A stretch of 64,000 bases of DNA. Source: a virus. The stretch lies in UHGV virus genome UHGV-1366640; one strand, 5' to 3'. The translations under genes were made by a program, and so were the position numbers. The notes beneath the pieces were generated by a model. That model saw only the letters and a program-made list of their open reading frames with translations, was not told the origin of the DNA and ran no database searches. This document shows, piece after piece, positions 1 to 64,000 of this stretch; positions within the stretch are counted from its first letter, which is position 1, and every line of letters starts with the position of its first letter.

Positions 1-181
1 ATTTAATCAAAGATGCAATGAAAATGTGGTCAAATCCCAGTTTTTCGAAATCTCGTGAAGAGTCAGATATTGCAAAAGATATTTTGAAGAAACTAAAGTA
101 AGAAACATTAAGACCGAACTTGCTTGAAAATCTTCAGATATTGAACGAATCTCAGACAGATGGGAAGACAAATAAATATGT

Positions 182-742
182 ATGATTAGGAAAGGGGTAT
201 TAATTGGTAAAATGATTATAAATGAATCTAAAAAACTTAATGAAGGTAATGGAGTAAGCAGTAAGATCCCTGCAATACTTGATAATTTCCTTCAGGATGT
301 AGCTCAGATGACAGGTCAGATTTCTTATAAGGATATTGTTGAGTTAGGGAAGGATAAGAAATTATCAGTTAAGCTTGATAAGATTAAGAAGTTAAAGAAC
401 TCTTGGGAAGATGTTGCAGATGATTATGATGATGATGCTATGATGGATGTAGGTAGGAAAATCAAAAGGATCATCAATGAATCTGCACAGGATAGTTTGT
501 ATTTTGATAACACTGTTAAGTATGACAATGATGATATCGCTGCACAGATTTCAATCAATTATGAAGGTGAATCTAATGCAATCACTGGTTATTACAAGTT
601 GCTTCCATTTCTCAAATCTGTTGGTGATCAAGGAGCGATCGATCAAATCGTAGAAATAATCAGTGATGAAAAGAATCATCAGCAGATACTCAAAGATCTC
701 TCTATGAAGTATGATGGCGGAATTCCTGTTGCCAAAGATTAA
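182..742 (+). CDS. hypothetical protein
   Basis: 186-aa ORF with phage-like AT-rich codon use; no motif recognised. Confidence 0.45.
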   Translation: MIRKGVLIGKMIINESKKLNEGNGVSSKIPAILDNFLQDVAQMTGQISYKDIVELGKDKKLSVKLDKIKKLKNSWEDVADDYDDDAMMDVGRKIKRIINESAQDSLYFDNTVKYDNDDIAAQISINYEGESNAITGYYKLLPFLKSVGDQGAIDQIVEIISDEKNHQQILKDLSMKYDGGIPVAKD

Positions 743-769
743 TAAATAAAATGATCGGAGTCGTATGAT

Positions 770-934
770 ATGAAAACACCATGTGTGTACTGTAACAAAA
801 GAAGTGCTGGTTGTCATTCATCTTGTGATCTTTATAAAGAATTCAAAGATGTTCTTACGAAGATTGCGAAGATGAAAGAAGATTATTATGCTTCTTTTCC
901 AACAGCTGGTTTGAAGAATTTCCCGCAAAGATAA
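770..934 (+). CDS. small Cys-rich (zinc-ribbon-like) protein, 54 aa
   Basis: ATG at 770 to TAA at 932-934, below the ORF-track size cutoff. Contains C-x2-C ... C-x3-C (CVYCNKRSAGCHSSC). Fits the gap between flanking genes. Confidence 0.3.
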   Translation: MKTPCVYCNKRSAGCHSSCDLYKEFKDVLTKIAKMKEDYYASFPTAGLKNFPQR

Positions 935-951
935 GAGAGGAATTTTGAAAG

Positions 952-1218
952 ATGATAATTCATAGATTGAATGAAGGAACTAACAATGAATATCAGACAT
1001 TTCATGTCTACAGAAGTAACTGGGAAGAAACTGGTCAGGCAATCAAATTTGCTTATGAGCGAGATGATGGTGTGAGAATGCCAAATATGATCGCTATTCC
1101 AAAATCTCAATTGATTCAGGGTGAAACGAATCCTGTTACTGGCATAACAAGATTCCGTATCAAGAAATGGATTCTTAAAAAGAACATAAGTGATGGATTT
1201 AGAATAATTGAGTGGTAG
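952..1218 (+). CDS. hypothetical protein
   Basis: 88-aa ORF in a co-directional gene string. Confidence 0.4.
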   Translation: MIIHRLNEGTNNEYQTFHVYRSNWEETGQAIKFAYERDDGVRMPNMIAIPKSQLIQGETNPVTGITRFRIKKWILKKNISDGFRIIEW

Positions 1219-1231
1219 ATTGTGAGGTTAG

Positions 1232-1516
1232 TTGTATAATGATATTATATTGCGAGAAAGAGTTGCTGATTCTCGGGTGATTCCAATCACTCAATTGAAA
1301 GTTGGGGATTACTTCAAAATGAGCGAAAATGGTTCTATAAAGGGACCATCATATAAGGTTGTTAGTATTGACAGAAATTCAAAGGGAAGTCAAGATACTT
1401 ACATCACTTACAAAAATCGGCAAGGAGAGCAGTATGCTTTTAGTTATGATACAACTGAACCAGATGGTGGTAGATATGTAACTTGGGTAAAGTTGGTAGA
1501 TGATAGAATTCGTTGA
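1232..1516 (+). CDS. hypothetical protein
   Basis: 94-aa ORF in a co-directional gene string. Confidence 0.4.
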   Translation: MYNDIILRERVADSRVIPITQLKVGDYFKMSENGSIKGPSYKVVSIDRNSKGSQDTYITYKNRQGEQYAFSYDTTEPDGGRYVTWVKLVDDRIR

Positions 1517-1549
1517 TAAACAAATGTATTTTATTGAGGAGAATGAAAG

Positions 1550-1777
1550 ATGATACTAAATGAGTCAATTCAAACAATCTCAATTGATGAAGATAAATTA
1601 GAAAAACAGATGAGAAAGCATCGTTATGATGATGATGCTTTCTTTGAATTTATACAGGATCGTTATGGTCTTACAGATGGACATGATTATCAGCTTGGAA
1701 ACGATGGTTTGACCTTCACATTCTATAATCATGCTCCAAAGTCAAAGATTCAAAGATTCAGAAGTGAGCTTGCATAG
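1550..1777 (+). CDS. hypothetical protein
   Basis: 75-aa ORF; GAGGAG SD-like sequence upstream. Confidence 0.4.
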   Translation: MILNESIQTISIDEDKLEKQMRKHRYDDDAFFEFIQDRYGLTDGHDYQLGNDGLTFTFYNHAPKSKIQRFRSELA

Positions 1778-1792
1778 AGAGGGGAGCTTGTT

Positions 1793-2488
1793 ATGTTAGA
1801 TAAGATCTATAAGACTCTCAAGCTCTTGAGTGAGCTTATAATCGTATGTACCCCACTGATTGCTGCTACATATTATACAGTTCTTAAGAAGTGGAAAAAG
1901 AGATCTCAAGAAATGAAAAACATTGATCTTGAAAAGAAAGGTCAGGAATTTAGATCTTTCAAGCATCAGCAGACAATCGAATCTATGAATACTCTCAAAT
2001 ATATTGTAAATATGTTTAGAGATAAGTCTTGCGCAGAGCTTGTTTGTTTTTGTCAATTAGAAAACGGAACTCTGGCAGACTCTCAGCTGAGTAATATGTA
2101 TATGACCTGTCTTGTTGAGTCTAACAGATATTCTGAGATTCCTTCAATCTCAGATAAGATACAGAGACTTCCTGTCCAAAAGATATTATCTCTTCTCACT
2201 ACAATGAATTCTCTTTCTTCAGCAATATCTGTTCAGTTGCCTCTTGAAATTCAGAAAGATGCTTCTCGTATTTGTGAAGACAGTAGTCCTTGGGCATTTC
2301 ATGTTGTTAAAAACTCTCATGGCTATATTATTGGATATATAATTTTTCGATATAATGATCTGGAAGGAATGGATGATAAAATCTTTGATGAAATAGCTCT
2401 TCATGCAGAATGTTCTGCTGCAGTTGAAGCTGAGCTTTTTAGATTTGAGAAGATGATCAGTCATAAGAGATTTGAATTGAAAATTTGA
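1793..2488 (+). CDS. hypothetical membrane protein
   Basis: 231-aa ORF. N-terminal hydrophobic helix (LLSELIIVCTPLIAATYYTVL) followed by a basic stretch. Confidence 0.45.
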   Translation: MLDKIYKTLKLLSELIIVCTPLIAATYYTVLKKWKKRSQEMKNIDLEKKGQEFRSFKHQQTIESMNTLKYIVNMFRDKSCAELVCFCQLENGTLADSQLSNMYMTCLVESNRYSEIPSISDKIQRLPVQKILSLLTTMNSLSSAISVQLPLEIQKDASRICEDSSPWAFHVVKNSHGYIIGYIIFRYNDLEGMDDKIFDEIALHAECSAAVEAELFRFEKMISHKRFELKI

Positions 2489-2545
2489 ATTTCTTTGTCT
2501 TTTGAAAGATCTTAAATATTTGTATGAAGGGAGAGAAGGATCAAT

Positions 2546-4489
2546 ATGAATTTTCATAATAGAATTCCAAGTCCGGGAAATACAGTTTCTGTCGATTTTG
2601 AATATGAGAAACCTGTAAGTTCAAGTGATCTTAATGAGATTCAGTCGATTCAGTCTTCTGAAGATAAGATAGATATTCGTGGTAAATATACAATGAGATC
2701 TGATAATGGTTTTATTATGCATGCTGAGATCACTGATATTGTCATCCCATCATACAATGGTGTGAGATATAATATCAATATACATCTCACAACTCCATGG
2801 ATTGTGGAATCTGTAGCAGACGATTCAGACACTGCTTTTCATAAATATTTGTATTGCTATGTAAGAACTCGTCAAGTAGACTCTAATTCTACTTTGTATA
2901 AGAATGGACTTCGTAGTCCTGTACTAATTAATGGCTCTTCCGTAGAAGAGACACTTCCAAATATTATTATGGATCCTCTTCTTGCAGAGGAGATCAGCGC
3001 TCGTACAATTTCAGAGATCGCATTTACTCTTGGAGAACAGCCAAATTTTCCATGGACAGATGCTGTCAAGATTGATGTTTCTCGGTATTATATGAAGTTG
3101 GGTTATGGTCTTATGAATGATACAACAACTCCATATCTTTCAACAGATAGTGCGTTTCTCCCATCTCAGACAGAGTTCAATCAGATGGCTTTTCGTTTAG
3201 GAGAACCAGTCCTCCTGCATAGAGATCCATTGATTGAGATGGATATAGTGACAGGAGCAAATGGAACTTCTGGGTCTTATGTGACAGCTCGCCGACTTTC
3301 AAAAATGAAATTTGTTGCATTCAATCGTTGTATTGAATTAGATGATATCTACCTTTCAAAGAATCTTGATATCTCAAATAACACAAGAGCTGTAATTGTA
3401 TATGCTTATCTTTCTCCAGATAGATCATCAGGACTTCAAATAATGGTGAGTGGTTCATTAATTAAGACTCTTGAGTATGATCTTCCGTTAACAATCATGA
3501 TTGAGACTATCAAGACTCCTGGAGATGTAAATGCGAATCTTCGTATGGGTTATGAAGTTTTGTATGCAGGAGTTGAAGCAACACCATTGGGTTCTGAAAA
3601 TACTACAAATTATGGATCTTCTTGCTTGATTGTAGTAGATCCGTCACTTTCTGCGTCAGAATCAGACTTCACAGATCATTCAGGTATTTCAGCATCTTAT
3701 CTTTGGTCCTCTGAAGGCTTGAATCTTCTTGTTAATTCTGATATTGCAATGATCAATAATGATATGTCACTTTTTGTTGGAAGAGAACAGACAGCTGTTG
3801 GTGGTTTGAATTCAATTTCTTGTAAGAAGATCTATACTGAGCCATTGTTGCTTCTTATGAGTGCAATGAATATGATTTTTTCATCAACCTCCACTATTTC
3901 CTGTGATATCTATAATTCATTCTCTTGTGATTATGGATTCAATTATTGGGGATCATCTTCTGTGATTTTCGATTTTCATGGAAATACAGTTGATTGTAAT
4001 TATCTCTTTTCAAGTCTTGCTCTTAATAGATCTCCTGTTATAAAGAATTTGAATCTTACAGGATATCTCCTTCAAAAAGCTGCTTCATCTACTGCTATTT
4101 ATACAGCTATTCAAGTAGATGATTCTTCTTTCAAGTTTGGTTGTAGCAATACAACTAATCCTTGGAAGATAAGAATGAAATGCAAGAACTGTAAGATAAC
4201 AGTTGATTCAATCAGTAATCATGTTGGTACAGCAAGTACTGATCATGGTATCTGGTTTATCAATAACATATTCTATCTTCCAGATGGGACAAATGACTGT
4301 ATAGTACCATATGGAGTTGCAAGTGATAATATTCGTAATTGGATGGGAAATATAGCAGTGAAAATTGGTGGTAGTGCAGCAGCTAATAAGCTGTATATTT
4401 ATAATGCAGATTTTAGTGCTACGATTGACATTTCTGTAGATGATTATGGTAACAGAATTGTTGATAATAAGATTTATTCTACTGTATAG
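2546..4489 (+). CDS. large structural-like protein of unknown function
   Basis: 647 aa, Ser/Thr/Asn-rich, no nucleotide-binding motifs; SD GGAGAGAAGGA upstream. Confidence 0.45.
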   Translation: MNFHNRIPSPGNTVSVDFEYEKPVSSSDLNEIQSIQSSEDKIDIRGKYTMRSDNGFIMHAEITDIVIPSYNGVRYNINIHLTTPWIVESVADDSDTAFHKYLYCYVRTRQVDSNSTLYKNGLRSPVLINGSSVEETLPNIIMDPLLAEEISARTISEIAFTLGEQPNFPWTDAVKIDVSRYYMKLGYGLMNDTTTPYLSTDSAFLPSQTEFNQMAFRLGEPVLLHRDPLIEMDIVTGANGTSGSYVTARRLSKMKFVAFNRCIELDDIYLSKNLDISNNTRAVIVYAYLSPDRSSGLQIMVSGSLIKTLEYDLPLTIMIETIKTPGDVNANLRMGYEVLYAGVEATPLGSENTTNYGSSCLIVVDPSLSASESDFTDHSGISASYLWSSEGLNLLVNSDIAMINNDMSLFVGREQTAVGGLNSISCKKIYTEPLLLLMSAMNMIFSSTSTISCDIYNSFSCDYGFNYWGSSSVIFDFHGNTVDCNYLFSSLALNRSPVIKNLNLTGYLLQKAASSTAIYTAIQVDDSSFKFGCSNTTNPWKIRMKCKNCKITVDSISNHVGTASTDHGIWFINNIFYLPDGTNDCIVPYGVASDNIRNWMGNIAVKIGGSAAANKLYIYNADFSATIDISVDDYGNRIVDNKIYSTV

Positions 4490-4502
4490 GAGTGATGTAT
4501 AG

Positions 4503-4919
4503 ATGAAAAATATCGTTAAGATGATTTTTGTTAAGTCTGACGAAGATCAATCATTTGGAATCTATACAAGTTCAGTAGATTTGGGGAGAGTGGGAGATTC
4601 AAATGCATCTCAACTCTCTTTTCCAAATGTTGTTTCTGAGATCTATGAAAATGGATATAATCTTACATTAACATTTCTTCCTGTTGGTGTTGTCAATGCT
4701 AATCCTCTCACATATACATTCCTCAATGCAGATAATAAGACAGTATTTGATATTCCTTCTGAATTGACAAAATACCAATCTTATGATTGTCAGGCAAGAA
4801 TTTCAGATTCATCTGGTCAGGTTTGTCTTTCAAATAAGATCAGGTTCTATCTCACGCAATCTCTCATAACAAAATCTATCACAGATACTCCAGGATCTCC
4901 TGGAGATCTTCTTATATAA
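4503..4919 (+). CDS. hypothetical protein
   Basis: 138-aa ORF. Confidence 0.4.
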   Translation: MKNIVKMIFVKSDEDQSFGIYTSSVDLGRVGDSNASQLSFPNVVSEIYENGYNLTLTFLPVGVVNANPLTYTFLNADNKTVFDIPSELTKYQSYDCQARISDSSGQVCLSNKIRFYLTQSLITKSITDTPGSPGDLLI

Positions 4920-4933
4920 GGAGTTGGTATAAT

Positions 4934-7279
4934 TTGGAGATATTGAGTCTCACTGTTATTAAGGATCAAATACGATTGAATAGATCTCTCGTTGGTACAA
5001 CTCCAGAATTGTATACAGGAAATACATCGTATACATTGAGTGTTTCTTTTTCTGAGGATTGGGTATCAAGGACAGTCCTTGCTGTTTTCATAAAAGGGTC
5101 AACTGCATATCAAGTTGATGTTGGTACTGTGGCTGATGCTGGAGAAGTCATTAGAAATGTTCTTATACCGTCAGAAGTTCTTACAGATGCTGATAACACG
5201 ATCTCTTTCGGATTCTATTCAGTCATGGAGGGGACTTCTCGATTAAGTACAGAACTTGGAACATTCTCTGTAGTTGATGGTGCATACCGAGATGGAACAA
5301 CACCGACTCCTCCTGCTCCTGACATCTGGGAGCAACTTGTTCAGAAAGCAGTTCCAATGATTGATCCAACAACCACAAATTGGATGATCTGGGACATGAA
5401 TCTTGGAAAGTATGTTGATACTGGATTTCCTTCAAGAAGTGAGAAGGGAGATAGTGGTGTTGGTTTTACAAATCTCATAGAGCAGGGGACAAATTATAAG
5501 ATTTGTGATCCATCAAGCACAGTTCTTCAATCTGCAGAATATTCAGTCACATTGGGGCATAATTGTACTGTTCTTACATTCTCTTGTTTTGCTTCTGGTG
5601 ATGGATGTGTTGCAGGTAAGAGAGCTTTTAAGATTACAGCGATGCCTTCTACTACATCTTTTACGCTTGATTCAGTTGATGGATTAGCTGTTGGGGATGT
5701 TGTTTCATATTCTAATATTTTCTCAGGTTCAGGTACAGCTTCTGCTGTTTGGAGAGAGAGCCAAGATCTTTCAAAGATTACCGCAATCTCTAATACAACA
5801 ATAACATTGGATTCTGATATTTATTCACTTACTCCTACAGATGTTAATAATTTTCAATCAAGTACAGATCGTATTGCTTGCCGACTTTGGGTAAATGCAA
5901 AACCTGAAATTGGTACATATGATTTATCTACTAAAGCAAATGCAAGAGGTAGAGGGTGTAAAGCTCTTGGAGATGGGTCTGATGTTGGTGGAAAAGATAA
6001 TGTTGTAACTTCTCCATATGGTGCTGCTGTTAATTCAAGTAATAGAGTTGATGCAGAGAGTGGTTTTGGTTTTGGTTCAGGTAATACTCTTGGTTGGAAA
6101 GCTGCAAGATCTGCTGTTGGTGGAAATAAATGTGTGAATAATTCGTATGCTTCTCTTATTGGTGGTAATGGTTCAGAGTCTCCAGCAGGAATTCGTCAGG
6201 TTTTTGGTTGGGGAGAGCATCTTGAATTTTCAAACGATAGTGAAGCTGCTGTGGGAGCATATAATAAGACAAAATCTAACCTTAGATTTTCTGTTGGTAA
6301 TGGTTCAGATGAATCTCATCGTTCAAATGCCCTTGAAGTCTATAAAGACGGTACAGTCATTATTCCAAAGAGTTTCCAGCAGGTCGCATATGTCAATTCT
6401 CCTCAGAATACAAGTGGCTGGTATAAATTTGCTCATTATAATTTTTCAACTTATAAATCTGGATCTCTTCTCCTCGATGTTTGTCAGGGATATGCTGGTG
6501 ATAAATTCAACTCATTATTTGAGTTGGAAATAACAACAGATGATACGGGATTTCATCCACAGGATGGTTTCGTTTTTAGACAGATTGCTGGTCAAGACAT
6601 TACAGATCGAATTTGTTATTATATAGATACAGCAACTCATGATGTAGATTTCTATATAAGGAAAACTCGGTATGATTATATCTTCTTTACAAAACTTGCA
6701 GATACTTTTGGAGATCTTATAACCTATTTTACAAATGTTGGTCCTGAGACTCTTGATAGTAGCATTACAAGTGTTAATCCAGGAAATGATTTTCTTGTAA
6801 CGAAGAGTTTTGTAAATTCTTCATTGAATAATTATTATAACAAGACTGCTGTCGATTCCTTATTGTCTTCAAAATCTGATAAAACTGCTATTGTTTTCAT
6901 ACAGAATGCTTCTTCTATTTCATTTGAATTAGGAAGTAACAGTGACAATAAGGAATTCAGAATTGTTGATAATGTGTCATCTCCAACTGTTCTTTCACAG
7001 ATTGGAACTGCTACGATCAATGTTTCTATTATGAATGGAAGTTTCAATAATGATTATATCACAGGATTGACATTCAGAACAGCTGCTACTGGAACGATTA
7101 CGATGTCTTATACTGGTACAGGAATTCTCCAATGGGTTGGAACTGATTGTGATGTACAAGATGGTTACAGTGTTTTCACTCCACAGAATAGCATGACTTA
7201 TGATATTGTGTTCTATTTCAATGGTGCAAGATTTGTTGGACTTGTTAATGGTTATGAAGAACTGAATGTTGAAAAATAA
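4934..7279 (+). CDS. tail fibre-like or host-specificity-like protein
   Basis: 781 aa; Gly/Ser/Asn-rich segments (GSGNTLGWKAARSAVGGNKC...), typical of phage fibre or adhesin proteins. Confidence 0.4.
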   Translation: MEILSLTVIKDQIRLNRSLVGTTPELYTGNTSYTLSVSFSEDWVSRTVLAVFIKGSTAYQVDVGTVADAGEVIRNVLIPSEVLTDADNTISFGFYSVMEGTSRLSTELGTFSVVDGAYRDGTTPTPPAPDIWEQLVQKAVPMIDPTTTNWMIWDMNLGKYVDTGFPSRSEKGDSGVGFTNLIEQGTNYKICDPSSTVLQSAEYSVTLGHNCTVLTFSCFASGDGCVAGKRAFKITAMPSTTSFTLDSVDGLAVGDVVSYSNIFSGSGTASAVWRESQDLSKITAISNTTITLDSDIYSLTPTDVNNFQSSTDRIACRLWVNAKPEIGTYDLSTKANARGRGCKALGDGSDVGGKDNVVTSPYGAAVNSSNRVDAESGFGFGSGNTLGWKAARSAVGGNKCVNNSYASLIGGNGSESPAGIRQVFGWGEHLEFSNDSEAAVGAYNKTKSNLRFSVGNGSDESHRSNALEVYKDGTVIIPKSFQQVAYVNSPQNTSGWYKFAHYNFSTYKSGSLLLDVCQGYAGDKFNSLFELEITTDDTGFHPQDGFVFRQIAGQDITDRICYYIDTATHDVDFYIRKTRYDYIFFTKLADTFGDLITYFTNVGPETLDSSITSVNPGNDFLVTKSFVNSSLNNYYNKTAVDSLLSSKSDKTAIVFIQNASSISFELGSNSDNKEFRIVDNVSSPTVLSQIGTATINVSIMNGSFNNDYITGLTFRTAATGTITMSYTGTGILQWVGTDCDVQDGYSVFTPQNSMTYDIVFYFNGARFVGLVNGYEELNVEK

Positions 7280-7573
7280 TTGTTAGGAGGAGATTTCATG
7301 TTATACAAATATATTGGTGAACATTGTGTTGAGAAGTTTAATGGAGATTTTGTTGTGGTGGATAATGTGGTTTATACAAATCCTCAGGAAGAACATCTTA
7401 AAATGGCTGGTTATAAAGAATTAAAATCAGCAGAAATCCCAGAATATAATCCTGAGTCACAGTATGTAGAGATGACTTACAAAGATGGTAAGAATTCTAT
7501 AACAGAGATATGTGAAATAAAAGATTTTCCAGATTTATTCATCACAGAAGAGGATCAGTCAAAGGAGGAGTAG
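7280..7573 (+). CDS. hypothetical protein
   Basis: 97-aa ORF with strong SD (AGGAGGAG). Confidence 0.4.
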   Translation: MLGGDFMLYKYIGEHCVEKFNGDFVVVDNVVYTNPQEEHLKMAGYKELKSAEIPEYNPESQYVEMTYKDGKNSITEICEIKDFPDLFITEEDQSKEE

Positions 7574-7574
7574 T

Positions 7575-9572
7575 ATGAACTACCTCGAAAAGAAGAAAAG
7601 AGCAATAATGGCTGTACTTCAGAGGGTTTATTCAGTAATTGGAGTCCCTCCAATAACCTTGCTGAAGTCTCTTGGGAAAAGTCTTAAAGATTATCTCATT
7701 TATGGCAATACTTCTCAGAATGGGACTCCCTCTCCTGCTTCTCCTGTCGAAATTGAAAGTGTCGGCACAAAAACAAATAATCTTTGGGATAAAGGAAATA
7801 CGATAATTTCTGATAATGAAACTCGTTCTTGTTATTTTGGTTTTGATGCATCTTCATATGATTGGATTCAGCCAAATAGAGTGTATTATGTGAGTGAAGA
7901 ACTTGTTCTCTACGAAGATGATACTCGAATTATTCATGGTCAGACAACACCAACAACAAGATTGACTATTCAGATTCTTTATGAGGATGGTACAAATGAT
8001 ATAACTGGTTCTGCAGTTGTATTCAATGATGGTTTGTTTCATAAGGTGTCAGTTTCAATTACTGCTAAAGATAAGCCAATTACGAGAATTGCTATTAGAC
8101 TTGCAGATTACAGCTCAAATTCAGGCGGTGTTTTTCATGGAGAAGCAAGGAATGTTATGCTTACAGCATTTAACTCTGCTGGTCTCTCAATCACACAGAA
8201 ATCCATAAATAATGCAACTGTTATTTCTGATGAAAATAATGTGTATCATGTAAAAGGAAATGACGGACTTAGTGCTTCAGCGTTTTCTGCAGGACAAGTT
8301 AATGTTGGTTTTTCACCTATTTTAACCAAAAACAGACAATTCAATGTAAGCTTCTATGCAACTCGTGTTAGTGATGGAGTTTGGACGAACAGTAGTAGTT
8401 TAGTCTGCCAGCTATTTGTTCAAGATACTAACTATTTTACACAAAATTTCTATGAGTACTCAAAATTTCCTATTGGAGAAAGAGTGCTTATATCATCTAA
8501 GGTGTTTTCAATCACAGAAAGTACTGAGATTTCAAAAGTTGTATTTAGATTAAATGCGATGGAGTGGAAAATTGAAACAGATTCTTTCAGAATAAATTAT
8601 ATCGACGAAAATGACTTGGAATATAAACCTTATGGCTATGAAATCCCAGTTTTATCACACTATCAAGAGAACCTGATTCCATATCCATATGTCACAGCTG
8701 ATCGGGTGATTTCAGGAGTTAAGATCCAGACAACAGGAAATAACTGTATTCATCTTAAAGGAACAGCAACAGGAAATGTGACTTTTGTATTAGCGAATCC
8801 AATCTTGCTAACAGCAGGAGATTATATTTTCTATGTTAGACGTACATCTCAAGATTTTCTTATTGACAGATTTAAATGTGGTGTCTTTCTGAGACAGGTT
8901 GGCACTGCTGTGTATTATAACGCAGTCATAGAAGATCAGTCTATTACTTTGACATCAAGTGACAATTGGTATGTTTACATTACTGTTGCAAGTGGTGTGA
9001 CAGTTGATACAATTTTGAATGTCTATCTTGAGAGAGGAACCAAATTTCCCGAGACAACAAATATCTATCTCAACGAACCATTGAGAAAGATTGGTGATTT
9101 CGTTGATTATATTGATTTTAAGAATCAAAAAGTTGTCAGGAAGATTAAGCGACTTGACTCTGCTAATATAGATTTGAGTCTTTGGAAAGACGATAGTCCA
9201 TTGTCTGGTGGTTCTGAGAATTCCATGAAGTGGGTAAATATTTCTGAAGCTGCGTTTGATGATCTGGATGCTGTTTCTTGTATATGTAACAAGTTTGAAG
9301 GGTTTTCCGACACAGGTTTATCATATGGAGCAATCGGGATGTCAGTTTATCAACATCGTTTAAGGATCTATTATCCTGGAGTAACTGATGACACTCTTGA
9401 TAATTGGAAAACATGGGTTACAGATAATCCTTTCACTCTTAATTATGTTTTAGAAACTCCAACAGAACAGTCAGTTTTTCTCCCTGAAGTCTTAACTGTA
9501 AAAGGCACTTGTGTTTTAGATACAAGAGGGATGTATCCATCAAATATGAATGTAAAATATCTTGGAAAATAG
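7575..9572 (+). CDS. fibre or receptor-binding-like protein
   Basis: 665 aa, beta-rich and Asn/Thr-rich composition. Confidence 0.35.
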   Translation: MNYLEKKKRAIMAVLQRVYSVIGVPPITLLKSLGKSLKDYLIYGNTSQNGTPSPASPVEIESVGTKTNNLWDKGNTIISDNETRSCYFGFDASSYDWIQPNRVYYVSEELVLYEDDTRIIHGQTTPTTRLTIQILYEDGTNDITGSAVVFNDGLFHKVSVSITAKDKPITRIAIRLADYSSNSGGVFHGEARNVMLTAFNSAGLSITQKSINNATVISDENNVYHVKGNDGLSASAFSAGQVNVGFSPILTKNRQFNVSFYATRVSDGVWTNSSSLVCQLFVQDTNYFTQNFYEYSKFPIGERVLISSKVFSITESTEISKVVFRLNAMEWKIETDSFRINYIDENDLEYKPYGYEIPVLSHYQENLIPYPYVTADRVISGVKIQTTGNNCIHLKGTATGNVTFVLANPILLTAGDYIFYVRRTSQDFLIDRFKCGVFLRQVGTAVYYNAVIEDQSITLTSSDNWYVYITVASGVTVDTILNVYLERGTKFPETTNIYLNEPLRKIGDFVDYIDFKNQKVVRKIKRLDSANIDLSLWKDDSPLSGGSENSMKWVNISEAAFDDLDAVSCICNKFEGFSDTGLSYGAIGMSVYQHRLRIYYPGVTDDTLDNWKTWVTDNPFTLNYVLETPTEQSVFLPEVLTVKGTCVLDTRGMYPSNMNVKYLGK

Positions 9573-9590
9573 AAAAGGAGGAATTCATAA

Positions 9591-10226
9591 ATGGCATACG
9601 ATAAAACAGTCTATTCTTTGAATGATGTTCATGTTCAGGTAATTCTTCCAAAAGATTTTAAAATCATTTGTGTTGATTCAAGGAAAAGATCTTTACAATA
9701 TCAAAATTATGCGAATGCTGGTTATTTTGCACTTCTCAAAGATGGGTCAACTCTTCCAACCGGAAATCTTGTTATCAATGGAGATGTTGTCACTTCTGCA
9801 GATTCTCAACCAAATTGGCTCAATACATATAAACATATTCTTTCAACGATTGTTATAGATCACCATGACACTCCAAAGTTCGTTCAAACTTCTAAGATAG
9901 AAAAAGATGAATTCAAGTATGCAATAAGTGGTATTCCAATTATTCATAATGGATATCGTGTTTCCATGGATTCAATCAGACAAGAAGGATATTTCGGAAA
10001 TGAGTGTTATCAAACATGGCACAGCTTCCTTGGTATTCGTGGAAAGAAGCTTGTATATGTTGCTGCTAACATTGGTTTCAATCAAATGGTCTATCTCCTT
10101 GAAGTCCTTGGTATCGAAAATGGTATTAAGTTAGATGGCGGTGGAAGTTTTATCTGTAAGAGTGGAAAAGACTGGCAGATTGCTACATCTGAGAACCGTA
10201 GAATAAATAATATAATAACTTGGTAA
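9591..10226 (+). CDS. phosphodiester glycosidase (NAGPA-like) domain protein
   Basis: 211 aa; motifs FALLKDGS...INGDVV ... IHNGYRV ... KLDGGGS resemble the phosphodiester glycosidase family. Confidence 0.4.
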   Translation: MAYDKTVYSLNDVHVQVILPKDFKIICVDSRKRSLQYQNYANAGYFALLKDGSTLPTGNLVINGDVVTSADSQPNWLNTYKHILSTIVIDHHDTPKFVQTSKIEKDEFKYAISGIPIIHNGYRVSMDSIRQEGYFGNECYQTWHSFLGIRGKKLVYVAANIGFNQMVYLLEVLGIENGIKLDGGGSFICKSGKDWQIATSENRRINNIITW

Positions 10227-10243
10227 TGAATTACCCTCTGAGA

Positions 10244-10333
10244 AGCCTTCAGAGCTTCTCAGATTAAAGAAGTGAGTCAGGGTAGTATAACTATACCCCT
10301 ACTCACTTTCTTTCAATACAAAGCCTTGTAGAT
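10244..10333. repeat. structured intergenic repeat, copy A (two stem-loops)
   Basis: Hairpin CTGAGAAGC/GCTTCTCAG (10246-10270), then a long imperfect stem ATTAAAGAAGTGAGTCAGGGTA ... TACCCCTACTCACTTTCTTTCAAT with loop GTATAACTA. Homologous copies at 34468-34586 and 47938-48056. Confidence 0.7.
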
Positions 10334-10350
10334 AATCCTATGAAAGGAGA

Positions 10351-10749
10351 ATGTTTATGAATGATGTGATTATTGCCTTTGTAGATCATCTTCTTGTTCC
10401 GATTATTATCACAGTGATTGTTCCTTTTCTTATCTCTCTTATCAGACAGAGAGTTGCTAAACTTGAGAATGATGAAGCAAGATCATTATTTGATGGTGCA
10501 CTATATGAACTTCAGGGTGCTGTTTCAACAGCTGTATCTGCTGTGTCACAGACATATGTTGATGCTCTTAAGAAAGAGAAAAAGTTTTCTACAGAATCTC
10601 AGAAAGAAGCATTCAGGCAGGCATATCAAAAGTCAATCAGTTTACTTTCAACTGAGACTTTGAATTATCTTAAGACAAAATTCTCTGATGAAGACTTTGA
10701 AGAACTCATTGGGAGTTATATAGAATCAATAATTTACAAAAACAAATAA
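10351..10749 (+). CDS. membrane protein
   Basis: 132 aa; N-terminal ~30-aa hydrophobic segment, then an amphipathic charged region. Confidence 0.45.
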   Translation: MFMNDVIIAFVDHLLVPIIITVIVPFLISLIRQRVAKLENDEARSLFDGALYELQGAVSTAVSAVSQTYVDALKKEKKFSTESQKEAFRQAYQKSISLLSTETLNYLKTKFSDEDFEELIGSYIESIIYKNK

Positions 10750-10765
10750 AAATAAACCGTTAAAT

Positions 10766-10810
10766 TTAAGAGTTTTCTATATGTATACACCGTTTATAGT
10801 AGTATAAAAT
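10766..10810 (+). promoter_or_regulatory. phage promoter-like bipartite motif (AAGAGTTT-N15-CGTTTATAG)
   Basis: Same architecture as motifs at 34636, 52786, 56965, 59111 and 62190. The block AAACCGTTAAATTTAAGAGTTT is nearly identical to 34624-34646. Confidence 0.45.
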
Positions 10811-10825
10811 TATATAGATGCTTAA

Positions 10826-12481
10826 ATGGATTGGAGAATCTACATGGCTTTGTTTAAGAGAAAAATGAATAATCCTGGAGAAATCAATTCTCCAAGTCAT
10901 GCTAAGACTGTTGAAGTCAGTGACTATTCTATCTGGCAATTGATCAGTGAGATTAGAAATCTGGCAACTTCAATAAATTATGTATATGCTGAATACGATC
11001 TCATGGCAGAAGATACAATAATTGGTGCTGCCTTGAATTTGTATGCAGATAATGCAATTCAGCAGGATAACTCATCAGATTCTATTATAGAAATTACATC
11101 AGACAATCCCGCTCTATCTTCAGATCTTAGAGCAGTTCTTTCTCGACTTGATATTGAATCTCGTCTTTGGAATGTTGCATACAATACTGCAAAGTATGGT
11201 AATAAATATTGGAAGGTTATTCTCAATCACAGTGGTAATGATATTGCTGGTCTTGAAGAGATTGATGATCCCTCCTGTGTCCTTGATCTGTATCTCACGG
11301 GTGAGCCAAAATGGTTTGCTTTCACAGAATCAGATCTTCAAATTCAGAAGACACAAGATTATGAATTGTATGACCGTGAAGCATTTATTCATTTCTATAT
11401 TCAATCTGGTAAGTTGAATGATACAATTGATCTCATTGATAATCAGCAGACTGACGAGAATGGAGATCCTCTAACTCTTAAATATCAGATTAAGAGAGGA
11501 GAATCAATGATAGAAGGAGTTCGTCTTATCTATCGTGTTCTTAAAGCTCTTGAGGATTCTCTCTTAGCAGCTCGAATTGCTAAATCTGAATATACGAAGA
11601 TTTACAATGTTGAAGTTGGTGACTCAAATGAGATTGATGCCAAGAAGATGGTTGATAAGGTTAAGAGATTGTTTGACAGCCGAATGGCAATGAATACAAA
11701 AGAGGGTCAACAATCTGCGAAGTCTTATAATCAACCTCGTCCTTTTATGGATCCTGTATTTAATTCAGTCAATAATGGTAAAGGTGCTATTTCAATTGAA
11801 ACAAGTGGTGGAGAATTCGAAGTATCAAATATTGCGGATATAGATTATTTCAATAAATTGAAATTTTCTGGTCTTCATATTACTCCGTCAATGCTTGCTT
11901 TTGAAGAGAATATTCCAGGAGGTCTCAGCGGAGAAGGATCTACAATGATCCAACAGGATATTCGATTTGCAATGTATGTAAAGAAATTGATTGTTGCCAT
12001 CCTTGATGGTATTACCGATCTTCTTAATCTCTGGTTACATCTCAAGGGAAGAGATTCTGAAATTGGTAAATTCCGATTAAAGATGGCTGTACCAAGTATC
12101 GCTGAAGATCTGGCTTCTCTTCAGGAATTGATTTCTCGTCTTGAATCAATTGATCAAATGACTGATATCATTGCAAAGAACTCTCCTGGAGTAAATACAG
12201 CGAAACTCACAAAGATTCTTCTCAATGAGTATATTCCAAATAAGGTTCTTCTCAGTAAGATAAATGATCTTATTGATGAATCTGCTGAAATTGCTGATAA
12301 GGAATCTCAAATCGCTATGGAAGAAGCAAATACAACTCTTCGTCAGTTGAAAGATGATGAGGTTCCTGCAGATGATATCATTAAATCAATGGAAGATGAT
12401 AGAGATCGTTCAACAGAGCGTGGATATGATGTTAATTATACCAGTCCATCTGATGTTGTTAAGATGATGACTGGTGATTGA
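10826..12481 (+). CDS. portal protein (candidate)
   Basis: 551 aa, acidic C-terminus. Sits immediately upstream of the protease/scaffold and capsid genes, the canonical head-module order. Confidence 0.45.
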   Translation: MDWRIYMALFKRKMNNPGEINSPSHAKTVEVSDYSIWQLISEIRNLATSINYVYAEYDLMAEDTIIGAALNLYADNAIQQDNSSDSIIEITSDNPALSSDLRAVLSRLDIESRLWNVAYNTAKYGNKYWKVILNHSGNDIAGLEEIDDPSCVLDLYLTGEPKWFAFTESDLQIQKTQDYELYDREAFIHFYIQSGKLNDTIDLIDNQQTDENGDPLTLKYQIKRGESMIEGVRLIYRVLKALEDSLLAARIAKSEYTKIYNVEVGDSNEIDAKKMVDKVKRLFDSRMAMNTKEGQQSAKSYNQPRPFMDPVFNSVNNGKGAISIETSGGEFEVSNIADIDYFNKLKFSGLHITPSMLAFEENIPGGLSGEGSTMIQQDIRFAMYVKKLIVAILDGITDLLNLWLHLKGRDSEIGKFRLKMAVPSIAEDLASLQELISRLESIDQMTDIIAKNSPGVNTAKLTKILLNEYIPNKVLLSKINDLIDESAEIADKESQIAMEEANTTLRQLKDDEVPADDIIKSMEDDRDRSTERGYDVNYTSPSDVVKMMTGD

Positions 12482-12513
12482 TAGAGAAAGCTAAATGTTA
12501 TGGAAGGAGATTT

Positions 12514-12984
12514 ATGATGACTGATAATATTCGTCAAAATAATATCTTATTGCTTGTAGATCTCATGGGAAAATCTCCAAATGATTCTTCTCTGAGAGAT
12601 GTATATGATAGATATTTGTGTGGATCAATCACAGATGATCAATTAATGTCAGAAATCATTTCTACAAGCTGCTATGAGGAAATGAAGAATTGGTATAATG
12701 TTATCAAGTGTAAACCAATCTGGAGAACTCTCAAGACAATTATGTCAAATATTGAGTCCCTATCAGATATAGAATTACTCAAAGCGATGAGTTCATTGGT
12801 AACGCAGTTGCTCATTCGCAAGGGTATCAATGATACAATGAATCTTGATCTTTTTGGGTATTCAAAACTCTTGTCAGAACTTTTGAATTATCCTGTCTAT
12901 GGTAAGATCAACCGTGATCTTGTCAAGGATATCGTCTCAAATTATCGGTTAGATAAATTCAAAGAACAAAGAGGTGAAGAATAA
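12514..12984 (+). CDS. hypothetical protein
   Basis: ATG at 12514 follows SD GGAAGGAG; in frame with the track ORF 12478-12984. Confidence 0.4.
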   Translation: MMTDNIRQNNILLLVDLMGKSPNDSSLRDVYDRYLCGSITDDQLMSEIISTSCYEEMKNWYNVIKCKPIWRTLKTIMSNIESLSDIELLKAMSSLVTQLLIRKGINDTMNLDLFGYSKLLSELLNYPVYGKINRDLVKDIVSNYRLDKFKEQRGEE

Positions 12985-14588
12985 TGTCAGATGTTGCTAC
13001 AGTTCCAAAAATTGAAGATCTCAATGATGTTTGGTCAAACAATCTTACAGTAGTTGATCAGCTCAATGAAGTTCCGTCTGGAGATTATGATCCTTCTGTT
13101 GTTCTTTGTACATTAGAAGGGATTCTTTCAGATTATGGTCGTCAAAATAGAAATGGTTATTGGTATTCTGAAGAACTCTGGGATGGTGTAATTAATTCCC
13201 CTGATTTCCAAGAGCTTGTTAAAACAAAGACTCTTTTTGGTGAATCTGATCATCCTATGGAAGTTGAAGATCGTGTTGATGTTCATTATGACTATGTTTC
13301 TCATTGTGTAAGAGATGTTAGAATAGATCGACAAGCTCAACATGTCATTGGAAAGATAGATGTACTTGATACTCCTGCTGGTCGTATTATCTTTACTTTT
13401 GTAAAGTATGGTTCAACTCTTGGTGTTTCTTCTCGTGGTGCAGGAGATGTTATCAATATAGATGGTAAACCTCAGGTTGATCCTAAGACATATCAATTCT
13501 ATGCTTGGGATATTGTTCATCGTCCTTCGAATATAAAGGCTCGAGTTCATCGTACAGAGTCTGTTGATTCCAATTCTCGTATGCTTCGTCTTGTTGAATC
13601 AGCAAAATCTGATAAAAAATCACTTACATGGATCAAGTCATTGGTTGAATCTACAGAAATTCAAGATAAGGAGTCTGTTAGAAAGAAGATCAATGAGTAC
13701 ATGGGTGAATTTCCTGTTGATGATTGTTGTCCTCCTTCCATCTCTGCAGGAGAGCGAGCTGCTTACGAAGCAACGATTTGTAAGTTAAAGAGTGATATTC
13801 AAGCTCTCAGTGAAACTCTTCTGAATTCAAATACTGAAAGAATTCAGAGTGATATGTGTAACAATAATGGATCTAATGATACTTTCATTGATCCTTATAA
13901 TAAATTAGAAAAAGAGATCAATGTTCTTACAGAAGCTGTCAAGATGAATACTGATACTCAATCTCTTGATGATGGTTCTAAGGACGAAATACTCGATCGA
14001 GTTGATGAAGTCTATGCTTCTCTTGTTAAACCAATATCTCAACTTGGTTCACTCAATACAGGTCTTAAGAATCAACTCTCTAAGATATCCACTCAACTTG
14101 ATAATCTCAATTCTGTACAATCACAGCTTTCTGCTGATCTTGTTGCTTCAGTACAGAAGTCATTATCTTCTGCTAAAGATCTCAATGACCTCGAGCAGAA
14201 ATTATCCGATTCAGATAAAGATAATGATGATCTTAAAATTCAGATAAATGATCTTAATGATCAAATTTCTGAGATGAAACAGCAGAGGATCACAGATTCC
14301 CGTAAATATCTTAAATTAAGATGTTCTATGCTTGGTCTTAATGAATCAGTCATCCGTCGTAGATTTAGAAATCTTTCTGAATGTACTTTTGATGATATTG
14401 ATTCTGAATTGGAATCTGCATATTCATCTTCAAGTTCTGTAATTGATACAGATAATTATCAAGACTCTCTCAAAGAGTCCTCTTCACCTGTTGCTGTAAC
14501 TCGTGTAAAGAGGTTGAATGAAAGTGCTGATCATCAGTCTTCTGGTGACAGTGTAGATCTTCTAAGTCTCATTAAAAATAACATCTAA
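12984..14588 (+). CDS. prohead protease / scaffold fusion (candidate)
   Basis: N-terminal region has His/Ser-containing motifs (ESDHPME ... GSTLGVSSRGAG). C-terminal half is a long acidic, Leu/Gln-rich coiled coil. Lies between portal and capsid genes. Confidence 0.4.
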   Translation: MSDVATVPKIEDLNDVWSNNLTVVDQLNEVPSGDYDPSVVLCTLEGILSDYGRQNRNGYWYSEELWDGVINSPDFQELVKTKTLFGESDHPMEVEDRVDVHYDYVSHCVRDVRIDRQAQHVIGKIDVLDTPAGRIIFTFVKYGSTLGVSSRGAGDVINIDGKPQVDPKTYQFYAWDIVHRPSNIKARVHRTESVDSNSRMLRLVESAKSDKKSLTWIKSLVESTEIQDKESVRKKINEYMGEFPVDDCCPPSISAGERAAYEATICKLKSDIQALSETLLNSNTERIQSDMCNNNGSNDTFIDPYNKLEKEINVLTEAVKMNTDTQSLDDGSKDEILDRVDEVYASLVKPISQLGSLNTGLKNQLSKISTQLDNLNSVQSQLSADLVASVQKSLSSAKDLNDLEQKLSDSDKDNDDLKIQINDLNDQISEMKQQRITDSRKYLKLRCSMLGLNESVIRRRFRNLSECTFDDIDSELESAYSSSSSVIDTDNYQDSLKESSSPVAVTRVKRLNESADHQSSGDSVDLLSLIKNNI

Positions 14589-14782
14589 AATGAAATTATG
14601 AAGATTTCTTTTGTATGTTGATGAGAACTCCCTTTTCAAGGATTTTGTTCAAATTGAATCAATTTATCAAGTTGAATGAATTTTATGAATATTTTGGGTA
14701 GATAATCATAGCATGCAATCTTTGATCAGGGTGTTCTTTATTCATTCATTCAAAAGGATAAATAAAGAAAGGATTGATAATT

Positions 14783-16089
14783 ATGGCAAGAACTCTTGCT
14801 GAATCTTATAATGGTGCTTCTGCTAAATTTGGTATAGGCACTTCTGCAAATGCACTTCTTAACAAATGGAACAAGGAAGTTTCGATCATCAATGAAGCTT
14901 TTAATGGAAAAGCAAATCCGGATAAAGTTCTTGGTACTGCTATTCTTCTTGAAAATACTGAAAGACACATTAGAAACTGTGCTACAAGAAATGCAATGTT
15001 CAGTGGTGTCCTCAATGAAGGTACGACTACAGCTGATGTTTCTTACTTCAAACAGTTTGCGTTCAACAACTTGATTGCAGTATATCCGAACCTGATTGCC
15101 CCTGAACTTGTTTCTTCTCAGCCGATGCTGTCAAGAGCTGGTTCTATCAGATACATTCGTGCTATCTATGGTAGCAATAAGGGTGGTATCAAGAAGGGTG
15201 ATACAATGTTTGGTCAGTATTCGCTTGGTGATCATCCTGCAGATGCTACATATTCCAGTGGCAGTGTTGAGGGTGAACTTCTTGGTACTGATGCTGCGAC
15301 TACGAATTTCAATCTCTCCTGGACTCCTGTAATTCCTGGAACTGTTGAAATCTTGTCGGGTGATGGTACTCTCACATATCGTGATGATTCCATTGGTGGT
15401 ATCGTATCTACAGCAGGTGCTGCTTCTGGTAGTATTGATTATGCAACTGGTAAGATCACATTCACTGCTGCTCCTGCTGCTGGATTCACTGCAAACTATG
15501 AATATGACAATGTTGATACTCTCCCGATTCAGGCTCCTGAGATTCAGGTTAAGATAGTTGAGACTCCTGTCTATGCAAAATCCAGAAAACTCAAAACTCT
15601 CTTCAGCTTTGATAGTGATGCTGACCTCTCGAATGATTTTGGTATTTCTCTTTCTGCAGAAATCCTTTCGATGAGTTCTGCACAGCTTAAGAGAGAAATC
15701 GATGATGAGATAATTATAGATCTTAGCACCAAGGGCACAGCTCCCGGGACTTCGTTTGATGCTACAGTTCCTGATGGTGTATCACTTGTTGATCACTATG
15801 CTGGTTTCCCAGCAGCTGTTGCAGTTGCATCGAATAACATCTGGAATGCTACTCAGGTTGGTAATGCATCGTGGATCATCGTTGGTCAGGATGCTGCTAA
15901 CATTGTTGAAGCTATTCCGAGATTCAAATCTTTGGGTGTAGTGAATCCGAAGGGATCTCATCTTGCTGGTTATCTTGGTAATCTTCCTGTGTATAAGTCT
16001 ACTGCTGTTGCAGCTGATGCATGGGTAGTTGGTTATAAAGGTGACAGTTTGTTTGAAGCTGGCTATATTTGGGCTCCCTATCTTCCTAT
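14783..16089 (+). CDS. major capsid protein, exon 1 (as read, the ORF continues to a TAA at 16106-16108 inside the intron)
   Basis: ATG 14783 after SD AAAGAAAGGA. 444-aa track ORF, hydrophilic and Gly/Ala/Thr-rich, follows the scaffold gene. Proposed 5' splice site after U16089. Confidence 0.55.
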
Positions 16090-17414
16090 TGAAAAACAAG
16101 TAGCTTAATTCACAATGAATTAAGAATCCCTCAGTGAACTCAGGGAAACTCCTAAAGCTCAATCTACCAAAGTCATACAGTGATGTGTGACTGGATGATC
16201 TAATCAATCATGTATGGTAACAAGGGTTGAGATGTTACAATGGACAATCCTGATCCAAGTCACTCTTTTGTCAGAGTGAAAGGAGCAACGACTATTAAGT
16301 AGAGCCAAATGGTACGGCAGTCTTGGAGAGCGTAAGTCCGTTTAATTCGAAGTGCTGATAATCATATGATATAGTCTGGTCTATCCAATACTTAATTGGT
16401 ACTGTTAGAGTTGTCAGTAGTCGAAAGACATAGATTGAATTAGTGAATTCTTATTTCCCAACATCCTCACATTGAAGGAGGTGAATGTAGTGTTAAAATA
16501 TCAGTGTCAACTGTGTGACAGATCTACTTTTAAGAACTGGAGAGATTTTGTTACACATTTACGACGACACAAGATCCGTAAGAAAGAGTATTTTGAGAGA
16601 TTTCCGTATATCTATCCAGAACCAGTTGGTGTTTATGGAGTTGACTATGTGACTTGTCCGATTTGTAATGATAATCGTGAATTTCAAAGTTTGACTCAAC
16701 ATTTGATAAATAAACATAAGATCTTAACTGAAGAGTTCTTAGTCAAGTTTCCAGGAAAGAAACTTTTCACAGAAAAGTATTCTAAGATGCGAGCTGATTT
16801 TTGTAGAAAAGGCTTGACAAAGAATTGGGCGGATCCTGAATATCGTAAAAAGAGATCAGAATACTGTTCAGAATTTTTCAGTAAAATTAATTCTGGCAGT
16901 AAGAGACCTGTTCAATCTGAAACAATGAAGAAGACTTTGAAACGATTGTGGAAAGATGAAGAATATTGTAAGAAGCAATCTGAACGAATGAAAGAAAGAC
17001 ACAAATCTGGGGAGCTTGAAAGACAAGTTCTTAATGGTTTCGGGAAGAAATGGATCAAGCATGAAACTTGGTATGGAAAGATAGCAACTCTTAAAAGTTC
17101 TTACGAAGTCTATGTTGCTAAATTTCTTGATGAAAATAAGATCATGTATGAATACGAAAAGATGTATGAGTATCATGACTCTTATTCAGACAGGGATAGA
17201 AAATATTATGCAGATTTCTATCTTCCAGATTATAATATTGTATTAGAAGTCAAAGCTTCTTGGGCAATAGATCGTTATCAAGTTCTAAGAGATAAGATGC
17301 TTGCAGTTTTAGAAACTGGTACACGATATAAATATGTCACTGAACGAGATTTGGGAAAACTCGTCAGCTTGAAAGAATTCGAAATGCTAATTCAGAGTAA
17401 CAATAACGAATGAG
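16090..17414 (+). mobile_element. group I self-splicing intron with embedded homing endonuclease ORF
   Basis: Core elements visible: P2 hairpin CUUAAUUCA-CAA-UGAAUUAAG (16104-16124); P4 CUCAGGGAAACUCC; GUAUGGUAACAAGG; GGACAAUCCUGAUCC; R-like AACGACUAUUAAGUAGAGCC; S-like GAUAUAGUCUGG. Proposed P1 pairs exon CUAU(16086-16089) with IGS AGUAG(16099-16103), including a U16089-G16100 wobble. G17414 would be the omega G. The splice is in-frame. Confidence 0.7.
16472..17413 (+). CDS. intron-encoded homing endonuclease: 2x C2H2 zinc finger + NUMOD-like repeats + PD-(D/E)XK nuclease
   Basis: Two C2H2 fingers (CQLCDRSTFKNWRDFVTHLRRH; CPICNDNREFQSLTQHLINKH). Lys/Arg-rich NUMOD3-like repeats (SETMKKTLKRLWKDEEYCKK...). 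C-terminal ADFYLPDYNIVLEVK is a PD-x6-E-V-K nuclease motif. The true start may be GTG 16490 after SD AAGGAGG. Confidence 0.55.
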   Translation: MKEVNVVLKYQCQLCDRSTFKNWRDFVTHLRRHKIRKKEYFERFPYIYPEPVGVYGVDYVTCPICNDNREFQSLTQHLINKHKILTEEFLVKFPGKKLFTEKYSKMRADFCRKGLTKNWADPEYRKKRSEYCSEFFSKINSGSKRPVQSETMKKTLKRLWKDEEYCKKQSERMKERHKSGELERQVLNGFGKKWIKHETWYGKIATLKSSYEVYVAKFLDENKIMYEYEKMYEYHDSYSDRDRKYYADFYLPDYNIVLEVKASWAIDRYQVLRDKMLAVLETGTRYKYVTERDLGKLVSLKEFEMLIQSNNNE

Positions 17415-17529
17415 TACACAACTTCTTATGGACGAAACCTTCACAGGTCGTCAAGGTTATTCGACCAGCTATGCAAAGAAGATGACAGCGTCAGACTTCT
17501 ATGCAACCAATACTATTACACATTCCTAA
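17415..17529 (+). CDS. major capsid protein, exon 2 (37 codons, unannotated)
   Basis: After the proposed splice, codon AT|T is restored (Ile) and the reading continues TQLLMDETFTGRQGYSTSYAKKMTASDFYATNTITHS to TAA 17527-17529. Too short to appear in the ORF track. Confidence 0.5.
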
Positions 17530-17740
17530 TTTTTGATTAGAGATTCTTTGAGATTCATGGAAGAGAGTTCTTATGTGTGATCATTTACCTCTCCGAAAAA
17601 GGTTTTGCTTTGTTTTCATGTGTAATTCTCTCCTTTGAATATATTTGTTAATACATTGTTTGCTACCTCCAAAATATAATATTACATTCACACAAGAAGC
17701 TTTCCATGGATCTCTTAGTGATCTCTCTGAAAGGATTGAT

Positions 17741-18325
17741 ATGATTTTGTTTAGATTAAGATATCTTGGTAATTCGCATATTTCTACGAAGATTCTTAGA
17801 AAGAATCCTAAAAGATGGTCAGAAGTCAAACTTACAGCTGATCATGATTATATATTTGATCCAGATACTGATGTTTTGTCAGAAGCAACTCTTGCATATT
17901 ATAGATCGTTAAAAAGACTGAGAATTCTTCTTGTAGATGATTCCTGTGCGGATGTCGAAGAGATGACGATCTCTCAGATTCAGGAACCAATCAATGAAGA
18001 AATTCCTGCTCAATCAGTAGATATTAACGAAGAAGAAGCTCCCCTTTATGAGGAAGACACAATTAATGATTTTGTAGAAGAAACTCCTGTAGCTGATGAA
18101 GAATCTGTTAGTGAAGAAATTCCTGAAGAGACTGCTCAAGCCAATGAGATCAGCGATGAAGAACTCTCTGAATTCATTGATGCTTCCTGTGAGGATATCA
18201 ATGCTCTTAAGAAGTTTGCGGAAGATCTCAATGTTGAAATTTCTCCAAGAGTTAAATCTGCAGAAAAGATTATTGCTAAGATCATCTCAGAAAAGAGAGA
18301 TGAAGTTGTTAGTATGATGAAATGA
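17741..18325 (+). CDS. highly acidic protein (internal head protein candidate)
   Basis: ATG 17741 after SD GAAAGGA; C-terminal half extremely Glu/Asp-rich. Confidence 0.4.
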   Translation: MILFRLRYLGNSHISTKILRKNPKRWSEVKLTADHDYIFDPDTDVLSEATLAYYRSLKRLRILLVDDSCADVEEMTISQIQEPINEEIPAQSVDINEEEAPLYEEDTINDFVEETPVADEESVSEEIPEETAQANEISDEELSEFIDASCEDINALKKFAEDLNVEISPRVKSAEKIIAKIISEKRDEVVSMMK

Positions 18326-18359
18326 ATTTGAATATTCTAAGAAATGGAGGTGAGATAAT

Positions 18360-19145
18360 TTGACGAATCTTGAGTTAGGTGAATGGATCAAAAGACAGTT
18401 AGGATATCCAACTCGGAATGTTGAGTTGACTCAGGCACAATTGGAAGATTGTGTCAAATTTGCTCTTAAGGAAGTTCAGCCATGGTTCACATCATACTAT
18501 TATCTCACTCTTGATCTTAATGGTCGTACCACTGTTGATCTTTCACAGGAGAATGTTTTTGAGGTTACAGATGTTATCAAAATCCCGAATAATCTATCTA
18601 TGACAGGAAGTACATCTACTGTCGATGATCCATTTTCATACCCATATGGAACAGGAGTTGTTGGTGGATATGGTCTATCAATGTCAACTGTCTATTATAG
18701 TAGATTGACGAATCATGATATACATCATGTAATGAGTGCATATGCTCAACAATATAATCAATCATTTTATACGAAGCTTGCACAAGTTCTTGCTCAACGA
18801 ACTATGGGGAGTCTTGCTCCTTCTTTGAATTTTCAATTCAATCGTGACAGCAAGATGCTATTCATAGATCCAGGATATCCTGCTGCAAATACAGTGACTC
18901 TCGAGTACATTCCATATCTCTCAGATGTATCACAAATTATTGATGAGAGATATCAAAGATGTGCAGAGGATTTGGCTCTTGGACAGGCTCTTATCGTTCT
19001 TTCTCGTGTTGTTGGTAAATATGATGTTTCGAATGCTCCATCAAGGATCAATTTTGAAAATTATCGTACAGATTCAGAGAGTCTGTTACAAAGAGCAAGA
19101 GATGAGTTGAAACGAATAAGCCGTACGACCTATATAACTGATTAA
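18360..19145 (+). CDS. hypothetical structural protein
   Basis: 261 aa, TTG start after SD GGAGGTGAG. Confidence 0.4.
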   Translation: MTNLELGEWIKRQLGYPTRNVELTQAQLEDCVKFALKEVQPWFTSYYYLTLDLNGRTTVDLSQENVFEVTDVIKIPNNLSMTGSTSTVDDPFSYPYGTGVVGGYGLSMSTVYYSRLTNHDIHHVMSAYAQQYNQSFYTKLAQVLAQRTMGSLAPSLNFQFNRDSKMLFIDPGYPAANTVTLEYIPYLSDVSQIIDERYQRCAEDLALGQALIVLSRVVGKYDVSNAPSRINFENYRTDSESLLQRARDELKRISRTTYITD

Positions 19146-19208
19146 GTGATCTATCCTAATAAGGATAGATCTTTAATAAAATATTTTCTAAATTAGGAGG
19201 AAATCTAT

Positions 19209-20870
19209 ATGTCGTTTTATAATGACCCTATGAAGAGAACATTGAATCGTATCAATGAGTCGATCATGGAAATGCCGACGGAAATCGAACCAACGATTGG
19301 TGTCGATACTCCTGCAGAAATCAAACAGTGCCCTTCTTGCAAATGCACATATAAAGGTGCGCCCGTTGCATGCCCTGTTTGTGGTATGGAGTTCTCCCTC
19401 AAGGAGTCTCGTCGTCTTAAGAAAAGATCTCGTAGATTTGAAGCAGATGGAGATATGAAAGATCCCTATAATCAGGAAACTGCTATCATGGATGATGATG
19501 TAACAATTGATCCTGATGCAACTGATATCATTCTTAATGAAGAAGATGAAGATCTTCCAGCTGATATTGAAGTCAAGGTTGAAGAAGCACTTGATTGTCT
19601 CTCTGATGGAGAAACAAAGAAGTTCAATGAGTCTTTTGGTAAATTTTCTAAGCTTACTCGCAATGGCAGACTCAACCTCGTTCTTGAATCCAAGAGAACT
19701 GGAAGAATGTATTCTGTTGTAAGAAGAATCAATTCCGTACAGAAGGCAAACTTCAAACTCAGTGAATCTGCAAGAATGTCCACTCCTACTGCTCGCAGAA
19801 AGGCTCTTTCGAAGAGACTTGAAGCTGTAAGAACTGCTCGTATGAAGGCAATCACTCTTAACGAAATGAGAGCCATCAAAGTTGCAGCTCTTCGTCTCAT
19901 GGAGAGACAGGGAGTTCATTTCAACTTTAAGAAGATGAACGAAGCAATTGATCAGGAGATTGCAAATAGAGCAGACGATGTTAAACTCAAAATCGAGGAA
20001 GCTGAAGCAGATCAGGAGATCGGTGCAGCTACTATTGCAGATGCTACTCCTGAGGAAATTGGTGCAGTTGTAACAACTGCTCTTAATGATGTCGGTCTTC
20101 AGACTGTAACAAATACAGTTGAATCTGGTGAAACCGAAGATTCAGCGACTGTTCAGGTTCGTGTTCAGGATGATCCCGCTATTGAAGTTCCTCTCGAGAA
20201 TGTTGCAGATACAGTGGCTGACATAGTTGATGCTCCTGTAGCTATTGTTGGTCCAAGCAAACCTGAAGGTGATTCCACTCTTGCAGATCTCACAGTCCTC
20301 ATTAATCCTGAAGATGTTGAAGATGCAAAAGAAACGGCTGTTGCTCTCAGTGAATCTCTCAGAAAGAAAGTTCGTAAATCTCGTCGTAGATTTGAGTGTG
20401 ATACAACTTCTCTTGATACAGACAAGAAAATCCTTGATGAGGATGAAGTTGAAGATGAAGAGAAGGAAGAAATCAAACTTGATATTCCGAAACTCTCTGA
20501 GCGTCGTCGCACCAATGAGAGAAGAAAACTTCGCAAGGAATCTGTTGATATAGACATCAAAGACAGAGAACTTGATGAAGATGATGAGACCATCGAAGTT
20601 GAAGATAAGGAAATCGTTGATGAATCTGTGAAGGTTGGTAAGGGTGACTATTATGCACTTGTTATCATCTCTTCGAAAGAAACAACTGATCCTAAATTCA
20701 TCGGAAATGATGGTAATCTTGTAAGTGGCTCTGAGGAGAAATCTGAAGAAAGAATTCATCTCTTCCCGACAGCTGACTCTGCAAGAGGATATGCAGACAT
20801 TAATGGTATCACAGATGTTGATGCTGTAAGTGTTGTTATCGAAGGTGAAGGCTCTGTTGAACTGGATTAA
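19209..20870 (+). CDS. acidic protein with N-terminal zinc ribbon (internal/ejected protein candidate)
   Basis: CPSCKC...CPVCG ribbon. Repeated basic motif LKKRSRRFEAD / VRKSRRRFECD. Long Glu/Asp-rich tracts. Confidence 0.4.
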   Translation: MSFYNDPMKRTLNRINESIMEMPTEIEPTIGVDTPAEIKQCPSCKCTYKGAPVACPVCGMEFSLKESRRLKKRSRRFEADGDMKDPYNQETAIMDDDVTIDPDATDIILNEEDEDLPADIEVKVEEALDCLSDGETKKFNESFGKFSKLTRNGRLNLVLESKRTGRMYSVVRRINSVQKANFKLSESARMSTPTARRKALSKRLEAVRTARMKAITLNEMRAIKVAALRLMERQGVHFNFKKMNEAIDQEIANRADDVKLKIEEAEADQEIGAATIADATPEEIGAVVTTALNDVGLQTVTNTVESGETEDSATVQVRVQDDPAIEVPLENVADTVADIVDAPVAIVGPSKPEGDSTLADLTVLINPEDVEDAKETAVALSESLRKKVRKSRRRFECDTTSLDTDKKILDEDEVEDEEKEEIKLDIPKLSERRRTNERRKLRKESVDIDIKDRELDEDDETIEVEDKEIVDESVKVGKGDYYALVIISSKETTDPKFIGNDGNLVSGSEEKSEERIHLFPTADSARGYADINGITDVDAVSVVIEGEGSVELD

Positions 20871-20923
20871 AAATGATGCTTAAATTTTATCATATCATGA
20901 ATCTAAAGAGAGGAGAGATGTAA

Positions 20924-21934
20924 ATGTTATACAAAGATCCGCTGAGTAGATTGGTAAGATCTCTCAATGAGTCTGCTGGTTATAATCCCGGAAATTTGCT
21001 TATTGGTCAAACAGTGAATGTTAAAATCACTGATCTTGCTGGCAAAGAATTCTATCGTGATTTCACAGTTGAACTCATTTACGGAGATGGATCAGTCATA
21101 CTCAGAGATGTTAAGAGTGATGCAATTCATCAATTGACTTATGAAAACACTGGCAATTATCTTCATTATTTTGCAGAAGAAGCTGGTGTGAAATATGAGT
21201 TGTTGATTGATCGTGATCTTGAGTCTAACTCTTCAGTAAAGCTTCCTCTTAAAGAATCTGTTAGACGAAGACAGTCTCTTAGAGAATCTTCTGATGCTTC
21301 TTTTGTCATTGATGATCCTGACAAGTTTGTTATGTGGTTGCGTGATGTGTCAAAGAATAAAAGGTTGACAGAAGATGCAGATGATCTTCTTGCATATCTC
21401 AGAAAGCAAAAGTACATGCCTGAAGAGGAAGAGGAAGGAATCACAGAGATTCCAAGATCCATGAGTACCTCTACGATGTCAGAGCTCGGAAAGAAATTTT
21501 TTACAAAGAGCCCATTCGCCACAGGAATTCTTCTTGGTGAGTTAATTGACAGAGTTCTTCTTAAGGGTAAGGGAAAAGATATTGGTATTTCCCGTTCTCG
21601 CAGATCTGAGAGTAGAAGGTCTTACCGTAGAATGAATGAAGCTGCTAATTTAAGAACTCCTACAAGTGACGAAAAGAGAATTTATGACTTGAATGGAACT
21701 GATAAGGTTGCTGTTGGTTCAAGCAGATGGCTTGTTGTCATTAGTCATGTGTTCATGGATGGTCCTGGAATAGAAGTTTATGATGGAGATGGAAAAGCAG
21801 TTGCTGCCTTTTCATATTTTGATTCTTTCAAAGATGCTGAGAAATTTGCTCAATCAAAACTTCTCCCAGCGATTGATAGCAGTAAGCCAGAGTCAAAGAT
21901 AAAATCTCTTGTTTCTGGAGAACATGGACTGTAA
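20924..21934 (+). CDS. hypothetical protein
   Basis: 336 aa with an Arg/Ser-rich patch (SRSRRSESRRSYRR). Confidence 0.4.
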   Translation: MLYKDPLSRLVRSLNESAGYNPGNLLIGQTVNVKITDLAGKEFYRDFTVELIYGDGSVILRDVKSDAIHQLTYENTGNYLHYFAEEAGVKYELLIDRDLESNSSVKLPLKESVRRRQSLRESSDASFVIDDPDKFVMWLRDVSKNKRLTEDADDLLAYLRKQKYMPEEEEEGITEIPRSMSTSTMSELGKKFFTKSPFATGILLGELIDRVLLKGKGKDIGISRSRRSESRRSYRRMNEAANLRTPTSDEKRIYDLNGTDKVAVGSSRWLVVISHVFMDGPGIEVYDGDGKAVAAFSYFDSFKDAEKFAQSKLLPAIDSSKPESKIKSLVSGEHGL

Positions 21935-21957
21935 TAATTAAGATTGGAGAACTTGCA

Positions 21958-22539
21958 ATGATTATTCTTAATGAAGTTAGGAGTTCAACGATAGTCAAAA
22001 GATCAAAAGAAAAAACTCCATTGAGCAGATACTCTCGTCGTTTGACTGTCGGAGATGTATCAATTGATCGTATTGGTGTTGCTGAAATTCTTAACTTCGG
22101 TCAAAAAGATTTGACCCTCTATTTTGAAGTTCATGGTCATCAAGTCTCTCTTCGACTTCTTAACTTTCTTTCAAGGCTTCGTTCTCTGTATAAGAGCCAG
22201 TACTCAAAAATTGCTTCTGAAGGTGGTGCTGGAAGATCATCAACTTTTAGAAAGTTGGCTGGTCTTGTACTTGACTCACTTTTGAAGAATGGTGATATTG
22301 AGGTTGATTGTGATTGTGGTGATTGGGAGTACCGATTTGCCTATGTAGCAACTATGAGGGGATATAAAATGGGTACTCCACAAGACATTCCTGCAGAAAT
22401 CCGTAATCCAAGAAATCAAGGTGGTGCTTGTAAACATATTTTAAGAGTACTGACATCTCCGTCTTCTTGGAAAGAGAAAGCTCTCACTGGGATAGTTTCA
22501 ATCATTAGATCTAATCCTCATAAAATCCTTGATCAGTAA
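21958..22539 (+). CDS. SWIM zinc-finger protein
   Basis: C-x-C-xn-C-x-H pattern: DCDCGDWEYRF ... GACKHILRVL. Confidence 0.4.
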   Translation: MIILNEVRSSTIVKRSKEKTPLSRYSRRLTVGDVSIDRIGVAEILNFGQKDLTLYFEVHGHQVSLRLLNFLSRLRSLYKSQYSKIASEGGAGRSSTFRKLAGLVLDSLLKNGDIEVDCDCGDWEYRFAYVATMRGYKMGTPQDIPAEIRNPRNQGGACKHILRVLTSPSSWKEKALTGIVSIIRSNPHKILDQ

Positions 22540-22548
22540 GGAGGAATT

Positions 22549-23151
22549 TTGTTTATGAGTAGTGTTAGAAAATCCATTCTTCCTCAATTGAATGATATGG
22601 TTACTCAGTCAATTCTTTTAGAGGAAAGTTATGTGATGAGTGGTACTCCTGCAAGATTGGAGTTAGCAACTTTTGATATCCCTGACATTGGATATCAACA
22701 TGAGGTCTCTTATGATCCTCAACCACTTGATACATATCTTCTCATACAAGATCCTCCACAACCGAAACTTCTGAAACAACTTGGTTGGAATATTGAATCA
22801 GACGAGGGTACAACAAAACCGATGTTAGCAACAATTCCCAGATATTTTTCTGTTAAATATGACGATGGTATCAAGCCAACAGAATATTACGAATTGTTCA
22901 TCAATCGGTACACAAAAGTGACTCTTGACTATGATTATGAAAAGCCAGATAAAGTTTTTATTGTTACAGATGTTTCTTCAAACATGTTCAATCCTGTTTT
23001 CTACTTTCTCAAGCTTGCTCCATATCGTCAACAGGTTACAGTTGATCCTTCACCTGACAATGATCCAAATCTTGCTCAGCTGAATAAGAAGGGTCAATTC
23101 AAATATCTGACAATGACTCCAAGAGAGCCAACAACAGAGGTTGAATATTAG
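22549..23151 (+). CDS. hypothetical protein
   Basis: 200-aa ORF after SD AAGGAGGA. Confidence 0.4.
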   Translation: MFMSSVRKSILPQLNDMVTQSILLEESYVMSGTPARLELATFDIPDIGYQHEVSYDPQPLDTYLLIQDPPQPKLLKQLGWNIESDEGTTKPMLATIPRYFSVKYDDGIKPTEYYELFINRYTKVTLDYDYEKPDKVFIVTDVSSNMFNPVFYFLKLAPYRQQVTVDPSPDNDPNLAQLNKKGQFKYLTMTPREPTTEVEY

Positions 23152-23199
23152 AGATCAAGTAAGAAATCAAATAAACAAATAGAAAGGATGATTTGATTT

Positions 23200-24129
23200 A
23201 TGTATGGACAGTGGATAAGACCTGATAGATTTATCAACTTCCAGGAACTCAAACCCATATATCTTTCTCCTCTTAAAGCATGGGCGTACACTCTGCAGGA
23301 TGTTTTTAATGGTAAGGTTGAAAGATTCTGGGATTCTGATATTCATGGTTATATCATAGAAGCTCCAACTGCTAAGGAGATCCAGGATTACTTTACTGCA
23401 ACTGCTTGCCATAAAGCACAGTTCAAATATACTTTGGCTGCTACTGGGACACTTGCTGCAAATATAGTTGCTGGCTCTGTTCTTATGAGGACAGGAAACA
23501 GCAAATATGCATTCATTGCAGATGATGGTCATGGATCTCTCAGAGAGATTGATGGATCGGTTGTTGGTACAATCAACTATACGACTGGTGCATATACTCT
23601 GACAATTCCTGCTACTGAAATTGCTAAATTTGATGCTCCTGTAGTTGGATATTCGGTTGTTGGTACAAATGCAACATTTGAAGCTTATGCAGGAAGTGCT
23701 ACAACAACTGCTACAATTAAAGTAATTAAGACTGCACAGATCCCCTATGCTCAGGTTGGCTTCACAGGATATGTTGTTACAGCAGAAGAGTCAAACAGAT
23801 TCTTTGTTGGCTTTGAAGTGTCTGGTACAGATGCTCAGCAGAAGATTATCGACGAAATTGTTAAGAACATTGCTCCCGTTTCTGCACTTACGGTTGATCC
23901 TACAACACTGACTTTTGCGCATACGAAAGGTACAACAGGAACAGCAACGATTTCTGGTGGTGTTGCTCCATACACAGCAACAAGTTCCGACTCTGATAAA
24001 TTGACAGCATCTGTTACAGGAACAACTCTTACGCTGACAACGACAGGAACGGCAACAGCTGGTGCTTACACAGTTGATATTAAGGACACAAAGAATAAGA
24101 AAGTGACACTTAATGTAACTCTTTCGTAA
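23200..24129 (+). CDS. Ig-like (Big_2-type) domain protein, head decoration candidate
   Basis: C-terminal TVDPTTLTFAHTKGTTGTATISGGVAPYTATSSDSDKLTASVTGTTLTLT is typical of bacterial Ig-like group 2 domains. Confidence 0.45.
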   Translation: MYGQWIRPDRFINFQELKPIYLSPLKAWAYTLQDVFNGKVERFWDSDIHGYIIEAPTAKEIQDYFTATACHKAQFKYTLAATGTLAANIVAGSVLMRTGNSKYAFIADDGHGSLREIDGSVVGTINYTTGAYTLTIPATEIAKFDAPVVGYSVVGTNATFEAYAGSATTTATIKVIKTAQIPYAQVGFTGYVVTAEESNRFFVGFEVSGTDAQQKIIDEIVKNIAPVSALTVDPTTLTFAHTKGTTGTATISGGVAPYTATSSDSDKLTASVTGTTLTLTTTGTATAGAYTVDIKDTKNKKVTLNVTLS

Positions 24130-24151
24130 GAATCTTTCAAGTGAGGGATAA

Positions 24152-24751
24152 TTGATGATTAATCATATAGAAATCAGAGTTAATGCTTTAAACAATAACA
24201 AAACAGGAGATCAGTATTCATACTCTCCAAGAGGTTTCATTGAAGATGTCATCAATTATCCTTGGCTTGCAAAACTGACTGATGATGAGAAGGAGAAACT
24301 TCTTAGTGGTTTTGCACGATATATTGCGTTTATTATGAGACGAATGCTTAAAGATTCAATACGAGATCAACGATATAAAGGGTATTGGACTCCACTTGAT
24401 TCAAAGTATCTTCAATTTAAGAAGGATCATGGTCTCTCTCCGAATATTTGGGAGTCAACTGGATTTCTTCTTAATAACATCTCAGCGTATCGTCAAGGAA
24501 GTGATTATATTGTTGGATTTCGTCCGTTTGTTTGCTATCCTGGAACAAATGTGAAAGTTCTTTATGTTGCTCAATGCCTTGAGTTCGGTACAAAGCATAT
24601 GCCAGCTCGTCCATTATTTGGACCTGTTACTCGTCATATTCGTAGATATATCCGTCGATATTGGTTGCTATATCTTATGCATCCAAAGAAGTATATAGGA
24701 GATCGTTTAACAAATAAGATCTGGAGAGAGCGAGGTTATAGTTTCTTATGA
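24152..24751 (+). CDS. hypothetical neck/head-completion candidate
   Basis: 199-aa ORF between head and tail modules. Confidence 0.35.
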   Translation: MMINHIEIRVNALNNNKTGDQYSYSPRGFIEDVINYPWLAKLTDDEKEKLLSGFARYIAFIMRRMLKDSIRDQRYKGYWTPLDSKYLQFKKDHGLSPNIWESTGFLLNNISAYRQGSDYIVGFRPFVCYPGTNVKVLYVAQCLEFGTKHMPARPLFGPVTRHIRRYIRRYWLLYLMHPKKYIGDRLTNKIWRERGYSFL

Positions 24752-25350
24752 TGTATCTTTATGATAAGGCAATTGAGAATAAACTCAAAAAGTTGTTTCC
24801 CAGAGTAGTTTATGCTCCAGTAGATACTTTCTATGAAAGATATCTTGAATCAAATGGAAATCAACAAGTAGAGCTTCCTGCTCTATCATTCTTTCGTCTT
24901 CCGAATCTTGACTTTGATATTGGAAGTGCAAGATCACACATGAATACTCCATCACTTCGTAAGAGACGACTTACTGAAGGGGAGATTCGTCAAATCTATT
25001 CAATGAAGATGCCATTGGATTATCAGTTAGATATCTGGGCATCCTCGGATATAGATCGTGATGATCTTTTCACAGAGTTAATGTATGCCTTGACTCTCTA
25101 CCCTAACATTTCAATTACATACGAAGAACATCAAATTGCGTTTGCAATCGAGTTAGCAGCTTCTAACGATCTTACAGAGATTTCTCAGTTTGATTCAACT
25201 GGTGATCTTTATAGAGTGTCGATTCCGTTTAGAATTCCTGAAGCTCGCTTGTTCTTCTATAAGGATGTTAAAGAGTGTAGATTCATTTCTGCAGATCTTT
25301 TTGTTGACAATACCCTTGATTCACAAATCCAAATAAACGGTGGTGATTAA
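24748..25350 (+). CDS. hypothetical neck/tail-completion candidate
   Basis: 200-aa ORF that overlaps the upstream stop, suggesting translational coupling. Confidence 0.35.
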   Translation: MMYLYDKAIENKLKKLFPRVVYAPVDTFYERYLESNGNQQVELPALSFFRLPNLDFDIGSARSHMNTPSLRKRRLTEGEIRQIYSMKMPLDYQLDIWASSDIDRDDLFTELMYALTLYPNISITYEEHQIAFAIELAASNDLTEISQFDSTGDLYRVSIPFRIPEARLFFYKDVKECRFISADLFVDNTLDSQIQINGGD

Positions 25351-25352
25351 GC

Positions 25353-25631
25353 ATGTTGTATCTTGTAAAGTCAAATCGACAGACTTACTTGGCTGTTCAA
25401 ATCGTTGATTCTCACGGAGTTCTCCAAGATCAATATCTTGCACCAGCTGAGAAAGTCAAATCATATTCATATACAGAATCAATGAGAAAACTGAGAGATA
25501 TTCGTGCAATATCTGTTCAGGTAATCAATGATTCTCAAAAGGATGAAAAGTCAGAATCTGCAACAGTTGAAACTGGTGTTGTTTCTGATGAGATTTCTGT
25601 AACAAAGAAATCCAATAAAAGATCAAAATAA
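25353..25631 (+). CDS. hypothetical protein
   Basis: 92-aa ORF. Confidence 0.35.
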   Translation: MLYLVKSNRQTYLAVQIVDSHGVLQDQYLAPAEKVKSYSYTESMRKLRDIRAISVQVINDSQKDEKSESATVETGVVSDEISVTKKSNKRSK

Positions 25632-25653
25632 TTAATAGGAGGTTGATATTGAT

Positions 25654-27150
25654 ATGGCAAGTCCTTATGCTCGTCTTAATGAAGTGGATCAAAGCCAATA
25701 TACTCCACTTGCGAATGCTGTAACGAATCCGATTGGTATTGTTGGTGCTGCTCAGTTCGGTCCAGTCAATGTAGCAACACCTCTTACAAGCGTTCGTCAA
25801 TTTGAAGCAATATTTGGTACACCGATTGATATTGCTGGTCTTACTGCTGTTAGGGTTCTCCGAGCTGGTGGAAGTGTTCTTTATGGTAGATTTTTCACTG
25901 GTACAGAAGCAGATTCAAAGTTGACAGCAAATCTCTATACCGCAACAGAGAATACACTTGACCTTGAAGCGAATTATGCTGGTACAATTGTATCAGGTGC
26001 TGCTTCTGCTAAGATCAATATTAAGAATGTTGTTCAGGGTCTTAAGACATTCGTTCTCACTGTTGATATTTACAATGCTGCAGGAGATCTCATCAGTGCA
26101 ATAGTTCCTGCTGTGACTCTTTCGTGGGATCCCAATTCGTCAAATTATTTTGAAAAGTGGAATAATACTTATTTCAAAATGACTATGACTGGGACAGTTG
26201 ATTTTACACAGTTTACTGGTGCAACTGATAAGGATTTCACAAATTGGAGTTCTGTAACAAATGGTGTGGATTCGACTCTTAAGAACAATGCTGCTTCTGT
26301 GATCAATACATTGAACGCTTGCTTTGCTGACCCTGAAGCAAACTCGCTTTTCTATTTGTCTGCTCCTCTGTACTCCACAATTACAGAATCTGCAACAAAT
26401 GTACAGAAGACAATGATTGATATTGGAGAAACAAGAAAAGATTGTGTGGTTCAGCTTGATCATACTCCAGGTCTTACTGCTCAGGGTATTGTTGATGCAT
26501 TCCCGATTGCTACGATCAATTCAAGCAGAGTTGCTGTTTGGGGTTCTCCTCAAGGCTATGTGATAGATACATATAGTAACAATGCCAAAGTTTCTGCTCC
26601 TGCATCAGCTTATATTCTTCCTGCACTTGCAGCTGAATATTCGAATTCTCCTGTATGGACTGCTCCTGCTGGCGCTTCAAGGTTCCTGCTCACTTATCTT
26701 GATAGTCTTGATTCTCAGTGGACAGTTGCTGACCGTGATCTCTTATATGACAATGGTATCAATCCTGTTTGTAACTATAAGGGTCTCGGATATACATCTC
26801 TTGGTCAGAAGACAATGCAGTATGGAACATCTGCGCTTGATCGTTTGAATGTTCGTCAGCTTGTAAACTATATCAAGCAGAATATTGAACAGATTTCTGT
26901 CGGATATATGTTTGCTCCGATTGATGATGTGACATTTTCTAATTGGAGTTACGATGTTGCAAATTTCTTAACTCAAATAAAGACACAGCGTGGTCTTTAT
27001 GAATACACAGTTAAGATGGACTGGGAAACTGTTACTCCTCAAGATGTTGAGAATAATCGTCTTCCTGGAATTGTTCAAATTAAGCCAACGAAGGTTGCTG
27101 AATATATAGATATCGATCTTGTAATCAAGAACTATAGTGATACACTTTAA
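25654..27150 (+). CDS. tail sheath protein
   Basis: 498 aa, immediately upstream of a tube-sized gene, chaperones and the tape measure; composition typical of sheath proteins. Confidence 0.5.
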   Translation: MASPYARLNEVDQSQYTPLANAVTNPIGIVGAAQFGPVNVATPLTSVRQFEAIFGTPIDIAGLTAVRVLRAGGSVLYGRFFTGTEADSKLTANLYTATENTLDLEANYAGTIVSGAASAKINIKNVVQGLKTFVLTVDIYNAAGDLISAIVPAVTLSWDPNSSNYFEKWNNTYFKMTMTGTVDFTQFTGATDKDFTNWSSVTNGVDSTLKNNAASVINTLNACFADPEANSLFYLSAPLYSTITESATNVQKTMIDIGETRKDCVVQLDHTPGLTAQGIVDAFPIATINSSRVAVWGSPQGYVIDTYSNNAKVSAPASAYILPALAAEYSNSPVWTAPAGASRFLLTYLDSLDSQWTVADRDLLYDNGINPVCNYKGLGYTSLGQKTMQYGTSALDRLNVRQLVNYIKQNIEQISVGYMFAPIDDVTFSNWSYDVANFLTQIKTQRGLYEYTVKMDWETVTPQDVENNRLPGIVQIKPTKVAEYIDIDLVIKNYSDTL

Positions 27151-27174
27151 TCTTTGAAAGGAGGAAGATAATTT

Positions 27175-27945
27175 ATGGCAATCAAAAGAACTTATGCTCT
27201 TAATCCTATTATTGAGGGTGTTCATAAGAGTACTCTGTATCAGCCACAAATGGCAAACCATTTTGAATTGAATCTTAAATTGAATGATTACATTGTTGGC
27301 AATGAAGGTATACCAGATTCTAATGGAAAAGCATTGACACGGAAGTATATCAATCTGGCAACTACAAGTTTCAGTCTTCCGACGATCTCTACAGAAACTC
27401 TCGATATTCCATATGGTAATACAACGATCCATATTGCTGGTAGAACTCAGTTTGGTGGTGCTGATTCAATAACCTGTATTGACTATATTGGTGCGGATAT
27501 TGAAGGCATCCTTTATAACTGGCAGATGATGGTTACGAATCCAGAGACAGGTCAACAGGGTTGGGCTTATAACTACAAGACTGATGGTACTGTTATTGAA
27601 TATGCTCCAGATGGTTCTTGCTTATCTTCTTGGGTTCTCCGCGGATTGTTCCCGACATCAATTGCATATGGTGATTCTCTGTCGAAGGGTGACAGCTCTC
27701 TTAAGCAAATCACTGTTTCATTGAGCTATGACCTCGCATATAAGAAGTTTGATTCAGAAACTGGCAGAGGACAGGATGCTGCACAGAAAGCAGCTGATGT
27801 TTCTGGTAAGAATATGAAATGGAAAGAACAATATAAATATGCAAAATACTCTCCGACAAAAACAGGTACTGCAGACTATAAGTCCAATTCTGGTCCTCTC
27901 AGTCTTAATGGCGCTGACTTCTCACTCGATGATGAAAGTCTGTAA
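27175..27945 (+). CDS. tail tube protein
   Basis: 256 aa, position between sheath and chaperone genes. Confidence 0.45.
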   Translation: MAIKRTYALNPIIEGVHKSTLYQPQMANHFELNLKLNDYIVGNEGIPDSNGKALTRKYINLATTSFSLPTISTETLDIPYGNTTIHIAGRTQFGGADSITCIDYIGADIEGILYNWQMMVTNPETGQQGWAYNYKTDGTVIEYAPDGSCLSSWVLRGLFPTSIAYGDSLSKGDSSLKQITVSLSYDLAYKKFDSETGRGQDAAQKAADVSGKNMKWKEQYKYAKYSPTKTGTADYKSNSGPLSLNGADFSLDDESL

Positions 27946-27966
27946 TTAATCACAATAAAATTTGAT

Positions 27967-27987
27967 GGGAGAGGGTCACTCCTCTCC
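27967..27987 (+). terminator. hairpin GGGAGAGG-GTCACT-CCTCTCC
   Basis: 7-8 bp GC-rich stem after the tube gene; weak T-tract. Confidence 0.3.
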
Positions 27988-28061
27988 TGTCTTAATATTG
28001 AACATATTTCAAAGACACATGAAAACAAATAAATCTATAAAGATAAAAGGAGAAATGAATT

Positions 28062-28787
28062 ATGAGATTATCTGAAAAAGTAAAACTTCCCTCGAATGGT
28101 GTTCTTTATGGAAAGAATATTCCTACAGAAGTGACAGTTAAAGAAATGTTGGCAGATGAAGAAGCTTGCCTTTATGGTAGCAGCAGCGATAAGGCAATAA
28201 CCGAAATTCTTAATTCTGTTATTGAAGAAGATTTTGATGTTGATCAGCTCATTATCCCTGATAAACATTTTCTTCTTGTTAGAGCAAGAATGTTGACATA
28301 TGGTACAAATTATCCTCTTGAGATCAATTGTAGTCGTTGTGGAAATTTCCAGTATGACTTTGATCTCAATGATCTTACTGTTAATGAGCTTGATCCCGCT
28401 TTTGAAGCAGAAAGAGAGATTGAACTTCCAAGATCTAAGAGAAAGATCACTCTCAGAATTCCTACAGGTGCAGATCTTAATAATATCGAAAAAGAGATCA
28501 AGAGAAAAGTAATGAAGTTCAATCTTAATGAAGATAAGGTTCGTTATGTTGCTGGTCTCGTTTCAAGCATCTCTAAGATTGACGGAGAAGATGTATTTTT
28601 TGATGAAGCATACCAGATTGTTTCGGATCTTTCTGGTTATGATATTTCTTATCTTAAGAGAGAAATCAATAAAGTTGATGTTGGTTATGATACAATGATT
28701 ACAGTAGAATGCCCGAAATGCGGACAGGAAATCACACTGAGGTTGCCTATGACAGCAGATTTCTTTCGTGCCGAGTTCAAAGACTGA
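28062..28787 (+). CDS. tail assembly chaperone candidate with two zinc ribbons
   Basis: CSRCG and CPKCG motifs; lies between the tube and tape-measure genes, like P2 gene E. Confidence 0.4.
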   Translation: MRLSEKVKLPSNGVLYGKNIPTEVTVKEMLADEEACLYGSSSDKAITEILNSVIEEDFDVDQLIIPDKHFLLVRARMLTYGTNYPLEINCSRCGNFQYDFDLNDLTVNELDPAFEAEREIELPRSKRKITLRIPTGADLNNIEKEIKRKVMKFNLNEDKVRYVAGLVSSISKIDGEDVFFDEAYQIVSDLSGYDISYLKREINKVDVGYDTMITVECPKCGQEITLRLPMTADFFRAEFKD

Positions 28788-29067
28788 GCAGGGTATTGAA
28801 TATAGATCAGCCAGATTACGACAGATTAAGATGAAACAATTTGACCTTGTATACTATGGTCATTTCTCTTGGTCTGATACAATACGAATGTCATCTTCTG
28901 AGCTAAACTGGAATCATACTCGACTCTTGGAAGTTAAGAATGAGGAAAGGGAAGCTCAGGAGAAAGCATTCAATGAAGCTCAGTCACAGAGAGAAGCAGC
29001 TTCTGTTCAAAACAAAATTAAGAATCAGTTGAATTCACATCGAAGTCACTCTCGACGAAGGAGGTAG
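28768..29067 (+). CDS. possible +1 frameshift extension (E+E'-like) or small separate gene
   Basis: Overlaps the 3' end of 28062-28787 in the +1 frame directly upstream of the tape measure. Confidence 0.25.
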   Translation: MPSSKTEQGIEYRSARLRQIKMKQFDLVYYGHFSWSDTIRMSSSELNWNHTRLLEVKNEEREAQEKAFNEAQSQREAASVQNKIKNQLNSHRSHSRRRR

Positions 29068-29074
29068 ATAGAAG

Positions 29075-32000
29075 TTGGCAGTCCTTGATCAACTTGAAAT
29101 GTTAAACGATCAATATGCAAAAGCATATAGTCAACTTAAGAGCTCCGCAAGAGAAAATTCTATGGCTCGTGGAAAGAATGTGTTGGGATCTTCTGAAGCA
29201 TTACCGATGTACACTTCTGATGTGAATCTATCTTCCCTTCCAAAGTCTATTTCAAATATCTATGCATTCATGAGAACAGAGACCAAATCCTTCTATACAG
29301 CAATGGCTGCTAAGATAGATGTGACAAATGGTCTCTTGACCATGATTGGTAAGGCTCAATCCGAATTCTGGGGAGATGGTCATGGTGACAATTTCCGTGA
29401 TTATCTTGATGAATCAAATCAAATTCTTGCAGATATCATTAATAAGGATAATACAGAATATTACAATACCATGAAGGATCTCGTTGATTCTGGTGTTTCT
29501 GACATGAGAGATGCAATCCAAGATCTCACAAAGAGCACACAGAAAATCAGGGATCAGGTCAAAGAGAATGCTAAAGAAGTAAAAGAAAAGAAAGATAAAG
29601 ATAATGCTAAAGACTCTACTTCTTGGTTGAAGAGCCTTCTTAGGGGGATTGGGAAGGGAGCTCTTGCTGCAGGTGGAGCTGCTGTTGATCTTGGAGTCAA
29701 ATATGGTGTCTCAGGAAAATACACATCACAGATTCTTCCAAAGTCGACACAGAAGTCAATTGAATCTGCTGTCAACAAACTCAATAATTTTGCTTCCAGT
29801 GGAATTGAATGGTTGAATTCAAATACAATCAAATCATCTGCTCTTTCAAAATTCAATACAGGAATGAATGAAGCTCTTAAAGTTGTAACAAAATATGGTA
29901 CAACTCAGCTTGATCGAATGGACGATCTTTATGAGAAGCAAGATGATATGGTTGATAACCTGATGAAGAACTATGGATTATCGGTCAGTCAAGCTCGTGC
30001 AGAAGCAGCTCGTGTGATGACTCGTCAGGGTGTCGCTCCTTATCGTAAGTACACGAAAGAGGAGCAATGGGAGAGAACATTCGGTGCAAGAGAATCTGCA
30101 ATTAATATCGGATTTTCCACTCCTCAGCAGATCAGTGTTGCAGCAGCTCAGATTAGAGAGATGGATGAAATCATGCCAAATCTCAATTTCCAGTCAAGTG
30201 AATTGTATCAAACATTAATTCGTGGTTATGAAGAGACAGGTCAAATGTCTCAACAGTTCTTTGATGATATACGATCTGCTACGAAGAATCTTATGGTTGA
30301 TCCGACAAGTCTTGTTTCCGTTGGAAATCAATTTACAAAATATTATAAGATCGTATCAAAAGGATCTTCTGATTTCTACAAAAACATGAGTAATGTAATG
30401 CGTGTTACTGCAAAATTGGAAGATCAATTTGTTGATTCTTCAAAAGCATTCGATGAGATGCTTGGTCTTGGTTTCAGCACAATTGATGAATTATCTGATG
30501 AGACAATTCAAAAGAACATGATTTTGTCACAGTATATGGATCCAAGCATTGGTGGTTTCGTTGGTTTGCAGAAATTGGCAAGAACTGATACAGCTGCTGC
30601 AGTTGAAGCTCAGCAGAAGGCACTTGGATCATATCTTCGTGATATGGGAATCAATAAAGCAGAAGACATCACAACAAAAGATCTCTATCTTCTTAAGAAT
30701 ATTGGTGTTACTGGTTTTGATCAAATCTCTGAAGCTCTTAATGCTGGATTTGCCGATCTTAATGAAAGTGAGCAGAAGCTTCAACGGAATCAAGGTGTTG
30801 ATGATTACACTGCAATTGAATCTGGGAAACAGCAACTCTATTATTTGAAAGCAAATAATGAGATGTTTGGCGGATTCAAACAGGAATGGGAAAAGTGGCA
30901 AGAGAGTATTGACTTTGAATTGCTTAATAATCAAAACTTGCGAAACTTTTATGATAATATTCAAAATGCCACATATGGCACGAAAGGTCTTTCATGGATT
31001 TCGAATAGTATTGAAGCAGGTCTTGTTGGTGGTGCTCTTTTTACAAAAGTGTCAGACATTTATGATCTCCTTGCTAAGAAATTTAAACTTCCTTCAATTT
31101 TCGCAAAAGGTGGAAAAGGAGCTGCTGGTGCTGGAGCAGGTGAAGTTGCTAAGAAAGGTCTTGGTACAGTTGGTAGAATCGGTTATGGACTTGCTGGTAC
31201 TGCTGCAATTGCATATGGTGGATATGAAGGATATCAAGCTTATAAGACCTTGAAAGATCCAACAGCTTCATCAGCTGCTGTTGGTGCTGAAAAGGGTCGA
31301 ATGGCTGGTGCTGGTCTTGCAGTGGCTGGTGGTGCTACTTCCCTCATTGGTGGTGCTTTCATGGGATCTGCTATAGCTGGTCCAATCGGTTTAGCAATTG
31401 CTGGCGTTGGTGCTGGTGCTATTTTGTTCAGTAAACATCTGAAGGAAATCAATGATTCTTCTGAGAAACTTGGAGAAGAACTTACAACATATAGTCAAAA
31501 ATTCTCAGATCAATATGATGTTCAAATTGATACTTACAAGAATACAGCAGATTATTTGAGTAATGTTGGGGGAGTTTCCAGTACTGTTGCAGATCAGTTG
31601 AAACTCTATGACGAACAACTTCAGAATGGAACAATAAGTTCTGGAGATTTTGATACTAAAATCAGAGAACTTGCCAATAGTGATGAGACTGGTACTCTTC
31701 AAGCGTTGATTACTGCAACAAATAATGGTTCTGGAGATCTTAAAGAAGCAATTGGAAAACTTGTTTCAGAAGATGGACAGACTGGTGCTCTGATAGATTA
31801 TTATACAGAACTCGGCAAATTGACAGAAGCAACGAAAGCACAAACAGAAGCTGTCGATAAGAATATTACTGCTGTATTGAAAGATGATCGTAATCGAGAA
31901 CTTAAATTAGCAACAGAGGGTCTCTATGAGGGGATAATCAAGTCAGATGCTTTTAAGAAAAAGAAATGGGGTAGCATTGCAGCAGATCTTATATCAGCTG

Positions 32001-34462
32001 GTGCAGATCCAAATCTTGTTGCTAACTTGCAAAAGGGCGGATTTACAAAAGATGAGATTAAATATCTAACAACAGGTGAAGCTGATTTTGGTGCAGATGT
32101 TGATTACTGGAAAGCAAGAGGTGGAATCGATACAACTCGTCTTAATGATAGTGGAAAGTATGATGAGCAATTTAATGTTGTAGCAAAGAAATATGGAGCA
32201 TCATCAATTACAACTGCAACTGAAGCAAAATCTAAGATGGATAAGTCACAGCAATACCTTGATGTTTTGCTTGGACGAAAAGAGATTCCTGGAATAGACA
32301 ATGGTTGGCTTCCTACGATTGGAGCATATTTCCAAAATGGTCAATTTGTTGGTAAGACTTCTGCAATAAAGTCTATGTCTGATAGTATTGTTAATTATGA
32401 AAAACTTGTTGGACTTGGCACAATCAATGGACAGGCTGGTTGGGTTTTTAAGAACAGAGATTCGGAACAAGATTGGTATGATAAAGCTAAATTTTGGAGT
32501 ACAAATCCTGACAAATATCCAAAAATAAAACAAGCATCTACGACTTTTGATGCTTCTGGATATGCTGGTGGTTCAAAAAATCTTGGAGGAGCATCTGCAG
32601 AGTTTCGCCCAGCGCATGCTGGTGGTCTTAACAAGGTTCCATATGATAATTATCTTGCTCTTCTGCATAAGGATGAAAGAGTCCTCACTGCAAAAGAAAA
32701 TCAGGCATATACATCAAGGATTTCTGATGTATTTTCTGGTGGATCTTCAGAAGATATTGAACTTGCTAAGAATACTCTCAGGGAAGATGAATTACATAAT
32801 GAATTGCTGACATCTCAAATCACAGAAATGAAATCTGGTGCAGAACTCGATAAGACATCAAATATTCTCTCTGAATCGGGCAACAAGTTGCTGTCTCAGT
32901 TGAACAAAAGACTTAATGATAACACATGGCAGATTGGTCAATTAACAATAGTTTCTTCTAAACTTCAAGAGATCTTAAAACCAATATCCAATGTTATGAA
33001 GGAAATTGGTAAGATTCTTAAAGAGGAAGAAGAGAATGCTAAGAAAGCAGCTCAATTTGGAGAGACTGATAAAAAAGATTCTAATAGTGGTGGTGTCAAC
33101 GATCCATTCTTGTCAATGGGAACAAAAGTTACTTCTCCATTCGGTCCGAGATGGGGTACTTTCCACTATGGACAAGATTATGGATTCCAAATGGGAACTC
33201 CTCTTCCTGCAATAATGAGTGGTGTTATCACAGAGAGTGGTTTCAATAATGGTTGCGGAAATTATGTTGTCCTTCAAGGTGATAATGGAGATTGGTTTAG
33301 ATATCTTCATATGAAAGAACCCGGACTTCCAACAGGCACTCAAGTCAATTATGGTGATATTGTTGGTCTTTGTGGCTCAACTGGTGATTCAACCGGACCT
33401 CATCTTCATTTTGAAACATATCATCCAGGAGCAAAAGAAGCAGTTAAAGGTAATGGTCTTATGGATCCTGCTATTTACTTCGATAAATATTATGTTGGCG
33501 GAGCAAGAAAGTCCTTCAGAAATAAGATCAAACAATTCTTCCAAAAGTATCTATTTGGTGGTGGAGAAGGAAACTATGATGTTGATCTCAGTTTCATGCG
33601 TCTCCTCGAATCAGGTACATCTGGTATTGAAGGATATCGTAGAACAACTGTATCTCCTCTTGGATATGCATATGGTGGTTATCAGTTTTCATCTCAGCCA
33701 GGAAATGGTGTTGATACACCGAGTGTCTTCATTTCTTGGTTGAAAAACAGTACAAATTCATCATACAGATCAATTGCAAGTACACTTGGAAATGGTAAAT
33801 ACACAGGTTTTGACTTTGCAATGATGAAATCCTTGTGGGAAAATGCTTATGATCAAAATCCGAATGCCTTTAAGAGTGCACAGGATGCTTTTGAATATGA
33901 ACATTATGTAAAACCTGCTCTTGCTCCATATCTTGATAGAAAAGGTCTTAATGCAAAACTCAAAGCAGTCATGGCTGGTCATGCAAACTGGATGGGCTCT
34001 GGTGGATTTTCTTCCATGATGTCAAGGATTTCTGGAGATCTTACAAATCAAAAATATATGGATGCTGTTAGATCTTATATTCGTGGAGGAAGCAATTACG
34101 GTCAATTCGCTGCTGGTTTTGAAAACAGAATGAACAGGGAAGCTCAGTATCTTGGTGTTCATCGTAATGGTTTAGAATCAGTTCCGTATGATGGTTATCA
34201 GGCAGTTCTTCATCAAGGTGAACGAGTTCTCACAGCACCTGAAGCTGAAGCATACAGAAAAGCTCTTGCTGAAGCAAATGCTTATGTGCCAGAAGTTCCA
34301 TCTGAAGTCTATGTTGATAATGCTGATGTAGTTGATCGGCTTGAAACATTAATTAAAGTTGTCACAAACGGATTTGCAGCTGTAACAAAACAATCAGAGA
34401 ACACTGAAACAAAAGTTGTTAATGTGAGAAAGAGATCAAATTCTATTCTTTCATACACTTAA
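29075..34462 (+). CDS. tail tape measure protein with M23 peptidase domain
   Basis: 1795 aa. Gly/Ala-rich hydrophobic segment around nt 31080-31440. M23 motifs HYGQDYGF ... GSTGDSTGPHLHFE around 33160-33420. Internal duplicated motif VPYDxYxAxLHxxERVLTA at ~32630 and ~34180. Confidence 0.7.
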   Translation: MAVLDQLEMLNDQYAKAYSQLKSSARENSMARGKNVLGSSEALPMYTSDVNLSSLPKSISNIYAFMRTETKSFYTAMAAKIDVTNGLLTMIGKAQSEFWGDGHGDNFRDYLDESNQILADIINKDNTEYYNTMKDLVDSGVSDMRDAIQDLTKSTQKIRDQVKENAKEVKEKKDKDNAKDSTSWLKSLLRGIGKGALAAGGAAVDLGVKYGVSGKYTSQILPKSTQKSIESAVNKLNNFASSGIEWLNSNTIKSSALSKFNTGMNEALKVVTKYGTTQLDRMDDLYEKQDDMVDNLMKNYGLSVSQARAEAARVMTRQGVAPYRKYTKEEQWERTFGARESAINIGFSTPQQISVAAAQIREMDEIMPNLNFQSSELYQTLIRGYEETGQMSQQFFDDIRSATKNLMVDPTSLVSVGNQFTKYYKIVSKGSSDFYKNMSNVMRVTAKLEDQFVDSSKAFDEMLGLGFSTIDELSDETIQKNMILSQYMDPSIGGFVGLQKLARTDTAAAVEAQQKALGSYLRDMGINKAEDITTKDLYLLKNIGVTGFDQISEALNAGFADLNESEQKLQRNQGVDDYTAIESGKQQLYYLKANNEMFGGFKQEWEKWQESIDFELLNNQNLRNFYDNIQNATYGTKGLSWISNSIEAGLVGGALFTKVSDIYDLLAKKFKLPSIFAKGGKGAAGAGAGEVAKKGLGTVGRIGYGLAGTAAIAYGGYEGYQAYKTLKDPTASSAAVGAEKGRMAGAGLAVAGGATSLIGGAFMGSAIAGPIGLAIAGVGAGAILFSKHLKEINDSSEKLGEELTTYSQKFSDQYDVQIDTYKNTADYLSNVGGVSSTVADQLKLYDEQLQNGTISSGDFDTKIRELANSDETGTLQALITATNNGSGDLKEAIGKLVSEDGQTGALIDYYTELGKLTEATKAQTEAVDKNITAVLKDDRNRELKLATEGLYEGIIKSDAFKKKKWGSIAADLISAGADPNLVANLQKGGFTKDEIKYLTTGEADFGADVDYWKARGGIDTTRLNDSGKYDEQFNVVAKKYGASSITTATEAKSKMDKSQQYLDVLLGRKEIPGIDNGWLPTIGAYFQNGQFVGKTSAIKSMSDSIVNYEKLVGLGTINGQAGWVFKNRDSEQDWYDKAKFWSTNPDKYPKIKQASTTFDASGYAGGSKNLGGASAEFRPAHAGGLNKVPYDNYLALLHKDERVLTAKENQAYTSRISDVFSGGSSEDIELAKNTLREDELHNELLTSQITEMKSGAELDKTSNILSESGNKLLSQLNKRLNDNTWQIGQLTIVSSKLQEILKPISNVMKEIGKILKEEEENAKKAAQFGETDKKDSNSGGVNDPFLSMGTKVTSPFGPRWGTFHYGQDYGFQMGTPLPAIMSGVITESGFNNGCGNYVVLQGDNGDWFRYLHMKEPGLPTGTQVNYGDIVGLCGSTGDSTGPHLHFETYHPGAKEAVKGNGLMDPAIYFDKYYVGGARKSFRNKIKQFFQKYLFGGGEGNYDVDLSFMRLLESGTSGIEGYRRTTVSPLGYAYGGYQFSSQPGNGVDTPSVFISWLKNSTNSSYRSIASTLGNGKYTGFDFAMMKSLWENAYDQNPNAFKSAQDAFEYEHYVKPALAPYLDRKGLNAKLKAVMAGHANWMGSGGFSSMMSRISGDLTNQKYMDAVRSYIRGGSNYGQFAAGFENRMNREAQYLGVHRNGLESVPYDGYQAVLHQGERVLTAPEAEAYRKALAEANAYVPEVPSEVYVDNADVVDRLETLIKVVTNGFAAVTKQSENTETKVVNVRKRSNSILSYT

Positions 34463-34467
34463 ACGGT

Positions 34468-34586
34468 TAAAGAGGTCATAAGACCTCTTCTCGCACGCTG
34501 AGAGCCCCTCTAATTAAAGAAGTGAGTCAGGGTAGTATAATTATACCCTTACTCACTTTCTTTTAATACAGGGCTTCTGAGAGCTT
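34468..34586. repeat. structured intergenic repeat, copy B
   Basis: AGAGGTC-ATAA-GACCTCT hairpin, then AATTAAAGAAGTGAGTCAGGGTAGTATAATTATACCCTTACTCACTTTCTTTTAAT (~22-bp stem), flanked by GCTGAGAGC direct repeats. Confidence 0.7.
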
Positions 34587-34623
34587 CACAGACTTTTAGA
34601 GATTCTTAAGATCTGTATAGATT

Positions 34624-34680
34624 AAACCTTAAATTTAAGAGTTTCATAAAGATGTGAAGCGTTTATACCTATAGAGTTAT
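34624..34680 (+). promoter_or_regulatory. phage promoter-like bipartite motif (AAGAGTTT-N15-GCGTTTATAC)
   Basis: Same spacing and sequence class as the other GCGTTTATA sites; sits upstream of the baseplate operon. Confidence 0.45.
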
Positions 34681-34710
34681 ATTTATTAAGATAAAGGAGA
34701 GTGATTTTAA

Positions 34711-35526
34711 TTGGTAACATCGATTGTAAATCTCAGTCTTCCAGTTGATGATCCAAATAGGTATATTGAAATTCCTGGATATGTTGCTGATTCATATTCA
34801 GAAACACTCTCAACCGCTCAATTTGAATCAATAACTACAATGGGAAGATCTTCTCCTGTTGTAATGTACAATAGTGGTAATGCAAGATCAATCAACTTCT
34901 CAATGCAATTTCATAGAGACATGATCGCTCCATATTCAACTGCCGTCAACTATGCTCAGCCAGGAATTGATGGAGATACGATCTATCAAGGATTGTATCT
35001 TGGTGAAGGAAAAGAACCATTGACAGAACAGCAATTGCTCAAAAGATATTATAATAATCTTCTACTTGATGTTAAGAATCAAATAGACTATGATTATTTC
35101 TCAAATCTTTCTGCTTATCAAAAAGCAAGAATCATATCGAGTGTTGATACAGGAGTCACTCCAAATGTTGCTCTTGACAAACTTCAACAGGAATATGATG
35201 AGCATACACTTCAAGCAGAGATAGAAGCATCAGCACGATTCCAGACATTTATCAATAAGATCAAAGCTCTGAATTATCCTGTGTATTCATCTGCTGGTGT
35301 CGTAGCTCCTCAGGTGTATCTTAAAATCGGAGAAACTCTTCGACTCAAGGGATATTGTGAAACAAGTGTCACATGGCAGAATGTTTCAAAATTCAATAAT
35401 CTCATTTCTGCAAATGTTACTTTCAATTTCACAGAAGTGGTTGATCAAGCATGGTCAGCTACAGAAGTCATTACAGGAATGCAAAGATATATCAAATGGA
35501 TGGATAGGGGGTTGAACCTTCGATGA
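34711..35526 (+). CDS. tail/baseplate protein (unknown)
   Basis: 271 aa, TTG start after SD AAGGAGAG. Confidence 0.35.
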   Translation: MVTSIVNLSLPVDDPNRYIEIPGYVADSYSETLSTAQFESITTMGRSSPVVMYNSGNARSINFSMQFHRDMIAPYSTAVNYAQPGIDGDTIYQGLYLGEGKEPLTEQQLLKRYYNNLLLDVKNQIDYDYFSNLSAYQKARIISSVDTGVTPNVALDKLQQEYDEHTLQAEIEASARFQTFINKIKALNYPVYSSAGVVAPQVYLKIGETLRLKGYCETSVTWQNVSKFNNLISANVTFNFTEVVDQAWSATEVITGMQRYIKWMDRGLNLR

Positions 35527-35861
35527 TTCCCATAAATCCCGTTGAACAATTTGTTAATCAATCAACAAGCCGATACAGTCTTAATCATCAAAAGACAATA
35601 ATTGAATATGATGGTTCAAAAGTCTACCTTGATCCGTATGTTATTTCTGGGATTACAGAGTCCGATGGTGATCAATATGAACAGATCACATCACAGACAC
35701 GACTTGACATTATTGCAAACAAATATTATAATGATTCAAAACTTTGGTGGGTTCTTGCAATGGTTAATAACATTTCAAATCCAATCTCAGATAATCTTGT
35801 CGGTAAGATTCTATGGATACCAACGATGTCATCTCTTGTTAAGAATGGAGTGACAAAATAA
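35523..35861 (+). CDS. LysM-like tail protein (P2 gpX-like)
   Basis: C-terminal ...IIANKYYNDSKLWWVLAMVNN...LVGKILWIPT resembles the LysM / gpX family. Confidence 0.4.
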   Translation: MIPINPVEQFVNQSTSRYSLNHQKTIIEYDGSKVYLDPYVISGITESDGDQYEQITSQTRLDIIANKYYNDSKLWWVLAMVNNISNPISDNLVGKILWIPTMSSLVKNGVTK

Positions 35862-37207
35862 TGGCAAATATAACATCACTTCCACAAGTTTTCTCTCCTT
35901 TTGTTTCCTTTATCGTAGGAGATAGAGAACTTGGAACATATAATCTCGTTGACAGATCGCCTAACACTTTTGTTTCCTTAAATCTTACCAAGAAGACAGA
36001 TTCTATGGCAGGATTTTCAGCAACAATTAAACTGAATTATCTTTCAATGCCAGATCTGTATGATTATGTTGTGGAACTTTTCAAACAAAATCAATCAGGA
36101 TTGGTTCCATGTACTCTGATGTATGGATATATTGATGGTCCAAGGACTCCTGTATATGACATGGAAATCATTTCAGTAGAGCCAACTGATATGTGGATGA
36201 ATCTCACCTTCAAATTGACAACTGGAAATTCCCGTAAAGAGATGTATAATTTCAATCAAGAGTTCATTCATGCATATGAAGTTGAACCAATCTATAATCT
36301 TTCAGATTTGGTAAGAATGATTGCAACTTATCAAGGCTGGAGTGTAGGTGAAATTGTTGATACCAAACCTCAGTCATCATTCTCCAATGGGACACCTGAA
36401 CCTGTCACTCTTCTGAATTATACGATGACTCCGCTTGAAGCAATTCAAAATCTTCTTCAAAGATTTCCTAATGAATCCTTAACAGGAGAAGGTGGCTACA
36501 CTTCATCATTCAAAAATACACCAACTGGACAGAAATATTACTTTGTTCCTTCATCTTATACATTCAATCAATATAGCAGTCAGGATTTGAAAACATATGA
36601 TTTCTATTTCAATGCTCTTCCACAGAGTCAAGTAATCAGTTTTGAACCAAAGCTTTCAACTGCCGTTACAAAATCAGCTGTAACAAGTCAGCAGACTACA
36701 CCAGAGAAGCCATCAATTGGTATGATTTCCTCAGATACGAATGAACTTGTTAATTTGATCTATGGATTTACAGCTGATGAAAACCTAAATAATTCATTAT
36801 CTCAAGAATTGTATAATGGCTCGAATCTTAAGATGCAAAAGGTTGGAATGGTTTCCTATGATGGAATGAAGAATTATCTTGCTTCTTCTATTAAAAATGA
36901 TATCAATGCGTATGTAGATGTCATTGGAATTAAGACCACTGCTACACTTGAACTCATAGGCGATCCTGATATCAATCCACAGGATTATATTAACATTGTT
37001 CCGCTCTATCCCGCATCTTGGGATGTTCCGATGAAGATTCATCCATCTGGTGGAACATATTGGGTCACAAAAGTTACAGATTCTATAGACTCCAGTGGAT
37101 ATACAACAACACTTGAAGCAACAACTGATGGTAATTATAAATTCAAGTTGGGAGAAATTACCACTGAATCAAATGCTGATTACAAATCAAAGGGAGGGAA
37201 TCAATAA
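35861..37207 (+). CDS. baseplate hub / gpD-like tail protein
   Basis: 448 aa, lies between the gpX-like and gpV-like genes. Confidence 0.4.
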   Translation: MANITSLPQVFSPFVSFIVGDRELGTYNLVDRSPNTFVSLNLTKKTDSMAGFSATIKLNYLSMPDLYDYVVELFKQNQSGLVPCTLMYGYIDGPRTPVYDMEIISVEPTDMWMNLTFKLTTGNSRKEMYNFNQEFIHAYEVEPIYNLSDLVRMIATYQGWSVGEIVDTKPQSSFSNGTPEPVTLLNYTMTPLEAIQNLLQRFPNESLTGEGGYTSSFKNTPTGQKYYFVPSSYTFNQYSSQDLKTYDFYFNALPQSQVISFEPKLSTAVTKSAVTSQQTTPEKPSIGMISSDTNELVNLIYGFTADENLNNSLSQELYNGSNLKMQKVGMVSYDGMKNYLASSIKNDINAYVDVIGIKTTATLELIGDPDINPQDYINIVPLYPASWDVPMKIHPSGGTYWVTKVTDSIDSSGYTTTLEATTDGNYKFKLGEITTESNADYKSKGGNQ

Positions 37208-37932
37208 TGATGGGTGCTCTTAAAGGACTTGTTGTTGATAATATGGATCCTCTCAAAATTGGAAGGCTTCGTATAAGAGTTCCTGTTCTTCATGGTGCTT
37301 CTCCAGCAGATCCCTCTTATATGGCAGATTCTTCTATTCCATGGTCATACCCTGTTATCCCATGGTATGGTGCATATGATTGTGGATCATTCATTGTTCC
37401 TCCTGTTGGTGCTTATCTTTGGGTGATTCAAACCGAAGGGGATAATCCCGCTTTTATCTATCTTGGAGGAAGCTATGGTACAGGATCAACTGTACCAAAA
37501 GTAATGAATACAACAGATTCATCCAATCCTTCAAATAAAAGTATGGGTCAGTGGTTCGCTCCAGCAGGAAAGCTTGAAATTCCAATCGAATCACAAGAAT
37601 CCTATACAGAATCTGGTGTAATCTTCAAATCTCCAAAAGGTCATACAATTTGTTACTCTGATAAAGATGATGAAGAGTATTTTAAGATCATCGACAGAGA
37701 TGGTCAATCAATTGAATTTATTTGTCCTGTTTCAAAAGAGGATAATGCTGGAAATAAATCGAAAAGAGTAGAGGGATCTTCAATCTCAGGTGGAAAGTTG
37801 AAGATTCATTCGACAGGGGATCTTGTGATCTTCTCTGATAATTCAATTACGATTTCTTCGAATAAGATTAATATTCAAGGTAATACATCTACTCGAATCT
37901 CTGGTGGATCAGAAGGAAAAACATATAGTTAA
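37207..37932 (+). CDS. baseplate spike (gpV / gp5 OB-fold-like)
   Basis: N-terminus MMGALKGLVVDNMDPLKIGRLRIRVPV ... YPWS matches the gpV / Mu gp45 family pattern. Confidence 0.5.
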   Translation: MMGALKGLVVDNMDPLKIGRLRIRVPVLHGASPADPSYMADSSIPWSYPVIPWYGAYDCGSFIVPPVGAYLWVIQTEGDNPAFIYLGGSYGTGSTVPKVMNTTDSSNPSNKSMGQWFAPAGKLEIPIESQESYTESGVIFKSPKGHTICYSDKDDEEYFKIIDRDGQSIEFICPVSKEDNAGNKSKRVEGSSISGGKLKIHSTGDLVIFSDNSITISSNKINIQGNTSTRISGGSEGKTYS

Positions 37933-37952
37933 GGACAGAGAGGTGATAACTT

Positions 37953-38654
37953 GTGTACCATGTTGTGATATCCGGTGATTATGTGACAGGGAGCTCACTC
38001 TCTGCAAAATTGTATTCAAATTCAGAGGAAGAGAGAATTGATTCAATAGAATGGCATGGAGATAATAAGTTGTATTCATTCACTCCATCAAGTTCAACAC
38101 TTCTCTCTACTTCAGAGACATATTTTCTTGGAAATACATCTCCTCGATATATCAAAGCGGTTGTTAATGGTTCAGTCTTTTCTGATACAGTAGTTATTGG
38201 AGGATATGTCGTTCCTCAATCGTGGCAGACATCTGAAACGCAGCCATTGACCATTGTGGGATCTGGTATTTCCTATGAAAAACCAATTTCTGCTGTATCA
38301 GGTCTTTCAACTCAATCCATAAACATAAATCGAATAAATCAGAGTTTGAGATTGATTTTGTCAACTGCAAAAGGCGAATTCCCGATGCTTCCAAACTTTG
38401 GTACAGATCTTTATAAGATTGTTCTGTTTTCAAATATGTCAGAAACTGGTCTTGAGAGTATTCGACAAGATCTTCTCTCTGAACTTTCAAATCAAGAACC
38501 AAGAGCTCAAATCCAAAATATTGATTGTTCATTTGACTATGATAAATTGACTTTGAAGATTTCGATAGAGTATTCGATTATAGATACGAATATCTCTGGG
38601 AATTTGATCTATAATAAATCTGCAGAAGGAGATGTATCCTATGGCTCAATCTAA
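37953..38654 (+). CDS. baseplate wedge protein (gpW / gp25-like)
   Basis: LILSTAKGEFPMLPNFGTDLYKIVLFSN matches the gp25/W lysozyme-like signature. Confidence 0.55.
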   Translation: MYHVVISGDYVTGSSLSAKLYSNSEEERIDSIEWHGDNKLYSFTPSSSTLLSTSETYFLGNTSPRYIKAVVNGSVFSDTVVIGGYVVPQSWQTSETQPLTIVGSGISYEKPISAVSGLSTQSININRINQSLRLILSTAKGEFPMLPNFGTDLYKIVLFSNMSETGLESIRQDLLSELSNQEPRAQIQNIDCSFDYDKLTLKISIEYSIIDTNISGNLIYNKSAEGDVSYGSI

Positions 38655-40395
38655 TAACAGCTTGATCAGTAATACAGAATACATGTCTCTTTGCAGAGAT
38701 TATTCATCTTTCATCAAATGGGCGATTTCAGCTGTTCAGAGTCAATCTGATAAATGGACAGACTTTTCAGTGCCAGAACCTGATACTCTCATGCTTTCAT
38801 TAATTGCAACAGGACTTGACTATGTTCAGTATATGATAGATCAAAAATATCTCAATACTGACCTTGATCTTTGTAGTGCACAATTCCTATCACAGCTATC
38901 TTCTTCGACAGGAAAGATATTGTCATTCAATTCTCCTGTTAAGATTCCAATTGTCATTACAAATCAATCAAATGAAGATTATGAACTTCCTGCTTATGCT
39001 GTAATGATCTCTGACAGAGAATTATATTCTACGATTGAGGATATCAAGGTTGCTCCAAAGTCTACATATGTTTCGTATCTTACAAGAGGGACGATACATC
39101 AAATTTTCATAGAAGAGGATCTTACACATCTTGGAGAATATATTATTTCAGGGAAAATCGAAACAGGAAGTCTTTCAATTGTAAGATCATCTTCAGAGAA
39201 TTCTACAATCCTCTATCCATGTGATGATATTCTCAGAGTTTTGCTCGGAGAGAATCAATACCAGATTTCATCGATCTCAGACGATCTTTGGTTACTCAAA
39301 GTCTCTCCTCCAAAGAACTTTACTGGAAAAGGTCTCCTACAAATACGATATACAGAGATTGATGATTTTGCATCATCAGGTGATCTCGAATTCTTACCAG
39401 TTGATCCATCTCTTGTAAATGAAAATGTTGTAATCAAGGTTCAATCACCTGTAAATGAGACATCAAGGATCTCATTGAATTCGAATAGACTTTCTTATCT
39501 TAATTCTCTTTTGGAAATTGATACTGTAAATAATTCGACTTCAGTATTGAATCTTGATAAGATGTCTTCAAAGATTGTAAAGTACATGATAGATGAATCA
39601 ACGAACAACACATTCTTTTCCGCGACTTCAGGTGATGATTTCAGATCTCTTGCATTATTCAAATATGTTGCGTCTGATAATCGTATTTTTGATGATTATC
39701 AACTATTGCCGAATTCAATTAGCATTTTGCAGGATAATTTGACAGATATGTGGTATCTCAAGATTCAAATGTTAAACAATCTCGATTTACCTCCGTATGA
39801 TCTCAAGATCATGTTTTCCTTGGCAGATGGTGTTGAACATATTGTTTATTCATATCTTTCAGCCAGATCAAATCCTTCTGAAATTAGAATAGACCTTCCA
39901 TGGGTTTCAAGTAGACCTTCTTTGACTTCTATGAAGATTTACTATGATGAACTAACAAATCCTTTAGATGAAAATCAAGGATTATGGTGCATTTATGAAG
40001 ATGAGAATACGATAATCTCCAAAACACCTGAAATTGATTATTTTCAGGATCATGTTTCATCATTGTCAAATCGGGCAAAAGTAAGAACTCTTTGCTTAAA
40101 ACCAAAGCATCTTCTTCTCTCTGGTACAATAACAATTGTTGATCAAAGACAGCATGATGTACTCACAGATGTGTATAATGTTGTTTCTTCATATCTGTCA
40201 AGTATCTCAGATTTGATCACAGATACTCATATTAATTATGTAAGATTACAATATGAAATTATCAATAATCTTTCATATATAAAAGATGTTAAGATTACAT
40301 CAGGTGGTATCTCATCAAGGCTACAAATTTCAAATTCTGAATATCTTGTATTTGATCCTTCTGATGTAAATTTCGTTATAAAAGTTCAAGTCTAA
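38632..40395 (+). CDS. baseplate J-like protein
   Basis: 587 aa, directly after the W-like gene and overlapping its stop. Confidence 0.45.
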   Translation: MYPMAQSNNSLISNTEYMSLCRDYSSFIKWAISAVQSQSDKWTDFSVPEPDTLMLSLIATGLDYVQYMIDQKYLNTDLDLCSAQFLSQLSSSTGKILSFNSPVKIPIVITNQSNEDYELPAYAVMISDRELYSTIEDIKVAPKSTYVSYLTRGTIHQIFIEEDLTHLGEYIISGKIETGSLSIVRSSSENSTILYPCDDILRVLLGENQYQISSISDDLWLLKVSPPKNFTGKGLLQIRYTEIDDFASSGDLEFLPVDPSLVNENVVIKVQSPVNETSRISLNSNRLSYLNSLLEIDTVNNSTSVLNLDKMSSKIVKYMIDESTNNTFFSATSGDDFRSLALFKYVASDNRIFDDYQLLPNSISILQDNLTDMWYLKIQMLNNLDLPPYDLKIMFSLADGVEHIVYSYLSARSNPSEIRIDLPWVSSRPSLTSMKIYYDELTNPLDENQGLWCIYEDENTIISKTPEIDYFQDHVSSLSNRAKVRTLCLKPKHLLLSGTITIVDQRQHDVLTDVYNVVSSYLSSISDLITDTHINYVRLQYEIINNLSYIKDVKITSGGISSRLQISNSEYLVFDPSDVNFVIKVQV

Positions 40396-40422
40396 TCTCC
40401 ATGAGAAAGGAGTGATTTTCAA

Positions 40423-40980
40423 TTGGCAGATAAGATCCTTAATTTATCAGATTCTGCTACAATTAATGATGATAATCATTCTATTGGAGATTCATCATTA
40501 ATTTCAGGATTTGCATCAATGATTCCTGAGGATTTTCAAATCAATGAATATTGGAAAACATTGTGTAAAATTAATTCTGATACGAATGCCGAAACAGTTT
40601 CAATTGGAAATCTTATTGATAATGTATATAACATCAAACTTGAAGATCAACGAACAATTGAAAATCTTGCAAAGAAATATGGAATTCTATTTCCTGAGAA
40701 TTACACAGATCCAGAGAAGTGTTTTCTGCTGAAATATTTTCCATATTTTGCTAAGATCAAGGGAACAGATAGAGTTTTTGATATTCTGACAATCCTTGAG
40801 AATTCAGAATATTCTTTCTATCAAAACCCACAGAAGCGGGATTACTCAATTTCATTCGTATCTAACGGTTATTATCAAATTCATTGTTCTTCACTCTCTG
40901 AAGAGAATTTGAAATTTTGTCAAGACATAATCAATAAGCTCATTCCAATTGGAACTTGTTATGAATTGCGAAGAGACTAA
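40423..40980 (+). CDS. baseplate gpI-like protein
   Basis: 185 aa, position after the J-like gene. Confidence 0.35.
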   Translation: MADKILNLSDSATINDDNHSIGDSSLISGFASMIPEDFQINEYWKTLCKINSDTNAETVSIGNLIDNVYNIKLEDQRTIENLAKKYGILFPENYTDPEKCFLLKYFPYFAKIKGTDRVFDILTILENSEYSFYQNPQKRDYSISFVSNGYYQIHCSSLSEENLKFCQDIINKLIPIGTCYELRRD

Positions 40981-40998
40981 GAAGGAGGTGCTGCAAAG

Positions 40999-43002
40999 TT
41001 GACATCTTATGAAAAAGAAGTCATACAGAGATTTCAAGGACTTGTGCCAACATATCAAGGAGATTTCAAGGATAATGATACTACAGCTCTTCTTCTTGCA
41101 ATGATCGCTAAGACAAAAGAGTTGGGTGTTCTTTATACAGATTATTATCTCTCACAATTATATTCAGAAGATTCGTATCTTAACAACAAATTGTTTGGAT
41201 ATTCTAATCTTAAGATTAATCCGAGAGTGTTGAAGGTTTCGTGTTCAATGTATGTTGATACGATTTCTCCTGAGGAAGTTCTTGTACCTATAAAAAAGTT
41301 CACATCTTTTACAGATGAATATGACCAAGAGTATCTCCTCTTAGACTCGATCGTTGTGAGTAACTTTGGTACGATTGGTTCGTTGTCGTTGATAGAAGGA
41401 CATCTCCAAGAGTTGACCGTTTTGAGTAGTATGATTACAACTACGAGTCAGCCATATATTCTTGGTATTGAGAATATCATCCCAGATGTTGGGAAACTTG
41501 TAATTGATGATGTTGAATATCAAAATTCTTTATCATTAGCAAAATATTCTGATACAGAATTGGCTTATGGAATTGACATTCTTAAAGATGGCAGATATCA
41601 ATTGATCTTCTCAAAAGAGTTGCTCAAACATGTCCATGATTATTCAAGGATAACATTGTCATGTATAACACTTGATGAGTCTTATGATCAATTTGAAATT
41701 TTCTCATTGCAGACAGATCCAATTATATACAACAATCAAGAATATAATATTAGAATTGATCAGGTTCTGATGTCATCGTTTAACAATTATTTTATTGATA
41801 AGAGTCACACTCTTGATTTTGAAACAAATGTCAGTGATGAAGACTATCAGACAAATGTTGATCTTACAGAGAATATTCTTATGTCAAAGATCTATGATAT
41901 TAAGGACATAGTCACAGGATCCATTATCGAACTTGATCCTGAGAACCCTGAGATTGATTTATATTCAGAAGATCGAAAATCACCTCTTCCATTCTACTCA
42001 ATCGTTGCAATAGCAGCGTCTTCAAACTGGACAAGAATTGTTAAGCAGCAGATTATGAATCAGATTTCAAGAGGTCTTATTTCAAAAGAACTATTGTTGG
42101 ATTATGGATCTTTCAAGGAAGTAAGCCCTGATAATGGATCATCAGTGAATCCTGATTTCAGACCGTATATGCTTCCTGAGATTGTTAACTCAAACAATAA
42201 CAGAGATTTTGATTATGAGAATGAAGGATCATTCCCAGGATATAATATGCCAGATGTTGTTTTTCAGGTTATTCCTGCAAAATACATACCAATAGATATT
42301 ACCATTTTTGCAGAATTATCCCAAACTGTTTCTAATGAAGATCTTGTAAATCTGTATCTTCGGTTGATTGATAATATTAAATCTTTCTTTAAGATTTCAT
42401 CATCTAACGAAAATATTGATTTTAACATGGAAATAACAAAAGATCAAATTCTTAATGTATTGTATCAGTCTGACATGATTCTTGAAGCAAGAATAAAGGA
42501 TTTTGTTTATTATAGAAATTCTGAGAAAAGTGAATCTGTTGATTCAATTCAGCTTTCTCCATTAGAACTGCCTGTTCTTGGAAAGTTGAATCTTAATCTA
42601 CAATATTTATTTAAGAGTGACGAAGATTATCTTCAAATCTCAGATTTAATGGAACTTACAAGTGCTAAGATGTCGTTGTTTGAAAATCTTAATGTCACTG
42701 ATGATCTTTCAAGATTGAAATTATCACTTGACGACGAATTCCTCATTTCTGATGAATTAGAATTTATCCCTGAACTCATAAAGAAGACAAATCTCAATAT
42801 TATATACAATTATGTATTTGCTGCACAAGAAACATCTGATTCTCTCATTGACTTCTCTGGAACCGGATCTACTGTTGTAAGAAGGACGATTGACAAATCT
42901 CCGATAATAGACAGTGCTTCATATTCAGACGATAAGACTCTTGAGGATAATGGTATTGTCCTTGATTATAAATATCCGTATGATGAGAAATATGATTTCT
43001 AA
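40999..43002 (+). CDS. tail fibre protein
   Basis: 667 aa, after baseplate genes; TTG start after SD GAAGGAGGTG. Confidence 0.4.
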   Translation: MTSYEKEVIQRFQGLVPTYQGDFKDNDTTALLLAMIAKTKELGVLYTDYYLSQLYSEDSYLNNKLFGYSNLKINPRVLKVSCSMYVDTISPEEVLVPIKKFTSFTDEYDQEYLLLDSIVVSNFGTIGSLSLIEGHLQELTVLSSMITTTSQPYILGIENIIPDVGKLVIDDVEYQNSLSLAKYSDTELAYGIDILKDGRYQLIFSKELLKHVHDYSRITLSCITLDESYDQFEIFSLQTDPIIYNNQEYNIRIDQVLMSSFNNYFIDKSHTLDFETNVSDEDYQTNVDLTENILMSKIYDIKDIVTGSIIELDPENPEIDLYSEDRKSPLPFYSIVAIAASSNWTRIVKQQIMNQISRGLISKELLLDYGSFKEVSPDNGSSVNPDFRPYMLPEIVNSNNNRDFDYENEGSFPGYNMPDVVFQVIPAKYIPIDITIFAELSQTVSNEDLVNLYLRLIDNIKSFFKISSSNENIDFNMEITKDQILNVLYQSDMILEARIKDFVYYRNSEKSESVDSIQLSPLELPVLGKLNLNLQYLFKSDEDYLQISDLMELTSAKMSLFENLNVTDDLSRLKLSLDDEFLISDELEFIPELIKKTNLNIIYNYVFAAQETSDSLIDFSGTGSTVVRRTIDKSPIIDSASYSDDKTLEDNGIVLDYKYPYDEKYDF

Positions 43003-43016
43003 ATGGAGGTAGATCT

Positions 43017-43451
43017 ATGGTATATACAGATTCAAATTTTGATATAGAAGTTGCAAAAGCAATGTATGACAAACTACAAGCTCAGGCAGAAGCTGGTACA
43101 TTATATATGACTTTTGGAGTTGGATCATCCAGTTGGGACACACTTGACCCTGATTCTCCTCCGAAGGACTCAGATCATTCAGAATTTAAGAGAGTAAAAG
43201 TTGCAAAATCAAACATCTATTATGTGGCTTCTCCTTCAGACTCTGAACCATCTTCTCAACCAACAAAATATATTCAGGTTCTTGGTATTATTACAGCAGA
43301 AGATTCAGCCTTGGTAATCAGAGAAGAGACATTAAGGATTGATGCTTCTTCAACTCCATCTTCTGGTGCTGTGCTCTTGGCTTGTAGACATGGAGCGGTT
43401 AATCTTGCTCTGTCAAATGAATATCTTAAATATTTAACATTTTCTATATAA
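43017..43451 (+). CDS. hypothetical (fibre-associated)
   Basis: 144-aa ORF. Confidence 0.35.
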   Translation: MVYTDSNFDIEVAKAMYDKLQAQAEAGTLYMTFGVGSSSWDTLDPDSPPKDSDHSEFKRVKVAKSNIYYVASPSDSEPSSQPTKYIQVLGIITAEDSALVIREETLRIDASSTPSSGAVLLACRHGAVNLALSNEYLKYLTFSI

Positions 43452-43463
43452 GGAGGATTTTCA

Positions 43464-43988
43464 ATGAATAGTAATATTGGATGGACTACAAAGGAATTCA
43501 AAATCAACAAATATGATTCTGAACACAATTTGGTAGATACATATATCTCTCATGGAAATACAATAACATCAAATGGTCTGTTTCTAATTTGGAATCTTGT
43601 TATGGGGAACTCACAGGCAAGACCTCTCACAGCATCAAATGTCTATATTGGAATTGGTACTCAAGCAGATTCTGATTTATATAAGAATGCTTCATATAAG
43701 AAGGCAGATTCTGTTGCGATGTTAAGTTCTGCTGGTATTTCTTCAACGACAAATCCGGATAATGGTCAATTGAAGATCACAGCTACATTTGGTTCAAATG
43801 ATGCAGTTGGAGATTGGAATAGTTGGGGTATCTTCAATGGAGACCCGACTTCTCAGACAGCAGATCCTACCTCAGTTGGAGATGTTATTCTCATCAACAG
43901 AAAGAGCCAAGCAATGGGCGCAAAAGGATTGAATGCAACATGGGAAGTAGAAATCACTTTGTCTCTTTCTAATGTAACAACTGTATAA
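43464..43988 (+). CDS. hypothetical (fibre-associated)
   Basis: 174-aa ORF after SD AAGGAGGA. Confidence 0.35.
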   Translation: MNSNIGWTTKEFKINKYDSEHNLVDTYISHGNTITSNGLFLIWNLVMGNSQARPLTASNVYIGIGTQADSDLYKNASYKKADSVAMLSSAGISSTTNPDNGQLKITATFGSNDAVGDWNSWGIFNGDPTSQTADPTSVGDVILINRKSQAMGAKGLNATWEVEITLSLSNVTTV

Positions 43989-44013
43989 TTTTCTTTCACA
44001 AGGAGATGATGTT

Positions 44014-45432
44014 TTGAGCACAAAGAACATTTTGCAACAAGCAAAATCTCAATATACAGGATCAAAATCCATATTTAATGATAAGGATGTCTATTCAGCA
44101 CTTGATACAACAGCTGTGACTCAATTGGGAAATGTATCTCTTGACGAATCTCAGAATTTTGTAAATATCTTAATGAGCTTCTTTTCAAACTCTGTAACAG
44201 ATTCCGAAAAACAATATCCGTTATGTATTCCGTTTGGATCAACTGAAGGCGATCCATCTATTATGTCAAGATCTGCTGCTAAACCTCCTGTTCTTATAGA
44301 AGGAGAATCCTCTGATGAAATCTCAGGATTTGACATGAGCTCAAGGATTCGTACTAATACAATTGAAGGAGATTCATATAAGTATAACGATTTTTCTATT
44401 AAGATGGTTTGCCCGAGAGACAATGTTTATATTGAAAACAAAACAACTGGTCAAGATTTCTCTGATCATGTAATGAGAATTTCCTTGGGTAGTGGATCAT
44501 CATTAGATAGATCAAATCCAGAGTTCTATTCTTATTCAACAACAAGATATAATCTTCTCATAGGAGCTTTTTCTGTACAAAATGATTGTCCAGTCTTAGG
44601 AAAACATCTTCTTACATATTTTAATAAGAGATTCCAATCTGGTACAGTAATTGGTACAGGTCAGCTGATTCATCTTGATGATGATAGTCCATTCTTAGAT
44701 TATATTCTCAAGACAGGAAAGAAGATCAGAGATGTTTTAACGAATGATCATTTATTTCAAATTAGCACAAGTCCGACACAACAGCCAGCCTTGGTTGGTG
44801 TTTGCAAGGATTCGGATGATGTAATTTGGTTTGAATACATTGATCCATCTACACTAACGGGGGATTCTATTGAATTTAACCGAATGAAGCCTGTTTCGAA
44901 TGTCAGTGGATCTCAGCAATATACTCTTGCACATCAGTATCGAATGGATTCTGGTTATGAAACTGTATATGATGGCATAAGTTTGAATTTCTTCTTACCT
45001 ATATTTAATTTTGGAATGACCTATCCCACTCCTCTTCCAAAATCAATTCTTTCATATAATGATTCAGCTGAATATGAAGCTTTTTGGTCTTATGAAATTC
45101 CAACCAGTTCTTCATATACGAATTGGCTGTCAGAATTTCAGAATCAAAAGATTAAGTCTATTGCTTTACAAATTCAGCCAGCATCTGGTTCAAGTACATC
45201 TGGTTTTGAAATGTTCTATGCAGGAGATTATGATGTAAAGTACGATACAGATAAGAATCAAATAGATCTTGTTTTTCCACTACAGTTGGTTGCAGGAGAT
45301 CAAATTGTTGCTTTTCAGATTACATTCAATAATGATGATGATGTAGAAATAGTTGAAGTGGATTGGACTGCTGGAACAGGAGTTAAATCTGTGAAGTGGT
45401 CATTGAACTTGTTTCCAGTGACAGGAGGTTGA
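44014..45432 (+). CDS. tail fibre / receptor-binding candidate
   Basis: 472 aa, TTG start after SD AAGGAGATGA. Confidence 0.35.
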   Translation: MSTKNILQQAKSQYTGSKSIFNDKDVYSALDTTAVTQLGNVSLDESQNFVNILMSFFSNSVTDSEKQYPLCIPFGSTEGDPSIMSRSAAKPPVLIEGESSDEISGFDMSSRIRTNTIEGDSYKYNDFSIKMVCPRDNVYIENKTTGQDFSDHVMRISLGSGSSLDRSNPEFYSYSTTRYNLLIGAFSVQNDCPVLGKHLLTYFNKRFQSGTVIGTGQLIHLDDDSPFLDYILKTGKKIRDVLTNDHLFQISTSPTQQPALVGVCKDSDDVIWFEYIDPSTLTGDSIEFNRMKPVSNVSGSQQYTLAHQYRMDSGYETVYDGISLNFFLPIFNFGMTYPTPLPKSILSYNDSAEYEAFWSYEIPTSSSYTNWLSEFQNQKIKSIALQIQPASGSSTSGFEMFYAGDYDVKYDTDKNQIDLVFPLQLVAGDQIVAFQITFNNDDDVEIVEVDWTAGTGVKSVKWSLNLFPVTGG

Positions 45433-45539
45433 TTTTATGCAGTTTTTCACAGGAGAAGAAATTAATCTCATACAGGATATTATCATTATTGATTCAAATT
45501 CTTTTGAAGATATCTTTCTTGTAGAGGAGGTCCAAATCA

Positions 45540-45908
45540 ATGACATCAGCGAATAAATCAGAATTATATCCAGTAACAATAAAGATCGTGCCAAATACGG
45601 ATCTTAAATCTTCAGATTTTAAGATTGTCGTAGATCCAAATGCAAGTCAAGCAGACCTTAATGATGTTTCCACAGTAGAAGTCTACAATACACGAGGAGG
45701 TCGACTTATGAATCAATCTCCTAATTGTTTTGTAGATAATGATAATTTGATTCTTGGATTTCTTTGGGATACAACAGAGGATATCTATAGTGTGCAGGAA
45801 TATTATCTTTTCATGTTCAATGCAGTCATTGAATATCAAGGAACATTATTTAGAGTTCATAAGACTGTTACGATATTTCTCAAACCAAATGATGTTTTAA
45901 TTATGTAG
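45540..45908 (+). CDS. hypothetical protein
   Basis: 122 aa, no transmembrane segment. Confidence 0.35.
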   Translation: MTSANKSELYPVTIKIVPNTDLKSSDFKIVVDPNASQADLNDVSTVEVYNTRGGRLMNQSPNCFVDNDNLILGFLWDTTEDIYSVQEYYLFMFNAVIEYQGTLFRVHKTVTIFLKPNDVLIM

Positions 45909-45927
45909 AAAGGAGGTGAGTATCTTA

Positions 45928-46752
45928 ATGAAGGACGTATCTAAAATTACAACAAAAGTTGCAACAACGACATCTTTTCCACCATCAATCTCTCAAAATC
46001 TTACATCAGTAAATTTTACAGAGATGAAATACAAGATCAATAAATATATTGTTATTCATTATACAGCGAATAATGGAGATACAGCAAAGGGAAATACAGA
46101 TTATTTTAAGTCAAAAGACCGAGGTAGCAGTGCTAATTATTTCGTTGACGAGTACTCCCCAATTTGGCAATGCGTTGAAGATAGCCAGATGAGTTGGGCA
46201 GTTGGTGATGGTGGTAGTCATCCAAAGATACCATGTTATAATTACAATTCAATCAATATTGAACTTTGTAGTAGAATTGATTCAAATGGGAATTATTACT
46301 TCATGCAGAGGACAATAGAGAATGCTGCATGGTTAACATTGAAATTAATGAATAAATATGGAATTCCCTTAAAAAATGTTGTTAGACATTATGATGTTTC
46401 TGGCAAACTCTGTCCAAGACCATTTTTGTCAGATTCTGCTTGGAATGCGTTCAAAGATCTTATTATATCTTTTGGGAAGAATGGAGATGAATTAACAGTG
46501 ACACAGTATGAAGAACTGAAAAATAAAATTGAGGAGCAAAACAAGGAACTTGATGAACTCAAACGAAAGTTGGCTACTTATCAGTACATAGATGATAATT
46601 CTGCCAAGATTTCACCTGATGCGAATGAAGCTCTTAGTGCAGCAGTCAAAGCTGGAATTCTTGCATATTCAAATGAGGGTTTTGTTCCAGGTCTTACAAA
46701 AGACATGATCCGTATGATCATCTATATGTATCGTCTTGGATTCATAAAATAA
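45928..46752 (+). CDS. endolysin, N-acetylmuramoyl-L-alanine amidase (amidase_2/PGRP-type)
   Basis: IVIHYTANNG ... NYFVDEY ... RHYDVSGKLCPRPF (His/His/Cys Zn ligands). C-terminal coiled coil plus binding-like domain. ATG 45928 after AGGAGGTGAG. Confidence 0.6.
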   Translation: MKDVSKITTKVATTTSFPPSISQNLTSVNFTEMKYKINKYIVIHYTANNGDTAKGNTDYFKSKDRGSSANYFVDEYSPIWQCVEDSQMSWAVGDGGSHPKIPCYNYNSINIELCSRIDSNGNYYFMQRTIENAAWLTLKLMNKYGIPLKNVVRHYDVSGKLCPRPFLSDSAWNAFKDLIISFGKNGDELTVTQYEELKNKIEEQNKELDELKRKLATYQYIDDNSAKISPDANEALSAAVKAGILAYSNEGFVPGLTKDMIRMIIYMYRLGFIK

Positions 46753-46808
46753 CGAAAAGTTAGCAAAACGGCGAAAAACGGCGTATTTATGCGATATATT
46801 TAGAAAAC

Positions 46809-46853
46809 AATAGCTGATTTACCTTAGATTAGGGTAGATCAGCTATTTTAAGG
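46809..46853 (+). terminator. hairpin AATAGCTGAT...ATCAGCTATT followed by TTTTAAGG
   Basis: 10-bp perfect stem, 19-nt loop, T-run; sits after the endolysin gene. Confidence 0.45.
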
Positions 46854-46864
46854 TTTTATCAAAC

Positions 46865-46893
46865 TTTACATTTGACTCTAAAAGTAGTATAAT
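46865..46893 (+). promoter_or_regulatory. sigma-A type promoter TTTACA-N17-TATAAT
   Basis: Counted by hand: -35 TTTACA 46865-46870, 17-nt spacer, -10 TATAAT 46888-46893. Lies upstream of the sigma-factor gene. Confidence 0.5.
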
Positions 46894-46963
46894 AGTATTG
46901 TAAGTTAAGGGTACTCAAAACCCTTCAAAAATATTATTTTAGAGATCGAAAGGAATTTGAATT

Positions 46964-47608
46964 ATGAACATTTCATTTGAGAACATGGTAAATGTACTTG
47001 AGGATGCAAGAAAATCAGACAAGCTGTTAGAAAACTATGAAATATCAAAGTATGATAACATCTTAAGAGGTGTTGCTAAGAAATACGGAAAAACATTTTG
47101 TTGTGATGAAGATGAAATTTATTCTGAACTTTGTTTGAAGATCCTGAAGCTTGGTCGTGCCAATGGTTGGGAAAATCTTAATTCTAATTTGGTAGCGAAA
47201 ATCGCTTATAATCGTGCAGTAGATATTTATCGTAAAAATCGAAGAGAGTGGGATAGAAATCATACAGTATCTTCTATAGATGAAGTTGATCCTAATTCAA
47301 TTAATTCTTCACTCTATTCCAAACTCGGTAATTCATCAGAAGCTGATATCTCAGTTCTGTGTTCACAAATACTTGAAAGATATCCTCGTGGTTCAAGAGA
47401 GGAAATGTATCTTATAATCAAGCTTGTAGATAATGGAGTTCTCCCTGAGTCTGTTGCAGTTGCTCGAGGTATTCAAATGCCTGAAAAGGTTACAAATGAA
47501 TCTATAGCTCGATTGATGGGGTTCAAATCAAAAGCTCCTGCATCATTCTGTGGAATGATACATAACTTGAGAAATGAACTGTATGAAATGATGTACAAAG
47601 AAGTCTAA
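46964..47608 (+). CDS. phage-encoded ECF-like sigma factor
   Basis: Region 2-like LVAKIAYNRAVDIYRKNRRE (ECF consensus L..IA.N.a.D.lR..rr); C-terminal HTH-like ESIARLMGF...NLRNEL. Confidence 0.5.
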   Translation: MNISFENMVNVLEDARKSDKLLENYEISKYDNILRGVAKKYGKTFCCDEDEIYSELCLKILKLGRANGWENLNSNLVAKIAYNRAVDIYRKNRREWDRNHTVSSIDEVDPNSINSSLYSKLGNSSEADISVLCSQILERYPRGSREEMYLIIKLVDNGVLPESVAVARGIQMPEKVTNESIARLMGFKSKAPASFCGMIHNLRNELYEMMYKEV

Positions 47609-47643
47609 TAAATTATCTTATTTGAAAGGATTTAGTGATCATT

Positions 47644-47883
47644 ATGAAATTAATATTAAAAATTGTTACATTCATCAGTTTTCTTATTCTTATTGGCAGA
47701 GGTGGATATGCTGATCTTGGTTTGTCTAATACAGCTCATCTCATTGGTACTCTTAAAATTATTTTCATTCTCATAGGATGTCTTATTGGTCTCTTTATGA
47801 TCCATGTTAAGGAACTTCATCGTAAAGAACAGCGTGAAAGAGATACAGCTGTACTTGAAGCTTGGATCAAGTCATTTCAATAA
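47644..47883 (+). CDS. holin candidate
   Basis: ~80 aa, two hydrophobic helices and a highly charged C-terminus (KELHRKEQRERD). Confidence 0.4.
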   Translation: MKLILKIVTFISFLILIGRGGYADLGLSNTAHLIGTLKIIFILIGCLIGLFMIHVKELHRKEQRERDTAVLEAWIKSFQ

Positions 47884-47895
47884 AATTCTTAGTAA

Positions 47896-47930
47896 AGAGT
47901 TCTCCATTTCGGAGAGCTCTTTTACTTTAT
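47896..47930 (+). terminator. rho-independent terminator AGAGTTCTCC-ATTTC-GGAGAGCTCT-TTTT
   Basis: 9/10 bp stem followed by a T-tract. Confidence 0.5.
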
Positions 47931-47937
47931 AAAACTT

Positions 47938-48056
47938 ATGAGACCTCTCAAGACCTCTTCTCGAGCGTTCAGCGACTCTCAGATTAAAGAAAGACCCTCA
48001 GGTAGTATAAGTATACCTTTTAGTCACTTTTTAGTTTACAGCGCTTCTGAGAGCCT
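47938..48056. repeat. structured intergenic repeat, copy C (degenerate)
   Basis: Homologous to copy B across ~115 nt: GACCTCTTCTCG ... CAGATTAAAGAA ... GGTAGTATAAGTATACC ... CTTCTGAGAGC. Stem complementarity is partly lost. Confidence 0.6.
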
Positions 48057-48165
48057 TCTGCTGATCTACCATCAAATTCAGAAGATTCTAAGAGTGATCT
48101 CCACCATCACAGAAAATATTTTCATAAAATTTTTATAAATTTTTGGAGTCGTCCTGAGAATCTCA

Positions 48166-48183
48166 GCGTTTATATTTGGGGAA
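48166..48183 (+). promoter_or_regulatory. GCGTTTATATTTGG promoter-like motif upstream of the topoisomerase operon
   Basis: Matches the -10-like half of the recurring motif. Confidence 0.35.
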
Positions 48184-48290
48184 GGGGTAAAGGACTATCA
48201 TCCCGCAGCTGAAACAGTTGAAACAATGAAGAGTTGAAACAAACAAAACAAACAGCAAACAATGAAGAAAGGAGATCAGTAGAAAACAAA

Positions 48291-51200
48291 ATGTCAAACA
48301 AAACAAACAATGAAGAATATACAGTTGATTCAATTCAGGTACTTGATGACATTCAACACATCAGATTGAGAAAGGGAATGTACATAGGAGAAACATATGA
48401 TCCTCATCATCTCTTTTCAGAAGCATTTGATAATGCAATAGATGAAGCTCAATCTGGAAACAGTGATCTTACAATTATTAAGAAATTCAAAGATGAGAAC
48501 GGAAAATTACATTATTATGTGAGAGATCATGGTAGAGGAATTCCTATTGGCAAGATTCTCTATGGAGAGAAAGAAGTGGAAGCTCTTCAGATTCTCTTTA
48601 CAAAATGTAATTCAGGAGCGAAGTTCAGTTCTGACAATTATAGAATCTGTTCTGGAACTCATGGAGTTGGTGGTGTCTGTATCTGTGCTCTCTCAGAATG
48701 GATGAGAGTAACAACAATCAGAGATCACAGATCTGTTTCATTGGTCACAGAATTTGGAGAAGTAAAAGATCTCGTTTATTCAGATACAGATGAAGAAAAT
48801 GGAGTTGAAATTGAGTTCATACCAGATCCTTCTGAATTTGAATCTTCTGAGATCCCAGATTCCTTTATCATTGACAGATGTGAAGTTGCTCAGGCAATGG
48901 GATATCCAGTAGATCTTTTTATCAATGATAAGAAGATTGAAATTAAGATAAATTCTCTCTTGGATTTAATACATCTTCAACCAGATGTCACGGAATACTG
49001 TTCAGATGTGATCAAAGTCAAAGATGAATCAACAGGAGAATCTTTCATTGTAGGATTCAAATATACATCAGATACAAAATACAGAATCAATGGATATACG
49101 AATCTCCTTTATAATTCATATGGAGGAACTCATACAAGATGTACAATAGATGCTGTCACACAAGCTTGGTCAAAATATACAGAGGAGAGATCTCTTGTAT
49201 GGGATGATTGTCTTCTTGGAATGAAGATTGTTGTAGCAGCATTTATAGATAATATTGCTTTTTCATCACAGACGAAAGATAAGTTGACTGTGCCGAAATC
49301 TCAATTGAAAACATTGACAGATCTTCTCTCACTCAAATTTGAAGAGTGGATAGAGTCACATAAAGATCTCTGTACAAAATTGCTTGATAGATTTTCAGAG
49401 TATCGAGCAGCTCAAAGAAAATTGGAATCTCAAAAGGAGATTATGAATGTTGTACAGATCTCAAAGAAAGATAAGAGTGGTCGTCTTCGCAGAGGAAGTT
49501 CTGTTGTGTCATCGTTGATTGATTGTACTTCTCCTTCAAAAGAGGATACTGAGTTGTATATCTGTTTGGCAGGAGATACGAAAATCAAAATGCTCGATGG
49601 TACTTCTCCGACATTAGAAGAATTGACTGAAAGATATAAGGATCCTGATGAGGAATTTTGGGTGTATTCTTGTGATGATTCTGGAGAGTTCATTCCTGCA
49701 AAGGCTCATAATCCTCGACTGACAAGATATGTAGATGAGTTGTATGAGATTTCTCTGTCAGATGGTACAATTGTGAAATGTACAGGAAATCATAAATTTA
49801 TGAATAGAGAAACGATGGACTGGATAAGAACAGATGAAATGACAGTTGGTACATCATTACATCATCTAAGTTTTGGAAAAACTGCAGATGGTAGATGTAC
49901 GGTTTTTGTGAATAAAGATTCTTCATATAAAGAAGAGCCTGTTTACCGAATTATTGGTAATCTATTCTATAAAGAAGAGCATGATAGACTATTTAATAGA
50001 TTTCGGAGAACTGGCGATGTATTAGATCGTCCTCAGCTTCATCATAAGAATTGCAACAAATTTGATGATCGTCCTGAGAATATAGAATGTATTACTCAAC
50101 GAGAGCATTGGGATGGGTACAGGCACGGATCGTTAAGTAGCCAAAGGATTACTGATTACAATAGATCAGATTCTCATAAAAGAGATATGAAAATTGCATG
50201 GAGCAATCCTGAATTACGAAAAAGGATGTCAGTTGGAGGAAAGCATACTGATCTTTCTAAGCAGAAATTACATGATCTTGCAGTAGATCCGAATTCTCGG
50301 GTATGTGCAAAAACATGGTCAGAGACTTACAATAACTCTGAGAAACATCATATTGACTTAATTACAAGATTTGAAAGATTTCCGAATCTAAAAGAGAAGT
50401 ATTCTCAAAGAACTTCCGAGATGAATAAGAACCCTCAGATTAAGAGAAATCAGATGAGAGGAAGAATTGGTAAAATAATGAGAGCACTATTTGATAGAGG
50501 ATTGGAATTTTCTGAAGAGTCCTGGAATTTGGTAAATTCTCAGCTTCATCATTCAAGTGTTAAGTACTCAACAATTCTAAAATATTTTGATTCTTACGAA
50601 GAAGCATGTAAATTTGGTCAGAATTGGAATTATAAAGTTGTTTCTATCAAACGAATTTCCTCTCCTCATACTCCTGTATATTGTATGACAGTAGATTCGA
50701 CTCACAGATTTGCTTTAGAGAACGGACTTATCAGCAAAAATTGTGAGGGGTTGTCGGCTTCGGGTTCTATAGCAAGACCTCGCAATAAGGAATTTCAGGC
50801 AGTTCTTCCTCTTCGTGGAAAGATAAAGAATATTGCAGGATATTCTCTCAAAGATGCTTTGAAGTTTGAAACAGTTGCGAATATTGTTAATTCAATTGGA
50901 TGTGGTATCGGAGAATCAGCTGATCCAGAGAAGTCAAGATATGAGAAGATTATTATCTCTGCCGACAAGGATTCAGATGGATCGCATATAGTAGCTCTTG
51001 TTCTTACAGCAATTGTGAATCTCCTTCCATCAATCGTCAAGGCAGGAATGGTTTATATCTTAGATGCTCCTTTCTATAAGTATTGGACAAAAGATGGAAA
51101 ACATCACTATACAAGTGATTTCAATGAGGTTCCTCAGTGGAGTTTTGATAATCACAAGTTTCTCAGATTCAAGGGTCTTGGTTCTATGGATGATTCAGAC

Positions 51201-51386
51201 TTCAAAGATGCTTGTCTGAATGCTGAGAATAGAGTTTTATTTCAAGTTGAATATCCTGATGATCTTGAGAGATTCAATCATCTTGCTGGTACATCTGCTG
51301 GTAGGAATGAATTGTTATCACACTATGGTGTCATAAGATCAATATCAGATTTAGAAGAGGATGAATCTGTAGATGAAGACTCCTAA
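48291..51386 (+). CDS. type II topoisomerase large (GyrB/gp39-like ATPase+TOPRIM) subunit, containing an intein
   Basis: ATPase motif GTHGVGGVCICALSEW. TOPRIM extein ...TELYI|(intein)|CEGLSASGS...EFQAVLPLRGKIKNI matches GyrB ELYLVEGDSAGGS...KFQAILPLRGKILNV. ATG 48291 is the likely start; the track gives TTG 48234. Confidence 0.7.
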   Translation: MSNKTNNEEYTVDSIQVLDDIQHIRLRKGMYIGETYDPHHLFSEAFDNAIDEAQSGNSDLTIIKKFKDENGKLHYYVRDHGRGIPIGKILYGEKEVEALQILFTKCNSGAKFSSDNYRICSGTHGVGGVCICALSEWMRVTTIRDHRSVSLVTEFGEVKDLVYSDTDEENGVEIEFIPDPSEFESSEIPDSFIIDRCEVAQAMGYPVDLFINDKKIEIKINSLLDLIHLQPDVTEYCSDVIKVKDESTGESFIVGFKYTSDTKYRINGYTNLLYNSYGGTHTRCTIDAVTQAWSKYTEERSLVWDDCLLGMKIVVAAFIDNIAFSSQTKDKLTVPKSQLKTLTDLLSLKFEEWIESHKDLCTKLLDRFSEYRAAQRKLESQKEIMNVVQISKKDKSGRLRRGSSVVSSLIDCTSPSKEDTELYICLAGDTKIKMLDGTSPTLEELTERYKDPDEEFWVYSCDDSGEFIPAKAHNPRLTRYVDELYEISLSDGTIVKCTGNHKFMNRETMDWIRTDEMTVGTSLHHLSFGKTADGRCTVFVNKDSSYKEEPVYRIIGNLFYKEEHDRLFNRFRRTGDVLDRPQLHHKNCNKFDDRPENIECITQREHWDGYRHGSLSSQRITDYNRSDSHKRDMKIAWSNPELRKRMSVGGKHTDLSKQKLHDLAVDPNSRVCAKTWSETYNNSEKHHIDLITRFERFPNLKEKYSQRTSEMNKNPQIKRNQMRGRIGKIMRALFDRGLEFSEESWNLVNSQLHHSSVKYSTILKYFDSYEEACKFGQNWNYKVVSIKRISSPHTPVYCMTVDSTHRFALENGLISKNCEGLSASGSIARPRNKEFQAVLPLRGKIKNIAGYSLKDALKFETVANIVNSIGCGIGESADPEKSRYEKIIISADKDSDGSHIVALVLTAIVNLLPSIVKAGMVYILDAPFYKYWTKDGKHHYTSDFNEVPQWSFDNHKFLRFKGLGSMDDSDFKDACLNAENRVLFQVEYPDDLERFNHLAGTSAGRNELLSHYGVIRSISDLEEDESVDEDS
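49563..50741 (+). other. intein (393 aa) with HNH endonuclease domain
   Basis: N-terminal CLAGDTKIKMLDG (Hint block A), internal HNH LHHKNCNKFDDRPENIECITQREH, C-terminal VYCMTVDSTHRFALENGLISKN followed by +1 Cys. Removing it restores a colinear GyrB TOPRIM motif. Confidence 0.7.
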
Positions 51387-51723
51387 TTTTCATTATGGTC
51401 AAGTATGGCTCGTTCAGGATCAATCAAAAATTAGGCATGGTTCAATTCAACAGAAGATGAGACCGATGATCATAATTTCCAATGAGAAGAATAACATTTA
51501 TTCACCGATACTCAATGTTATTCCTCTCACTGGTTCAAGAGATCTTCCTCGAGGATCATATCAAATTCAATATTATCTTGGACTTCGTCAAACTCCAATT
51601 ACTGTATTGTGTGAACAGATTACGACGATCAGCAAAGAGGACTGTGTCAGATATCTTTATACATTGAGTGACGATATCTTGACAGAAGTTCAAAGGGCAT
51701 TAAGGATCCAATTATCTCTATAG
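51373..51723 (+). CDS. MazF/PemK (Kid)-family toxin-like protein, no adjacent antitoxin
   Basis: GQVWLVQDQSK..HGSIQQKMRPMIIIS...PILNVIPLTG and VLCEQITTISKEDC align by eye with Kid/PemK (GEIWLVSLDPTAGHEQQGTRPVLIVT...VVPVTSG; VRCDQPRTIDMKAR). Overlaps the topoisomerase stop by 14 nt. Confidence 0.5.
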   Translation: MKTPNFHYGQVWLVQDQSKIRHGSIQQKMRPMIIISNEKNNIYSPILNVIPLTGSRDLPRGSYQIQYYLGLRQTPITVLCEQITTISKEDCVRYLYTLSDDILTEVQRALRIQLSL

Positions 51724-51742
51724 AGAGGAGTTTTATTAAGAA

Positions 51743-52801
51743 ATGCAGAATCGACGAAATGATATACCATATCTTGGGTGCAACAATATTGAGGGCATTA
51801 AGAATCCAAAAGATCCTGGAATATTGCAAGATAGATTAGAAATTTTATACCATTTTATCACAGAAAGATATAAGATTTGGTTAAGAAGAAATGCTGGTCA
51901 AAAGAGACCTTGGACTGATGATGAAATTCTTAGAGATTTCAGTTTTACGAATATCCGAAGAGAACAAGACAGGACAAGTCGCTGGCTGATAGAGCATATT
52001 TCGGAGAATGATGATCTATCAATTGCTGAGAAATTTTGGCAGACCATTATTTTTAGATTATATAATAAGATAGAGACAGCTGAATTGTTCAAACTTGGTT
52101 CGGGTTTTGACTGGGATTTTGAGAGAATTGAAGAAGCAAGATCTAAATCTGACATGAGATATTTATTTACAACAGCGTACTTTACATCAGGTTGCAGAGC
52201 AGCTTGGAATAGGAGATATCCAGATATTTCAAGATCATCACATCTTTCTACTCTTAAAGGAATCATTGATTATAGAAACGATTTTGATTATTCTGGTTTT
52301 GATTCTCCTATTAGATACCTTGATGACAAATACTACTGGAATGAAGATCTTCATGCAGATGATGTTGTTAATTGGCTTCTCAAAATTCCAGGATGTAAGT
52401 GGTTTATGGCTTATCAGTTATTCGTAGATCTTACATACATTCCATCTTTTCCAATTTCTGAGAATGAATATGTTGTTGCTGGTTCAGGATGCAGAACTGG
52501 TATCTGGTATTTGACTGAAACTTCAAAGTGGAAAGAAAATATGGTAGGAGATCTTAAATACTGGGAGTTTCTCTTTTGGTTAAGAGATCATCTTGAAGAT
52601 CTCTTCAGAGAGAGAGTTGATCCTAATTTCTCCTGTGATAAATTGTTTATAGATCTTCCATCAGAAGAAAGACATTTTAATGTTATGAGTCTTGAAAATG
52701 TCTTCTGTGAATTTTCAAAGTACATGAAATTGAAAGAAATGAAAGAAACAGGAAAGAAATGTCGAATAAGAAAATATTATGGTTCTGAGAGTATTCTATA
52801 A
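51743..52801 (+). CDS. hypothetical protein (352 aa) within the topoisomerase cluster
   Basis: Conserved-looking block KRPWTDDEILRDFSFTNIRREQDRTSRWL; no family assigned with confidence. Confidence 0.4.
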   Translation: MQNRRNDIPYLGCNNIEGIKNPKDPGILQDRLEILYHFITERYKIWLRRNAGQKRPWTDDEILRDFSFTNIRREQDRTSRWLIEHISENDDLSIAEKFWQTIIFRLYNKIETAELFKLGSGFDWDFERIEEARSKSDMRYLFTTAYFTSGCRAAWNRRYPDISRSSHLSTLKGIIDYRNDFDYSGFDSPIRYLDDKYYWNEDLHADDVVNWLLKIPGCKWFMAYQLFVDLTYIPSFPISENEYVVAGSGCRTGIWYLTETSKWKENMVGDLKYWEFLFWLRDHLEDLFRERVDPNFSCDKLFIDLPSEERHFNVMSLENVFCEFSKYMKLKEMKETGKKCRIRKYYGSESIL

Positions 52802-52826
52802 ATTTAGAGCGTTTATATTTGTGTAA
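52786..52826 (+). promoter_or_regulatory. bipartite promoter-like motif TGAGAGTA-N15-GCGTTTATATTTGTGTAA
   Basis: Hand alignment with the sites at 56965, 59111 and 62190. Confidence 0.45.
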
Positions 52827-52849
52827 TGAATCGTTAGGAGTTGATGTAA

Positions 52850-53200
52850 ATGCTGCAAGATTATAATACTGAACAGGAGAATCTCAAAATTGTTTCAAAG
52901 GATGATTTACACATTGGAGATCTTTGTAAGTATGCGTATTCAAGGACAGGCTCAGTCAAATGGCTGTATGGGAGAATTTTTGAAATCTATCCGAGATTTG
53001 TAAGAGTGAATCTCGAATCATATACAGATACTTTGAATTTTGATGCAAAGGGATTTCTAAGATCTGCTGGTACAGATTTTATAAAATTGGTTGAAATTGT
53101 CTCAAATGAAACAGGAGCTGTGCTTTATTCCGATTATGAACATAAAGATCATTTTCGATTAATTGATTTGCATGAGGAGGATAAGAATGCAGAATCCTAA
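52850..53200 (+). CDS. hypothetical protein
   Basis: 116-aa ORF. Confidence 0.35.
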   Translation: MLQDYNTEQENLKIVSKDDLHIGDLCKYAYSRTGSVKWLYGRIFEIYPRFVRVNLESYTDTLNFDAKGFLRSAGTDFIKLVEIVSNETGAVLYSDYEHKDHFRLIDLHEEDKNAES

Positions 53201-55046
53201 ATTGAAAGATTCAAATGAGATAATTGCAGAATCTTATGTTGAAATTGCAAAATATGTTGCAAAGACTCGAGCTTATTGTTCAATGATTGATGGCTTCAAA
53301 ACCGTATATCGTAGGATGCTCTTTGCTTCAAAAGATATCAAGGGAAAGAATAAGGCAACAGAATTTATTGCGAGAACGATGAAATATCATCCACATGGAG
53401 AAGCATCAGATGTTCTTGTATCAATGACTTGCCAATATGGAAGACTTCCTTTGTATAAGGGATATGGAAATTTTGGCGGATGTGGGTTTGGAGCAGCAAA
53501 TCCAAGATATCTTTCTGCAGAATTGAATGAGATTGCTAAATTGATGTATTTAGATCTGGTCGATTATGCAGATTATATGGAAGGTGATGCTGGTGAAATG
53601 GAACCTGAGTATCTTCCTTCTCTTATTCCATATGCTTTAATAACAGGATCTTTTGGCATGACTGTTGGGCTTCCTACCCCGGAGATTCCGTCTTTTAATC
53701 TCATGGATCTTATAGATTTCTTCAAAAAGAAACTTCTTGGAGAGACAATAAATCATTATCCAAGAATAGATGTGGGAGATGCTTATATTCTCCAGGATGA
53801 GAAAGATTTGTCTCCTCTGTACAAAGATGGTTGGCAGAGAGTTGAATTTCAAACATTGTATGATTTTACGAATGACACAATGTCAATAAGAGATTTTCCT
53901 CCTGGATGTCGTCATTGGAAATTTCACAGTAAGAAGTTACAGTCACTCATTGATCAAGATCTACTTGAGTATACAGATTCTACTGATGAATCTGGCGTCT
54001 GTTATGAATATAAGATTCTTAATCCTTCAAAATTCTCAATTGATGACTTGAAGTCTCTTGCTAAGAACTGGGTGAAATCTGTGCAAACATATAGATTATA
54101 TTTTGAACATTATTCATCTGTATATTTATCTTCACTGGACAAGATTGCAGAAGAGTCTTTGAAATATCTTAGGAAATGTGCAATACGAAAATTTGAAGCT
54201 GATATAAAATCTCAGTCATTCAAGATTTCTCTATTTCAAGCAATTGAGAAATTGAAGTCTTCCAAAGAAATCAAACAGATTTCTAAAAAGAGTACAGATT
54301 ATTTCAAGTCGCTCATACAGGAATGGGGATTTAGTGAAGAAGTTGCGAATTCCGTTATGACAAAATCTATTTCCTACTTAACAAATTCACATGATAAGGA
54401 ATATGAATCCCTTCTTAAAACATATGAGTACTCTTGTAAAATGTCAAAGGATCCTACTGAGTATTTATCACAGAAGTATGATGAGTTGAAGAGTCTCGTG
54501 GTTGATCTTTATAATTCAAGGAAGCATTCTGTATATAAATCTGAAGTCACAGATTTGTCAGATCTTGGTTTCTATTTCGATGAAAAATCTTCTGATATTG
54601 TTTTTGGAGTGAAAAGTAAGAAATTCAAGGATTTTGGTTCTTCCATTATTGTTGTATATCCTGACAATACAGGATATATTCAGTCAGTATCTTCTGCAAG
54701 ACCAAATTCTCGAATTCATATTCCTGTTAATTCGTCAGGATTGAAAGCAAGATGTTGTATAGGATGTTTTGATAACTCTAAATATCTTATAGTTCAAAAT
54801 TATAGAGATAGAATTTCAGTTATTCCTATTGAGAAGATGCAGTATACAGAAACAAAATTGTGCAAATCTTGGGATGAAGATTCGTTTGTAACAGCAGTAG
54901 TTACTTCGTTAGAAGATGTTAAATTTATTTCTCAGAAGGGAAGAGAATATACAGCTCACTGTGAAGATTTTGTCAGATCAAGGATTTCTTATGCTGATAG
55001 AATTTTCTCAAGAGGAAATGAGATTTCAAAAATAGAATATCTATAA
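53187..55046 (+). CDS. type II topoisomerase GyrA/gp52-like subunit
   Basis: HPHGEASDVLVSMTCQYGRLPLYKGYGNFGG resembles GyrA HPHGDSAVYDTIVRMAQ...GQGNFGS. ATG 53187 after TGAGGAGG. Confidence 0.6.
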   Translation: MQNPKLKDSNEIIAESYVEIAKYVAKTRAYCSMIDGFKTVYRRMLFASKDIKGKNKATEFIARTMKYHPHGEASDVLVSMTCQYGRLPLYKGYGNFGGCGFGAANPRYLSAELNEIAKLMYLDLVDYADYMEGDAGEMEPEYLPSLIPYALITGSFGMTVGLPTPEIPSFNLMDLIDFFKKKLLGETINHYPRIDVGDAYILQDEKDLSPLYKDGWQRVEFQTLYDFTNDTMSIRDFPPGCRHWKFHSKKLQSLIDQDLLEYTDSTDESGVCYEYKILNPSKFSIDDLKSLAKNWVKSVQTYRLYFEHYSSVYLSSLDKIAEESLKYLRKCAIRKFEADIKSQSFKISLFQAIEKLKSSKEIKQISKKSTDYFKSLIQEWGFSEEVANSVMTKSISYLTNSHDKEYESLLKTYEYSCKMSKDPTEYLSQKYDELKSLVVDLYNSRKHSVYKSEVTDLSDLGFYFDEKSSDIVFGVKSKKFKDFGSSIIVVYPDNTGYIQSVSSARPNSRIHIPVNSSGLKARCCIGCFDNSKYLIVQNYRDRISVIPIEKMQYTETKLCKSWDEDSFVTAVVTSLEDVKFISQKGREYTAHCEDFVRSRISYADRIFSRGNEISKIEYL

Positions 55047-55058
55047 GGAGGAAGATTA

Positions 55059-55583
55059 ATGGTACTCCATATGTCATTTCCTGACCTTAAATTGGTCAGT
55101 ACAAATGATGCGTACATACCAACAGCTGGTTCTGTAAAAGCTGGACATAAGAGAAGATCAGCATTTCTTAGGAGATCTAATGAACTTATAGAATTTCAAA
55201 GAGAATTCATTCGAAGGATAATGTCATTCTACAGTGAAGAACTTCAAAAATTCAAAGATACTTGTTCTCATGATTTTGAAAGACTTGGTTTTCAATTGCG
55301 ACTTGCAATTGGAATGCCTGATATGAATTATAAGCGAAAATCTATATCATACGATATTCGTCCATATGATGTTTCAAATTATATTAAAACAGTGGAAGAT
55401 GTTATTTCAAGGGCTTTGGAAGTTGATGATCGATACAATATGGAAGTTCACATTATGAAGTACAAGCTCCTGGATGTAGATGAAGAATTTAAGTCACGGG
55501 ATCATTGGAAACTTGATGTTGAAATTATTCCTGTAAATTATGAGACTTACACTAAGAATACTCTATTTGTGGGGGATGATTAA
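55059..55583 (+). CDS. RusA-like Holliday junction resolvase
   Basis: YDVSNYIKTVEDVISRALEVDDRYNMEVH matches the RusA acidic catalytic motif (DxDNxxK...DD). Confidence 0.5.
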   Translation: MVLHMSFPDLKLVSTNDAYIPTAGSVKAGHKRRSAFLRRSNELIEFQREFIRRIMSFYSEELQKFKDTCSHDFERLGFQLRLAIGMPDMNYKRKSISYDIRPYDVSNYIKTVEDVISRALEVDDRYNMEVHIMKYKLLDVDEEFKSRDHWKLDVEIIPVNYETYTKNTLFVGDD

Positions 55584-55584
55584 G

Positions 55585-55941
55585 ATGGATTCTATTCGAC
55601 ATACAATTTCTACATCTGATATTGTAACAGAAATTTTACATGAAAATACTCTTAAAATTGATAAGTCTCTTGCAATACGGCTGTTAGCATTATATACACA
55701 TAAAAAGGCACAGCATCTTCTCGAAGGAGACATCATTTCAGAATATTATCTTGGAAAAACAGAAATCTCTTTAAGAAGAGTGAATACTAAGAACATGTCA
55801 GAACCCTCTCTTTCTGCAAAAGGTGTTATTCGTCTTTCTCCAGATAATTATTATAAAATAATTGATAAAGCAAAAAATAATGAAGAATTCTGTTCAAAGA
55901 TTTCTTCAAGAAATACTAATTTAAAGAAAGGATCAATTTAG
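55585..55941 (+). CDS. hypothetical protein
   Basis: ATG 55585 directly after the RusA stop with a GGGGATGA SD-like sequence. Confidence 0.35.
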   Translation: MDSIRHTISTSDIVTEILHENTLKIDKSLAIRLLALYTHKKAQHLLEGDIISEYYLGKTEISLRRVNTKNMSEPSLSAKGVIRLSPDNYYKIIDKAKNNEEFCSKISSRNTNLKKGSI

Positions 55942-55943
55942 TT

Positions 55944-56960
55944 ATGTTCAAATCAAAAAGTTTAGAAAGTTTGCGTTACATAACATCAGAGATTGTAAAC
56001 ATTGAAGGAGAAGATTACGAATTCAGAGATTCTTCAGTCAAAAACCTGATTGCTTATCCTTGTTCTCTTGGATCTTCAAGATTTGTAAAGAAGTTGTACG
56101 ATTTAAATTCCGAAATTTTTATAGAATTTACAAAGAAGCAGCTTGCTTTAGAGAAATCTTCTATGTTTCTTAAGACTCATTTTGCAATAGTAGACGAGAA
56201 TGCTCATCTTATTTTGTCAGTATCACAAGATGAAACTTGTATAAATCACTATGGAGATTGTTTGAATAAATTATATAAGATAGCAGAAGAAGAATATTCT
56301 ACTGAAATTTGTTGTGAAGAGAAATTTACTGATTCTTGTATAACAACATTTGTTTATCCAGAATTTACAGATTGTGGTATTGAGTATGGAATTGTTTTCA
56401 GATATTATCTTAATTCAAATTATCTTTGTGCTAATAATTATCTTAAAGAGGAAGGACATGTTTATATCAATCCAATTTCAATAATTGAACAGACATTGGA
56501 AGATGAATCTATTGAGATATTGATATCGCCTGATGTTCTTAAGATTTATTTGGATCCTTCTGAGAGTGGATATAACATTATTAAGATATCATATAAGTCT
56601 TTTAGAAATCAGGATAAAATTAGATTATCAGTGCAGGAACTTTACATGATATCAAAGAATACATTTGGATTTAAGATTAAAGAGTCTTCTGAGATTGAAG
56701 ATACACCAAGAGATTCTCTTCTTTCCGGTAAGATATATCCAAAGTGGCTTAAGATGTTTTCAGAGATTATGAATCAACTGTATCTTATACTTTCAAAGAA
56801 TTATCTCAAGTCATCAATATCATTGACATCTGTGACAGTTTTTGATGTTTATGAAATGATATCGATAGCATTTGTTGAAAATGATATATCTATTGAAGAT
56901 CTTATACATTTCTTGTATGATGTCACTACGAATAAATTAAATTATTTTCAAATTCAGTAG
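55944..56960 (+). CDS. hypothetical protein (replication-module)
   Basis: 338-aa ORF. Confidence 0.4.
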   Translation: MFKSKSLESLRYITSEIVNIEGEDYEFRDSSVKNLIAYPCSLGSSRFVKKLYDLNSEIFIEFTKKQLALEKSSMFLKTHFAIVDENAHLILSVSQDETCINHYGDCLNKLYKIAEEEYSTEICCEEKFTDSCITTFVYPEFTDCGIEYGIVFRYYLNSNYLCANNYLKEEGHVYINPISIIEQTLEDESIEILISPDVLKIYLDPSESGYNIIKISYKSFRNQDKIRLSVQELYMISKNTFGFKIKESSEIEDTPRDSLLSGKIYPKWLKMFSEIMNQLYLILSKNYLKSSISLTSVTVFDVYEMISIAFVENDISIEDLIHFLYDVTTNKLNYFQIQ

Positions 56961-56964
56961 AATT

Positions 56965-57005
56965 TGAGAGTTTTCAAAATCTTTTTAGCGTTTATACTTG
57001 TGTAA
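56965..57005 (+). promoter_or_regulatory. bipartite promoter-like motif TGAGAGTT-N15-GCGTTTATACTTGTGTAA
   Basis: Hand alignment. Confidence 0.45.
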
Positions 57006-57052
57006 GAAAGGTTAGTTTCCAAATTTTATTAATGTTAAGGAGATTTTGTAAG

Positions 57053-57592
57053 ATGGTTGCAAGTCAGAAAGAAAAATACAATTCAATAATTTCTTTTTTG
57101 AAAGAAAGAGCAGAACAGGATCAACAGGAAGTTGAAAATCATTCTGAAGAAGTCACAAGGCTTGATGCATATGATTCACAGATGCTTTTGTCTCTCTACA
57201 TTAAATTATTTGAGCTTGAACAGTGGGATGATAGGTTTTCAGAGAATTATTGCTTTAAAGATCGTATAATCAAAATTAATCGATATATAGATAAGTTGAC
57301 TCTTCTGAAGGAGAAACCTGAGCTGATTACGATTTGCGGATTATTTATGGAAACAGAAGTTTGTTTGATACCAATGAGATTTGTAAAATTCATTGGTACC
57401 GGAAATAATCGTACAGCTCTACTTCCCGTTGATCCTGTTTCTGTTGGTTTGCCTTCACATGATGAAGTTGCATATAACACTTTTCGTGAATGTACTGGAA
57501 CTTATGGTGTTTGTTTGAGTAAGAGAAAAAATAGTTGGTTACATGATTTTGTTAAAACATCAAAATCCTGGGAATATGTAAGGGTTGATTAA
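57053..57592 (+). CDS. hypothetical protein
   Basis: ATG 57053 after AAGGAG. Confidence 0.35.
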   Translation: MVASQKEKYNSIISFLKERAEQDQQEVENHSEEVTRLDAYDSQMLLSLYIKLFELEQWDDRFSENYCFKDRIIKINRYIDKLTLLKEKPELITICGLFMETEVCLIPMRFVKFIGTGNNRTALLPVDPVSVGLPSHDEVAYNTFRECTGTYGVCLSKRKNSWLHDFVKTSKSWEYVRVD

Positions 57593-57595
57593 TTA

Positions 57596-59113
57596 ATGAT
57601 ACAATTTGTTAATGGGAATAAAATAAAGATACCAAGAGATTATTCATCTATAGCATTAATAAAATACCGACTCACAAGAGTAGATCGCAGAACAGATCAA
57701 GTACAATGTGCGTATACACGAGATAAGAAGACAGAAGATATTTTCATTCATCGGGGAATGTTAAATATTTTCTTAAAGATGGGATTGATTAGATCCGAAG
57801 ATATTGATTGGATTTCAGATAAGAATAATCTTTGGAATTTTTCTAAACCATGCTATCCAGAAGACTTCTGGGACACGCTTCTTCCAAATATTAAGTTAAG
57901 ACCTGAACAGATTCTTGCTATTGTAAGATGTCTTGAATCCAAAAGAGGGTTGATTCAAGCAGCAACTGGAATGGGTAAGAGTATAATTATTTGTGCTCTT
58001 GTGAAGGCACTTGAGAGAATATTGGGAGAACTTCCGCCAATTTTGATTCTTGTACCAACAAGATATCTCGTTGAAGATATGGTTTCAAAAATGAACGGAT
58101 TTGGAATTCCAGCAGTTGATTATGCCGATTGTAGAGGAGATGTTTCTGGGGTTGTAGTCTGTCATCCAAAATCTATTTGTAACGATCTTGATTGTGAAAA
58201 GATAGATCTATCTGATGTTAAAATAATTATCAGTGATGAAGCTCATCATCTTCAATCACAAACATTCAGTCGAGTTTTTGAAGCTGCTGAAAATTCTGAA
58301 ATTGTTCTTGGGTTTTCAGCTTCAATGATAGATTCCTTTAAGTTACCAATTGAAACACATCTTGATAGATTAACAATTGATGAATTAAGAATGGTTTCTG
58401 TTACAGGGCAGATTTTATTAAATGTTCCAACTTCCTTTTACGCAGATGGAGATGTTCTTGCAAAATCTTGTGTTATTAGAATTTACCACAAGATAGAGGA
58501 GCCAGTAGATGATTTAAGAAATTGGCATCAATTGAGATCTATCCAATTAGAATCACAGGCTCGAACTCTTAAGATGGCACAAGTTGCAGCAATATTTTCA
58601 AAATTTGGTCTTAAGACATTGATTCTTGTAAATACACATGATCATGGATATCGCCTTCTTAAGATGCTATCAGATTATGGTCTCCGAGAGATATCTGCAT
58701 GTTCTTATGGAAGTTCGAAATTCTATCAGTATGATGAAGAAGGAACTCTTGTTCAACTTCCAAAGGATTCTATGGAAAAATTCAAAACAGGAGAATTGAA
58801 AATCTTAATTGGATCAAGTCATATTTATGAAGGTGTTGATATTCCCAATCTCGATTCAGTCATTATGGGAGTTGTTGGGAAGAGCTCAAGGAGAATTATT
58901 CAGGGTGTTGGTCGTTCTTTAAGAAGAACAAAGAATGGTAAATTCGCTTATATTGTAGATTTTACAGACAATGACAACGGAATTCTTGGATATCATTCTT
59001 CAAAGAGATCTCATATTTATAAAGAGATTATTGGTGTTTCTGAAGAGAACTACAAAGATGGCGTTAAGATTTCAGAATTACAAGATCTTCTTATGAAAAT
59101 TGAGAAAAATTGA
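57596..59113 (+). CDS. SF2 DEAH-box helicase (UvsW/RecG-like)
   Basis: Walker A TGMGKS; motif II IISDEAHHL; motif VI-like GVGRSLRR. Confidence 0.55.
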   Translation: MIQFVNGNKIKIPRDYSSIALIKYRLTRVDRRTDQVQCAYTRDKKTEDIFIHRGMLNIFLKMGLIRSEDIDWISDKNNLWNFSKPCYPEDFWDTLLPNIKLRPEQILAIVRCLESKRGLIQAATGMGKSIIICALVKALERILGELPPILILVPTRYLVEDMVSKMNGFGIPAVDYADCRGDVSGVVVCHPKSICNDLDCEKIDLSDVKIIISDEAHHLQSQTFSRVFEAAENSEIVLGFSASMIDSFKLPIETHLDRLTIDELRMVSVTGQILLNVPTSFYADGDVLAKSCVIRIYHKIEEPVDDLRNWHQLRSIQLESQARTLKMAQVAAIFSKFGLKTLILVNTHDHGYRLLKMLSDYGLREISACSYGSSKFYQYDEEGTLVQLPKDSMEKFKTGELKILIGSSHIYEGVDIPNLDSVIMGVVGKSSRRIIQGVGRSLRRTKNGKFAYIVDFTDNDNGILGYHSSKRSHIYKEIIGVSEENYKDGVKISELQDLLMKIEKN

Positions 59114-59150
59114 GAGTTTTGTACTTGTTATGAGCATTTATATTGTTGAA
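59111..59150 (+). promoter_or_regulatory. bipartite promoter-like motif TGAGAGTT-N15-GCATTTATATTGTTGAA
   Basis: The TGA of the motif is the helicase stop codon. Confidence 0.4.
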
Positions 59151-59183
59151 TGAAATACTACGCATTAGAAGGGGATATTCATA

Positions 59184-60518
59184 ATGAATGATGTTTCAAA
59201 AGAATTACAGAATTCAATTCTTGCTTCAATAATTAAAGATTCTTATTTATTTTCAAAAGTCAGTAATCTTATAGATTTTAGATTTTTTGATGACCCTGAA
59301 CTTCAATTAATCTACAACAAAACAAAGTATCACTTTACAAAATTTGGCGCTGTTCCTTCAGTGATGACTCTTCTCGATTATATCAACGATTCTGTAGATA
59401 CAGGATTGGATGTTGGTCTTGTTAAGGCTCATGTTTTAGAACTGTGGAAGCAAGCACCAGAACCGAAGGAATTCATCATTGAAAAGATTCTTTCTTTCGT
59501 TAGAGTTAGAAATATTCAGTCTGTGTTAGCAGATTATCTTCCAAAGATAAAAAATGGTGATGATGTTTCAATTGAAGCACTTGGCAAGAAATTGTCAGAA
59601 TCTATAAGTTTAGATGTAATAAGCAGTCAGGCTTTGACACTTTCAAATGTTGAAAGATTAACAGAAGAGAGAAAAATTGCTGTTGGAGATAATAGTAATC
59701 CTACGATCATAAAATCATGTTTACCTGAAATTAATCGAAGTCTCATGTTTGGTGGGTATAAGTGTGGGGATTTGGTAGCATACATAAGTCCTCCTGGAAC
59801 TGGTAAAACCATGACTCTTGTGAATGAAGGCTATGAAGCTGCACTTCAGGGATTTGAAGTGTTACATATATTTATAGGAGATATGAATAATTATGATGGA
59901 TGGATAAGATATGCTTCTAAAATCTCAAAACTTCCACAAAATACAATCGTAAGTATGTCAATCGATGATCAGGCAAAAGTTGTAAAAACTTATAATCTGT
60001 TAGGATTATTTGATAAGATAACAACGATTGCATATCCAGCAGAGTCGAAGACTGTTGGAGAGATGATTGGAGATGTATTAATGTTACAGACACAATTATC
60101 AAAACATTTTGATATGATCATCGTTGATTATCCAGACAATCTTGTAAGCGAGAGTGATAATATGTATAAATCAGGTGGTACGATATATAATCGTCTTTCT
60201 GGTTTTGGCTCAGAGAATAAGTCAGTCATTCTTGTTGCATGTCAGCCGAAACCTGCTTACTATAATTCAGAGATAATTCCGTTAGAAGGTGCGGCTGAAT
60301 CAAGTAAGAAACAGCAGAATCTTGATATAATGATATGTTTGGGAAAAGCTCATAGAGATTTTGACTGTCTAACTGGGTTTATTGCTAAGAATAGAAGGGG
60401 AGAAGTTGGTTCAGTGTTTCGTGTTAAAACAGATTTTTCATGTGCGGATCTTCATCAAATTTCTGAGATTGAATATCATCAGCTTCTTAATGATTATCAG
60501 GGGAGTCATAACACATGA
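59184..60518 (+). CDS. DnaB-family replicative helicase (gp41-like)
   Basis: N-terminal DnaB-like region (LQNSILASIIKD...). Walker A SPPGTGKTM; RecA-fold motifs. Confidence 0.6.
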   Translation: MNDVSKELQNSILASIIKDSYLFSKVSNLIDFRFFDDPELQLIYNKTKYHFTKFGAVPSVMTLLDYINDSVDTGLDVGLVKAHVLELWKQAPEPKEFIIEKILSFVRVRNIQSVLADYLPKIKNGDDVSIEALGKKLSESISLDVISSQALTLSNVERLTEERKIAVGDNSNPTIIKSCLPEINRSLMFGGYKCGDLVAYISPPGTGKTMTLVNEGYEAALQGFEVLHIFIGDMNNYDGWIRYASKISKLPQNTIVSMSIDDQAKVVKTYNLLGLFDKITTIAYPAESKTVGEMIGDVLMLQTQLSKHFDMIIVDYPDNLVSESDNMYKSGGTIYNRLSGFGSENKSVILVACQPKPAYYNSEIIPLEGAAESSKKQQNLDIMICLGKAHRDFDCLTGFIAKNRRGEVGSVFRVKTDFSCADLHQISEIEYHQLLNDYQGSHNT

Positions 60519-61456
60519 TTTCATATCAAATTGATTTGGCTTTTGGAAAAGATTATAAATGTTCTGGAGATGAAAGATTATATCATTGTCCGTTCTGTGA
60601 GAGATTGAATAAGAAACATACAGATAGAAAGTTGTATGTTAATCAAAAATCAGGTAAATATATTTGTTTTAGATGTGGCACAAGAGGTCAAGTTTCCTCA
60701 TCTTGTGATATAGGAGATCCTGTTAATTCTGATATGAACTCTGTGATTTCAGAGTTCTTAGAAGAATCCTTGAATATTGAAGAGGATGACAAGTTATTTC
60801 AAATTCCTGAATTTCTGGCAGCAGATTATCCAGGAAGTATTCCATATAACTATCTCATGAGTCGAGGAATTTCTGAAGATGATATGAGATTCTATTCAAT
60901 TCGAATATTCGGAGAAGGATCTATGAAAAACAGGGTGATAATCCCAAATCGTGTATATTATTCAAATTATACAGATTTCTATTCAGGTCGTGCAATAGGC
61001 AATCTTGCTTTTCCAAAATATTCAAATTCAAGTGGATCACATAAAAATGAAATTGTCTTCAATATAGATAATATCAAAGATAATACAGAGTATCTTATCA
61101 TAAATGAGGGAATGATCAATTCAATAATTTGTGGAAGAGATTGCTCTGTTGCACTTCTTGGAAAATCATATTCAGATATTCAACTTTCTCAGATTATGAA
61201 AAAGCATCCTAAGAAGATTTACATTTCATTAGATTTTGATGCAAAAGATCAAATTTATCGACTTGCAAGAAAATTATCAAAGATTTTACATAGAGATCAA
61301 AGTTTGTACATTATAGATCTTCCAGATGGACAAGATGCATCAAGTCTCGGAAAATCCTTATATTATGAAAAATATTTTTTGAATGCAAGAAAATATGAAA
61401 CAATGTTATCATATCAATTTGATAAGGCAATTTCTGATTTTGAAAGGAGCTGTTAA
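60515..61456 (+). CDS. DNA primase (zinc-ribbon + TOPRIM, gp61/DnaG-like)
   Basis: CPFCERLNKKHTDRKLYVNQKSGKYICFRCGTRG zinc finger; TOPRIM-like acidic motifs further downstream. Confidence 0.55.
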   Translation: MISYQIDLAFGKDYKCSGDERLYHCPFCERLNKKHTDRKLYVNQKSGKYICFRCGTRGQVSSSCDIGDPVNSDMNSVISEFLEESLNIEEDDKLFQIPEFLAADYPGSIPYNYLMSRGISEDDMRFYSIRIFGEGSMKNRVIIPNRVYYSNYTDFYSGRAIGNLAFPKYSNSSGSHKNEIVFNIDNIKDNTEYLIINEGMINSIICGRDCSVALLGKSYSDIQLSQIMKKHPKKIYISLDFDAKDQIYRLARKLSKILHRDQSLYIIDLPDGQDASSLGKSLYYEKYFLNARKYETMLSYQFDKAISDFERSC

Positions 61457-61460
61457 GCTG

Positions 61461-62192
61461 ATGAAGGCAGCATATCTATTCGTTGACCCAGAAATATCAG
61501 TAATGATATTGAAAGGAAAATTAAAAAATTGTAATGATGAGCATGTACTCAATCATCAAATAGATTTATACTTGAGATATCTTGCATATGATAAAATTTT
61601 TATTTCAATCCCAGAGAGTTGTTTATATTTGGTAAGAGAACAATTATCACAAGAGGATCATAAATTCGTGGAGGTATTTTCATATTCTGAGGAGCAGTCA
61701 CCTTTCTATAATTTAATGAGACTGCCTAATGAGATAAGTCTGCTAACAGTGATGGATCTGTCTTTGATAATAAAGCCTGAATCATTGAGAGCATATTGTC
61801 AAAGTATCGACTCTGGAGAGAGAGCTCTTATCGAGAGGATTTCTGAGGAACAGATTACAGAGTTTTCTTCATCAATTTTAATGTCACTTCATCCAACATT
61901 TGAAGGATATCAATTGTCAAGAAATTTTGGATTTGAGATATTAGATCATCCTCATACAGAGGAACTCTTGTTTAACATTATTCCAATATTGTCTCTTTCA
62001 GAGGAGAGAATTGATTATTATAAACAGCTCAAGTATCGAGAAAGAGAATTATTCGCTTATCAGATTTTTGACATGATTTCTACAATCTCTAATTGTGCAA
62101 TGATTGAGTATGATGCTAATGGTTCGATATATTTCAAAATATCAAATTTGTCAGATTTTTGGAAAATTTCAAAAGATTATCTAACAAAATGA
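61461..62192 (+). CDS. hypothetical protein (gp59-like helicase loader by position)
   Basis: ATG 61461 after GAAAGGAGC. Sits between the primase and the gp32-like SSB, as gene 59 does in T4. Confidence 0.3.
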   Translation: MKAAYLFVDPEISVMILKGKLKNCNDEHVLNHQIDLYLRYLAYDKIFISIPESCLYLVREQLSQEDHKFVEVFSYSEEQSPFYNLMRLPNEISLLTVMDLSLIIKPESLRAYCQSIDSGERALIERISEEQITEFSSSILMSLHPTFEGYQLSRNFGFEILDHPHTEELLFNIIPILSLSEERIDYYKQLKYRERELFAYQIFDMISTISNCAMIEYDANGSIYFKISNLSDFWKISKDYLTK

Positions 62193-62230
62193 GAGTTCTT
62201 TGAATAGATGTAGCGTTTATATTTATGTAA
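62190..62230 (+). promoter_or_regulatory. bipartite promoter-like motif TGAGAGTT-N15-GCGTTTATATTTATGTAA
   Basis: The TGA of the motif is the stop codon of the upstream gene. Confidence 0.45.
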
Positions 62231-62283
62231 GGAACCGTTGATGGTTCAGATAAAATTATTTAATTCTACTTGGAGGTTTTAGT

Positions 62284-63309
62284 ATGTTTGATTTATCGAA
62301 AGTTTTGGAAAATGCACAGTCAGTAACAGAGAAGTCAGCTGGAAATTCTGATCTTCCCAGAATATTGTATCCTGGAGATGGTTCAGTTTCAGTAAGACTT
62401 TTATTCAATCCTTCTTCAAATTCAGTAATGAGATTGATAAGAAGACACAAGACTGATAAGAATGAGAAGATTATTTGTGCTTCTCAGTATCATGAAGATT
62501 GTCCTCTGTGTAAAGCGATTGAAAATATTAATTCAATGACAGGAAATGATCTTTGGACATTGAAGAGCCGAGTTACAGGGATTGCATATGCTCAGTATAT
62601 TTCTTGTAGTCAGGGGTATGATTGGGGATCTTATGGAGCTCCTAAAGAAGGAGATCTTGTTGTACTTATGTTTCCTTGGAGTCTTTATAAGGAATTATCC
62701 GGTATTATCCAGAGATCCGGTGAACACGCAAATGAACTACTTACAACAGCTCAGGGTCGTGTAATTACAATTACAAGAGGAAAGGATGGATCAAGAGTTT
62801 CGTATAAAGCCGAGATTAATGCGTTTGCTCCCCTGTATGAATCCAGGTCGTCACAGGAAGAATTTGACAATTGGCTTGTTTCAATGGATAATCTTAATTC
62901 TGTAATTGTGCCGGAAATGATGCCATCTGACCTTCTTATGAAGCTTCAGATTGAAGCTGATTCCTTGATGGCAAGATATACAAAAGCATCACATATTTTC
63001 CCTGGAACAACTCCTATTCCCAACAACAATAATGTAGGAACAATGGTTGGAACAGTAGCAACTCCTGCTGCATCTCTTAATACAGAATCAGTTTCTGCTA
63101 ATCCTACAGTTGTACCTCAGGCAGATGCTACTTCAATTCCTCCTACTCCAACAAGTGAAACACCAACTGTTCAGCCAGCAGCTCCTGTTGCTGCTCCCTC
63201 TGCTGGAAAGGAATGTTTTGGTCATTTAGATATCAGTAAGAAAGAGTGTCTTCTCTGCTCTGATGCAATAAAATGTGAAAAATATCGTAGGGAACAAGCT
63301 GCAAAATAG
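62284..63309 (+). CDS. single-stranded DNA-binding protein (T4 gp32-like)
   Basis: N-terminus MFDLSKVLENAQ...GDGSVSVRLLFNP resembles gp32 MFKRKSTAEL...GNGQAVIRFLP. Zn-ligand pattern H...C-x7-C-x2-C (RRHK...ICASQYHEDCPLC). Confidence 0.5.
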   Translation: MFDLSKVLENAQSVTEKSAGNSDLPRILYPGDGSVSVRLLFNPSSNSVMRLIRRHKTDKNEKIICASQYHEDCPLCKAIENINSMTGNDLWTLKSRVTGIAYAQYISCSQGYDWGSYGAPKEGDLVVLMFPWSLYKELSGIIQRSGEHANELLTTAQGRVITITRGKDGSRVSYKAEINAFAPLYESRSSQEEFDNWLVSMDNLNSVIVPEMMPSDLLMKLQIEADSLMARYTKASHIFPGTTPIPNNNNVGTMVGTVATPAASLNTESVSANPTVVPQADATSIPPTPTSETPTVQPAAPVAAPSAGKECFGHLDISKKECLLCSDAIKCEKYRREQAAK

Positions 63310-63392
63310 GATGAATTTGATAATATTGAAGATAGCAAAAGAGTTCTTTAAGTCTGTTTGTTTTTATAAAATTAAATAGGGAGGAGACTTTA

Positions 63393-64000
63393 TGGATCTT
63401 AATGAAACAATGAATGTTCTGTTGAATGGAACTGAATTTGAGGTCATGACAAATTCCAAAGTTCTTACAACAAGAAAGAAAGTTAAAACTCCTATAGAAG
63501 CATTAAATTGCTTATTAGGAGGAGGTCTTCCTGTTGGTATAATTGCTCATATTTATGGAGAACCTCGAGGAGGAAAATCTACATTTTTCTATCAGGTGAT
63601 GGGTCTTTTTCAGAAACAATATCCTGATGGAATTTCAATAATCATTGATATGGAGAGCAGTGCTGACCCCGAGAGGTTAAAGATACTTGGTGTTGATGTT
63701 GATAGAGTTGTTAGACTTCCTGCTACATCAATCGAGAATGGATTTCTTGCGTTGCTCAAATTGATACAAAATAAGGAAGAGACTGATGCTTTGAAAGATG
63801 TTCCGATATTTGTAATCTGGGATACAATTTCAAAGGGTCTTGCTACTGATTCAACAATTCAGTCAAGAATGGCTGCAATGGATCGTGCTCGTGTAATTAA
63901 GGGATATATGAGTGAGATACAGAAACATATTGAGAAACAGGATTTTTTCTTGGGATTGATTAACCAAATAATCTATACAACAGATAAATATGGAAATCGT
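63393..64000 (+). CDS. RecA/UvsX-family recombinase (partial; runs off the window end)
   Basis: LGGGLPVGIIAHIYGEPRGGKST resembles RecA [24 protein letters not shown]. Confidence 0.55.

Follow-up and report, generated by a model that had tools for sequence, protein, structure and literature searches.

Paralogous terminator-type hairpins at gene-module boundaries form a lineage-specific repeat family in an uncultured T4-like phage

The stretch of DNA analysed here (64,000 nucleotides, referred to as the window) belongs to an uncultured phage, a myovirus with T4-like structural genes, whose genome of about 98.2 kb was found in three assemblies that are identical in sequence to the window in all overlaps. 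The long ORFs of the window lie without exception on the + strand, and the genome is transcribed in one direction. Its structural genes encode a T4-type portal, a Gp23-like capsid protein, a tail sheath, baseplate proteins and a tape measure of 1795 aa with a peptidase domain inside, while other ORFs encode a holin, an amidase, topoisomerase II subunits, a MazF-like protein (51373-51723; Pfam PemK_toxin, E 2e-16; closest solved structure S. aureus MazF), a 5-hmdU DNA kinase, helicases, a primase and an SSB-like protein. The phage DNA shows signs of hypermodification, and the strong Shine-Dalgarno sites suggest to us that the host is a Firmicute.

The 17-mer GGTAGTATAAnTATACC was observed at positions 10281, 34531 and 48001, in all three cases intergenic and on the + strand, while 0.02 occurrences were expected from shuffles, and a 70-nt direct-repeat family joins the same three sites, referred to below as copies A, B and C. 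A preliminary description of this DNA had proposed three related copies with a common loop, which was borne out. Identity amounted to 90% between A and B and 61% between A and C, whereas B and C shared 68% of positions outside the 17-mer and 16 of 17 within it. A covariance model trained on the copies already identified returned only A, B and C in a scan of the window (91.9, 93.3 and 70.6 bits, respectively) and located a fourth copy, D (46 bits), about 5.9 kb beyond the window end in the same genome (17616-17680 of L135, an assembly identical to the window across the overlap). With about 73 kb of the 98-kb genome examined for copies, the total is at least four. All four lie on the coding strand in one orientation and start 10-55 nt past a stop codon. 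They follow a gene with a NAGPA domain (A), the tape measure gene (B), a small early operon (C) and the DNA polymerase A gene (D), the latter copy being placed directly 3' of this gene and 5' of a DUF1599 gene. As originally suggested, A, B and C are located at module boundaries; each is intergenic, follows a stop codon and lies between expression modules. Three blocks are invariant in all four paralogues, namely AAAGAA, GGTA.TATA..TATACC and, just 3' of the hairpin, TACA. The middle stems have diverged among the paralogues, leaving the apex and AAAGAA more conserved than the middle stem.

Copy A and nothing else occupies the gap from 10227 to 10350. Its small upstream hairpin, CTCTGAGAAGC/GCTTCTCAGA (10236..10263, + strand, -14.5 kcal/mol), begins 10 nt past the stop codon of ORF 9591-10226 (NAGPA domain) and is followed by the main hairpin with the U-rich tail TTTCTTTCAAT (10263..10317, +, -19.8 kcal/mol, 20 of 20 Watson-Crick pairs), whose apex 17-mer spans 10281-10297 (+). 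The holin gene comes next (10351..10749, +; phrog_13712 holin, E 2.3e-20), with no promoter-like motif ahead of it. The portal promoter-like block AAACCGTTAAATTTAAGAGTTT...CGTTTATA (10747..10815, +; repeat families D1 and D4) leads directly into GTAGTATAAAATTATAT, which is similar to the hairpin apex, and the 9-mer GTAGTATAA is found there at 10799. Copy B lies past the tape-measure stop codon at 34462 and is preceded by the small hairpin AAGAGGTC-ATAA-GACCTCTT (34470..34489, +, -10.8 kcal/mol). Its hairpin plus flanking boxes extends over 34498..34584 (+) and comprises CTGAGAGC boxes at 34498 and 34577 (+), the main hairpin with tail TTTCTTTTAAT (34513-34567, +, -21.6 kcal/mol, 20 of 20 Watson-Crick pairs) and the apex 17-mer (34531-34547, +). 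A promoter-like block of repeat families D1 and D4, AAACCTTAAATTTAAGAGTTT...GCGTTTATA (34616..34667, +), follows 51 nt ahead of the start codon at 34711.

Copy C as a whole covers 47941..48054 (+). A canonical terminator with a 12-bp stem and a T-rich tail (47894..47922, +, -17.0 kcal/mol) lies just upstream and occupies the place of the small hairpin, and a remnant of the upstream hairpin of B persists at 47941-47963 (+) with its folding lost (0 to -3 kcal/mol). The weakened main hairpin with tail TTTTTAGTTT (47983-48037, +, -10.1 kcal/mol) bears the apex 17-mer at 48001-48017 (+) and is followed by a CTGAGAGC box at 48047 (+) and by the promoter-like block AAATTTTTGGAGTC...GCGTTTATA (48133..48174, +, with GCGTTTATA at 48166) upstream of the topoisomerase II gene, the start of which is called at 48291 in the source contig. 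Copy D has the tail TTTCTTTATTTAATT and the apex GGGTAATATAGCTATACCC, the latter with three changes relative to B.

Several accessory features that had been attributed to the copies in common were found to be less general. An upstream GC hairpin shared by all copies was refuted: the one of A is not homologous to those of B and D, each of these three copies has a different small hairpin, and C has lost that of B. Flanking repeats are present as CTGAGAGC boxes on B and C, but A has only CTCTGAGAAGC within its own upstream hairpin. Likewise, the promoter block AAACCnTTAAATTTAAGAGTTT said to follow both A and B lies about 50 nt past B, while past A it appears only after the entire holin gene, at 10747.

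The layout common to B, C and D consists of a stop codon, a small non-homologous hairpin, the main hairpin with its U-rich tail, ACAG, a (C)TCTGAGA(G/A) box, a spacer of 35-100 nt, a promoter-like motif, a ribosome-binding site and a start codon. Downstream of these three copies the box takes the form TCTGAGAG and precedes the recurrent motif AAATTTGAGAGT...GCGTTTATA, the consensus of which is AAATTT-(G/A)AGAGT...N15-GCGTTTA(T/C)A. Within the window CGTTTATA occurs six times, each time on the + strand and between genes, about 35-70 nt ahead of the start codons for portal, baseplate and replication genes and 124 nt ahead of that for topoisomerase II. In this respect the motif resembles a promoter encoded by the phage itself. 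It is also present at several junctions without a hairpin, and hairpin and putative promoter are therefore separable modules. Copy A is the exception to this layout in that the holin gene is situated between hairpin and portal promoter.

Folding of regions of about 110-127 nt, one of the checks proposed at the outset, revealed strong structure relative to shuffles for A (-36.7 kcal/mol, z -5.4) and B (-47.6 kcal/mol, z -6.0), but not for C (z -1.2). The main hairpin of D (-19.2 kcal/mol, z -4.8) is on a par with those of A and B in stability, and all three (-19.8, -21.6 and -19.2 kcal/mol for A, B and D) match or beat the canonical terminators of this phage (-14 to -17 kcal/mol). In a 20-pair core model, A, B and their orthologues show Watson-Crick pairing at all 20 positions, compared with 13 plus one G-U in C, and standard pairs fill 94% of the pair cells as opposed to 41-55% with the partners slid. 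The stem of C, initially regarded as decayed, is weakened but not gone: at -10.1 kcal/mol versus -19.8 and -21.6 for A and B it persists in part by way of altered pairs, with a GAC/GUC helix retained as well as an A-U pair at the foot of the top stem. A count of four compensatory pairs in this copy was inflated by a one-base register shift, and inspection leaves about two clean changes, one G-C pair being flipped to C-G and another replaced by A-U. Copy D differs from A and B in that AGTCAGGGTA pairs perfectly with TACCCTGACT where the other two have an internal loop with the 3' arm ACTCAC. The helix of B extends outward into the flanks, and about 30 bp are reached in B and C when basal pairing of the CTGAGAGC region is counted. 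The hairpin is palindromic and its minus strand folds equally well, so the fold by itself is no proof of a role at the RNA level, and the G-U pairs offer too few informative sites for strand asymmetry to distinguish an RNA from a DNA role.

The hairpins resemble intrinsic terminators in some respects and depart from them in others. A stable G+C-containing hairpin is present in A, B and D (weak in C) and a U-rich tract lies directly 3' of the stem in all four copies, part of which can pair with the upstream AAAGAA. On the other hand, an uninterrupted stem with a loop of 3-8 nt, the geometry that consensus scanners look for, was not found; the stem contains a bulge and an internal loop, the formal loop measures 9 nt, and the stem length of about 20 bp exceeds what termination needs. 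A simple terminator scan called no copy, which we attribute to the 9-nt formal loop and the interrupted stem, both unusual in a terminator of the intrinsic class. A strong, independent terminator lies 60 nt upstream of C, the weakest copy, as would be expected if selection has been relaxed on a terminator made redundant.

Conservation in relatives was evident for two of the copies. Copy A is kept in L098 and L099, whose portal is 96-97% identical to that of the window phage, and copy B in L104, L105 and L106, where the protein neighbouring this copy is 87-92% identical. This comparison covers A and B, as the relative contig L107 ends 330 nt short of C. Changes among the orthologues are confined to the apex centre, the internal loop and the stem base. 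In the small upstream hairpin of B, L104 has a 5' arm shorter by two bases and a changed 3' arm; judged by eye, the two arms can still form a stem of 6 bp closed by a GUAA loop. No copy-associated gene gain, loss, recombination or shuffling was seen in the close relatives. With two covariance models (R1 and R2) no copies were detected in relatives at about 65% or 46% portal identity, and a 21-bit match in L102 proved to be a coding-region hairpin rather than a copy. None of the relatives at about 65% portal identity has a copy near the portal, and one has 23 nt between tape measure and next gene.

Searches beyond these relatives returned chance matches. A blastn search with the copy A region found no nucleotide match among GenBank phages. 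The exact 17-mer matched 96 times in IMG/VR, all of them unrelated and without stem context and most representing one conserved stretch in related contigs, while a loop-agnostic stem pattern gave four unrelated matches in the same database. A stem-plus-apex pattern produced a single chance match inside a gene in the JGI metagenomes, and GGGTAGTATANNTATACCC yielded 21 unrelated matches without stem context in GTDB genomes. Across the window Rfam reported nothing at gathering thresholds; around copy B there were generic hairpin matches only, the best with 26.5 bits against a threshold of 102. Since copies were confined to near relatives and the database matches were due to chance, the element is specific to one narrow phage lineage. 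The copies thus make up a genuine family of terminator-type hairpins, paralogous to one another and restricted to this lineage, that matches no Rfam family and has no MITE hallmarks.

The explanation we favor, with a probability of roughly 55%, is that duplication has placed an intrinsic, factor-independent terminator or attenuator at the end of at least four operons in one genome. The element is then most likely ordinary gene punctuation rather than something new in kind. Of the roles put forward earlier, that of a terminator or processing site fits the anatomy of a coding-strand hairpin past a stop codon with a U-rich tail, followed in three of the four copies by a promoter-like motif. RNA polymerase travelling on the + strand would, at the end of an operon, produce an interrupted hairpin of 40-55 nt composed of a lower AAAGAA/UUCUUU stem, a middle stem, a GGGUA/UACCC top and an A/U-rich apex. 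The U-rich tract directly 3' of this hairpin would then halt or strongly lower transcription, and the hairpin remaining at the 3' end should shield the upstream mRNA. At B, C and D the next operon would restart 35-100 nt downstream from the phage's own promoter-like motif, hairpin and putative promoter together acting as a terminator-promoter punctuation cassette. At copy A efficient termination would leave the holin gene without an evident promoter, and the holin would be expressed by read-through only, at an attenuated level. The operon map predicted in this way reads NAGPA / holin / portal to tape measure / baseplate to amidase / early genes / topoisomerase to DNA polymerase / next operon.

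An alternative that we regard as unlikely is that RNase III or another endoribonuclease cuts the helix of about 20 bp, separating polycistronic transcripts and leaving a stabilising 3' hairpin, in the manner of the T7 early mRNA, where intergenic RNase III processing sites separate polycistronic transcripts. The 20 contiguous or near-contiguous Watson-Crick pairs with small internal loops in A and B, the outward reach of the copy B helix into the flanks, the intergenic position of every copy between expression modules and the sharing of sequence as well as structure among the paralogues would all suit such a site. The length of about 20 bp required for RNase III is reached in A and B; it is not kept in C, which is weak, and is kept only in part in D, whose helix amounts to 11 + 5 pairs. 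Moreover, processing needs neither a U-rich tail nor a downstream promoter, both of which belong to termination and restart. More speculatively, the phage's own MazF-like endoribonuclease would cleave either the single-stranded apex or the conserved UACA that adjoins the hairpin on its 3' side. The phage does encode a MazF-like protein (51373-51723), and the TACA directly 3' of the hairpin is invariant in all four paralogues, but the relative L106 has TTCA in its place, and UACAU, which we take to be the motif of the closest solved relatives of this protein, is not present in the hairpin.

It is also conceivable, though less so, that the apex is a binding site, either for a DNA regulator on the near-palindrome GTATA-NN-TATAC or for an RNA-binding protein that modulates read-through or antitermination, with the module boundaries thereby coupled to the temporal programme. 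GGTA.TATA..TATACC is unchanged in the four paralogues despite their diverged middle stems, and related sequences are found outside the hairpins: TAGTATAA(A)TTATATAG is situated past the portal promoter and ahead of the portal start codon, and the -10 region of an early promoter consists of GTAGTATAAT. This early promoter is of the sigma-70 type, TTTACA-N17-TATAAT (46865..46893, +, 11 of 12 consensus matches), lies outside the element and contains the 9-mer GTAGTATAA in its -10 region at 46884. This 9-mer occurs five times in the window versus 0.26 expected, always in non-coding DNA and on the + strand; its sites are the three apices of A, B and C, position 10799 directly after the portal CGTTTATA, and 46884. 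Termination offers no explanation for its presence at the promoters at 10799 and 46884. Copy D, however, lacks the 9-mer and reads GTAATATAG, the conserved extra base in the left half of the near-palindrome misfits a simple symmetric dimer operator, and no candidate regulator was identified among the window genes.

Closer examination of the apex weakens the case for a sequence-specific signal further. Across paralogues and orthologues its variation is limited to positions 5, 10 and 11 of the 17-mer, which fall in the bulge and the loop on the prediction that GGUA-n-UA / UA-UACC prolongs the stem around a four-base loop. The variable positions being predicted as unpaired, structural constraint alone can explain the pattern, and much of the apparent loop conservation would therefore be expected from a continuing A/U-rich stem. 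The match of 16 out of 17 apex positions between B and C is less remarkable and weak as evidence because identity outside the 17-mer already stands at 68%. The earlier suggestion that the loop sequence itself is under selection consequently retains weak support from the invariant blocks of the apex, set against the three altered positions in D and the unpaired variable sites. The invariant apex together with the AAAGAA block nevertheless hints at an added sequence-specific requirement. One speculative extension, somewhat less probable again than a binding site as such, is that the apex GGUA-n-UAUA-nn-UAUACC and AAAGAA constitute the site for a phage factor that switches the four terminators during infection; candidate factors are an antiterminator that binds RNA and the phage's solitary MazF-like endoribonuclease in the role of a RegB-like processing enzyme. 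If true, the hairpins would be regulated gates that set the order of early, middle and late expression as well as the holin dose, and GTAGTATAA at the early and portal promoters would be part of the regulatory circuit of those gates.

Very unlikely in our view is a promoter inside the hairpin in the strict sense of the promoter-early stem-loop discussed below, with TTAAAG as -35 and the TATAAn apex as -10 element, 16 nt apart. Upstream transcripts would end at the hairpin, and new ones would start in its 3' arm, be unable to form the hairpin and run into the next gene, thus giving the holin, which has no other promoter-like motif upstream, a promoter of its own. TTAAAG-N16-TATAA is indeed present in A, B and C versus 0.13 occurrences expected, copy B has a perfect TATAAT, and GTAGTATAAT is shared with the -10 region of the window's only canonical sigma-70-type promoter. 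The -35 candidate matches only three of the six positions of TTGACA, though, and a promoter scan made no call. The last base of the -10 element, normally a strongly conserved T, varies (C, T, G and T across the copies), and D has TATAGC plus ATAAAG at the -35 position. In addition, B, C and D already carry a separate promoter-like motif downstream, and host-type early promoters would be unexpected for holin and baseplate genes.

Hardly plausible is a miniature mobile element, MITE-like or an IS200/IS605-derived palindrome, that has spread within the genome: several copies share one genome, the 90% identical A and B are flanked by unrelated genes, the matching site of a distant relative with 23 nt between tape measure and next gene is without a copy and an IS605-type element indicates such activity in the lineage, but inspection of the B, C and D boundaries revealed no terminal inverted repeats beyond the hairpin and no target-site duplications, all four copies have the same orientation and functional setting (stop codon, then hairpin, then promoter), the hairpins at the left and right ends of the L099 insertion sequence show no sequence relation to the element, and no copies were found in the IMG/VR, JGI metagenome and GTDB genome collections searched, so that the MITE-like mobility considered initially was not supported. 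The IS605-type TnpB in question is inserted nearby in the close relative L099. Two further groups of candidates were rejected. A T4-type late promoter with TATAAnTA at the apex was discarded as TATAAATA and TATAAnTA are located mostly inside genes and on both strands with no intergenic enrichment, and no supporting feature was found for a CRISPR-repeat mimic, a retron, a REP element, a parS site or a replication origin.

If the reading as duplicated terminators is right, the hairpins together with the AAATTTGAGAGT...GCGTTTATA motif would provide a first operon map of this phage, derived from sequence alone, and the terminator-promoter cassette strategy of T4-type coliphages would also exist in a distant lineage. 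The position of the holin gene between a terminator and the next promoter would represent a simple way to hold the holin dose low. In assemblies of related phages, contig ends fall at the repeat, a point of relevance to metagenomic assembly. The value of these observations is local, as an annotation and as a clean case on which to test how terminators with long, interrupted hairpins are predicted, and no general principle is changed.

Among known systems, the RNase III hairpins of the T7 early mRNA likewise resemble one another, are imperfect and about 20 bp in length, lie between co-directional genes and share sequence. RNase III sites are not known to be followed by U-tracts and restart promoters, and C and D are without a continuous 20-bp helix. 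Canonical intrinsic terminators share with it a hairpin of the transcribed strand just past the stop codon, a U-rich tract next to it and an upstream A-tract able to pair with the U-tract. They differ in that the present stem is unusually long and interrupted with a formal loop of 9 nt, and in that the copies are paralogous and conserved, while ordinary terminators are normally unrelated in sequence. The promoter-early stem-loop (PeSL) of T4-type phages (Arbiol et al. 2010, PMC2839356; Comeau et al. 2014, PMC4122927) is a composite terminator-promoter cassette repeated in the genome, both activities of which have been shown experimentally (PMC2839356, PMC4122927). It combines near-consensus sigma-70 early promoters with a short stem-loop that often lies between or over the promoter boxes, and is present in tens of copies in hyperplastic regions with flanking ORFans (PMC2839356, PMC4122927). 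Like PeSLs, the copies described here are repeated intergenic regulatory cassettes of a myovirus with T4-like structural genes, conserved in sequence within the genome and lineage-specific, with G-runs paired with C-runs in the stem (GGG...CCC in this case) and, in B, C and D, a stem-loop and a putative promoter in one stop-to-start cassette, although the promoter type differs. Unlike them, they consist of a long interrupted hairpin of about 20 bp with a separate phage-specific promoter-like motif 35-100 nt downstream, number four known copies at major module boundaries, and contain no near-consensus sigma-70 promoter inside the repeat (three of six positions at -35, no call by the promoter scan). 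We therefore do not file the element as a PeSL, but at the level of genome punctuation the PeSL appears to be its closest functional counterpart.

A recurrent promoter-like motif, AAATTT-(G/A)AGAGTTTT...N15-GCGTTTATA, was detected at window positions 10767, 34636, 48139, 52786, 56965, 59111 and 62190 as well as at position 17711 of L135, the contig of the same phage genome that extends past the window end. These copies lie about 35-125 nt 5' of a start codon, with both structural and replication genes downstream. Since the motif does not match the sigma-70 consensus, it may represent a phage-specific promoter class.

The 9-mer GTAGTATAA, which is part of the conserved apex of the element's main hairpin, occurred five times compared to 0.26 occurrences expected. 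Beyond the hairpin apices it was found immediately 3' of the portal promoter (10799-10815), the promoter-like block between the holin and portal genes, and in the -10 region of an early promoter of the form TTTACA-N17-TATAAT (46884-46892). A look-alike of this 9-mer, GGGTAGATAATCATAGC, is located upstream of the capsid gene (14696-14712).

In L099 (ENA ERZ27271058 k141_394367), a relative with a portal identity of 96%, a TnpB element of the IS605 type is present at about 890-2310, and its ORF is broken into two parts. The insertion lies between the holin and portal genes, directly 3' of the CGTTTATA of the portal promoter. Three short contigs of related phages (L098, L105 and L106) have their position 1 either within the element or at its border, and assemblies from short reads may be interrupted at these points by the intragenomic repeat. 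In the more distant relative L102 (portal identity about 65%), a long intergenic hairpin unrelated to the element (17279-17360) is formed by the arms CCTGAGAGC and GCTCTCAGG, with a T-rich tail on its 3' side; arms of the CTGAGAGC type may thus be a more general feature of terminators across this group of phages.

A group I intron-like RNA (16078-16398, + strand; Rfam RF00028, E 1.3e-6) with a score of 35.6 bits, below the gathering score of 50, begins at the 3' end of the Gp23-like capsid ORF (14774-16108, + strand). It is followed on its 3' side by a 313-aa ORF (16472-17413, + strand) with PHROG matches to endonuclease and resolvase-like proteins, and a gap (17414-17644) comes after this ORF. 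An intron with a homing endonuclease probably interrupts the major capsid gene. The gene encoding the GyrB-like large subunit of topoisomerase II (48234/48291-51386, two alternative starts) appears to harbor an intein that carries a homing endonuclease: topoisomerase-family matches cover residues 14-443 and 837-1015, HNH and helicase-like matches sit between these two parts, and a precomputed Pfam Intein_splicing match is assigned to the topoisomerase gene of the source contig.

A 5-hmdU DNA kinase gene (51743-52801; PF18723, E 5e-53), together with genes for a thymidylate-synthase-family protein and a dCMP deaminase just beyond the window (within L135 18655-21026), the latter with a weak TAGT-domain match, suggests hypermodification of thymidine in the phage DNA. 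Overlapping the topoisomerase gene end with its start, a solitary MazF/PemK-like endoribonuclease gene (51373-51723; Pfam E 2e-16) was identified, with no antitoxin gene evident upstream. Its product carries the PHROG label MazF-like growth inhibitor, and the nearest solved structure is MazF of S. aureus.

Follow-up and report, generated by a model that had tools for sequence, protein, structure and literature searches.

The DNA analysed here is a 64,000-nt stretch (the window) of the virus genome UHGV-1366640, in which a gp23-type (T4-type) major capsid gene is followed on the same strand by a homing-endonuclease ORF and a short reading frame for the capsid C-terminus (Table 1). The capsid gene starts with the ATG at 14783, and its N-terminus, MARTLAES, is identical in the database proteins P0001 and P0107. 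Its frame meets a stop codon at 16106-16108, 17 nt into an insertion that we identify with high confidence as a group I intron, presumably a mobile one.

Table 1. Features of the capsid locus, with positions in the window
Feature	Position	Strand	Support or remark
Capsid exon 1, 435 codons + AU of Ile436 codon	14783-16089	+	Pfam Gp23, 151 bits
Group I intron, 1319 nt	16090-17408	+	Rfam Intron_gpI, 35.6 bits; covariation in 7 copies; boundaries against intron-less allele
Intron parts: ribozyme core, then ORF loop, then 3' tail	core 16090-16452; tail 17373-17408	+	
P1	16086-16103	+	exon CUAU (16086-16089) + U16090 pair with internal guide AGUAG (16099-16103)
P2 hairpin, CUUAAUUCA / UGAAUUAAG	16104-16124 (16104-16112 / 16116-16124)	+	
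P3 5' strand, UCAGUG	16131-16136	+	partner UGCUGA 16353-16358; pseudoknot across P7
P4-J4/5-P5, CUCAGGGAAACUCC	16139-16152	+	
P4; P5	16140-45 / 16248-53; 16150-52 / 16242-44	+	within 16140-16253
Three-way P5a/b/c extension	16158-16231	+	GUGA tetraloop on P5b
P5'-J5/4-P4'-P6, GGACAAUCCUGAUCC	16242-16256	+	
P6 / P6a	16254-16284	+	5/6 P6a pairs covary
P7 5' strand, GACUAU	16290-16295	+	partner AUAGUC 16371-16376; invariant in 7 copies
P7.1 (GCC/GGU) and P7.2 (ACGG/CCGU)	16304-16341	+	between P7 and P3'
P3 3' strand; 12 nt in place of P8; P7 3' strand	16353-58; 16359-70; 16371-76	+	
J8/7 + P7 3' strand, GAUAUAGUC	16368-16376	+	
P9.0 5' half (GU, 16379-80) + P9 three-way junction	16379-16433	+	
P9; P9a; P9b	16381-84 / 16430-33; 16385-99; 16420-29	+	GAAA loop on P9b
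P9.1 5' strand	16436-16452	+	long-range helix closing the ORF loop; pairs with 17373-17394
Homing-endonuclease ORF, 307 aa	16490-17413	+	GTG start; stop TGA 17411-13 in exon 2
P9.1 3' strand	17373-17394	+	inside endonuclease coding sequence
P9.0 3' half (AC) + terminal omega G17408	17406-17408	+	
Capsid exon 2: third base of Ile codon + 39 codons (MSTQLLMD...TITHS) + stop	17409-17529	+	homologues; intron-less allele

Boundaries of the insertion and the restored capsid

The exact junction is defined by an intron-less allele from another metagenome (P0107/L005), which is 94.8% identical at the nucleotide level over the CDS and encodes 475 aa. Its ...CCGATC ATGAGTACACAA aligns with ...CCTAT-(1319 nt)-AATGAGTACACAA in the window, and its natural sequence around the site is TATTTGCCGATCATGAGTACACAA. 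The 5' splice site follows U16089, which forms a U·G pair with G16100, and the intron ends in the omega G17408; all nine copies from the same capsid site have U as the last base before the intron and G as the last base of the intron. With the terminal G at 17408, the capsid gains Ile and 39 residues: the spliced codon is AU/A (the slash marking the junction), and the 475-aa product, with the junction ...APYLPI-MSTQLLMD..., has the same length and the same junction as the intron-less allele. The predicted spliced RNA reads CCUAU/AAUGAGUACA, the ligated ('cured') DNA would read TATCTTCCTATAATGAGTACACAA, and the capsid peptides predicted to span the junction are ...APYLPIMSTQLLMDETFTGR... and ...EAGYIWAPYLPIMSTQLLMDETFTGR.

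More than 30 capsid homologues follow the pattern APY[LM]P[IV]-[ML][STAN]-TQL across this junction, exon 2 agrees with the conserved C-terminus in all homologues, and upon splicing the Pfam Gp23 match improves from 151 to 161 bits, its extent growing from profile positions 14-327 to 14-356 of 376. Thus, as the initial annotation had suspected, the 441/444-aa capsid ORF is a truncated call in a gene split by an intron with an endonuclease gene. Public databases mis-call the capsid of this lineage as a 441-aa protein (P0001) and a 39-aa orphan (P0105), the true product being 475 aa. An intein was rejected, as it would need an in-frame insertion but the capsid frame stops at 16106-16108; likewise, a programmed frameshift and simple gene truncation were rejected because the frame ends 17 nt into the insertion and exon 2 brings back the conserved C-terminus. 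Megablast of 14000-19000 against GenBank phages gave no match, and neither of two IMG/VR scans, one using the capsid and the other the endonuclease, recovered any relatives.

Covariation and the ribozyme fold

The Rfam Intron_gpI model (RF00028) matches 16078-16398 over its full span (positions 1-253 of the model). The score is 35.6 bits, with E 5.4e-7 when the region alone is searched and E 2e-5 when both strands of the whole 64 kb are, and this is the sole match in the 64 kb at E<=0.05. The model match anticipated in the initial annotation is thus found over its full length, albeit below the curated gathering score of 50 bits, and for this reason a default gathering scan of the window returns nothing, with the intron appearing in E-value mode only. 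Introns at the same capsid site with a homologous endonuclease in L012 and L013 score above the gathering threshold (73.1 and 85.1 bits), and that of L008, in which P8 is present, reaches 45.6 bits. We considered loss of P8 as the explanation of the low score of the window copy and dropped it: the introns of L009-L011 possess P8 and still do not reach E<=1e-3 in a pooled Rfam scan, so P8 loss is at most part of the reason. Sub-threshold group I introns of this kind go unseen in default Rfam scans, and they leave essential phage genes broken up in the annotation of metagenomes.

Comparative evidence for the fold comes from seven aligned copies, in which 96.6% of cells are paired, as against 33-40% when the partners are slid, and 51 of the 106 base pairs show compensatory changes, as against 4-9 with slid partners; in 500 shuffles, values as high as these never arose. 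The compensated pairs include P1, P3, P9.0 (one compensatory change each in P1 and P9.0) and the long-range helix that loops out the ORF. RNAalifold independently finds P2, P4-P7, P9 and P9.1. It also pairs GUAGCUU (16100-16106) of the guide region with GAGUAAC (17395-17401) of the 3' tail, which we did not adopt because it shows no double compensatory change and clashes with P1, and 16316-16319 with 16353-16356, which was rejected in favor of the covarying P3 and P7.2. Folded as a single sequence, 16082-16470 has an energy that cannot be told apart from that of shuffles (z = -1.43), and hence thermodynamics alone gives the fold no support.

P3, P4, P5, P6 and P7 are all located in canonical order with the P3/P7 pseudoknot, each covarying or invariant in the seven copies; mapping of coordinates places the core elements listed in the initial annotation where it had put them. 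Its P1, with the 5' splice after U16089, also holds: the U16089·G16100 wobble is kept in all seven copies, and the -3 pair is U-A in six of them and C-G in L008 (exon CCCAU, guide AGUGG). Compensatory changes affect 4/7 pairs of P3 (95% of cells paired), 9/9 of P5b, 5/8 of P5a and 11/17 of P9.1 (e.g. UGAAUUAG/CUAAUUCA versus UGAAUCAA/UUGAUUCA), while P9.0 has a G-C pair in six copies and an A-U pair in the seventh. P7 agrees with the Rfam consensus AGACUA...UAGUC. P7.1/P7.2, two short conserved hairpins with a C-G to U-A change in L011, may be a subgroup-IA-like trait, although a P5abc-like extension co-occurs in the same intron. The core, described initially as GC-enriched, is so relative to the endonuclease ORF and intergenic sequence (0.39-0.40 versus 0.30-0.36) but not relative to the capsid exon (0.40-0.46).

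The intron is nevertheless not the 'textbook' example of the initial annotation, being below the Rfam threshold and devoid of P8 and P10. In the alignment P8, a helix of the conserved core, is replaced by 12 nt in the window, L006 and L007, whereas L008-L011 have hairpins of 25-35 nt there. By inspection, P10 is not possible in the window copy (AAUGAG versus AAACAA), whereas in L008-L011 it could form with 3-5 bp. Searching the literature for natural group I introns that lack P8 returned nothing relevant. The locus offers a ribozyme variant without P8 or P10 beside sister copies retaining both.

The lack of these helices raises the question of whether the window intron is decayed and splicing-dead, and carried by a defective or assembly-chimeric genome. 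The missing P8 and the sub-threshold Rfam score favor this; however, the P8-less form occurs in at least three independent samples (window/L004, L006, L007) that have diverged by ~7%, these copies show compensatory changes in P5a/b/c and intact ORFs, the contig spans 98 kb with a complete structural module, and the capsid C-terminus is highly conserved, all of which make decay very unlikely. We regard it as similarly improbable that there is no splicing at all, and that insertion of the endonuclease split the capsid into co-assembling polypeptides of 441 and 39 aa with ATGA coupling at 17410-17413. In T4-like phages, free-standing endonuclease genes are known to split other genes, an in-frame ATG of exon 2 overlaps the endonuclease stop (GAATGAGT), and gene callers report the 39-aa ORF (P0105). 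Yet the exon 2 Met is ancestral, since it is found in intron-less homologues; exon 2 starts with GTC in L010 and with TTG (in a micro-exon context) in L012/L013 while the architecture is unchanged; 17410 is not preceded by a Shine-Dalgarno sequence; and two separate polypeptides would provide no reason to maintain a covarying ribozyme fold with U and omega G boundaries.

The position of the 3' splice site also needs to be weighed, as the initial annotation took G17414 for the omega G, giving a feature of 16090-17414, a codon AUU, 37 residues after Ile and a capsid of 476 aa. That base is a G and splicing there keeps the frame, with ...PI-TQLLMD... in a 473-aa capsid, but we consider this junction exceedingly improbable. 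Met-Ser (ATG AGT, 17410-17415) would be lost from the product, yet both the 95%-identical intron-less allele and all close homologues retain it; L009, L010 and L011 have a C where the window has G17414; and covariation of P9.0 favors G17408, 6 nt upstream. The claim of an in-frame splice restoring the conserved C-terminus thus stands, and the intron is corrected to 16090-17408, with the codon AU/A, 39 residues after Ile and a 475-aa product.

The intron-encoded endonuclease

The GTG start of the endonuclease ORF, equivalent in position to an ATG in L006, is preceded by GGAGG at 16477-81, and the protein is an exact match to the database entries P0110/P0111. As the omega G lies at 17408, its stop codon falls inside exon 2 rather than the intron; the locus thus presents an endonuclease ORF that takes its stop codon from exon sequence. 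The protein comprises two C2H2/Ros-type zinc fingers, a helical linker and a T7-endonuclease-I-like PD-(D/E)xK domain, and matches phrog_22215. T7 endonuclease I (1m0d, E 4.5e-7) and Ros (2jsp, E 1.5e-3) are recovered via the family profile only; the window protein reaches no Pfam gathering score, and NCBIfam and single-sequence PDB searches with it returned nothing. Among the 15 family members, 6 match PF05367 (Phage_endo_I), the window protein itself not being one of them. Likewise, Pfam, PHROG and NCBIfam gave no match to the signature domain of any other family tested.

Residues E223, D242, E253 and K255 are invariant in the 15 homologues and align with the catalytic residues of T7 endonuclease I. 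In an AF2 model of the protein (pLDDT 85), the best PDB matches detected by Foldseek are PD-(D/E)xK nucleases, with the catalytic domain of the homing endonuclease I-Bth0305I (3r3p_B, prob 0.99) at the top. The protein thus bears the catalytic E...D...E-x-K motif on a restriction-endonuclease-like fold. The family, of a little-studied type, is experimentally uncharacterised and new as a candidate source of homing enzymes; it could yield new scaffolds for cutting DNA at long sites.

Related introns and a proposed route of mobility

Mobile group I introns in phage capsid genes are an already known kind of selfish element. The closest parallel is Bacillus phage SP-15 (Thornevirus; KT624200), where a gp23-type capsid (41% aa identity) is likewise interrupted by a group I intron (38 bits in Rfam, the capsid CDS being annotated as a join). 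Its 'putative endonuclease' AMM44832 is a member of the same family (30% identical over ~250 aa, BLASTP E 7e-24, both phrog_22215), but lacks the first zinc finger of the window protein, and the insertion lies after ~codon 350 rather than at codon 436. We found no experimental test of the SP-15 intron in the literature.

In the T4 introns, as in the window intron, an endonuclease ORF with its own ribosome-binding site is looped out, and nrdD shares with the window intron the placement of this ORF on the 3' side of the catalytic core. However, the T4 endonucleases are GIY-YIG enzymes (I-TevI, I-TevII) rather than PD-(D/E)xK, the host genes function in nucleotide metabolism, and in the T4 introns P8 is present and a P5abc-type extension absent, the opposite of the window intron on both counts. 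The nrdD (sunY) and td introns of T4 belong to subgroup IA2, with P7.1/P7.2 present (review PMC2988022).

Group I introns are also found in the capsid genes of mycobacteriophage LittleE and lactococcal phage Tuc2009; in LittleE, which has an endonuclease gene within the intron, splicing was demonstrated by RT-PCR and N-terminal protein sequencing (PMC3706429). These share with the window a self-splicing intron, as we predict here, in a highly expressed major capsid gene and, in LittleE, the U and G boundary rule (PMC3706429). Their capsids, in contrast, are siphovirus proteins of the HK97-like type with no sequence relationship to the window capsid, their ribozymes are unrelated, and the LittleE endonuclease is of the HNH type and transcribed in the opposite direction. 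Intron-encoded enzymes with a restriction-endonuclease-like fold are known from I-Ssp6803I (PF11645) and I-Bth0305I (EDxHD / Vsr-like) (PMC3424549, PMC6083498), but by sequence the window nuclease belongs with T7 endonuclease I / Phage_endo_I, with the canonical E...D...ExK, and not with these families, and unlike them it has an N-terminal DNA-binding part of C2H2 / Ros-MucR zinc fingers. A 2012 survey of the PD-(D/E)XK superfamily gives Phage_endo_I as a Holliday-junction resolvase only. PhiPA3 gp210 is comparable as an intron-encoded endonuclease in an essential phage gene that could serve co-infection competition, although phage, gene and nuclease all differ (PMC11620839).

We propose that transcription of the capsid gene would run through the intron and that the RNA would fold into a group I core in the order P1-P2-P3-P4/P5(abc)/P6-P7-P7.1/7.2-P3'-P7'-P9, the long P9.1 looping out ~920 nt. 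An external guanosine would attack after U16089, held in P1 by the guide AGUAG, and the freed exon 1 would attack after G17408, joining AU/A into the mRNA for the 475-aa capsid, a reaction that may proceed without protein help. The looped-out ORF 16490-17413 would supply a presumably site-specific DNA endonuclease, which in mixed infections may cut intron-less capsid alleles near CCUAU/AAUGAG; with the intron-bearing copy as repair template, the intron would be spread by homing. As the 3' splice site falls between the last sense codon and the stop of the ORF or within them, full-length endonuclease would arise from unspliced RNA only, and as ribosomes completing the ORF would have to unwind P9.1 and P9.0, translation and splicing are likely to be mutually exclusive on a given molecule.

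Indirect evidence that the enzyme may cut the intron-less allele and drive homing comes from the coexistence of intron-plus and intron-minus capsid alleles, which form a compact natural system; from the shared capsid location of all endonuclease homologues whose surroundings were fetched; and from an excess of synonymous differences within the 30 nt that precede the site (6 versus ~1.5 expected). Tentatively, and as a joint reading that falls a little short of probable, the intron enzyme may be the founding example of an uncharacterised homing-endonuclease family (C2H2/Ros-MucR zinc fingers with a T7-endonuclease-I-type PD-(D/E)xK domain; phrog_22215/DUF7487), which together with recombining group I ribozymes, L015 being a candidate mosaic, might have colonised many gp23-type capsid sites, the window ribozyme still splicing enough without P8/P10 for the supply of major capsid protein. 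The dense intron load in the capsid genes of relatives bears on how selfish elements mark genetic-exchange boundaries or mediate co-infection competition between phages: in close relatives this gene has at least four intron sites, of which three fall within 25 nt, and the number of related introns in it rises to five among related phages, as in L012/L013, which also possess a 10-nt micro-exon.

Interruption of the capsid gene and the exon junction

The gp23-type major capsid gene is preceded by genes for a T4-type portal protein and a prohead protease, and on its 3' side lies the gene for a gp13-type neck protein. The protease combines an N-terminal Peptidase_S77 domain (T4 gp21-like, residues 44-197) with approximately 330 acidic, Ser/Asp-rich, coiled-coil-like residues, and may be a protease-scaffold fusion. 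Read up to its apparent stop, the capsid ORF matches the Pfam Gp23 profile with 151 bits over positions 14-327 of 376, and hence lacks its C-terminus. The stop is directly followed by ~380 nt without a long ORF. When exon 1 is joined to the downstream ORF, the match reaches position 356 of 376 with 161 bits. In the closest annotated phages, Bacillus phage vB_BceM-HSE3 and Listeria phage LIS04, the capsid genes are uninterrupted, and their products (~40% identity) are alignable with exon 2.

The initial annotation had placed the splice at U16089|U17415, with G17414 as the omega G. This junction leaves a two-residue gap in the alignment to the above uninterrupted capsids, and the full-length capsids of 65-71% identity recovered in a search of 5.8 billion proteins all read ...APYLPI-MS-TQLLMDETFTGRQGF.... 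The decisive evidence for the predicted junction is an intron-less allele, the 475-aa capsid P0107 from another metagenome (locus L005), which groups at 90% with the truncated protein of the window. Its gene, free of any insertion, shows 94.8% DNA identity to that of the window and reads ...TTGCCGATC ATGAGTACACAA over the junction, the corresponding window sequence being ...CTTCCTAT[TGAAAA...AACG]AATGAGTACACAA. In group I introns the last base of exon 1 is a U and the last base of the intron is a G. Together with the alignment to L005, this rule leaves a single solution, with the 5' splice site after U16089 and G17408 as the omega G; the Ile codon is predicted to be regenerated as AU|A in a spliced capsid of 475 aa. 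Hence, the originally proposed 5' splice site and in-frame splice hold, whereas the 3' end has to be moved 6 nt upstream: splicing at the original position would remove the conserved Met-Ser, and G17414 is not conserved in three other copies.

Features of the capsid region (window coordinates)
Feature	Position	Strand	Remarks
Prohead protease gene	12984-14588	+	534 aa
Capsid ORF as read, to apparent stop	14783-16108	+	gp23-type; Pfam Gp23
Predicted exon 1	14783-16089
Predicted intron	16090-17408
Intron_gpI match	16078-16398	+
P3'	16353-58
P7'	16371-76
P9.1	16436-52 with 17373-94		17 bp
CAUCCUC and Shine-Dalgarno region GAGG(UG)	16463-69 and 16478-83		within 16460-16483
Endonuclease ORF	GTG 16490 to TGA 17413	+	307 aa
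Downstream ORF	17410-17529	+	39 aa
Predicted exon 2	17409-17529

Ribozyme fold and its reduced core

In E-value mode, Intron_gpI was the sole Rfam match in the window at E<=0.05, spanning the full model with 35.6 bits (E 5.4e-7 for the region, 2e-5 for the whole window). This is below the curated gathering score of 50 bits, and at that score a default scan of the 64 kb recovered no family. The core elements initially recognized are those that the model aligns: P2, P4/J4-5/P5, P5'/J5-4/P4'/P6, the 5' strand of P7 (GACUA), and J8/7 followed by the 3' strand of P7, GAUAUAGUC. At 38 bits, the capsid intron annotated in Bacillus phage SP-15 is close to the window copy, and the same-site introns of two more distant contigs, L012 and L013, score 73.1 and 85.1 bits, above the curated threshold. 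Across the 64 kb, ARAGORN detected no tRNA or tmRNA genes, and tblastn no second copy of the endonuclease.

Six further contigs (L006-L011), traced through endonuclease homologues of 43-74% identity, have an intron at exactly the window's capsid codon; L012 and L013 also have one at this site. All nine copies have a U preceding the 5' splice site and a G as the final intron base. From an alignment of seven mini-introns with the ORF loop taken out, RNAalifold unaided recovered P2, P4, P5, a three-way P5a/b/c with a GNRA loop, P6/P6a, P7, P9 and a long helix between the sequence just 5' of the ORF and its final 40 nt, with double changes in 45 of 106 pairs. A hand-specified structure adds P1, the P3 pseudoknot strand, P7.2 and P9.0. 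Under it, 96.6% of the cells in the seven copies are paired, versus 33-40% with the partners slid, and 51 of 106 pairs show compensatory change, versus 4-9; all 500 shuffles stayed below these values and below the observed covariation score. In P1, U-1·G is the same in every aligned copy, in keeping with the 5' splice site. The pair at -3 is U-A in six of the seven copies; L008 has C-G instead, its exon carrying a synonymous CCU-to-CCC change and its guide the matching AGUAG-to-AGUGG change. At P9.0, L011 has A-U where the other six copies have G-C, and this pairing locates the omega G at 17408. P9.1 closes the ORF loop, with 11 covarying pairs. Thus, the junction, the homologues and the covariation together support a group I intron with an endonuclease splitting the capsid gene.

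The core of the window copy is reduced. Only 12 nt separate P3' from P7', five of them being the invariant J8/7, and the window shares with L006 and L007 the lack of the P8 hairpin (25-35 nt) found in L008-L011. The window copy has a minimal P1 loop, and on inspection of the sequences no P10 could be drawn for it, whereas 3-5 bp are possible in L008-L011; folded as a single sequence, it has an unremarkable energy (z = -1.43). Since the P8-less form recurs in at least three independent samples, ~7% apart, with compensatory changes in P5a/b/c and intact ORFs, and the interrupted C-terminus is one of the best-conserved regions of the capsid protein, we infer that this copy splices in vivo.

The endonuclease and a proposed mechanism of splicing and homing

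The GTG start of the intron ORF, replaced by ATG in L006, has a GGAGG 6 nt upstream. Its product, 'hypothetical' in the public-database entry, contains a classical C2H2 finger (residues 6-29), followed by an invariant C-x2-C...H-x4-H finger (C56, C59, H71, H76) and an invariant C-terminal motif, E223...D242...E253-x-K255; LAGLIDADG, GIY-YIG, HNH and His-Cys signatures are absent from the protein. A profile of 15 homologues recovered T7 endonuclease I (1m0d; E 4.5e-7), whose catalytic residues align with the E...D...E-x-K motif, together with the zinc finger of Ros (2jsp; E 1.5e-3), and family members match the Pfam models ROS_MUCR (12/15), DUF7487 (9/15) and Phage_endo_I (6/15). The C-terminal domain is alpha/beta in the AlphaFold model (pLDDT 85), the best PDB matches of which are PD-(D/E)xK nucleases; the catalytic domain of the homing endonuclease I-Bth0305I ranks first, followed by PvuRts1I, TnsA and Vsr. 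The SP-15 capsid-intron endonuclease shares phrog_22215 with the window protein (30% identity over ~250 aa, E 7e-24). A survey of the PD-(D/E)XK superfamily published in 2012 gives Phage_endo_I only as a Holliday-junction resolvase and has homing endonucleases solely among its Vsr-like and Ssp6803I groups (PMC3424549), and a 2018 paper lists six homing-endonuclease families and an Endo VII type (PMC6083498). The window ORF therefore appears to represent an uncharacterised lineage of PD-(D/E)xK homing endonucleases, so far recorded only as the SP-15 annotation.

By the standard group I pathway, P1 would present U16089 for attack by an external G; the omega G17408 would then be bound, P9.0 helping to position it, and attack by exon 1 would yield CCUAU-AAUGAG. 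Located 3' of the catalytic core, the ORF occupies the loop at the end of P9.1, and its final 40 nt contain the P9.1 3' strand, P9.0 and the 3' splice site. The latter is straddled by the final sense codon of the ORF (G|AA) together with its stop TGA, built from the capsid codons A-TG-A-GT. This overlap is also seen in L006-L009 and in L012/L013, though exon 2 of the latter pair starts with TTTGACC; in L010 and L011 the ORF stops 3-5 nt inside the intron. Such an overlap would make unspliced RNA the only template for the complete endonuclease, and would require terminating ribosomes to melt structures needed for the second splicing step. Separately, CAUCCUC can pair with the endonuclease Shine-Dalgarno region, a pairing not kept in all copies, and may sequester the ribosome-binding site. 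Sequestration of this kind has been reported for T4 intron ORFs.

The coexistence of intron-plus and intron-minus alleles, the presence of the endonuclease strictly at this site and a synonymous excess before it point to intron homing. Over its final 30 nt, exon 1 has 6 synonymous differences versus ~1.5 expected, an excess that may stem from co-conversion, constraints on P1 or resistance of the target site.

Capsid-gene group I introns are established in phage Tuc2009 and in mycobacteriophage LittleE, whose intron carries an HNH endonuclease and has been proven to splice (PMC3706429), and the SP-15 capsid CDS is annotated as a join. The window intron therefore adds a member rather than a new kind of element. 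It is set apart from those cases by its insertion at codon 436 of a gp23-type capsid, its nuclease family, the overlap of the ORF with the 3' splice site and the reduced core. Its recognition corrects a recurring mis-annotation of the capsid gene and provides a useful experimental system.

Further introns and endonucleases in related capsid genes and in phage H101

A second group I intron, absent from the window, lies 25 nt upstream of the window's site (window 16064|16065) in L006 (384-736; 353 nt, without an ORF) and L007 (up to 424), close relatives of this phage with ~93% nucleotide identity. Its borders are GCUGGCU|...AACCG|AUAUUUGG; the two copies score 69.8 and 64.3 bits, over the Rfam threshold, and have core blocks in common with the window intron. 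A third insertion site, 10 nt upstream of the window's (window 16079|16080), is occupied in L015 (1636-2165), L016 and L017. The L015 intron (~530 nt) has a normal P8 and no ORF; P3-P6, in its 5' half, shares ~88% identity with the window intron, and the 3' half is similar to the upstream intron of L006, so that it looks like a recombinant mosaic.

Additional endonuclease genes with DUF7487, Phage_endo_I or ROS_MUCR matches interrupt the same capsid gene further upstream in relatives (L015 237-1286; L008 1-602; L010 129-962; L011 659-1525; L012 625-1479), one of these sites being ...IIDL[SA]|TKGTAPG, near window codon 315. Intron_gpI matches occur in tandem in the last third of the capsid gene, five in L013 (404-3897) and four in L012 (1205-3804), several far over threshold (90, 85.4 and 85.1 bits), with a 10-nt micro-exon between two adjacent introns (AUAUGCCUAU in L012, ACAUGCCUAU in L013). 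Downstream, L012 carries a TnpB-like (Cas12f1-like_TNB) gene (4330-5883). Pseudoalteromonas phage H101 (KR534323, about 8019-9836; L018 1436-3253) has five tandem matches of 80.3, 66.4, 54.5, 39 and 30 bits, in a stretch annotated solely with a small hypothetical ORF and situated just before a gene labelled 'HNH homing endonuclease Phage intron', the 5' end of which is overlapped by the last match. One P4-P6 region of this phage is 70% identical to window 16143-16296.

Follow-up and report, generated by a model that had tools for sequence, protein, structure and literature searches.

The capsid gene in the 64,000-nucleotide stretch of virus genome UHGV-1366640 analysed here (the window) raises the question of where its protein ends. 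The ORF at 14783-16108 (441 codons) covers only positions 14-327 of the 376 in the Pfam Gp23 profile and, as the match stops at 327, the C-terminus is missing from it. It is identical to a public 441-aa call (P0001), named 'hypothetical protein' by JGI, and finishes with five spurious intron-encoded residues, EKQVA; the unspliced gene would end C-terminally in ...GYIWAPYLPIEK. A first-pass annotation had proposed that a short, unannotated second capsid exon of 37 codons lies downstream of a group I intron, directly after G17414 and in frame with exon 1. A 37-codon open frame (TQLLMDETFTGRQGYSTSYAKKMTASDFYATNTITHS) does occupy 17416-17526 downstream of G17414, followed by a TAA stop at 17527-17529, and joining 16089 to 17415 keeps it in frame. 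The frame can be extended upstream by two codons (ATG AGT, 17410-17415), giving a 39-aa ORF at 17410-17529. We assign two coding segments to the capsid gene:

14783-16089, + strand: major capsid protein exon 1, gp23-type (Pfam PF07068 Gp23, E = 7.6e-44)
17409-17529, + strand: major capsid protein exon 2 (homologue alignments, Pfam extension, T4 gp23 alignment, dN/dS)

Exon 1 ends CCU AU, with U16089 as its last nucleotide. The Ile codon split by the intron (AU|A) would be completed by A17409, after which come 39 codons (MSTQLLMDETFTGRQGYSTSYAKKMTASDFYATNTITHS) and the TAA stop.

The downstream frame and the capsid C-terminus

Comparison of the 39-aa tail with capsid C-termini gave 32 identical residues out of 38 (84%; E = 7e-21 for this single comparison) with P0004, an uninterrupted homologue. 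The tail also aligned with the C-termini of the capsid proteins of Bacillus phage HSE3, Listeria phage LIS04 and SP-15. When phage genomes were searched with tblastn, uninterrupted homologues of the spliced protein, matching to its last residues, were found in Bacillus phage vB_BceM-HSE3, Listeria phage LIS04 and Streptococcus phage GXN1. P0002-P0008, homologues from metagenomes that are 65-71% identical, ended C-terminally in ...APYLPIMSTQLLMDETFTGRQGFSTSYGKKMTNSDFYGKSTITHD, and the conserved C-terminal motif of the capsid family is GRQG(F/Y)xTSYxKKM. With the tail joined to exon 1, the Pfam Gp23 match reached profile position 356 of 376 instead of 327 (+29 positions), and its score rose from 151 to 161 bits. 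The spliced protein matched PF07068 at 161.3 bits (cut-off 24.4) over profile positions 14-356, a full-length gp23-type match that includes the C-terminal part. Its alignment to the T4 gp23 structures (PDB 5vf3) was continuous across the junction (E = 8.5e-11). Searched alone, the 37- or 39-aa tail gave no match in Pfam or PHROG; it is too short for a profile match, so the homology is shown in the context of the full protein. Against four relatives, the exon 2 frame showed saturated pS (0.5-1.0) and low pN (0.19-0.28), indicating that it has been under purifying selection. As judged by these sequence comparisons, the flagged frame is the capsid C-terminus, far beyond chance. No second capsid gene was found in the window.

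In the public record, an identical ENA contig, k119_285387 (98,224 bp), carries the 441-aa fragment and the 39-aa tail as separate, unjoined gene calls, and the exon-1 protein is present on three contigs. The description of exon 2 as unannotated is thus correct in that the 39-aa ORF carries no annotation, but the ORF was already called as a gene of its own. The predicted spliced product is most likely a capsid protein of 475 aa with the junction ...APYLPIMSTQLLMDETFTGR. The practical value of this assignment lies in the corrected annotation, a 475-aa capsid instead of a 441-aa 'hypothetical protein' and an orphan 39-aa ORF; if the truncated sequence is used in modelling, classification or proteome searches, the GRQG(F/Y)xTSYxKKM motif is missed.

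Megablast of 14700-17700 against 50,697 phage records gave no match, indicating that this collection holds no annotated near-identical genome. A terminator scan 3′ of exon 2 found none. After the capsid gene, an ORF at 17645-18325 encodes 226 aa with a very acidic C-terminal half and no PHROG match; in SP-15, HSE3 and LIS04, the corresponding place between the capsid and gp13 neck genes is taken by an unnamed 'hypothetical protein'.

The intervening group I intron and its predicted endonuclease

The only Rfam match in the whole window was to RF00028, full-length at 16078-16398 (35.6 bits; E = 6.4e-7 for a 2-kb region and 2e-5 for the whole window). This score lies below the Rfam gathering score of 50 bits; same-site relatives of the intron scored 45.6 and 27.4 bits. 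The elements of the intron, all on the + strand, are:

16090-17408, + strand: group I intron of 1319 nt, IA2-like (T4 td-like core motifs), with terminal G17408 (Rfam RF00028)
16086-16445, + strand: ribozyme core (RNAalifold, per-helix table, pair counts)
16086-16090 with 16099-16103: P1
16104-16111 with 16117-16124: P2, assigned by eye from the sequences
16131-16136 with 16353-16358: P3
16140-16145 with 16248-16253: P4
16150-16152 with 16242-16244: P5, with the P5 extension at 16158-16240
16254-16256 with 16282-16284: P6
16260-16265 with 16274-16279: P6a
16290-16295 with 16371-16376: P7
16296-16345: P7.1/7.2 region
16381-16384 with 16430-16433: P9, enclosing a GAAA-capped hairpin at 16420-16429
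16490-17413, + strand: intron-encoded homing-endonuclease ORF of 307 aa (GTG start, AGGAGG 7 nt upstream; identical to public protein P0121)
17385-17395, + strand: 3′ strand of a long-range helix, pairing with 16435-16445 (11 bp in the window)
17406-17408, + strand: 3′ strand of P9.0 and terminal G; A17406 and C17407 pair with U16380 and G16379

Introns at the same capsid site were found through homologues of the intron ORF (L007-L010) and through a ribozyme-core scan (L011). An exact-pattern scan for the intron core gave 0 matches in viral_contigs and five loci in metagenomes. RNAalifold on five introns recovered P1, P3, P4, P5 with its extension, P6 and P6a, with compensatory changes in 33 of the 82 predicted pairs. 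In a manual structure of six introns, which includes the P3/P7 pseudoknot, P9, the GAAA-capped hairpin and P9.0, 98.5% of cells were paired, compared with 31-42% in controls slid by 1-3 columns, and 18 of 44 pairs showed compensatory changes. Such changes occurred in P3, P5, P6 and P6a; P4 and P7 were invariant. The fold contains a P4-P6 domain and a P3/P7 pseudoknot with J8/7, and the terminal U of exon 1 faces the guide sequence in P1, where U16089·G16100 is the invariant U·G pair in 6/6 introns and the neighbouring pairs covary. The long-range helix (16435-16445 with 17385-17395) was paired in 87.9% of cells across six introns, compared with 27-47% in slid controls, with compensatory changes in 5 of its 11 pairs. 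The last codons of the endonuclease ORF double as ribozyme structure in this closing helix. A local hairpin, GAAUU-AGUG-AAUUC (16437-16450), was considered as P9.1 and rejected, as only the long-range helix is kept in L009-L011. Together, the homology of the tail, a ribozyme supported by covariation and five same-site introns bear out the proposal of a short capsid exon downstream of a group I intron, and on this comparative evidence the intron in the capsid gene is real.

The intron ORF spans 16472/16490-17413 and encodes 307-313 aa, depending on the start. Its N-terminal part resembles Ros/C2H2-type zinc fingers and its C-terminal part a T7 endonuclease I-like PD-(D/E)XK nuclease. A profile of 15 homologues matched T7-type endonuclease I in the PDB (3cae, E = 2e-4; 1m0d, E = 3.9e-4), and the same profile matched the Ros zinc-finger domain 2jsp (E = 6e-3). 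The endonuclease I match covers the catalytic E...D...ExK motif, which is present in the ORF alongside this similarity, and E206, D242, E253 and K255 are invariant in the homologue alignment (A3). PHROG matches were to 'endonuclease' and 'Holliday junction resolvase'; in Pfam, family members match DUF7487, ROS_MUCR and Phage_endo_I, the last in three homologues. To our knowledge, zinc fingers of the Ros/MucR-like and C2H2-like kinds are not known together with a T7 endonuclease I-like PD-(D/E)XK domain in any characterised homing endonuclease. In five other phage contigs, introns at this capsid site also carry homologues of the ORF, and the putative function of the protein is most likely homing into intron-less capsid alleles. 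The last sense codon of the ORF, GAA, spans the 3′ splice junction, and its TGA stop (17411-17413) falls within exon 2, 5 nt in, where it shares the sequence ATGA with the capsid Met codon. Read-through of the 3′ splice site by the ORF was also seen in L007 and, with a TAA stop, in L011.

The whole is best explained, with high probability, by a single gp23-type capsid gene that is split by a mobile group I intron and spliced at G17408. In this model, a late transcript would span exon 1, intron and exon 2, and the 5′ 360 nt of the intron would fold into the ribozyme core, with P1 presenting U16089 in a U·G wobble with G16100. The long-range helix would loop out the endonuclease ORF of about 940 nt and return the 3′ splice site to the core, where a 2-bp P9.0 (16379-16380 with 17406-17407) would set G17408 in the guanosine-binding site of P7. 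Two transesterifications would join ...CCU AU to A AUG AGU..., and the spliced mRNA would be translated into the 475-aa capsid protein. In co-infecting relatives whose capsid allele lacks the intron, the homing endonuclease would cut near the conserved APY(L/M)P(I/V) codons, and repair would copy the intron in; the intron-less allele in L005 reads ...CCTTATTTGCCGATTATGTCAACTCAG... The sequence analysis shows the homology of exon 2, a ribozyme structure supported by covariation, the conservation of the nucleotides at both splice sites and the fold of the nuclease. We infer splicing in vivo, the activity and target site of the endonuclease, and the catalytic competence of a copy that, as described below, lacks P8.

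Position of the 3′ splice site and competence of the intron

[quoted passage not shown] The first-pass annotation had placed the splice at G17414, with 37 codons and the junction APYLPI-TQLLMDETFTGR. This is probably 6 nt off, as exon 2 very probably starts at 17409 with G17408 as the terminal intron nucleotide. Close intact homologues (P0002-P0015) all read PIMSTQLL or PVMSTQLL (full motif ...APYLPI-MS-TQLLMD...), and the window encodes their M-S at 17410-17415 (ATG AGT). With G17408 as terminal G, the join CCU AU|A AUG AGU ACA gives ...APYLPIMSTQLL..., gapless against the closest homologues; ...CUUCCUAU would be joined to AAUGAGUACA..., the junction would read APYLPI|MSTQLLMDETFTGR..., and the predicted tryptic junction peptide is GDSLFEAGYIWAPYLPIMSTQLLMDETFTGR. 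Splicing at G17414 would join exon 1 to UACACAAC... and give the junction peptide ...APYLPITQLLMDETFTGR and the tryptic peptide GDSLFEAGYIWAPYLPITQLLMDETFTGR; it would delete the M-S found in all close homologues, leaving a 2-residue gap relative to T4 gp23, HSE3 and LIS04.

The same-site introns point to the same boundary. Exon 1 ends CCN (A/G)U in each of the six, and in 6/6 a G sits 1 nt ahead of the first full codon after the split Ile/Val codon. The equivalent of G17408 is kept in 6/6 (the window and L007-L011), whereas the equivalent of G17414 is a G in 2/6, the window and L007, where Ser is AGU, and a C in L008, L009, L010 and L011; in L008 the G nearest to this position would break the reading frame. 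The P9.0 pair beside G17408, formed with the third nucleotide of J7/9, covaries, being C-G in four introns and U-A in two, as expected for P9.0 next to the terminal G. A17413, which precedes G17414, is unable to form the covarying pair with G16379. The terminal G follows the ORF-closing helix by 13-16 nt in all six introns, whereas G17414 lies 19 nt after it. L010 and L011 have a P10 of 8 and 7 bp, respectively, in register with the 17408 junction. For the window, neither candidate 3′ site gave a convincing P10 pairing; P10 is therefore unusable for the choice in this copy and, with further G residues close by, this limits confidence in the boundary. A 3′ splice site at G17414, with exon 2 at 17415-17529 (37 codons) and a product reading ...APYLPI-TQLL..., is unlikely on these grounds, even though the nucleotide is a G, the join is in frame, U17415 could pair with A16099 and no P10 in the window separates neighbouring Gs. 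Given the missing P10, some use of G17414, yielding an in-frame 2-aa deletion, is possible. With the boundary shifted by 6 nt to G17408, the junction peptide first proposed is most likely not to be found, and ...APYLPIMSTQLLMDETFTGR is expected.

A second reading accepts the intron and doubts that this copy splices. P8 is normally counted in the conserved P3-P8 domain of group I introns. In the window, only 7 nt (UAAUCAU, 16359-16365) lie between P3′ (16353-16358) and J8/7-P7′ (16366-16376), and the P8 positions of the Rfam model appear as a deletion, whereas six relatives (L007-L011 and L013) have a P8 hairpin of 5-12 bp. The P1 loop is ∼20 nt shorter than in most relatives. As L004, the only further contig compared, shows 100% identity across the region covered, the P8 deletion has no independent confirmation, and no independent assembly refutes it. 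With neither P8 nor P10 and a score below Rfam gathering, the competence of this copy is not assured. A crippled intron in a defective genome, with exon 2 intact only because the damage is recent and with no full-length capsid made, would account for a P8 absent only in the window, a shortened P1 loop and an absent P10. We nevertheless consider it very unlikely: the contig assembled to 98 kb, the exon-1 protein occurs on three contigs, and all other helices as well as the J8/7, P7 and P9.0 nucleotides are intact. In addition, no element varies more between the relatives in length and sequence than P8, and this suggests that P8 is peripheral in this intron family. The intron copy in the window is most likely functional, given that it interrupts the phage's only capsid gene and that every other core element is intact.

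A functional copy would be a natural group I ribozyme without P8 and P10 that still splices enough for the most abundant virion protein, with an endonuclease ORF that doubles as ribozyme structure (closing helix, P9.0) and reads through the 3′ splice site. We put this combined reading forward tentatively, as a serious possibility that stops short of being probable. If it is true, P8 would be dispensable in vivo in this IA2-like family, and the P8-less copy would constitute a natural experiment on ribozyme core requirements. A literature search on P8-less group I introns returned nothing relevant.

Finally, the gene could be expressed in pieces without splicing, as a 441-aa fragment and a separately translated 39-aa peptide (ATG 17410) that assemble non-covalently. 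The peptide would arise by reinitiation after termination at the endonuclease stop codon, which its start codon overlaps as AUGA. The ATG of the 39-aa ORF lies exactly where homology resumes, it forms the ATGA overlap (17410-17413), and gene callers treat the ORF as its own gene. However, the Met is a native residue of the PIMSTQLL motif, no Shine-Dalgarno sequence lies upstream of ATG 17410, and the start codon of exon 2 is missing in L009 (GUC) and L011 (AUA), where separate translation is thus impossible. This reading would also leave a complete ribozyme with conserved splice-site nucleotides in between and append the foreign EKQVA to exon 1, and we regard it as extremely unlikely. An intein was rejected because a stop closes the exon-1 frame five codons after the insertion point and the ORF in the insert uses a different frame; translational bypass over 1.3 kb was also rejected, being implausible given the complete ribozyme.

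Related introns and crowding in the capsid gene

The core motifs AACGACUAU... and GAUAUAGUCU of the window intron are ones that we take to be shared with the IA2 introns of T4 td and nrdD (sunY). As in the window, the td and sunY introns contain P7.1/P7.2 as additional helices between P7 and P3′, and their ORFs are looped out from a peripheral helix; the sunY ORF lies 3′ of the core. The td and nrdD introns differ in that they interrupt nucleotide-metabolism genes, encode GIY-YIG or HNH endonucleases and have P8; moreover, unlike that of the window, their ORFs stop short of running through the 3′ splice site. Use of the PD-(D/E)XK fold for intron homing is known from I-Ssp6803I-type homing endonucleases, which the window ORF resembles in its E...D...ExK signature. 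It differs in having no detectable sequence relationship to them and in its additional Ros/C2H2-type zinc fingers; its nearest counterparts are T7 endonuclease I and DUF7487 proteins.

Group I introns in capsid genes are already documented in phages, and the window is a further case at another site. In the nearest cultured relative, Bacillus phage SP-15 (GenBank KT624200; capsid 41% identity), a group I intron (Rfam 38 bits) with a Phage_endo_I-type ORF likewise interrupts the gp23-type capsid gene, SP15_032, whose CDS is annotated as a join. In contrast to the window, the SP-15 insertion is mid-gene, leaving an exon 2 of about 197 aa, and the gene is uninterrupted at the site used in the window (PVMTTSL). 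For the capsid intron of mycobacteriophage LittleE, splicing has been proven by RT-PCR and protein sequencing across the junction (PMC3706429), and the same paper cites a capsid-gene intron in lactococcal phage Tuc2009. The LittleE intron shares with that of the window a homing endonuclease inside a capsid intron, an exon 1 ending in U and an intron ending in G, but it lies in an HK97-type siphovirus capsid gene, is 819 bp long and located near the N-terminal processing site, and has only a tentative class (PMC3706429); it is unrelated in sequence to the window intron.

In several related contigs, a single capsid gene is interrupted by as many as two or three introns, and all introns examined carry ORFs of the endonuclease-I-like or Ros/MucR zinc-finger type. 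The SP-15-related clade seems to have a hotspot of mobile introns in its capsid genes, and this crowding deserves attention alongside the P8-less ribozyme. Intron endonucleases can serve as weapons between co-infecting phages (PMC11620839), and a family that targets capsid genes would be a good system for testing this idea.

Individual contigs gave further observations. The capsid gene of L007 has three Rfam group I matches (64.6, 45.6 and 37.9 bits; regions 1055-1616 and 2529-3878), and that of L010 has two intron-plus-ORF insertions (1390-2607 and 3054-4411). In L009, an endonuclease-I-like ORF (129-962) lies upstream of a capsid fragment, and P0080 is truncated at yet another capsid site (…SFDAA|LTSMSSAA). 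A related intron 10 nt upstream of the window's site is present in L013 (reverse complement, 7453|...|8616) and also in L012 and P0062. In L013, it follows the first nucleotide of the APY Tyr codon (GCU CCG U | ... G | AU AUG CCC GUU), indicating two insertion sites within one conserved motif, 10 nt apart. Directly after the intron-less capsid gene of L005 (P0004), at 3105-5372, lie two large free-standing ORFs of DUF7487, the family matched by many homologues of the intron ORF; these possibly encode homing endonucleases located beside their target.

Follow-up and report, generated by a model that had tools for sequence, protein, structure and literature searches.

Which polymerase reads the two-part sequence that recurs ahead of operons in this virus, and is the sigma-like protein encoded among those operons the factor that directs it there? 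The window analysed here, a stretch of 64,000 nucleotides (64 kb), carries seven copies of this sequence and a single gene for a divergent sigma-like protein at 46964-47608. We put at roughly two in three the probability that the seven copies form a phage-specific promoter class, on which host core RNA polymerase acts together with a phage-encoded, highly divergent sigma factor of ECF type (group 4-like), from the same family as the product of ORF 46964-47608. We infer that the sigma factor of the window is itself the reader, rather than a paralogue encoded outside the window. As far as its genes tell, the phage is a large, distant T4-like myovirus of a Gram-positive host, related to the Bacillus phages HSE3 and SP-15 and to Listeria phage LIS04. 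Signs of the T4-like lineage are seen in the portal, capsid and tail genes, and include a gp20-type portal and a T4-type prohead protease.

The sigma gene (46964..47608, plus strand, ATG start) encodes 214 amino acids, laid out as a sigma-2 domain at approximately residues 26-105, a linker at approximately residues 106-123 and a sigma-4-like helical domain at approximately residues 124-213. An earlier note on this DNA had described signatures of both region 2 and region 4, of which the first was recovered by sequence models and the second was not. The NCBIfam SigX model matches residues 27-111 of the window protein (E 1.3e-4), the NCBIfam sigma70-ECF model TIGR02937 matches 25 of 39 family members (best E 2.9e-8), and Pfam Sigma70_r2 finds 16 of the 39 at E <= 0.01, rising to 21 at E <= 1, with all sigma-model scores of the family lying far below the curated cut-offs. 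A Pfam search with the window protein itself gave no match, and Pfam Sigma70_r4 matched none of the 39 members. What corresponds to region 4 is a helical domain in the predicted structure: an AF2 model built with an alignment (pLDDT 84.7) has two helical domains joined by about 18 disordered linker residues, and it is this prediction alone that supports a C-terminal sigma-4 domain. Prediction without an alignment gave a pLDDT of 44 and was unusable. In Foldseek searches against the PDB, ECF sigma factors were top-ranked yet non-significant (all E >= 0.35), and the family profile searched against PDB sequences gave only marginal matches to RpoD, CnrH and ECF proteins (E 0.3-2.7). Regions 1.1 and 3 are absent, and the length of 214 residues falls within the approximately 170-220 residues of the ECF (group 4) build. 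Read through its sigma-2 domain, which is visible by sequence, the product is a divergent protein of the sigma-70 family.

Existing annotation only partly captures this family. The homologues HSE3 gp103 and LIS04_95 carry a sigma-70 family annotation, and the ECF classification treats them as divergent phage sigmas outside its scheme (PMC7826278). The window protein is assigned to phrog_37530, of 'unknown function', and reaches sigma PHROG 1740 at E 0.14 only. When the window protein was compared with 50,697 phage records by tblastn (E <= 0.01), SP-15, HSE3 and LIS04 were the only matches, and a megablast search of phage records with the region found none. Searching viral contigs with the protein or its alignment added SP-15 as the sole new locus, and searching metagenome contigs with the sigma family yielded three short contigs only.

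The motif, TGAGAGTT-N15-GCGTTTATA, is found seven times in 64 kb at up to three mismatches, always on the plus strand, against 0.24 matches expected in the shuffled window; none of 100 shuffles reached seven. The earlier claim of at least seven copies at a constant 15-nt spacing is thereby borne out, the spacing being identical in 7/7. The octamer CGTTTATA occurs six times in 64 kb, on the plus strand and within motif copies in every case, and the seventh copy has CATTTATA instead. A position-weight scan placed the seven sites at 32 bits or more and everything else below 12 bits. A regular-expression match at 3173 (GAGT-N-CGTTTAGG) was rejected as intragenic and below 12 bits. Five IMG/VR contigs that contain the exact motif were rejected as chance matches, since they resembled the window in neither blastn nor tblastx, and an Rfam scan of the window gave no match.

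Each copy lies in, or at the border of, an intergenic gap, is co-directional with the genes, and is followed within 30-115 nt by a Shine-Dalgarno ribosome-binding site and a start codon. The copy at 10767..10808 (TAAGAGTT-N15-CCGTTTATA) stands upstream of the portal gene, and that at 34636..34677 (TAAGAGTT-N15-GCGTTTATA) ahead of the baseplate/tail operon, which comes after the tape-measure gene. A copy with a degenerate -35 (TTGGAGTC) at 48143..48184 precedes the gene for the large subunit of topoisomerase II; it is full-length, and its -10 half accounts for the partial copy previously listed at 48166. The 5-hmdU DNA kinase gene runs at its 3' end into the copy at 52786..52827, downstream of which lie a small ORF and the gene for the second topoisomerase II subunit. 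Both perfect-consensus copies lie further downstream, at 56965..57006 before the 57032 ORF and helicase operon, and at 62190..62231 before the SSB-like and recombinase genes. Between them, at 59111..59152, the copy with CATTTATA at -10 precedes the DnaB-like helicase and primase genes. The TGA of the motif, previously said to serve as stop codon for the upstream gene in three cases, does so in two, ending a helicase gene at 59111 and an ORF at 62190, whereas at 52786 the upstream gene continues across the -35 in a different frame and stops at 52801.

Terminator-like hairpins, grouped by alignment as three copies of one repeat on the plus strand, lie upstream of three of these sites. The first (10263..10317; -19.9 kcal/mol, z -3.7) is upstream of a holin-like gene and the promoter copy at 10767, the second (34506..34573; -27.6 kcal/mol, z -5.1) lies between the tape-measure gene and the copy at 34636, and the third, degenerate and weak (47981..48037; -12.7 kcal/mol, z -1.3), lies between the sigma operon and the copy at 48143. 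An intergenic, co-directional placement, often after terminator hairpins, suggests that the motif acts as a promoter.

The same design recurs in related phages. HSE3, SP-15 and LIS04 have 30-50 copies each of one architecture, comprising a lineage-specific -35, a spacer of exactly 16 nt, CGT(T/C)TATA and then nTnnTG. The -10 and the spacing stay constant across lineages in which the -35 word is GAGAGTT, GGCTCT, GGCGAAA or CAGACAA. HSE3 has 31 sites of the form GGCTCT-N16-CGTTTATA, LIS04 has about 50 of the form GCTCT-N16-CGT(T/C)TATA, and the SP-15 motif is similar to theirs. Among metagenomic relatives, the motif takes the forms GGCGAAA-N16-CGTTTATA (L008, four copies), CAGACAA-N16-CGTTTCTAA (L027), GGAGTT-N16 (L014) and GAGCT-N16 (L026). 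Three phages offer enough sites for the register to be compared, and it is the same in all: the -35 four-mer ends 17 nt before the CGT at 7/7 sites in the window, 31/31 in HSE3 and 43/48 in LIS04. Promoters precede the same four orthologous replication genes in all three, although the proteins are only 30-40% identical: the copies at 48143, 52786, 56965 and 62190 correspond to HSE3 90860, 95821, 99737 and 107179, and to LIS04 87271, 89975, 93818 and 99942, respectively. Orientation follows the genes here too, with 33 HSE3 CGTTTATA octamers on the plus strand and two on the minus strand, and with minus-strand copies in LIS04 preceding minus-strand genes. Further, a GCTC-type -35 is common to HSE3 (B. 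cereus), LIS04 (Listeria) and SP-15 (B. subtilis) despite their differing hosts, which fits a phage-encoded ECF-like sigma factor and argues against a host factor.

Motif and sigma family occur together in eight of the nine lineages examined. Loss of the motif in phages that keep the sigma factor had been named in advance as evidence against the proposal; the motif is present in HSE3, LIS04, SP-15 and four of the five metagenomic lineages with enough flanking DNA. An 8.5-kb contig with a sigma homologue (L024) has no clear copy in its few intergenic regions.

The variation within the sigma family parallels that of the promoter. Mean identity across the family is 35% in sigma-2, 41% in the region 2.4-like segment and 27% in the C-terminal helix-turn-helix, a gradient that mirrors the constant -10 and the variable -35. 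As a separate observation, the recognition helices group with -35 type; this grouping and the stronger conservation of sigma-2 than of sigma-4 both follow phylogeny, and neither is independent proof.

How, then, would the sigma factor itself be switched on? Its gene is the sole window gene with a correctly placed, near-consensus host-type promoter. This sigma-A-type promoter, TTTACA-N17-TATAAT (46865..46893, plus strand, 70 nt upstream of the sigma ATG), is present as the earlier note had reported, and its 11/12 match to the sigma-70 consensus is the best in 45-64 kb. The two other sites that tie at 11/12 in this interval, one antisense and one intragenic, are not upstream of a plus-strand gene, and the sigma-operon promoter is the only site with at most one mismatch in an intergenic gap before such a gene. 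It is unchanged in a relative that is 95% identical (L007), the relative contig L008 starts with TATAAT at the corresponding place, and the sigma gene of L021 has TGGACA-N17-GATAAT, with a preceding TG, upstream. The endolysin gene is followed by a terminator-like hairpin and U-run (46815..46845, plus strand; -13.1 kcal/mol, z -2.8), proposed to shield the sigma operon from upstream transcription. Downstream, translation gives a small ORF of 82 amino acids (47635..47883, plus strand) with two hydrophobic segments that are probably membrane-spanning; as the layout reads, it is co-transcribed with the sigma gene. The operon ends at an intrinsic terminator with a 12-bp stem (47894..47922, plus strand; -19.3 kcal/mol, z -7.0). 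The small ORF has no Pfam or PHROG match and no homologue in HSE3 or LIS04, and to assign it an anti-sigma role would be speculation. The window, HSE3 (gp103) and LIS04 (LIS04_95) all have endolysin/holin, sigma, small ORF and topoisomerase II genes in this order.

We propose that, after infection, host sigma-A holoenzyme would transcribe the sigma operon from TTTACA-N17-TATAAT, with a terminator on each side, and that the newly made sigma factor would join the host core polymerase. Its conserved sigma-2 domain would recognise the -10 element CGTTTA(TA), and its fast-evolving C-terminal helix-turn-helix domain the lineage-specific -35 (GAGAGTT here), exactly 16 nt away. Transcription would start approximately 7 nt downstream of the -10, inside the conserved TnnTG(T)AA. 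This would switch on the replication and recombination operons, encoding topoisomerase II, helicases, primase, an SSB-like protein and a recombinase, as well as two operons of the structural module, those of the portal and baseplate.

The earlier note had envisaged a self-contained cascade in which the phage sigma factor reads the motif; the promoter-like behaviour of the motif and the identity of the sigma factor agree with that, but the order from host promoter to sigma factor to motif does not extend to LIS04, HSE3, SP-15 and L027. In each of these a variant of the phage motif lies upstream of the sigma gene, so a simple host-promoter-first order is not general. Most of the structural (late) module has no motif in the window, HSE3 or LIS04, which suggests that the cascade probably includes one further step. 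A second, late promoter class was sought in the structural modules of these three phages by k-mer enrichment and inspection, and only scattered TATAAATA-like A/T-rich stretches were found. Pfam and PHROG searches matched none of the large ORFs at 2.5-9.6 kb, and so neither reveal a phage RNA polymerase there nor rule one out.

The missing late promoters lend some substance to the best-surviving alternative, an unlikely one in our estimation, that the motif is read by a second family paralogue encoded outside the window while the window sigma factor reads another class, such as late structural promoters. With the structural module mostly devoid of the motif in three phages, such a class must exist. 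LIS04, SP-15 and HSE3 encode two family paralogues each, and the two -10 subclasses of LIS04, CGTTTATA and CGTCTATA, which occupy different genome regions, would suit two readers. (A view of HSE3 gp001 as a 'sigma-2 only' protein, which would leave gp103 as the sole bipartite reader, was rejected: an inverted-repeat assembly artefact at the left end of the record truncates the gene.) Against this, the 64-kb window contains one family member only, and an approximate neighbour-joining tree pairs the two LIS04 paralogues as closest relatives of one another, so that the duplication may be lineage-specific. The window sigma gene is, moreover, syntenic with the copy that heads the motif-rich replication region, and it has the host-type promoter expected for the first step of a cascade.

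A poorer prospect is that host sigma-A holoenzyme uses the TATAnT within CGTTTATAnT as its -10, helped by a phage activator on the lineage-specific upstream box in the manner of T4 MotA/AsiA, the ORF being unrelated to the motif. In its favour, the window, HSE3 and LIS04 all conserve TATAnT, whose A at position 2 and T at position 6 fit the key positions of the sigma-A -10 hexamer; portal, capsid and tail genes make the phage a distant relative of T4, and the upstream box varies between lineages as an activator site could. This arrangement nevertheless leaves the invariant CGTT before TATA without a role. The box stops 20 nt before TATAnT, there is no TTGACA-like hexamer at 17 nt, and neither MotA nor AsiA appears among the annotations of HSE3 and LIS04. 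It would also deprive a conserved ECF-like sigma gene of its target, although the target type expected for it, with CGT at -10 and a rigid spacer, is the very motif that predominates in all related genomes.

We give little credence to the idea that the motif is not a promoter at all and serves another DNA-binding protein, as a repressor site, an operator, or a replication or packaging signal. Many LIS04 copies do form a palindrome, TAAACGTTTA, but those of the window are non-palindromic (AGCGTTTATA), and a non-promoter site would hardly account for the strict strand bias along gene direction (seven plus, none minus in the window), two parts at a fixed 16-nt spacer, the regular placement 30-115 nt before start codons and the terminators just upstream. 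Least credible is a role for a host ECF sigma factor that responds to the envelope stress of infection, such as a sigma-W-like factor of the TGAAAC-N16-CGTATA type, since for all the close likeness of a CGT -10 and 16-nt spacer to host ECF promoters (PMC5758882), the -35 lacks AAC, its GCTC type is shared across differing hosts yet differs between related phages, and the motif keeps company with the phage sigma family.

The preferred reading, a phage sigma factor acting on host core polymerase, can be set beside known systems. B. subtilis ECF promoters have CGT at -10, a spacer of 14-17 bp, AAC at -35 and a T-tract after the -35, and the ECF sigma factors of this species tell promoters apart by the fourth -10 base, CGTA vs CGTC (PMC5758882). 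Like bacterial ECF sigma factors (B. subtilis sigma-W, -X, -M and -V), the window protein has two domains and about 200 residues, with a sigma-2 domain homologous by sequence; its presumed promoter class is likewise bipartite and near-consensus, with CGT at -10 and a rigid 16-nt spacer in 7/7 sites and a T-tract immediately after the -35. The LIS04 sites also split by the fourth -10 base, CGTT vs CGTC, and in the phage relatives the sigma gene stands behind its own motif type, which resembles ECF autoregulation. Unlike them, this sigma factor is encoded by a phage, matches no Pfam region 4 model and has no recognisable anti-sigma factor, which for ECF sigma factors is a usual though not universal co-transcribed partner. 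The ECF likeness previously claimed for both halves of the promoter holds for the CGT of the -10 and fails at the -35 (GAGTT in this phage), where the words of the phage family, GAGAGTT, GCTCT, GGCGAAA or CAGACAA, lack the hallmark AAC. The phage -10 is further distinguished by its extension to CGTTTATAnTnnTG, and the window sigma gene lies under a host-type promoter and not its own motif.

Phages offer functional parallels too. SPO1, a lytic Firmicutes myovirus with hmU DNA, runs a sigma cascade in which gp28 serves middle promoters (AGGAGA-N17-18-TTTnTTT) and gp33/34 serve late ones (CGTTAGA-N18-GATATT). There, too, a phage sigma factor replaces host sigma-A on the host core, the sigma gene has an early host-type promoter and the phage promoters are bipartite; modified thymine is another shared trait, as hmU in SPO1 and through the 5-hmdU kinase gene in the window phage. 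The consensus sequences nevertheless differ, the virion and replication modules are unrelated, and tblastn of 50,697 phage records at E <= 0.01 found no homology to SPO1 gp28 or gp34. In the phiEco32/7-11 group, podoviruses of Gram-negative hosts, the ECF-like sigma factor gp36 and phage-specific middle and late promoters provide a similar arrangement, with host core polymerase redirected to a recurring motif that can be found by genome-wide motif search. That sigma factor is unrelated in sequence to ours, and the promoter consensus, host type and virion differ. T4 late transcription uses gp55 with gp33 and the sliding clamp at TATAAATA as the -10; gp55 lacks sigma-4 and no -35 is used. Although the window phage is, by its structural genes, part of the wider T4-like lineage, its protein has a C-terminal domain, its promoter is bipartite with a fixed spacer, and its motif lies mainly before replication genes and not late genes, so the protein is not of the gp55 type.

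A phage sigma cascade of this kind is real but conventional, its principle already classic; no description of this phage promoter was found in the literature searched. What is new is the inferred cognate promoter of a sigma family too divergent for recognition by Pfam or PHROGs and left out of the ECF classification (PMC7826278). The promoter was defined by comparative genomics alone, across poorly studied large phages of Firmicutes, namely SP-15/Thornevirus, HSE3, LIS04 and metagenomic relatives. The resulting motif map gives transcription units for annotating these genomes. With a constant -10, a 16-nt spacer and at least four -35 words, the lineage series provides a test case for the evolution of sigma-4 specificity, and possibly a set of orthogonal sigma/promoter pairs for Gram-positive synthetic biology.

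How promoters are recognised on hypermodified DNA is a further question that this finding opens to testing. The phage DNA probably carries hypermodified thymidine, since one motif-driven operon includes a gene for a 5-hmdU DNA kinase. We speculate, with considerable doubt, that the sigma family reads the T-rich -10 (CGTTTATA) only when it is modified, that the -35 acts as a lineage 'bar code' insulating related phages from one another, and that paralogue pairs split early and middle genes by CGTC vs CGTT, as in LIS04. If reading of the -10 does depend on modification, these phages would possess a promoter code closed to host sigma factors and silent on host DNA.

Searched alone, the protein encoded at 46964-47608 (+ strand; 214 aa, as first described) has no Pfam match, and its sole PHROG has no assigned function. 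Among 1.8 billion representative proteins, a full HMMER search turned up 42 relatives, 39 of which were individually scanned for domains. Pfam Sigma70_r2 was matched in 16 of these at E <= 0.01 (21 at E <= 1) and NCBIfam TIGR02937 (sigma70-ECF) in 25, and residues 27-111 of the window sigma match the SigX model (E 1.3e-4). Region-4 models were matched by none of the 39. AlphaFold2 with the family alignment gives a confident model (pLDDT 84.7), in which helical domains at ~26-105 and ~124-213 are separated by a disordered linker. Mean identity across the family is 35% in sigma-2, 41% in the region 2.4-like segment and 27% in the C-terminal helix-turn-helix. A tblastn search of a phage collection gave matches limited to Bacillus phages SP-15 and HSE3 and Listeria phage LIS04, relatives of this distantly T4-like myovirus. 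The HSE3 and LIS04 orthologues are annotated in GenBank as sigma-70 family sigma factors, and HSE3 Gp01 and Gp103 are divergent phage sigmas missed by the filters of the ECF re-classification (PMC7826278). On sequence grounds, we place the window protein in the sigma-70 family, with an ECF-like build, yet outside every curated subfamily. Homology establishes its sigma-2 domain; for a putative sigma-4 domain, support comes only from the predicted structure. Of the two signatures proposed in the earlier note, region 2 stands and region 4 does not at the sequence level.

A two-part candidate promoter recurs through the window. The pattern TGAGAGTT-N15-GCGTTTATA, with three mismatches allowed, has seven matches in the 64 kb, all on the + strand (starts 10767, 34636, 48143, 52786, 56965, 59111 and 62190), against 0.24 expected from dinucleotide-preserving shuffles, which bears out the claim of at least seven copies. 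The octamer CGTTTATA occurs six times in the window, each time within a motif copy on the + strand, and CATTTATA replaces it in the seventh copy. With a PWM built on the core columns, the seven sites reach 32-45 bits, and nothing elsewhere in the window exceeds 12. All copies fall within intergenic gaps or at their margins, followed 30-115 nt downstream by the Shine-Dalgarno sequence and start codon of a gene on the + strand. The supposed partial copy at 48166 is actually the -10 half of the full copy from 48143, whose -35 is degenerate. The TGA of the motif is the stop codon of the upstream gene at 59111 and 62190 only, and a third claimed case fell away.

The chief new evidence, drawn from sequence comparison, is the motif in related phages. 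In the window, the -35 element GAGAGTT precedes N16-CGTTTATA at seven sites. HSE3 (124 kb) has GGCTCT with N16-CGTTTATA at 31 sites, LIS04 (182 kb) has GCTCT(ATT) with N16-CGTTTATA (~32) or N16-CGTCTATA (~20) at ~50 sites, and SP-15 has a GCTnnATT-type -35 with CGT(T/C)TATA several times per 20 kb. Among smaller contigs with sigma homologues, N16-CGTTTATA follows GGCGAAA in L008 (sigma 45% identical; four sites in 10.7 kb), GGAGTT in L014 and GAGCT in L026 (one site each), and L027 carries CAGACAA with N16-CGTTTCTAA at three sites. Absence from sigma-bearing homologues had been named beforehand as counter-evidence; the motif is present in these seven, an outcome that favours the proposal, and the few intergenic regions of L024 hold no clear copy. 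Within the window the spacing is as constant as first claimed: the -35 4-mer ends exactly 17 nt upstream of CGT at 7/7 sites there, and likewise at 31/31 HSE3 and 43/48 LIS04 sites. Downstream, the sites have nTnnTG(T)AA in common as well. Full-text literature searches, for the octamer in a phage context and separately for the related phages by name, turned up no description of this promoter.

Placement is equally regular. HSE3 carries 33 CGTTTATA octamers on the + strand and two on the - strand; its motif sites lie nearly all upstream of genes, with none in the 54-kb structural module, and minus-strand LIS04 copies lie upstream of minus-strand genes. Window, HSE3 and LIS04 have candidate promoters in front of the same orthologous genes, which encode the large and the second subunit of topoisomerase II and homologues of LIS04_102/gp112 and gp120/LIS04_107. 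Most structural genes lack the motif, and no late promoter class was found in the structural modules of these three phages. At HSE3 record position 89518, a full minus-strand copy between the holin and sigma genes faces the lysis genes and could serve as an antisense promoter delaying lysis.

A phage sigma is the likely reader of the motif. B. subtilis ECF promoters share its design (PMC5758882): near-consensus sites with CGT at -10, a short, inflexible spacer, and a T-tract following the -35. Across the clade, the -10 and spacer are constant and the -35 varies by lineage, paralleling the protein family, in which sigma-2 is better conserved than the C-terminal helix-turn-helix. A GCTC-type -35 is common to phages infecting B. 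cereus, Listeria and B. subtilis, whose sigmas have the recognition-helix consensus SGSYRxLKK, which other lineages lack. This pairing, shared across different hosts, argues against a host factor, though it also tracks phylogeny. Use of the motif by host sigma-A is unlikely, although the TATAnT within it would also fit a sigma-A -10 hexamer.

If a phage sigma is the reader, the motif variant upstream of the sigma gene in LIS04, HSE3, SP-15 and L027 would imply autoregulation or control by a paralogue. LIS04, SP-15 and HSE3 each have two sigma paralogues, and the window, part of a genome, has one family member. The LIS04 pair are 42% identical and, in a rough neighbour-joining tree, closest to each other. 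LIS04 sites also fall into two -10 subclasses that have one -35 in common, CGTTTATA being concentrated in the replication region (87-150 kb) and CGTCTATA in small-gene regions (0-28 and 135-181 kb); with the two paralogues, this recalls the CGTA versus CGTC discrimination of B. subtilis ECF sigmas.

Also in keeping with a phage sigma as reader, the window sigma gene itself has a host-type promoter, as described earlier: TTTACA-N17-TATAAT at 46865-46893, 70 nt 5' of the ATG. No other match with one mismatch or none falls in an intergenic gap ahead of a + strand gene; by our estimate, such a match in the correct orientation would arise by chance in this 211-nt gap in about 1 in 100 trials. A host-type promoter also precedes the L021 sigma gene and apparently that of L008, whose contig begins at TATAAT, and two tandem TTGCTT-N17-CATAAT repeats can be read at LIS04_95. 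The two-gene operon is insulated, running from terminator through promoter, sigma and a small membrane ORF to a second terminator. The small ORF (47635-47883; 82 aa), predicted to be co-transcribed with sigma, has two hydrophobic, probably membrane-spanning segments; neither homologues nor domains were detected. In position it is reminiscent of the anti-sigma factors of bacterial ECF systems, but nothing supports such a role. Directly after the endolysin stop codon, GGCGAAAAACGGCGTATTTATG (46769-46800) resembles the L008 -35 word (GGCGAAA) plus a degenerate -10 (CGTATTTA) at the wrong spacing, and may be a decayed promoter.

A ~110-nt intergenic repeat occurs at 10227-10350, 34470-34600 and 47940-48060. 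Its invariant core ATTAAAGAA...GGTAGTATAAnTATACC makes a long hairpin with TTTCTTT 3' of it, two of the three copies fold well (z -3.7, -5.1), and a phage-type promoter lies 100-500 nt downstream of each. It is probably a terminator, and the invariant loop suggests an additional role.

All window genes are on the + strand (G+C ~35%), and a search of phage records found no near-identical phage. The phage has a T4 gp20-type portal protein, whose best matches are in LIS04, SP-15 (Thornevirus), B. cereus phage HSE3 (vB_BceM-HSE3) and a Streptococcus phage. By local tblastn, the window is collinear with HSE3 and LIS04 at protein identities of 25-41%. All three have, in this order, portal, prohead protease, capsid, sheath, tube, hub, tape measure and baseplate, then sigma gene, topoisomerase II, helicases and primase, SSB-like protein and recombinase. 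The endolysin directly precedes sigma in the window and HSE3 and lies elsewhere in LIS04. Three large ORFs upstream of the portal region (2546-9572; 647, 781 and 665 aa) have no Pfam or PHROG match and no HSE3 or LIS04 homologue; in contrast to the relatives, the stretch upstream of the portal gene shows no evident terminase gene. The topoisomerase II large-subunit ORF (48234-51386) has 1050 aa versus ~640 in HSE3 and LIS04; its insert, starting CLAGDTKI and ending LISKN before a C, resembles an intein whose middle part is endonuclease-like. The major capsid gene is directly followed by a free-standing ORF (16472-17413) that resembles HSE3 endonuclease gp130 and has non-coding flanks of 363 and 231 nt, a layout (16109-17644) that looks like an intron or homing-endonuclease insertion; no Rfam intron model matched. 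In the HSE3 GenBank record, the left end (1-150) is an inverted duplication, positions 2-88 mirroring 65-150, which truncates the gp001 sigma paralogue; the published 'sigma-2 only' description of Gp01 may consequently be an assembly artefact.

One predicted motif-driven operon includes the gene for a 5-hmdU DNA kinase (51743-52801; Pfam PF18723 HMUDK_hel, E 5e-53; phrog_2396). SP-15 DNA contains hypermodified thymidine, and the DNA of this phage probably does too, in which case T-rich promoter elements would be modified in vivo. A link between the T-rich -10 and this hypermodification is unlikely. The finding is solid and useful, its principle unsurprising; the proposed sigma/motif system would parallel the cascades of SPO1 gp28 and phiEco32 gp36 as well as bacterial ECF regulons.
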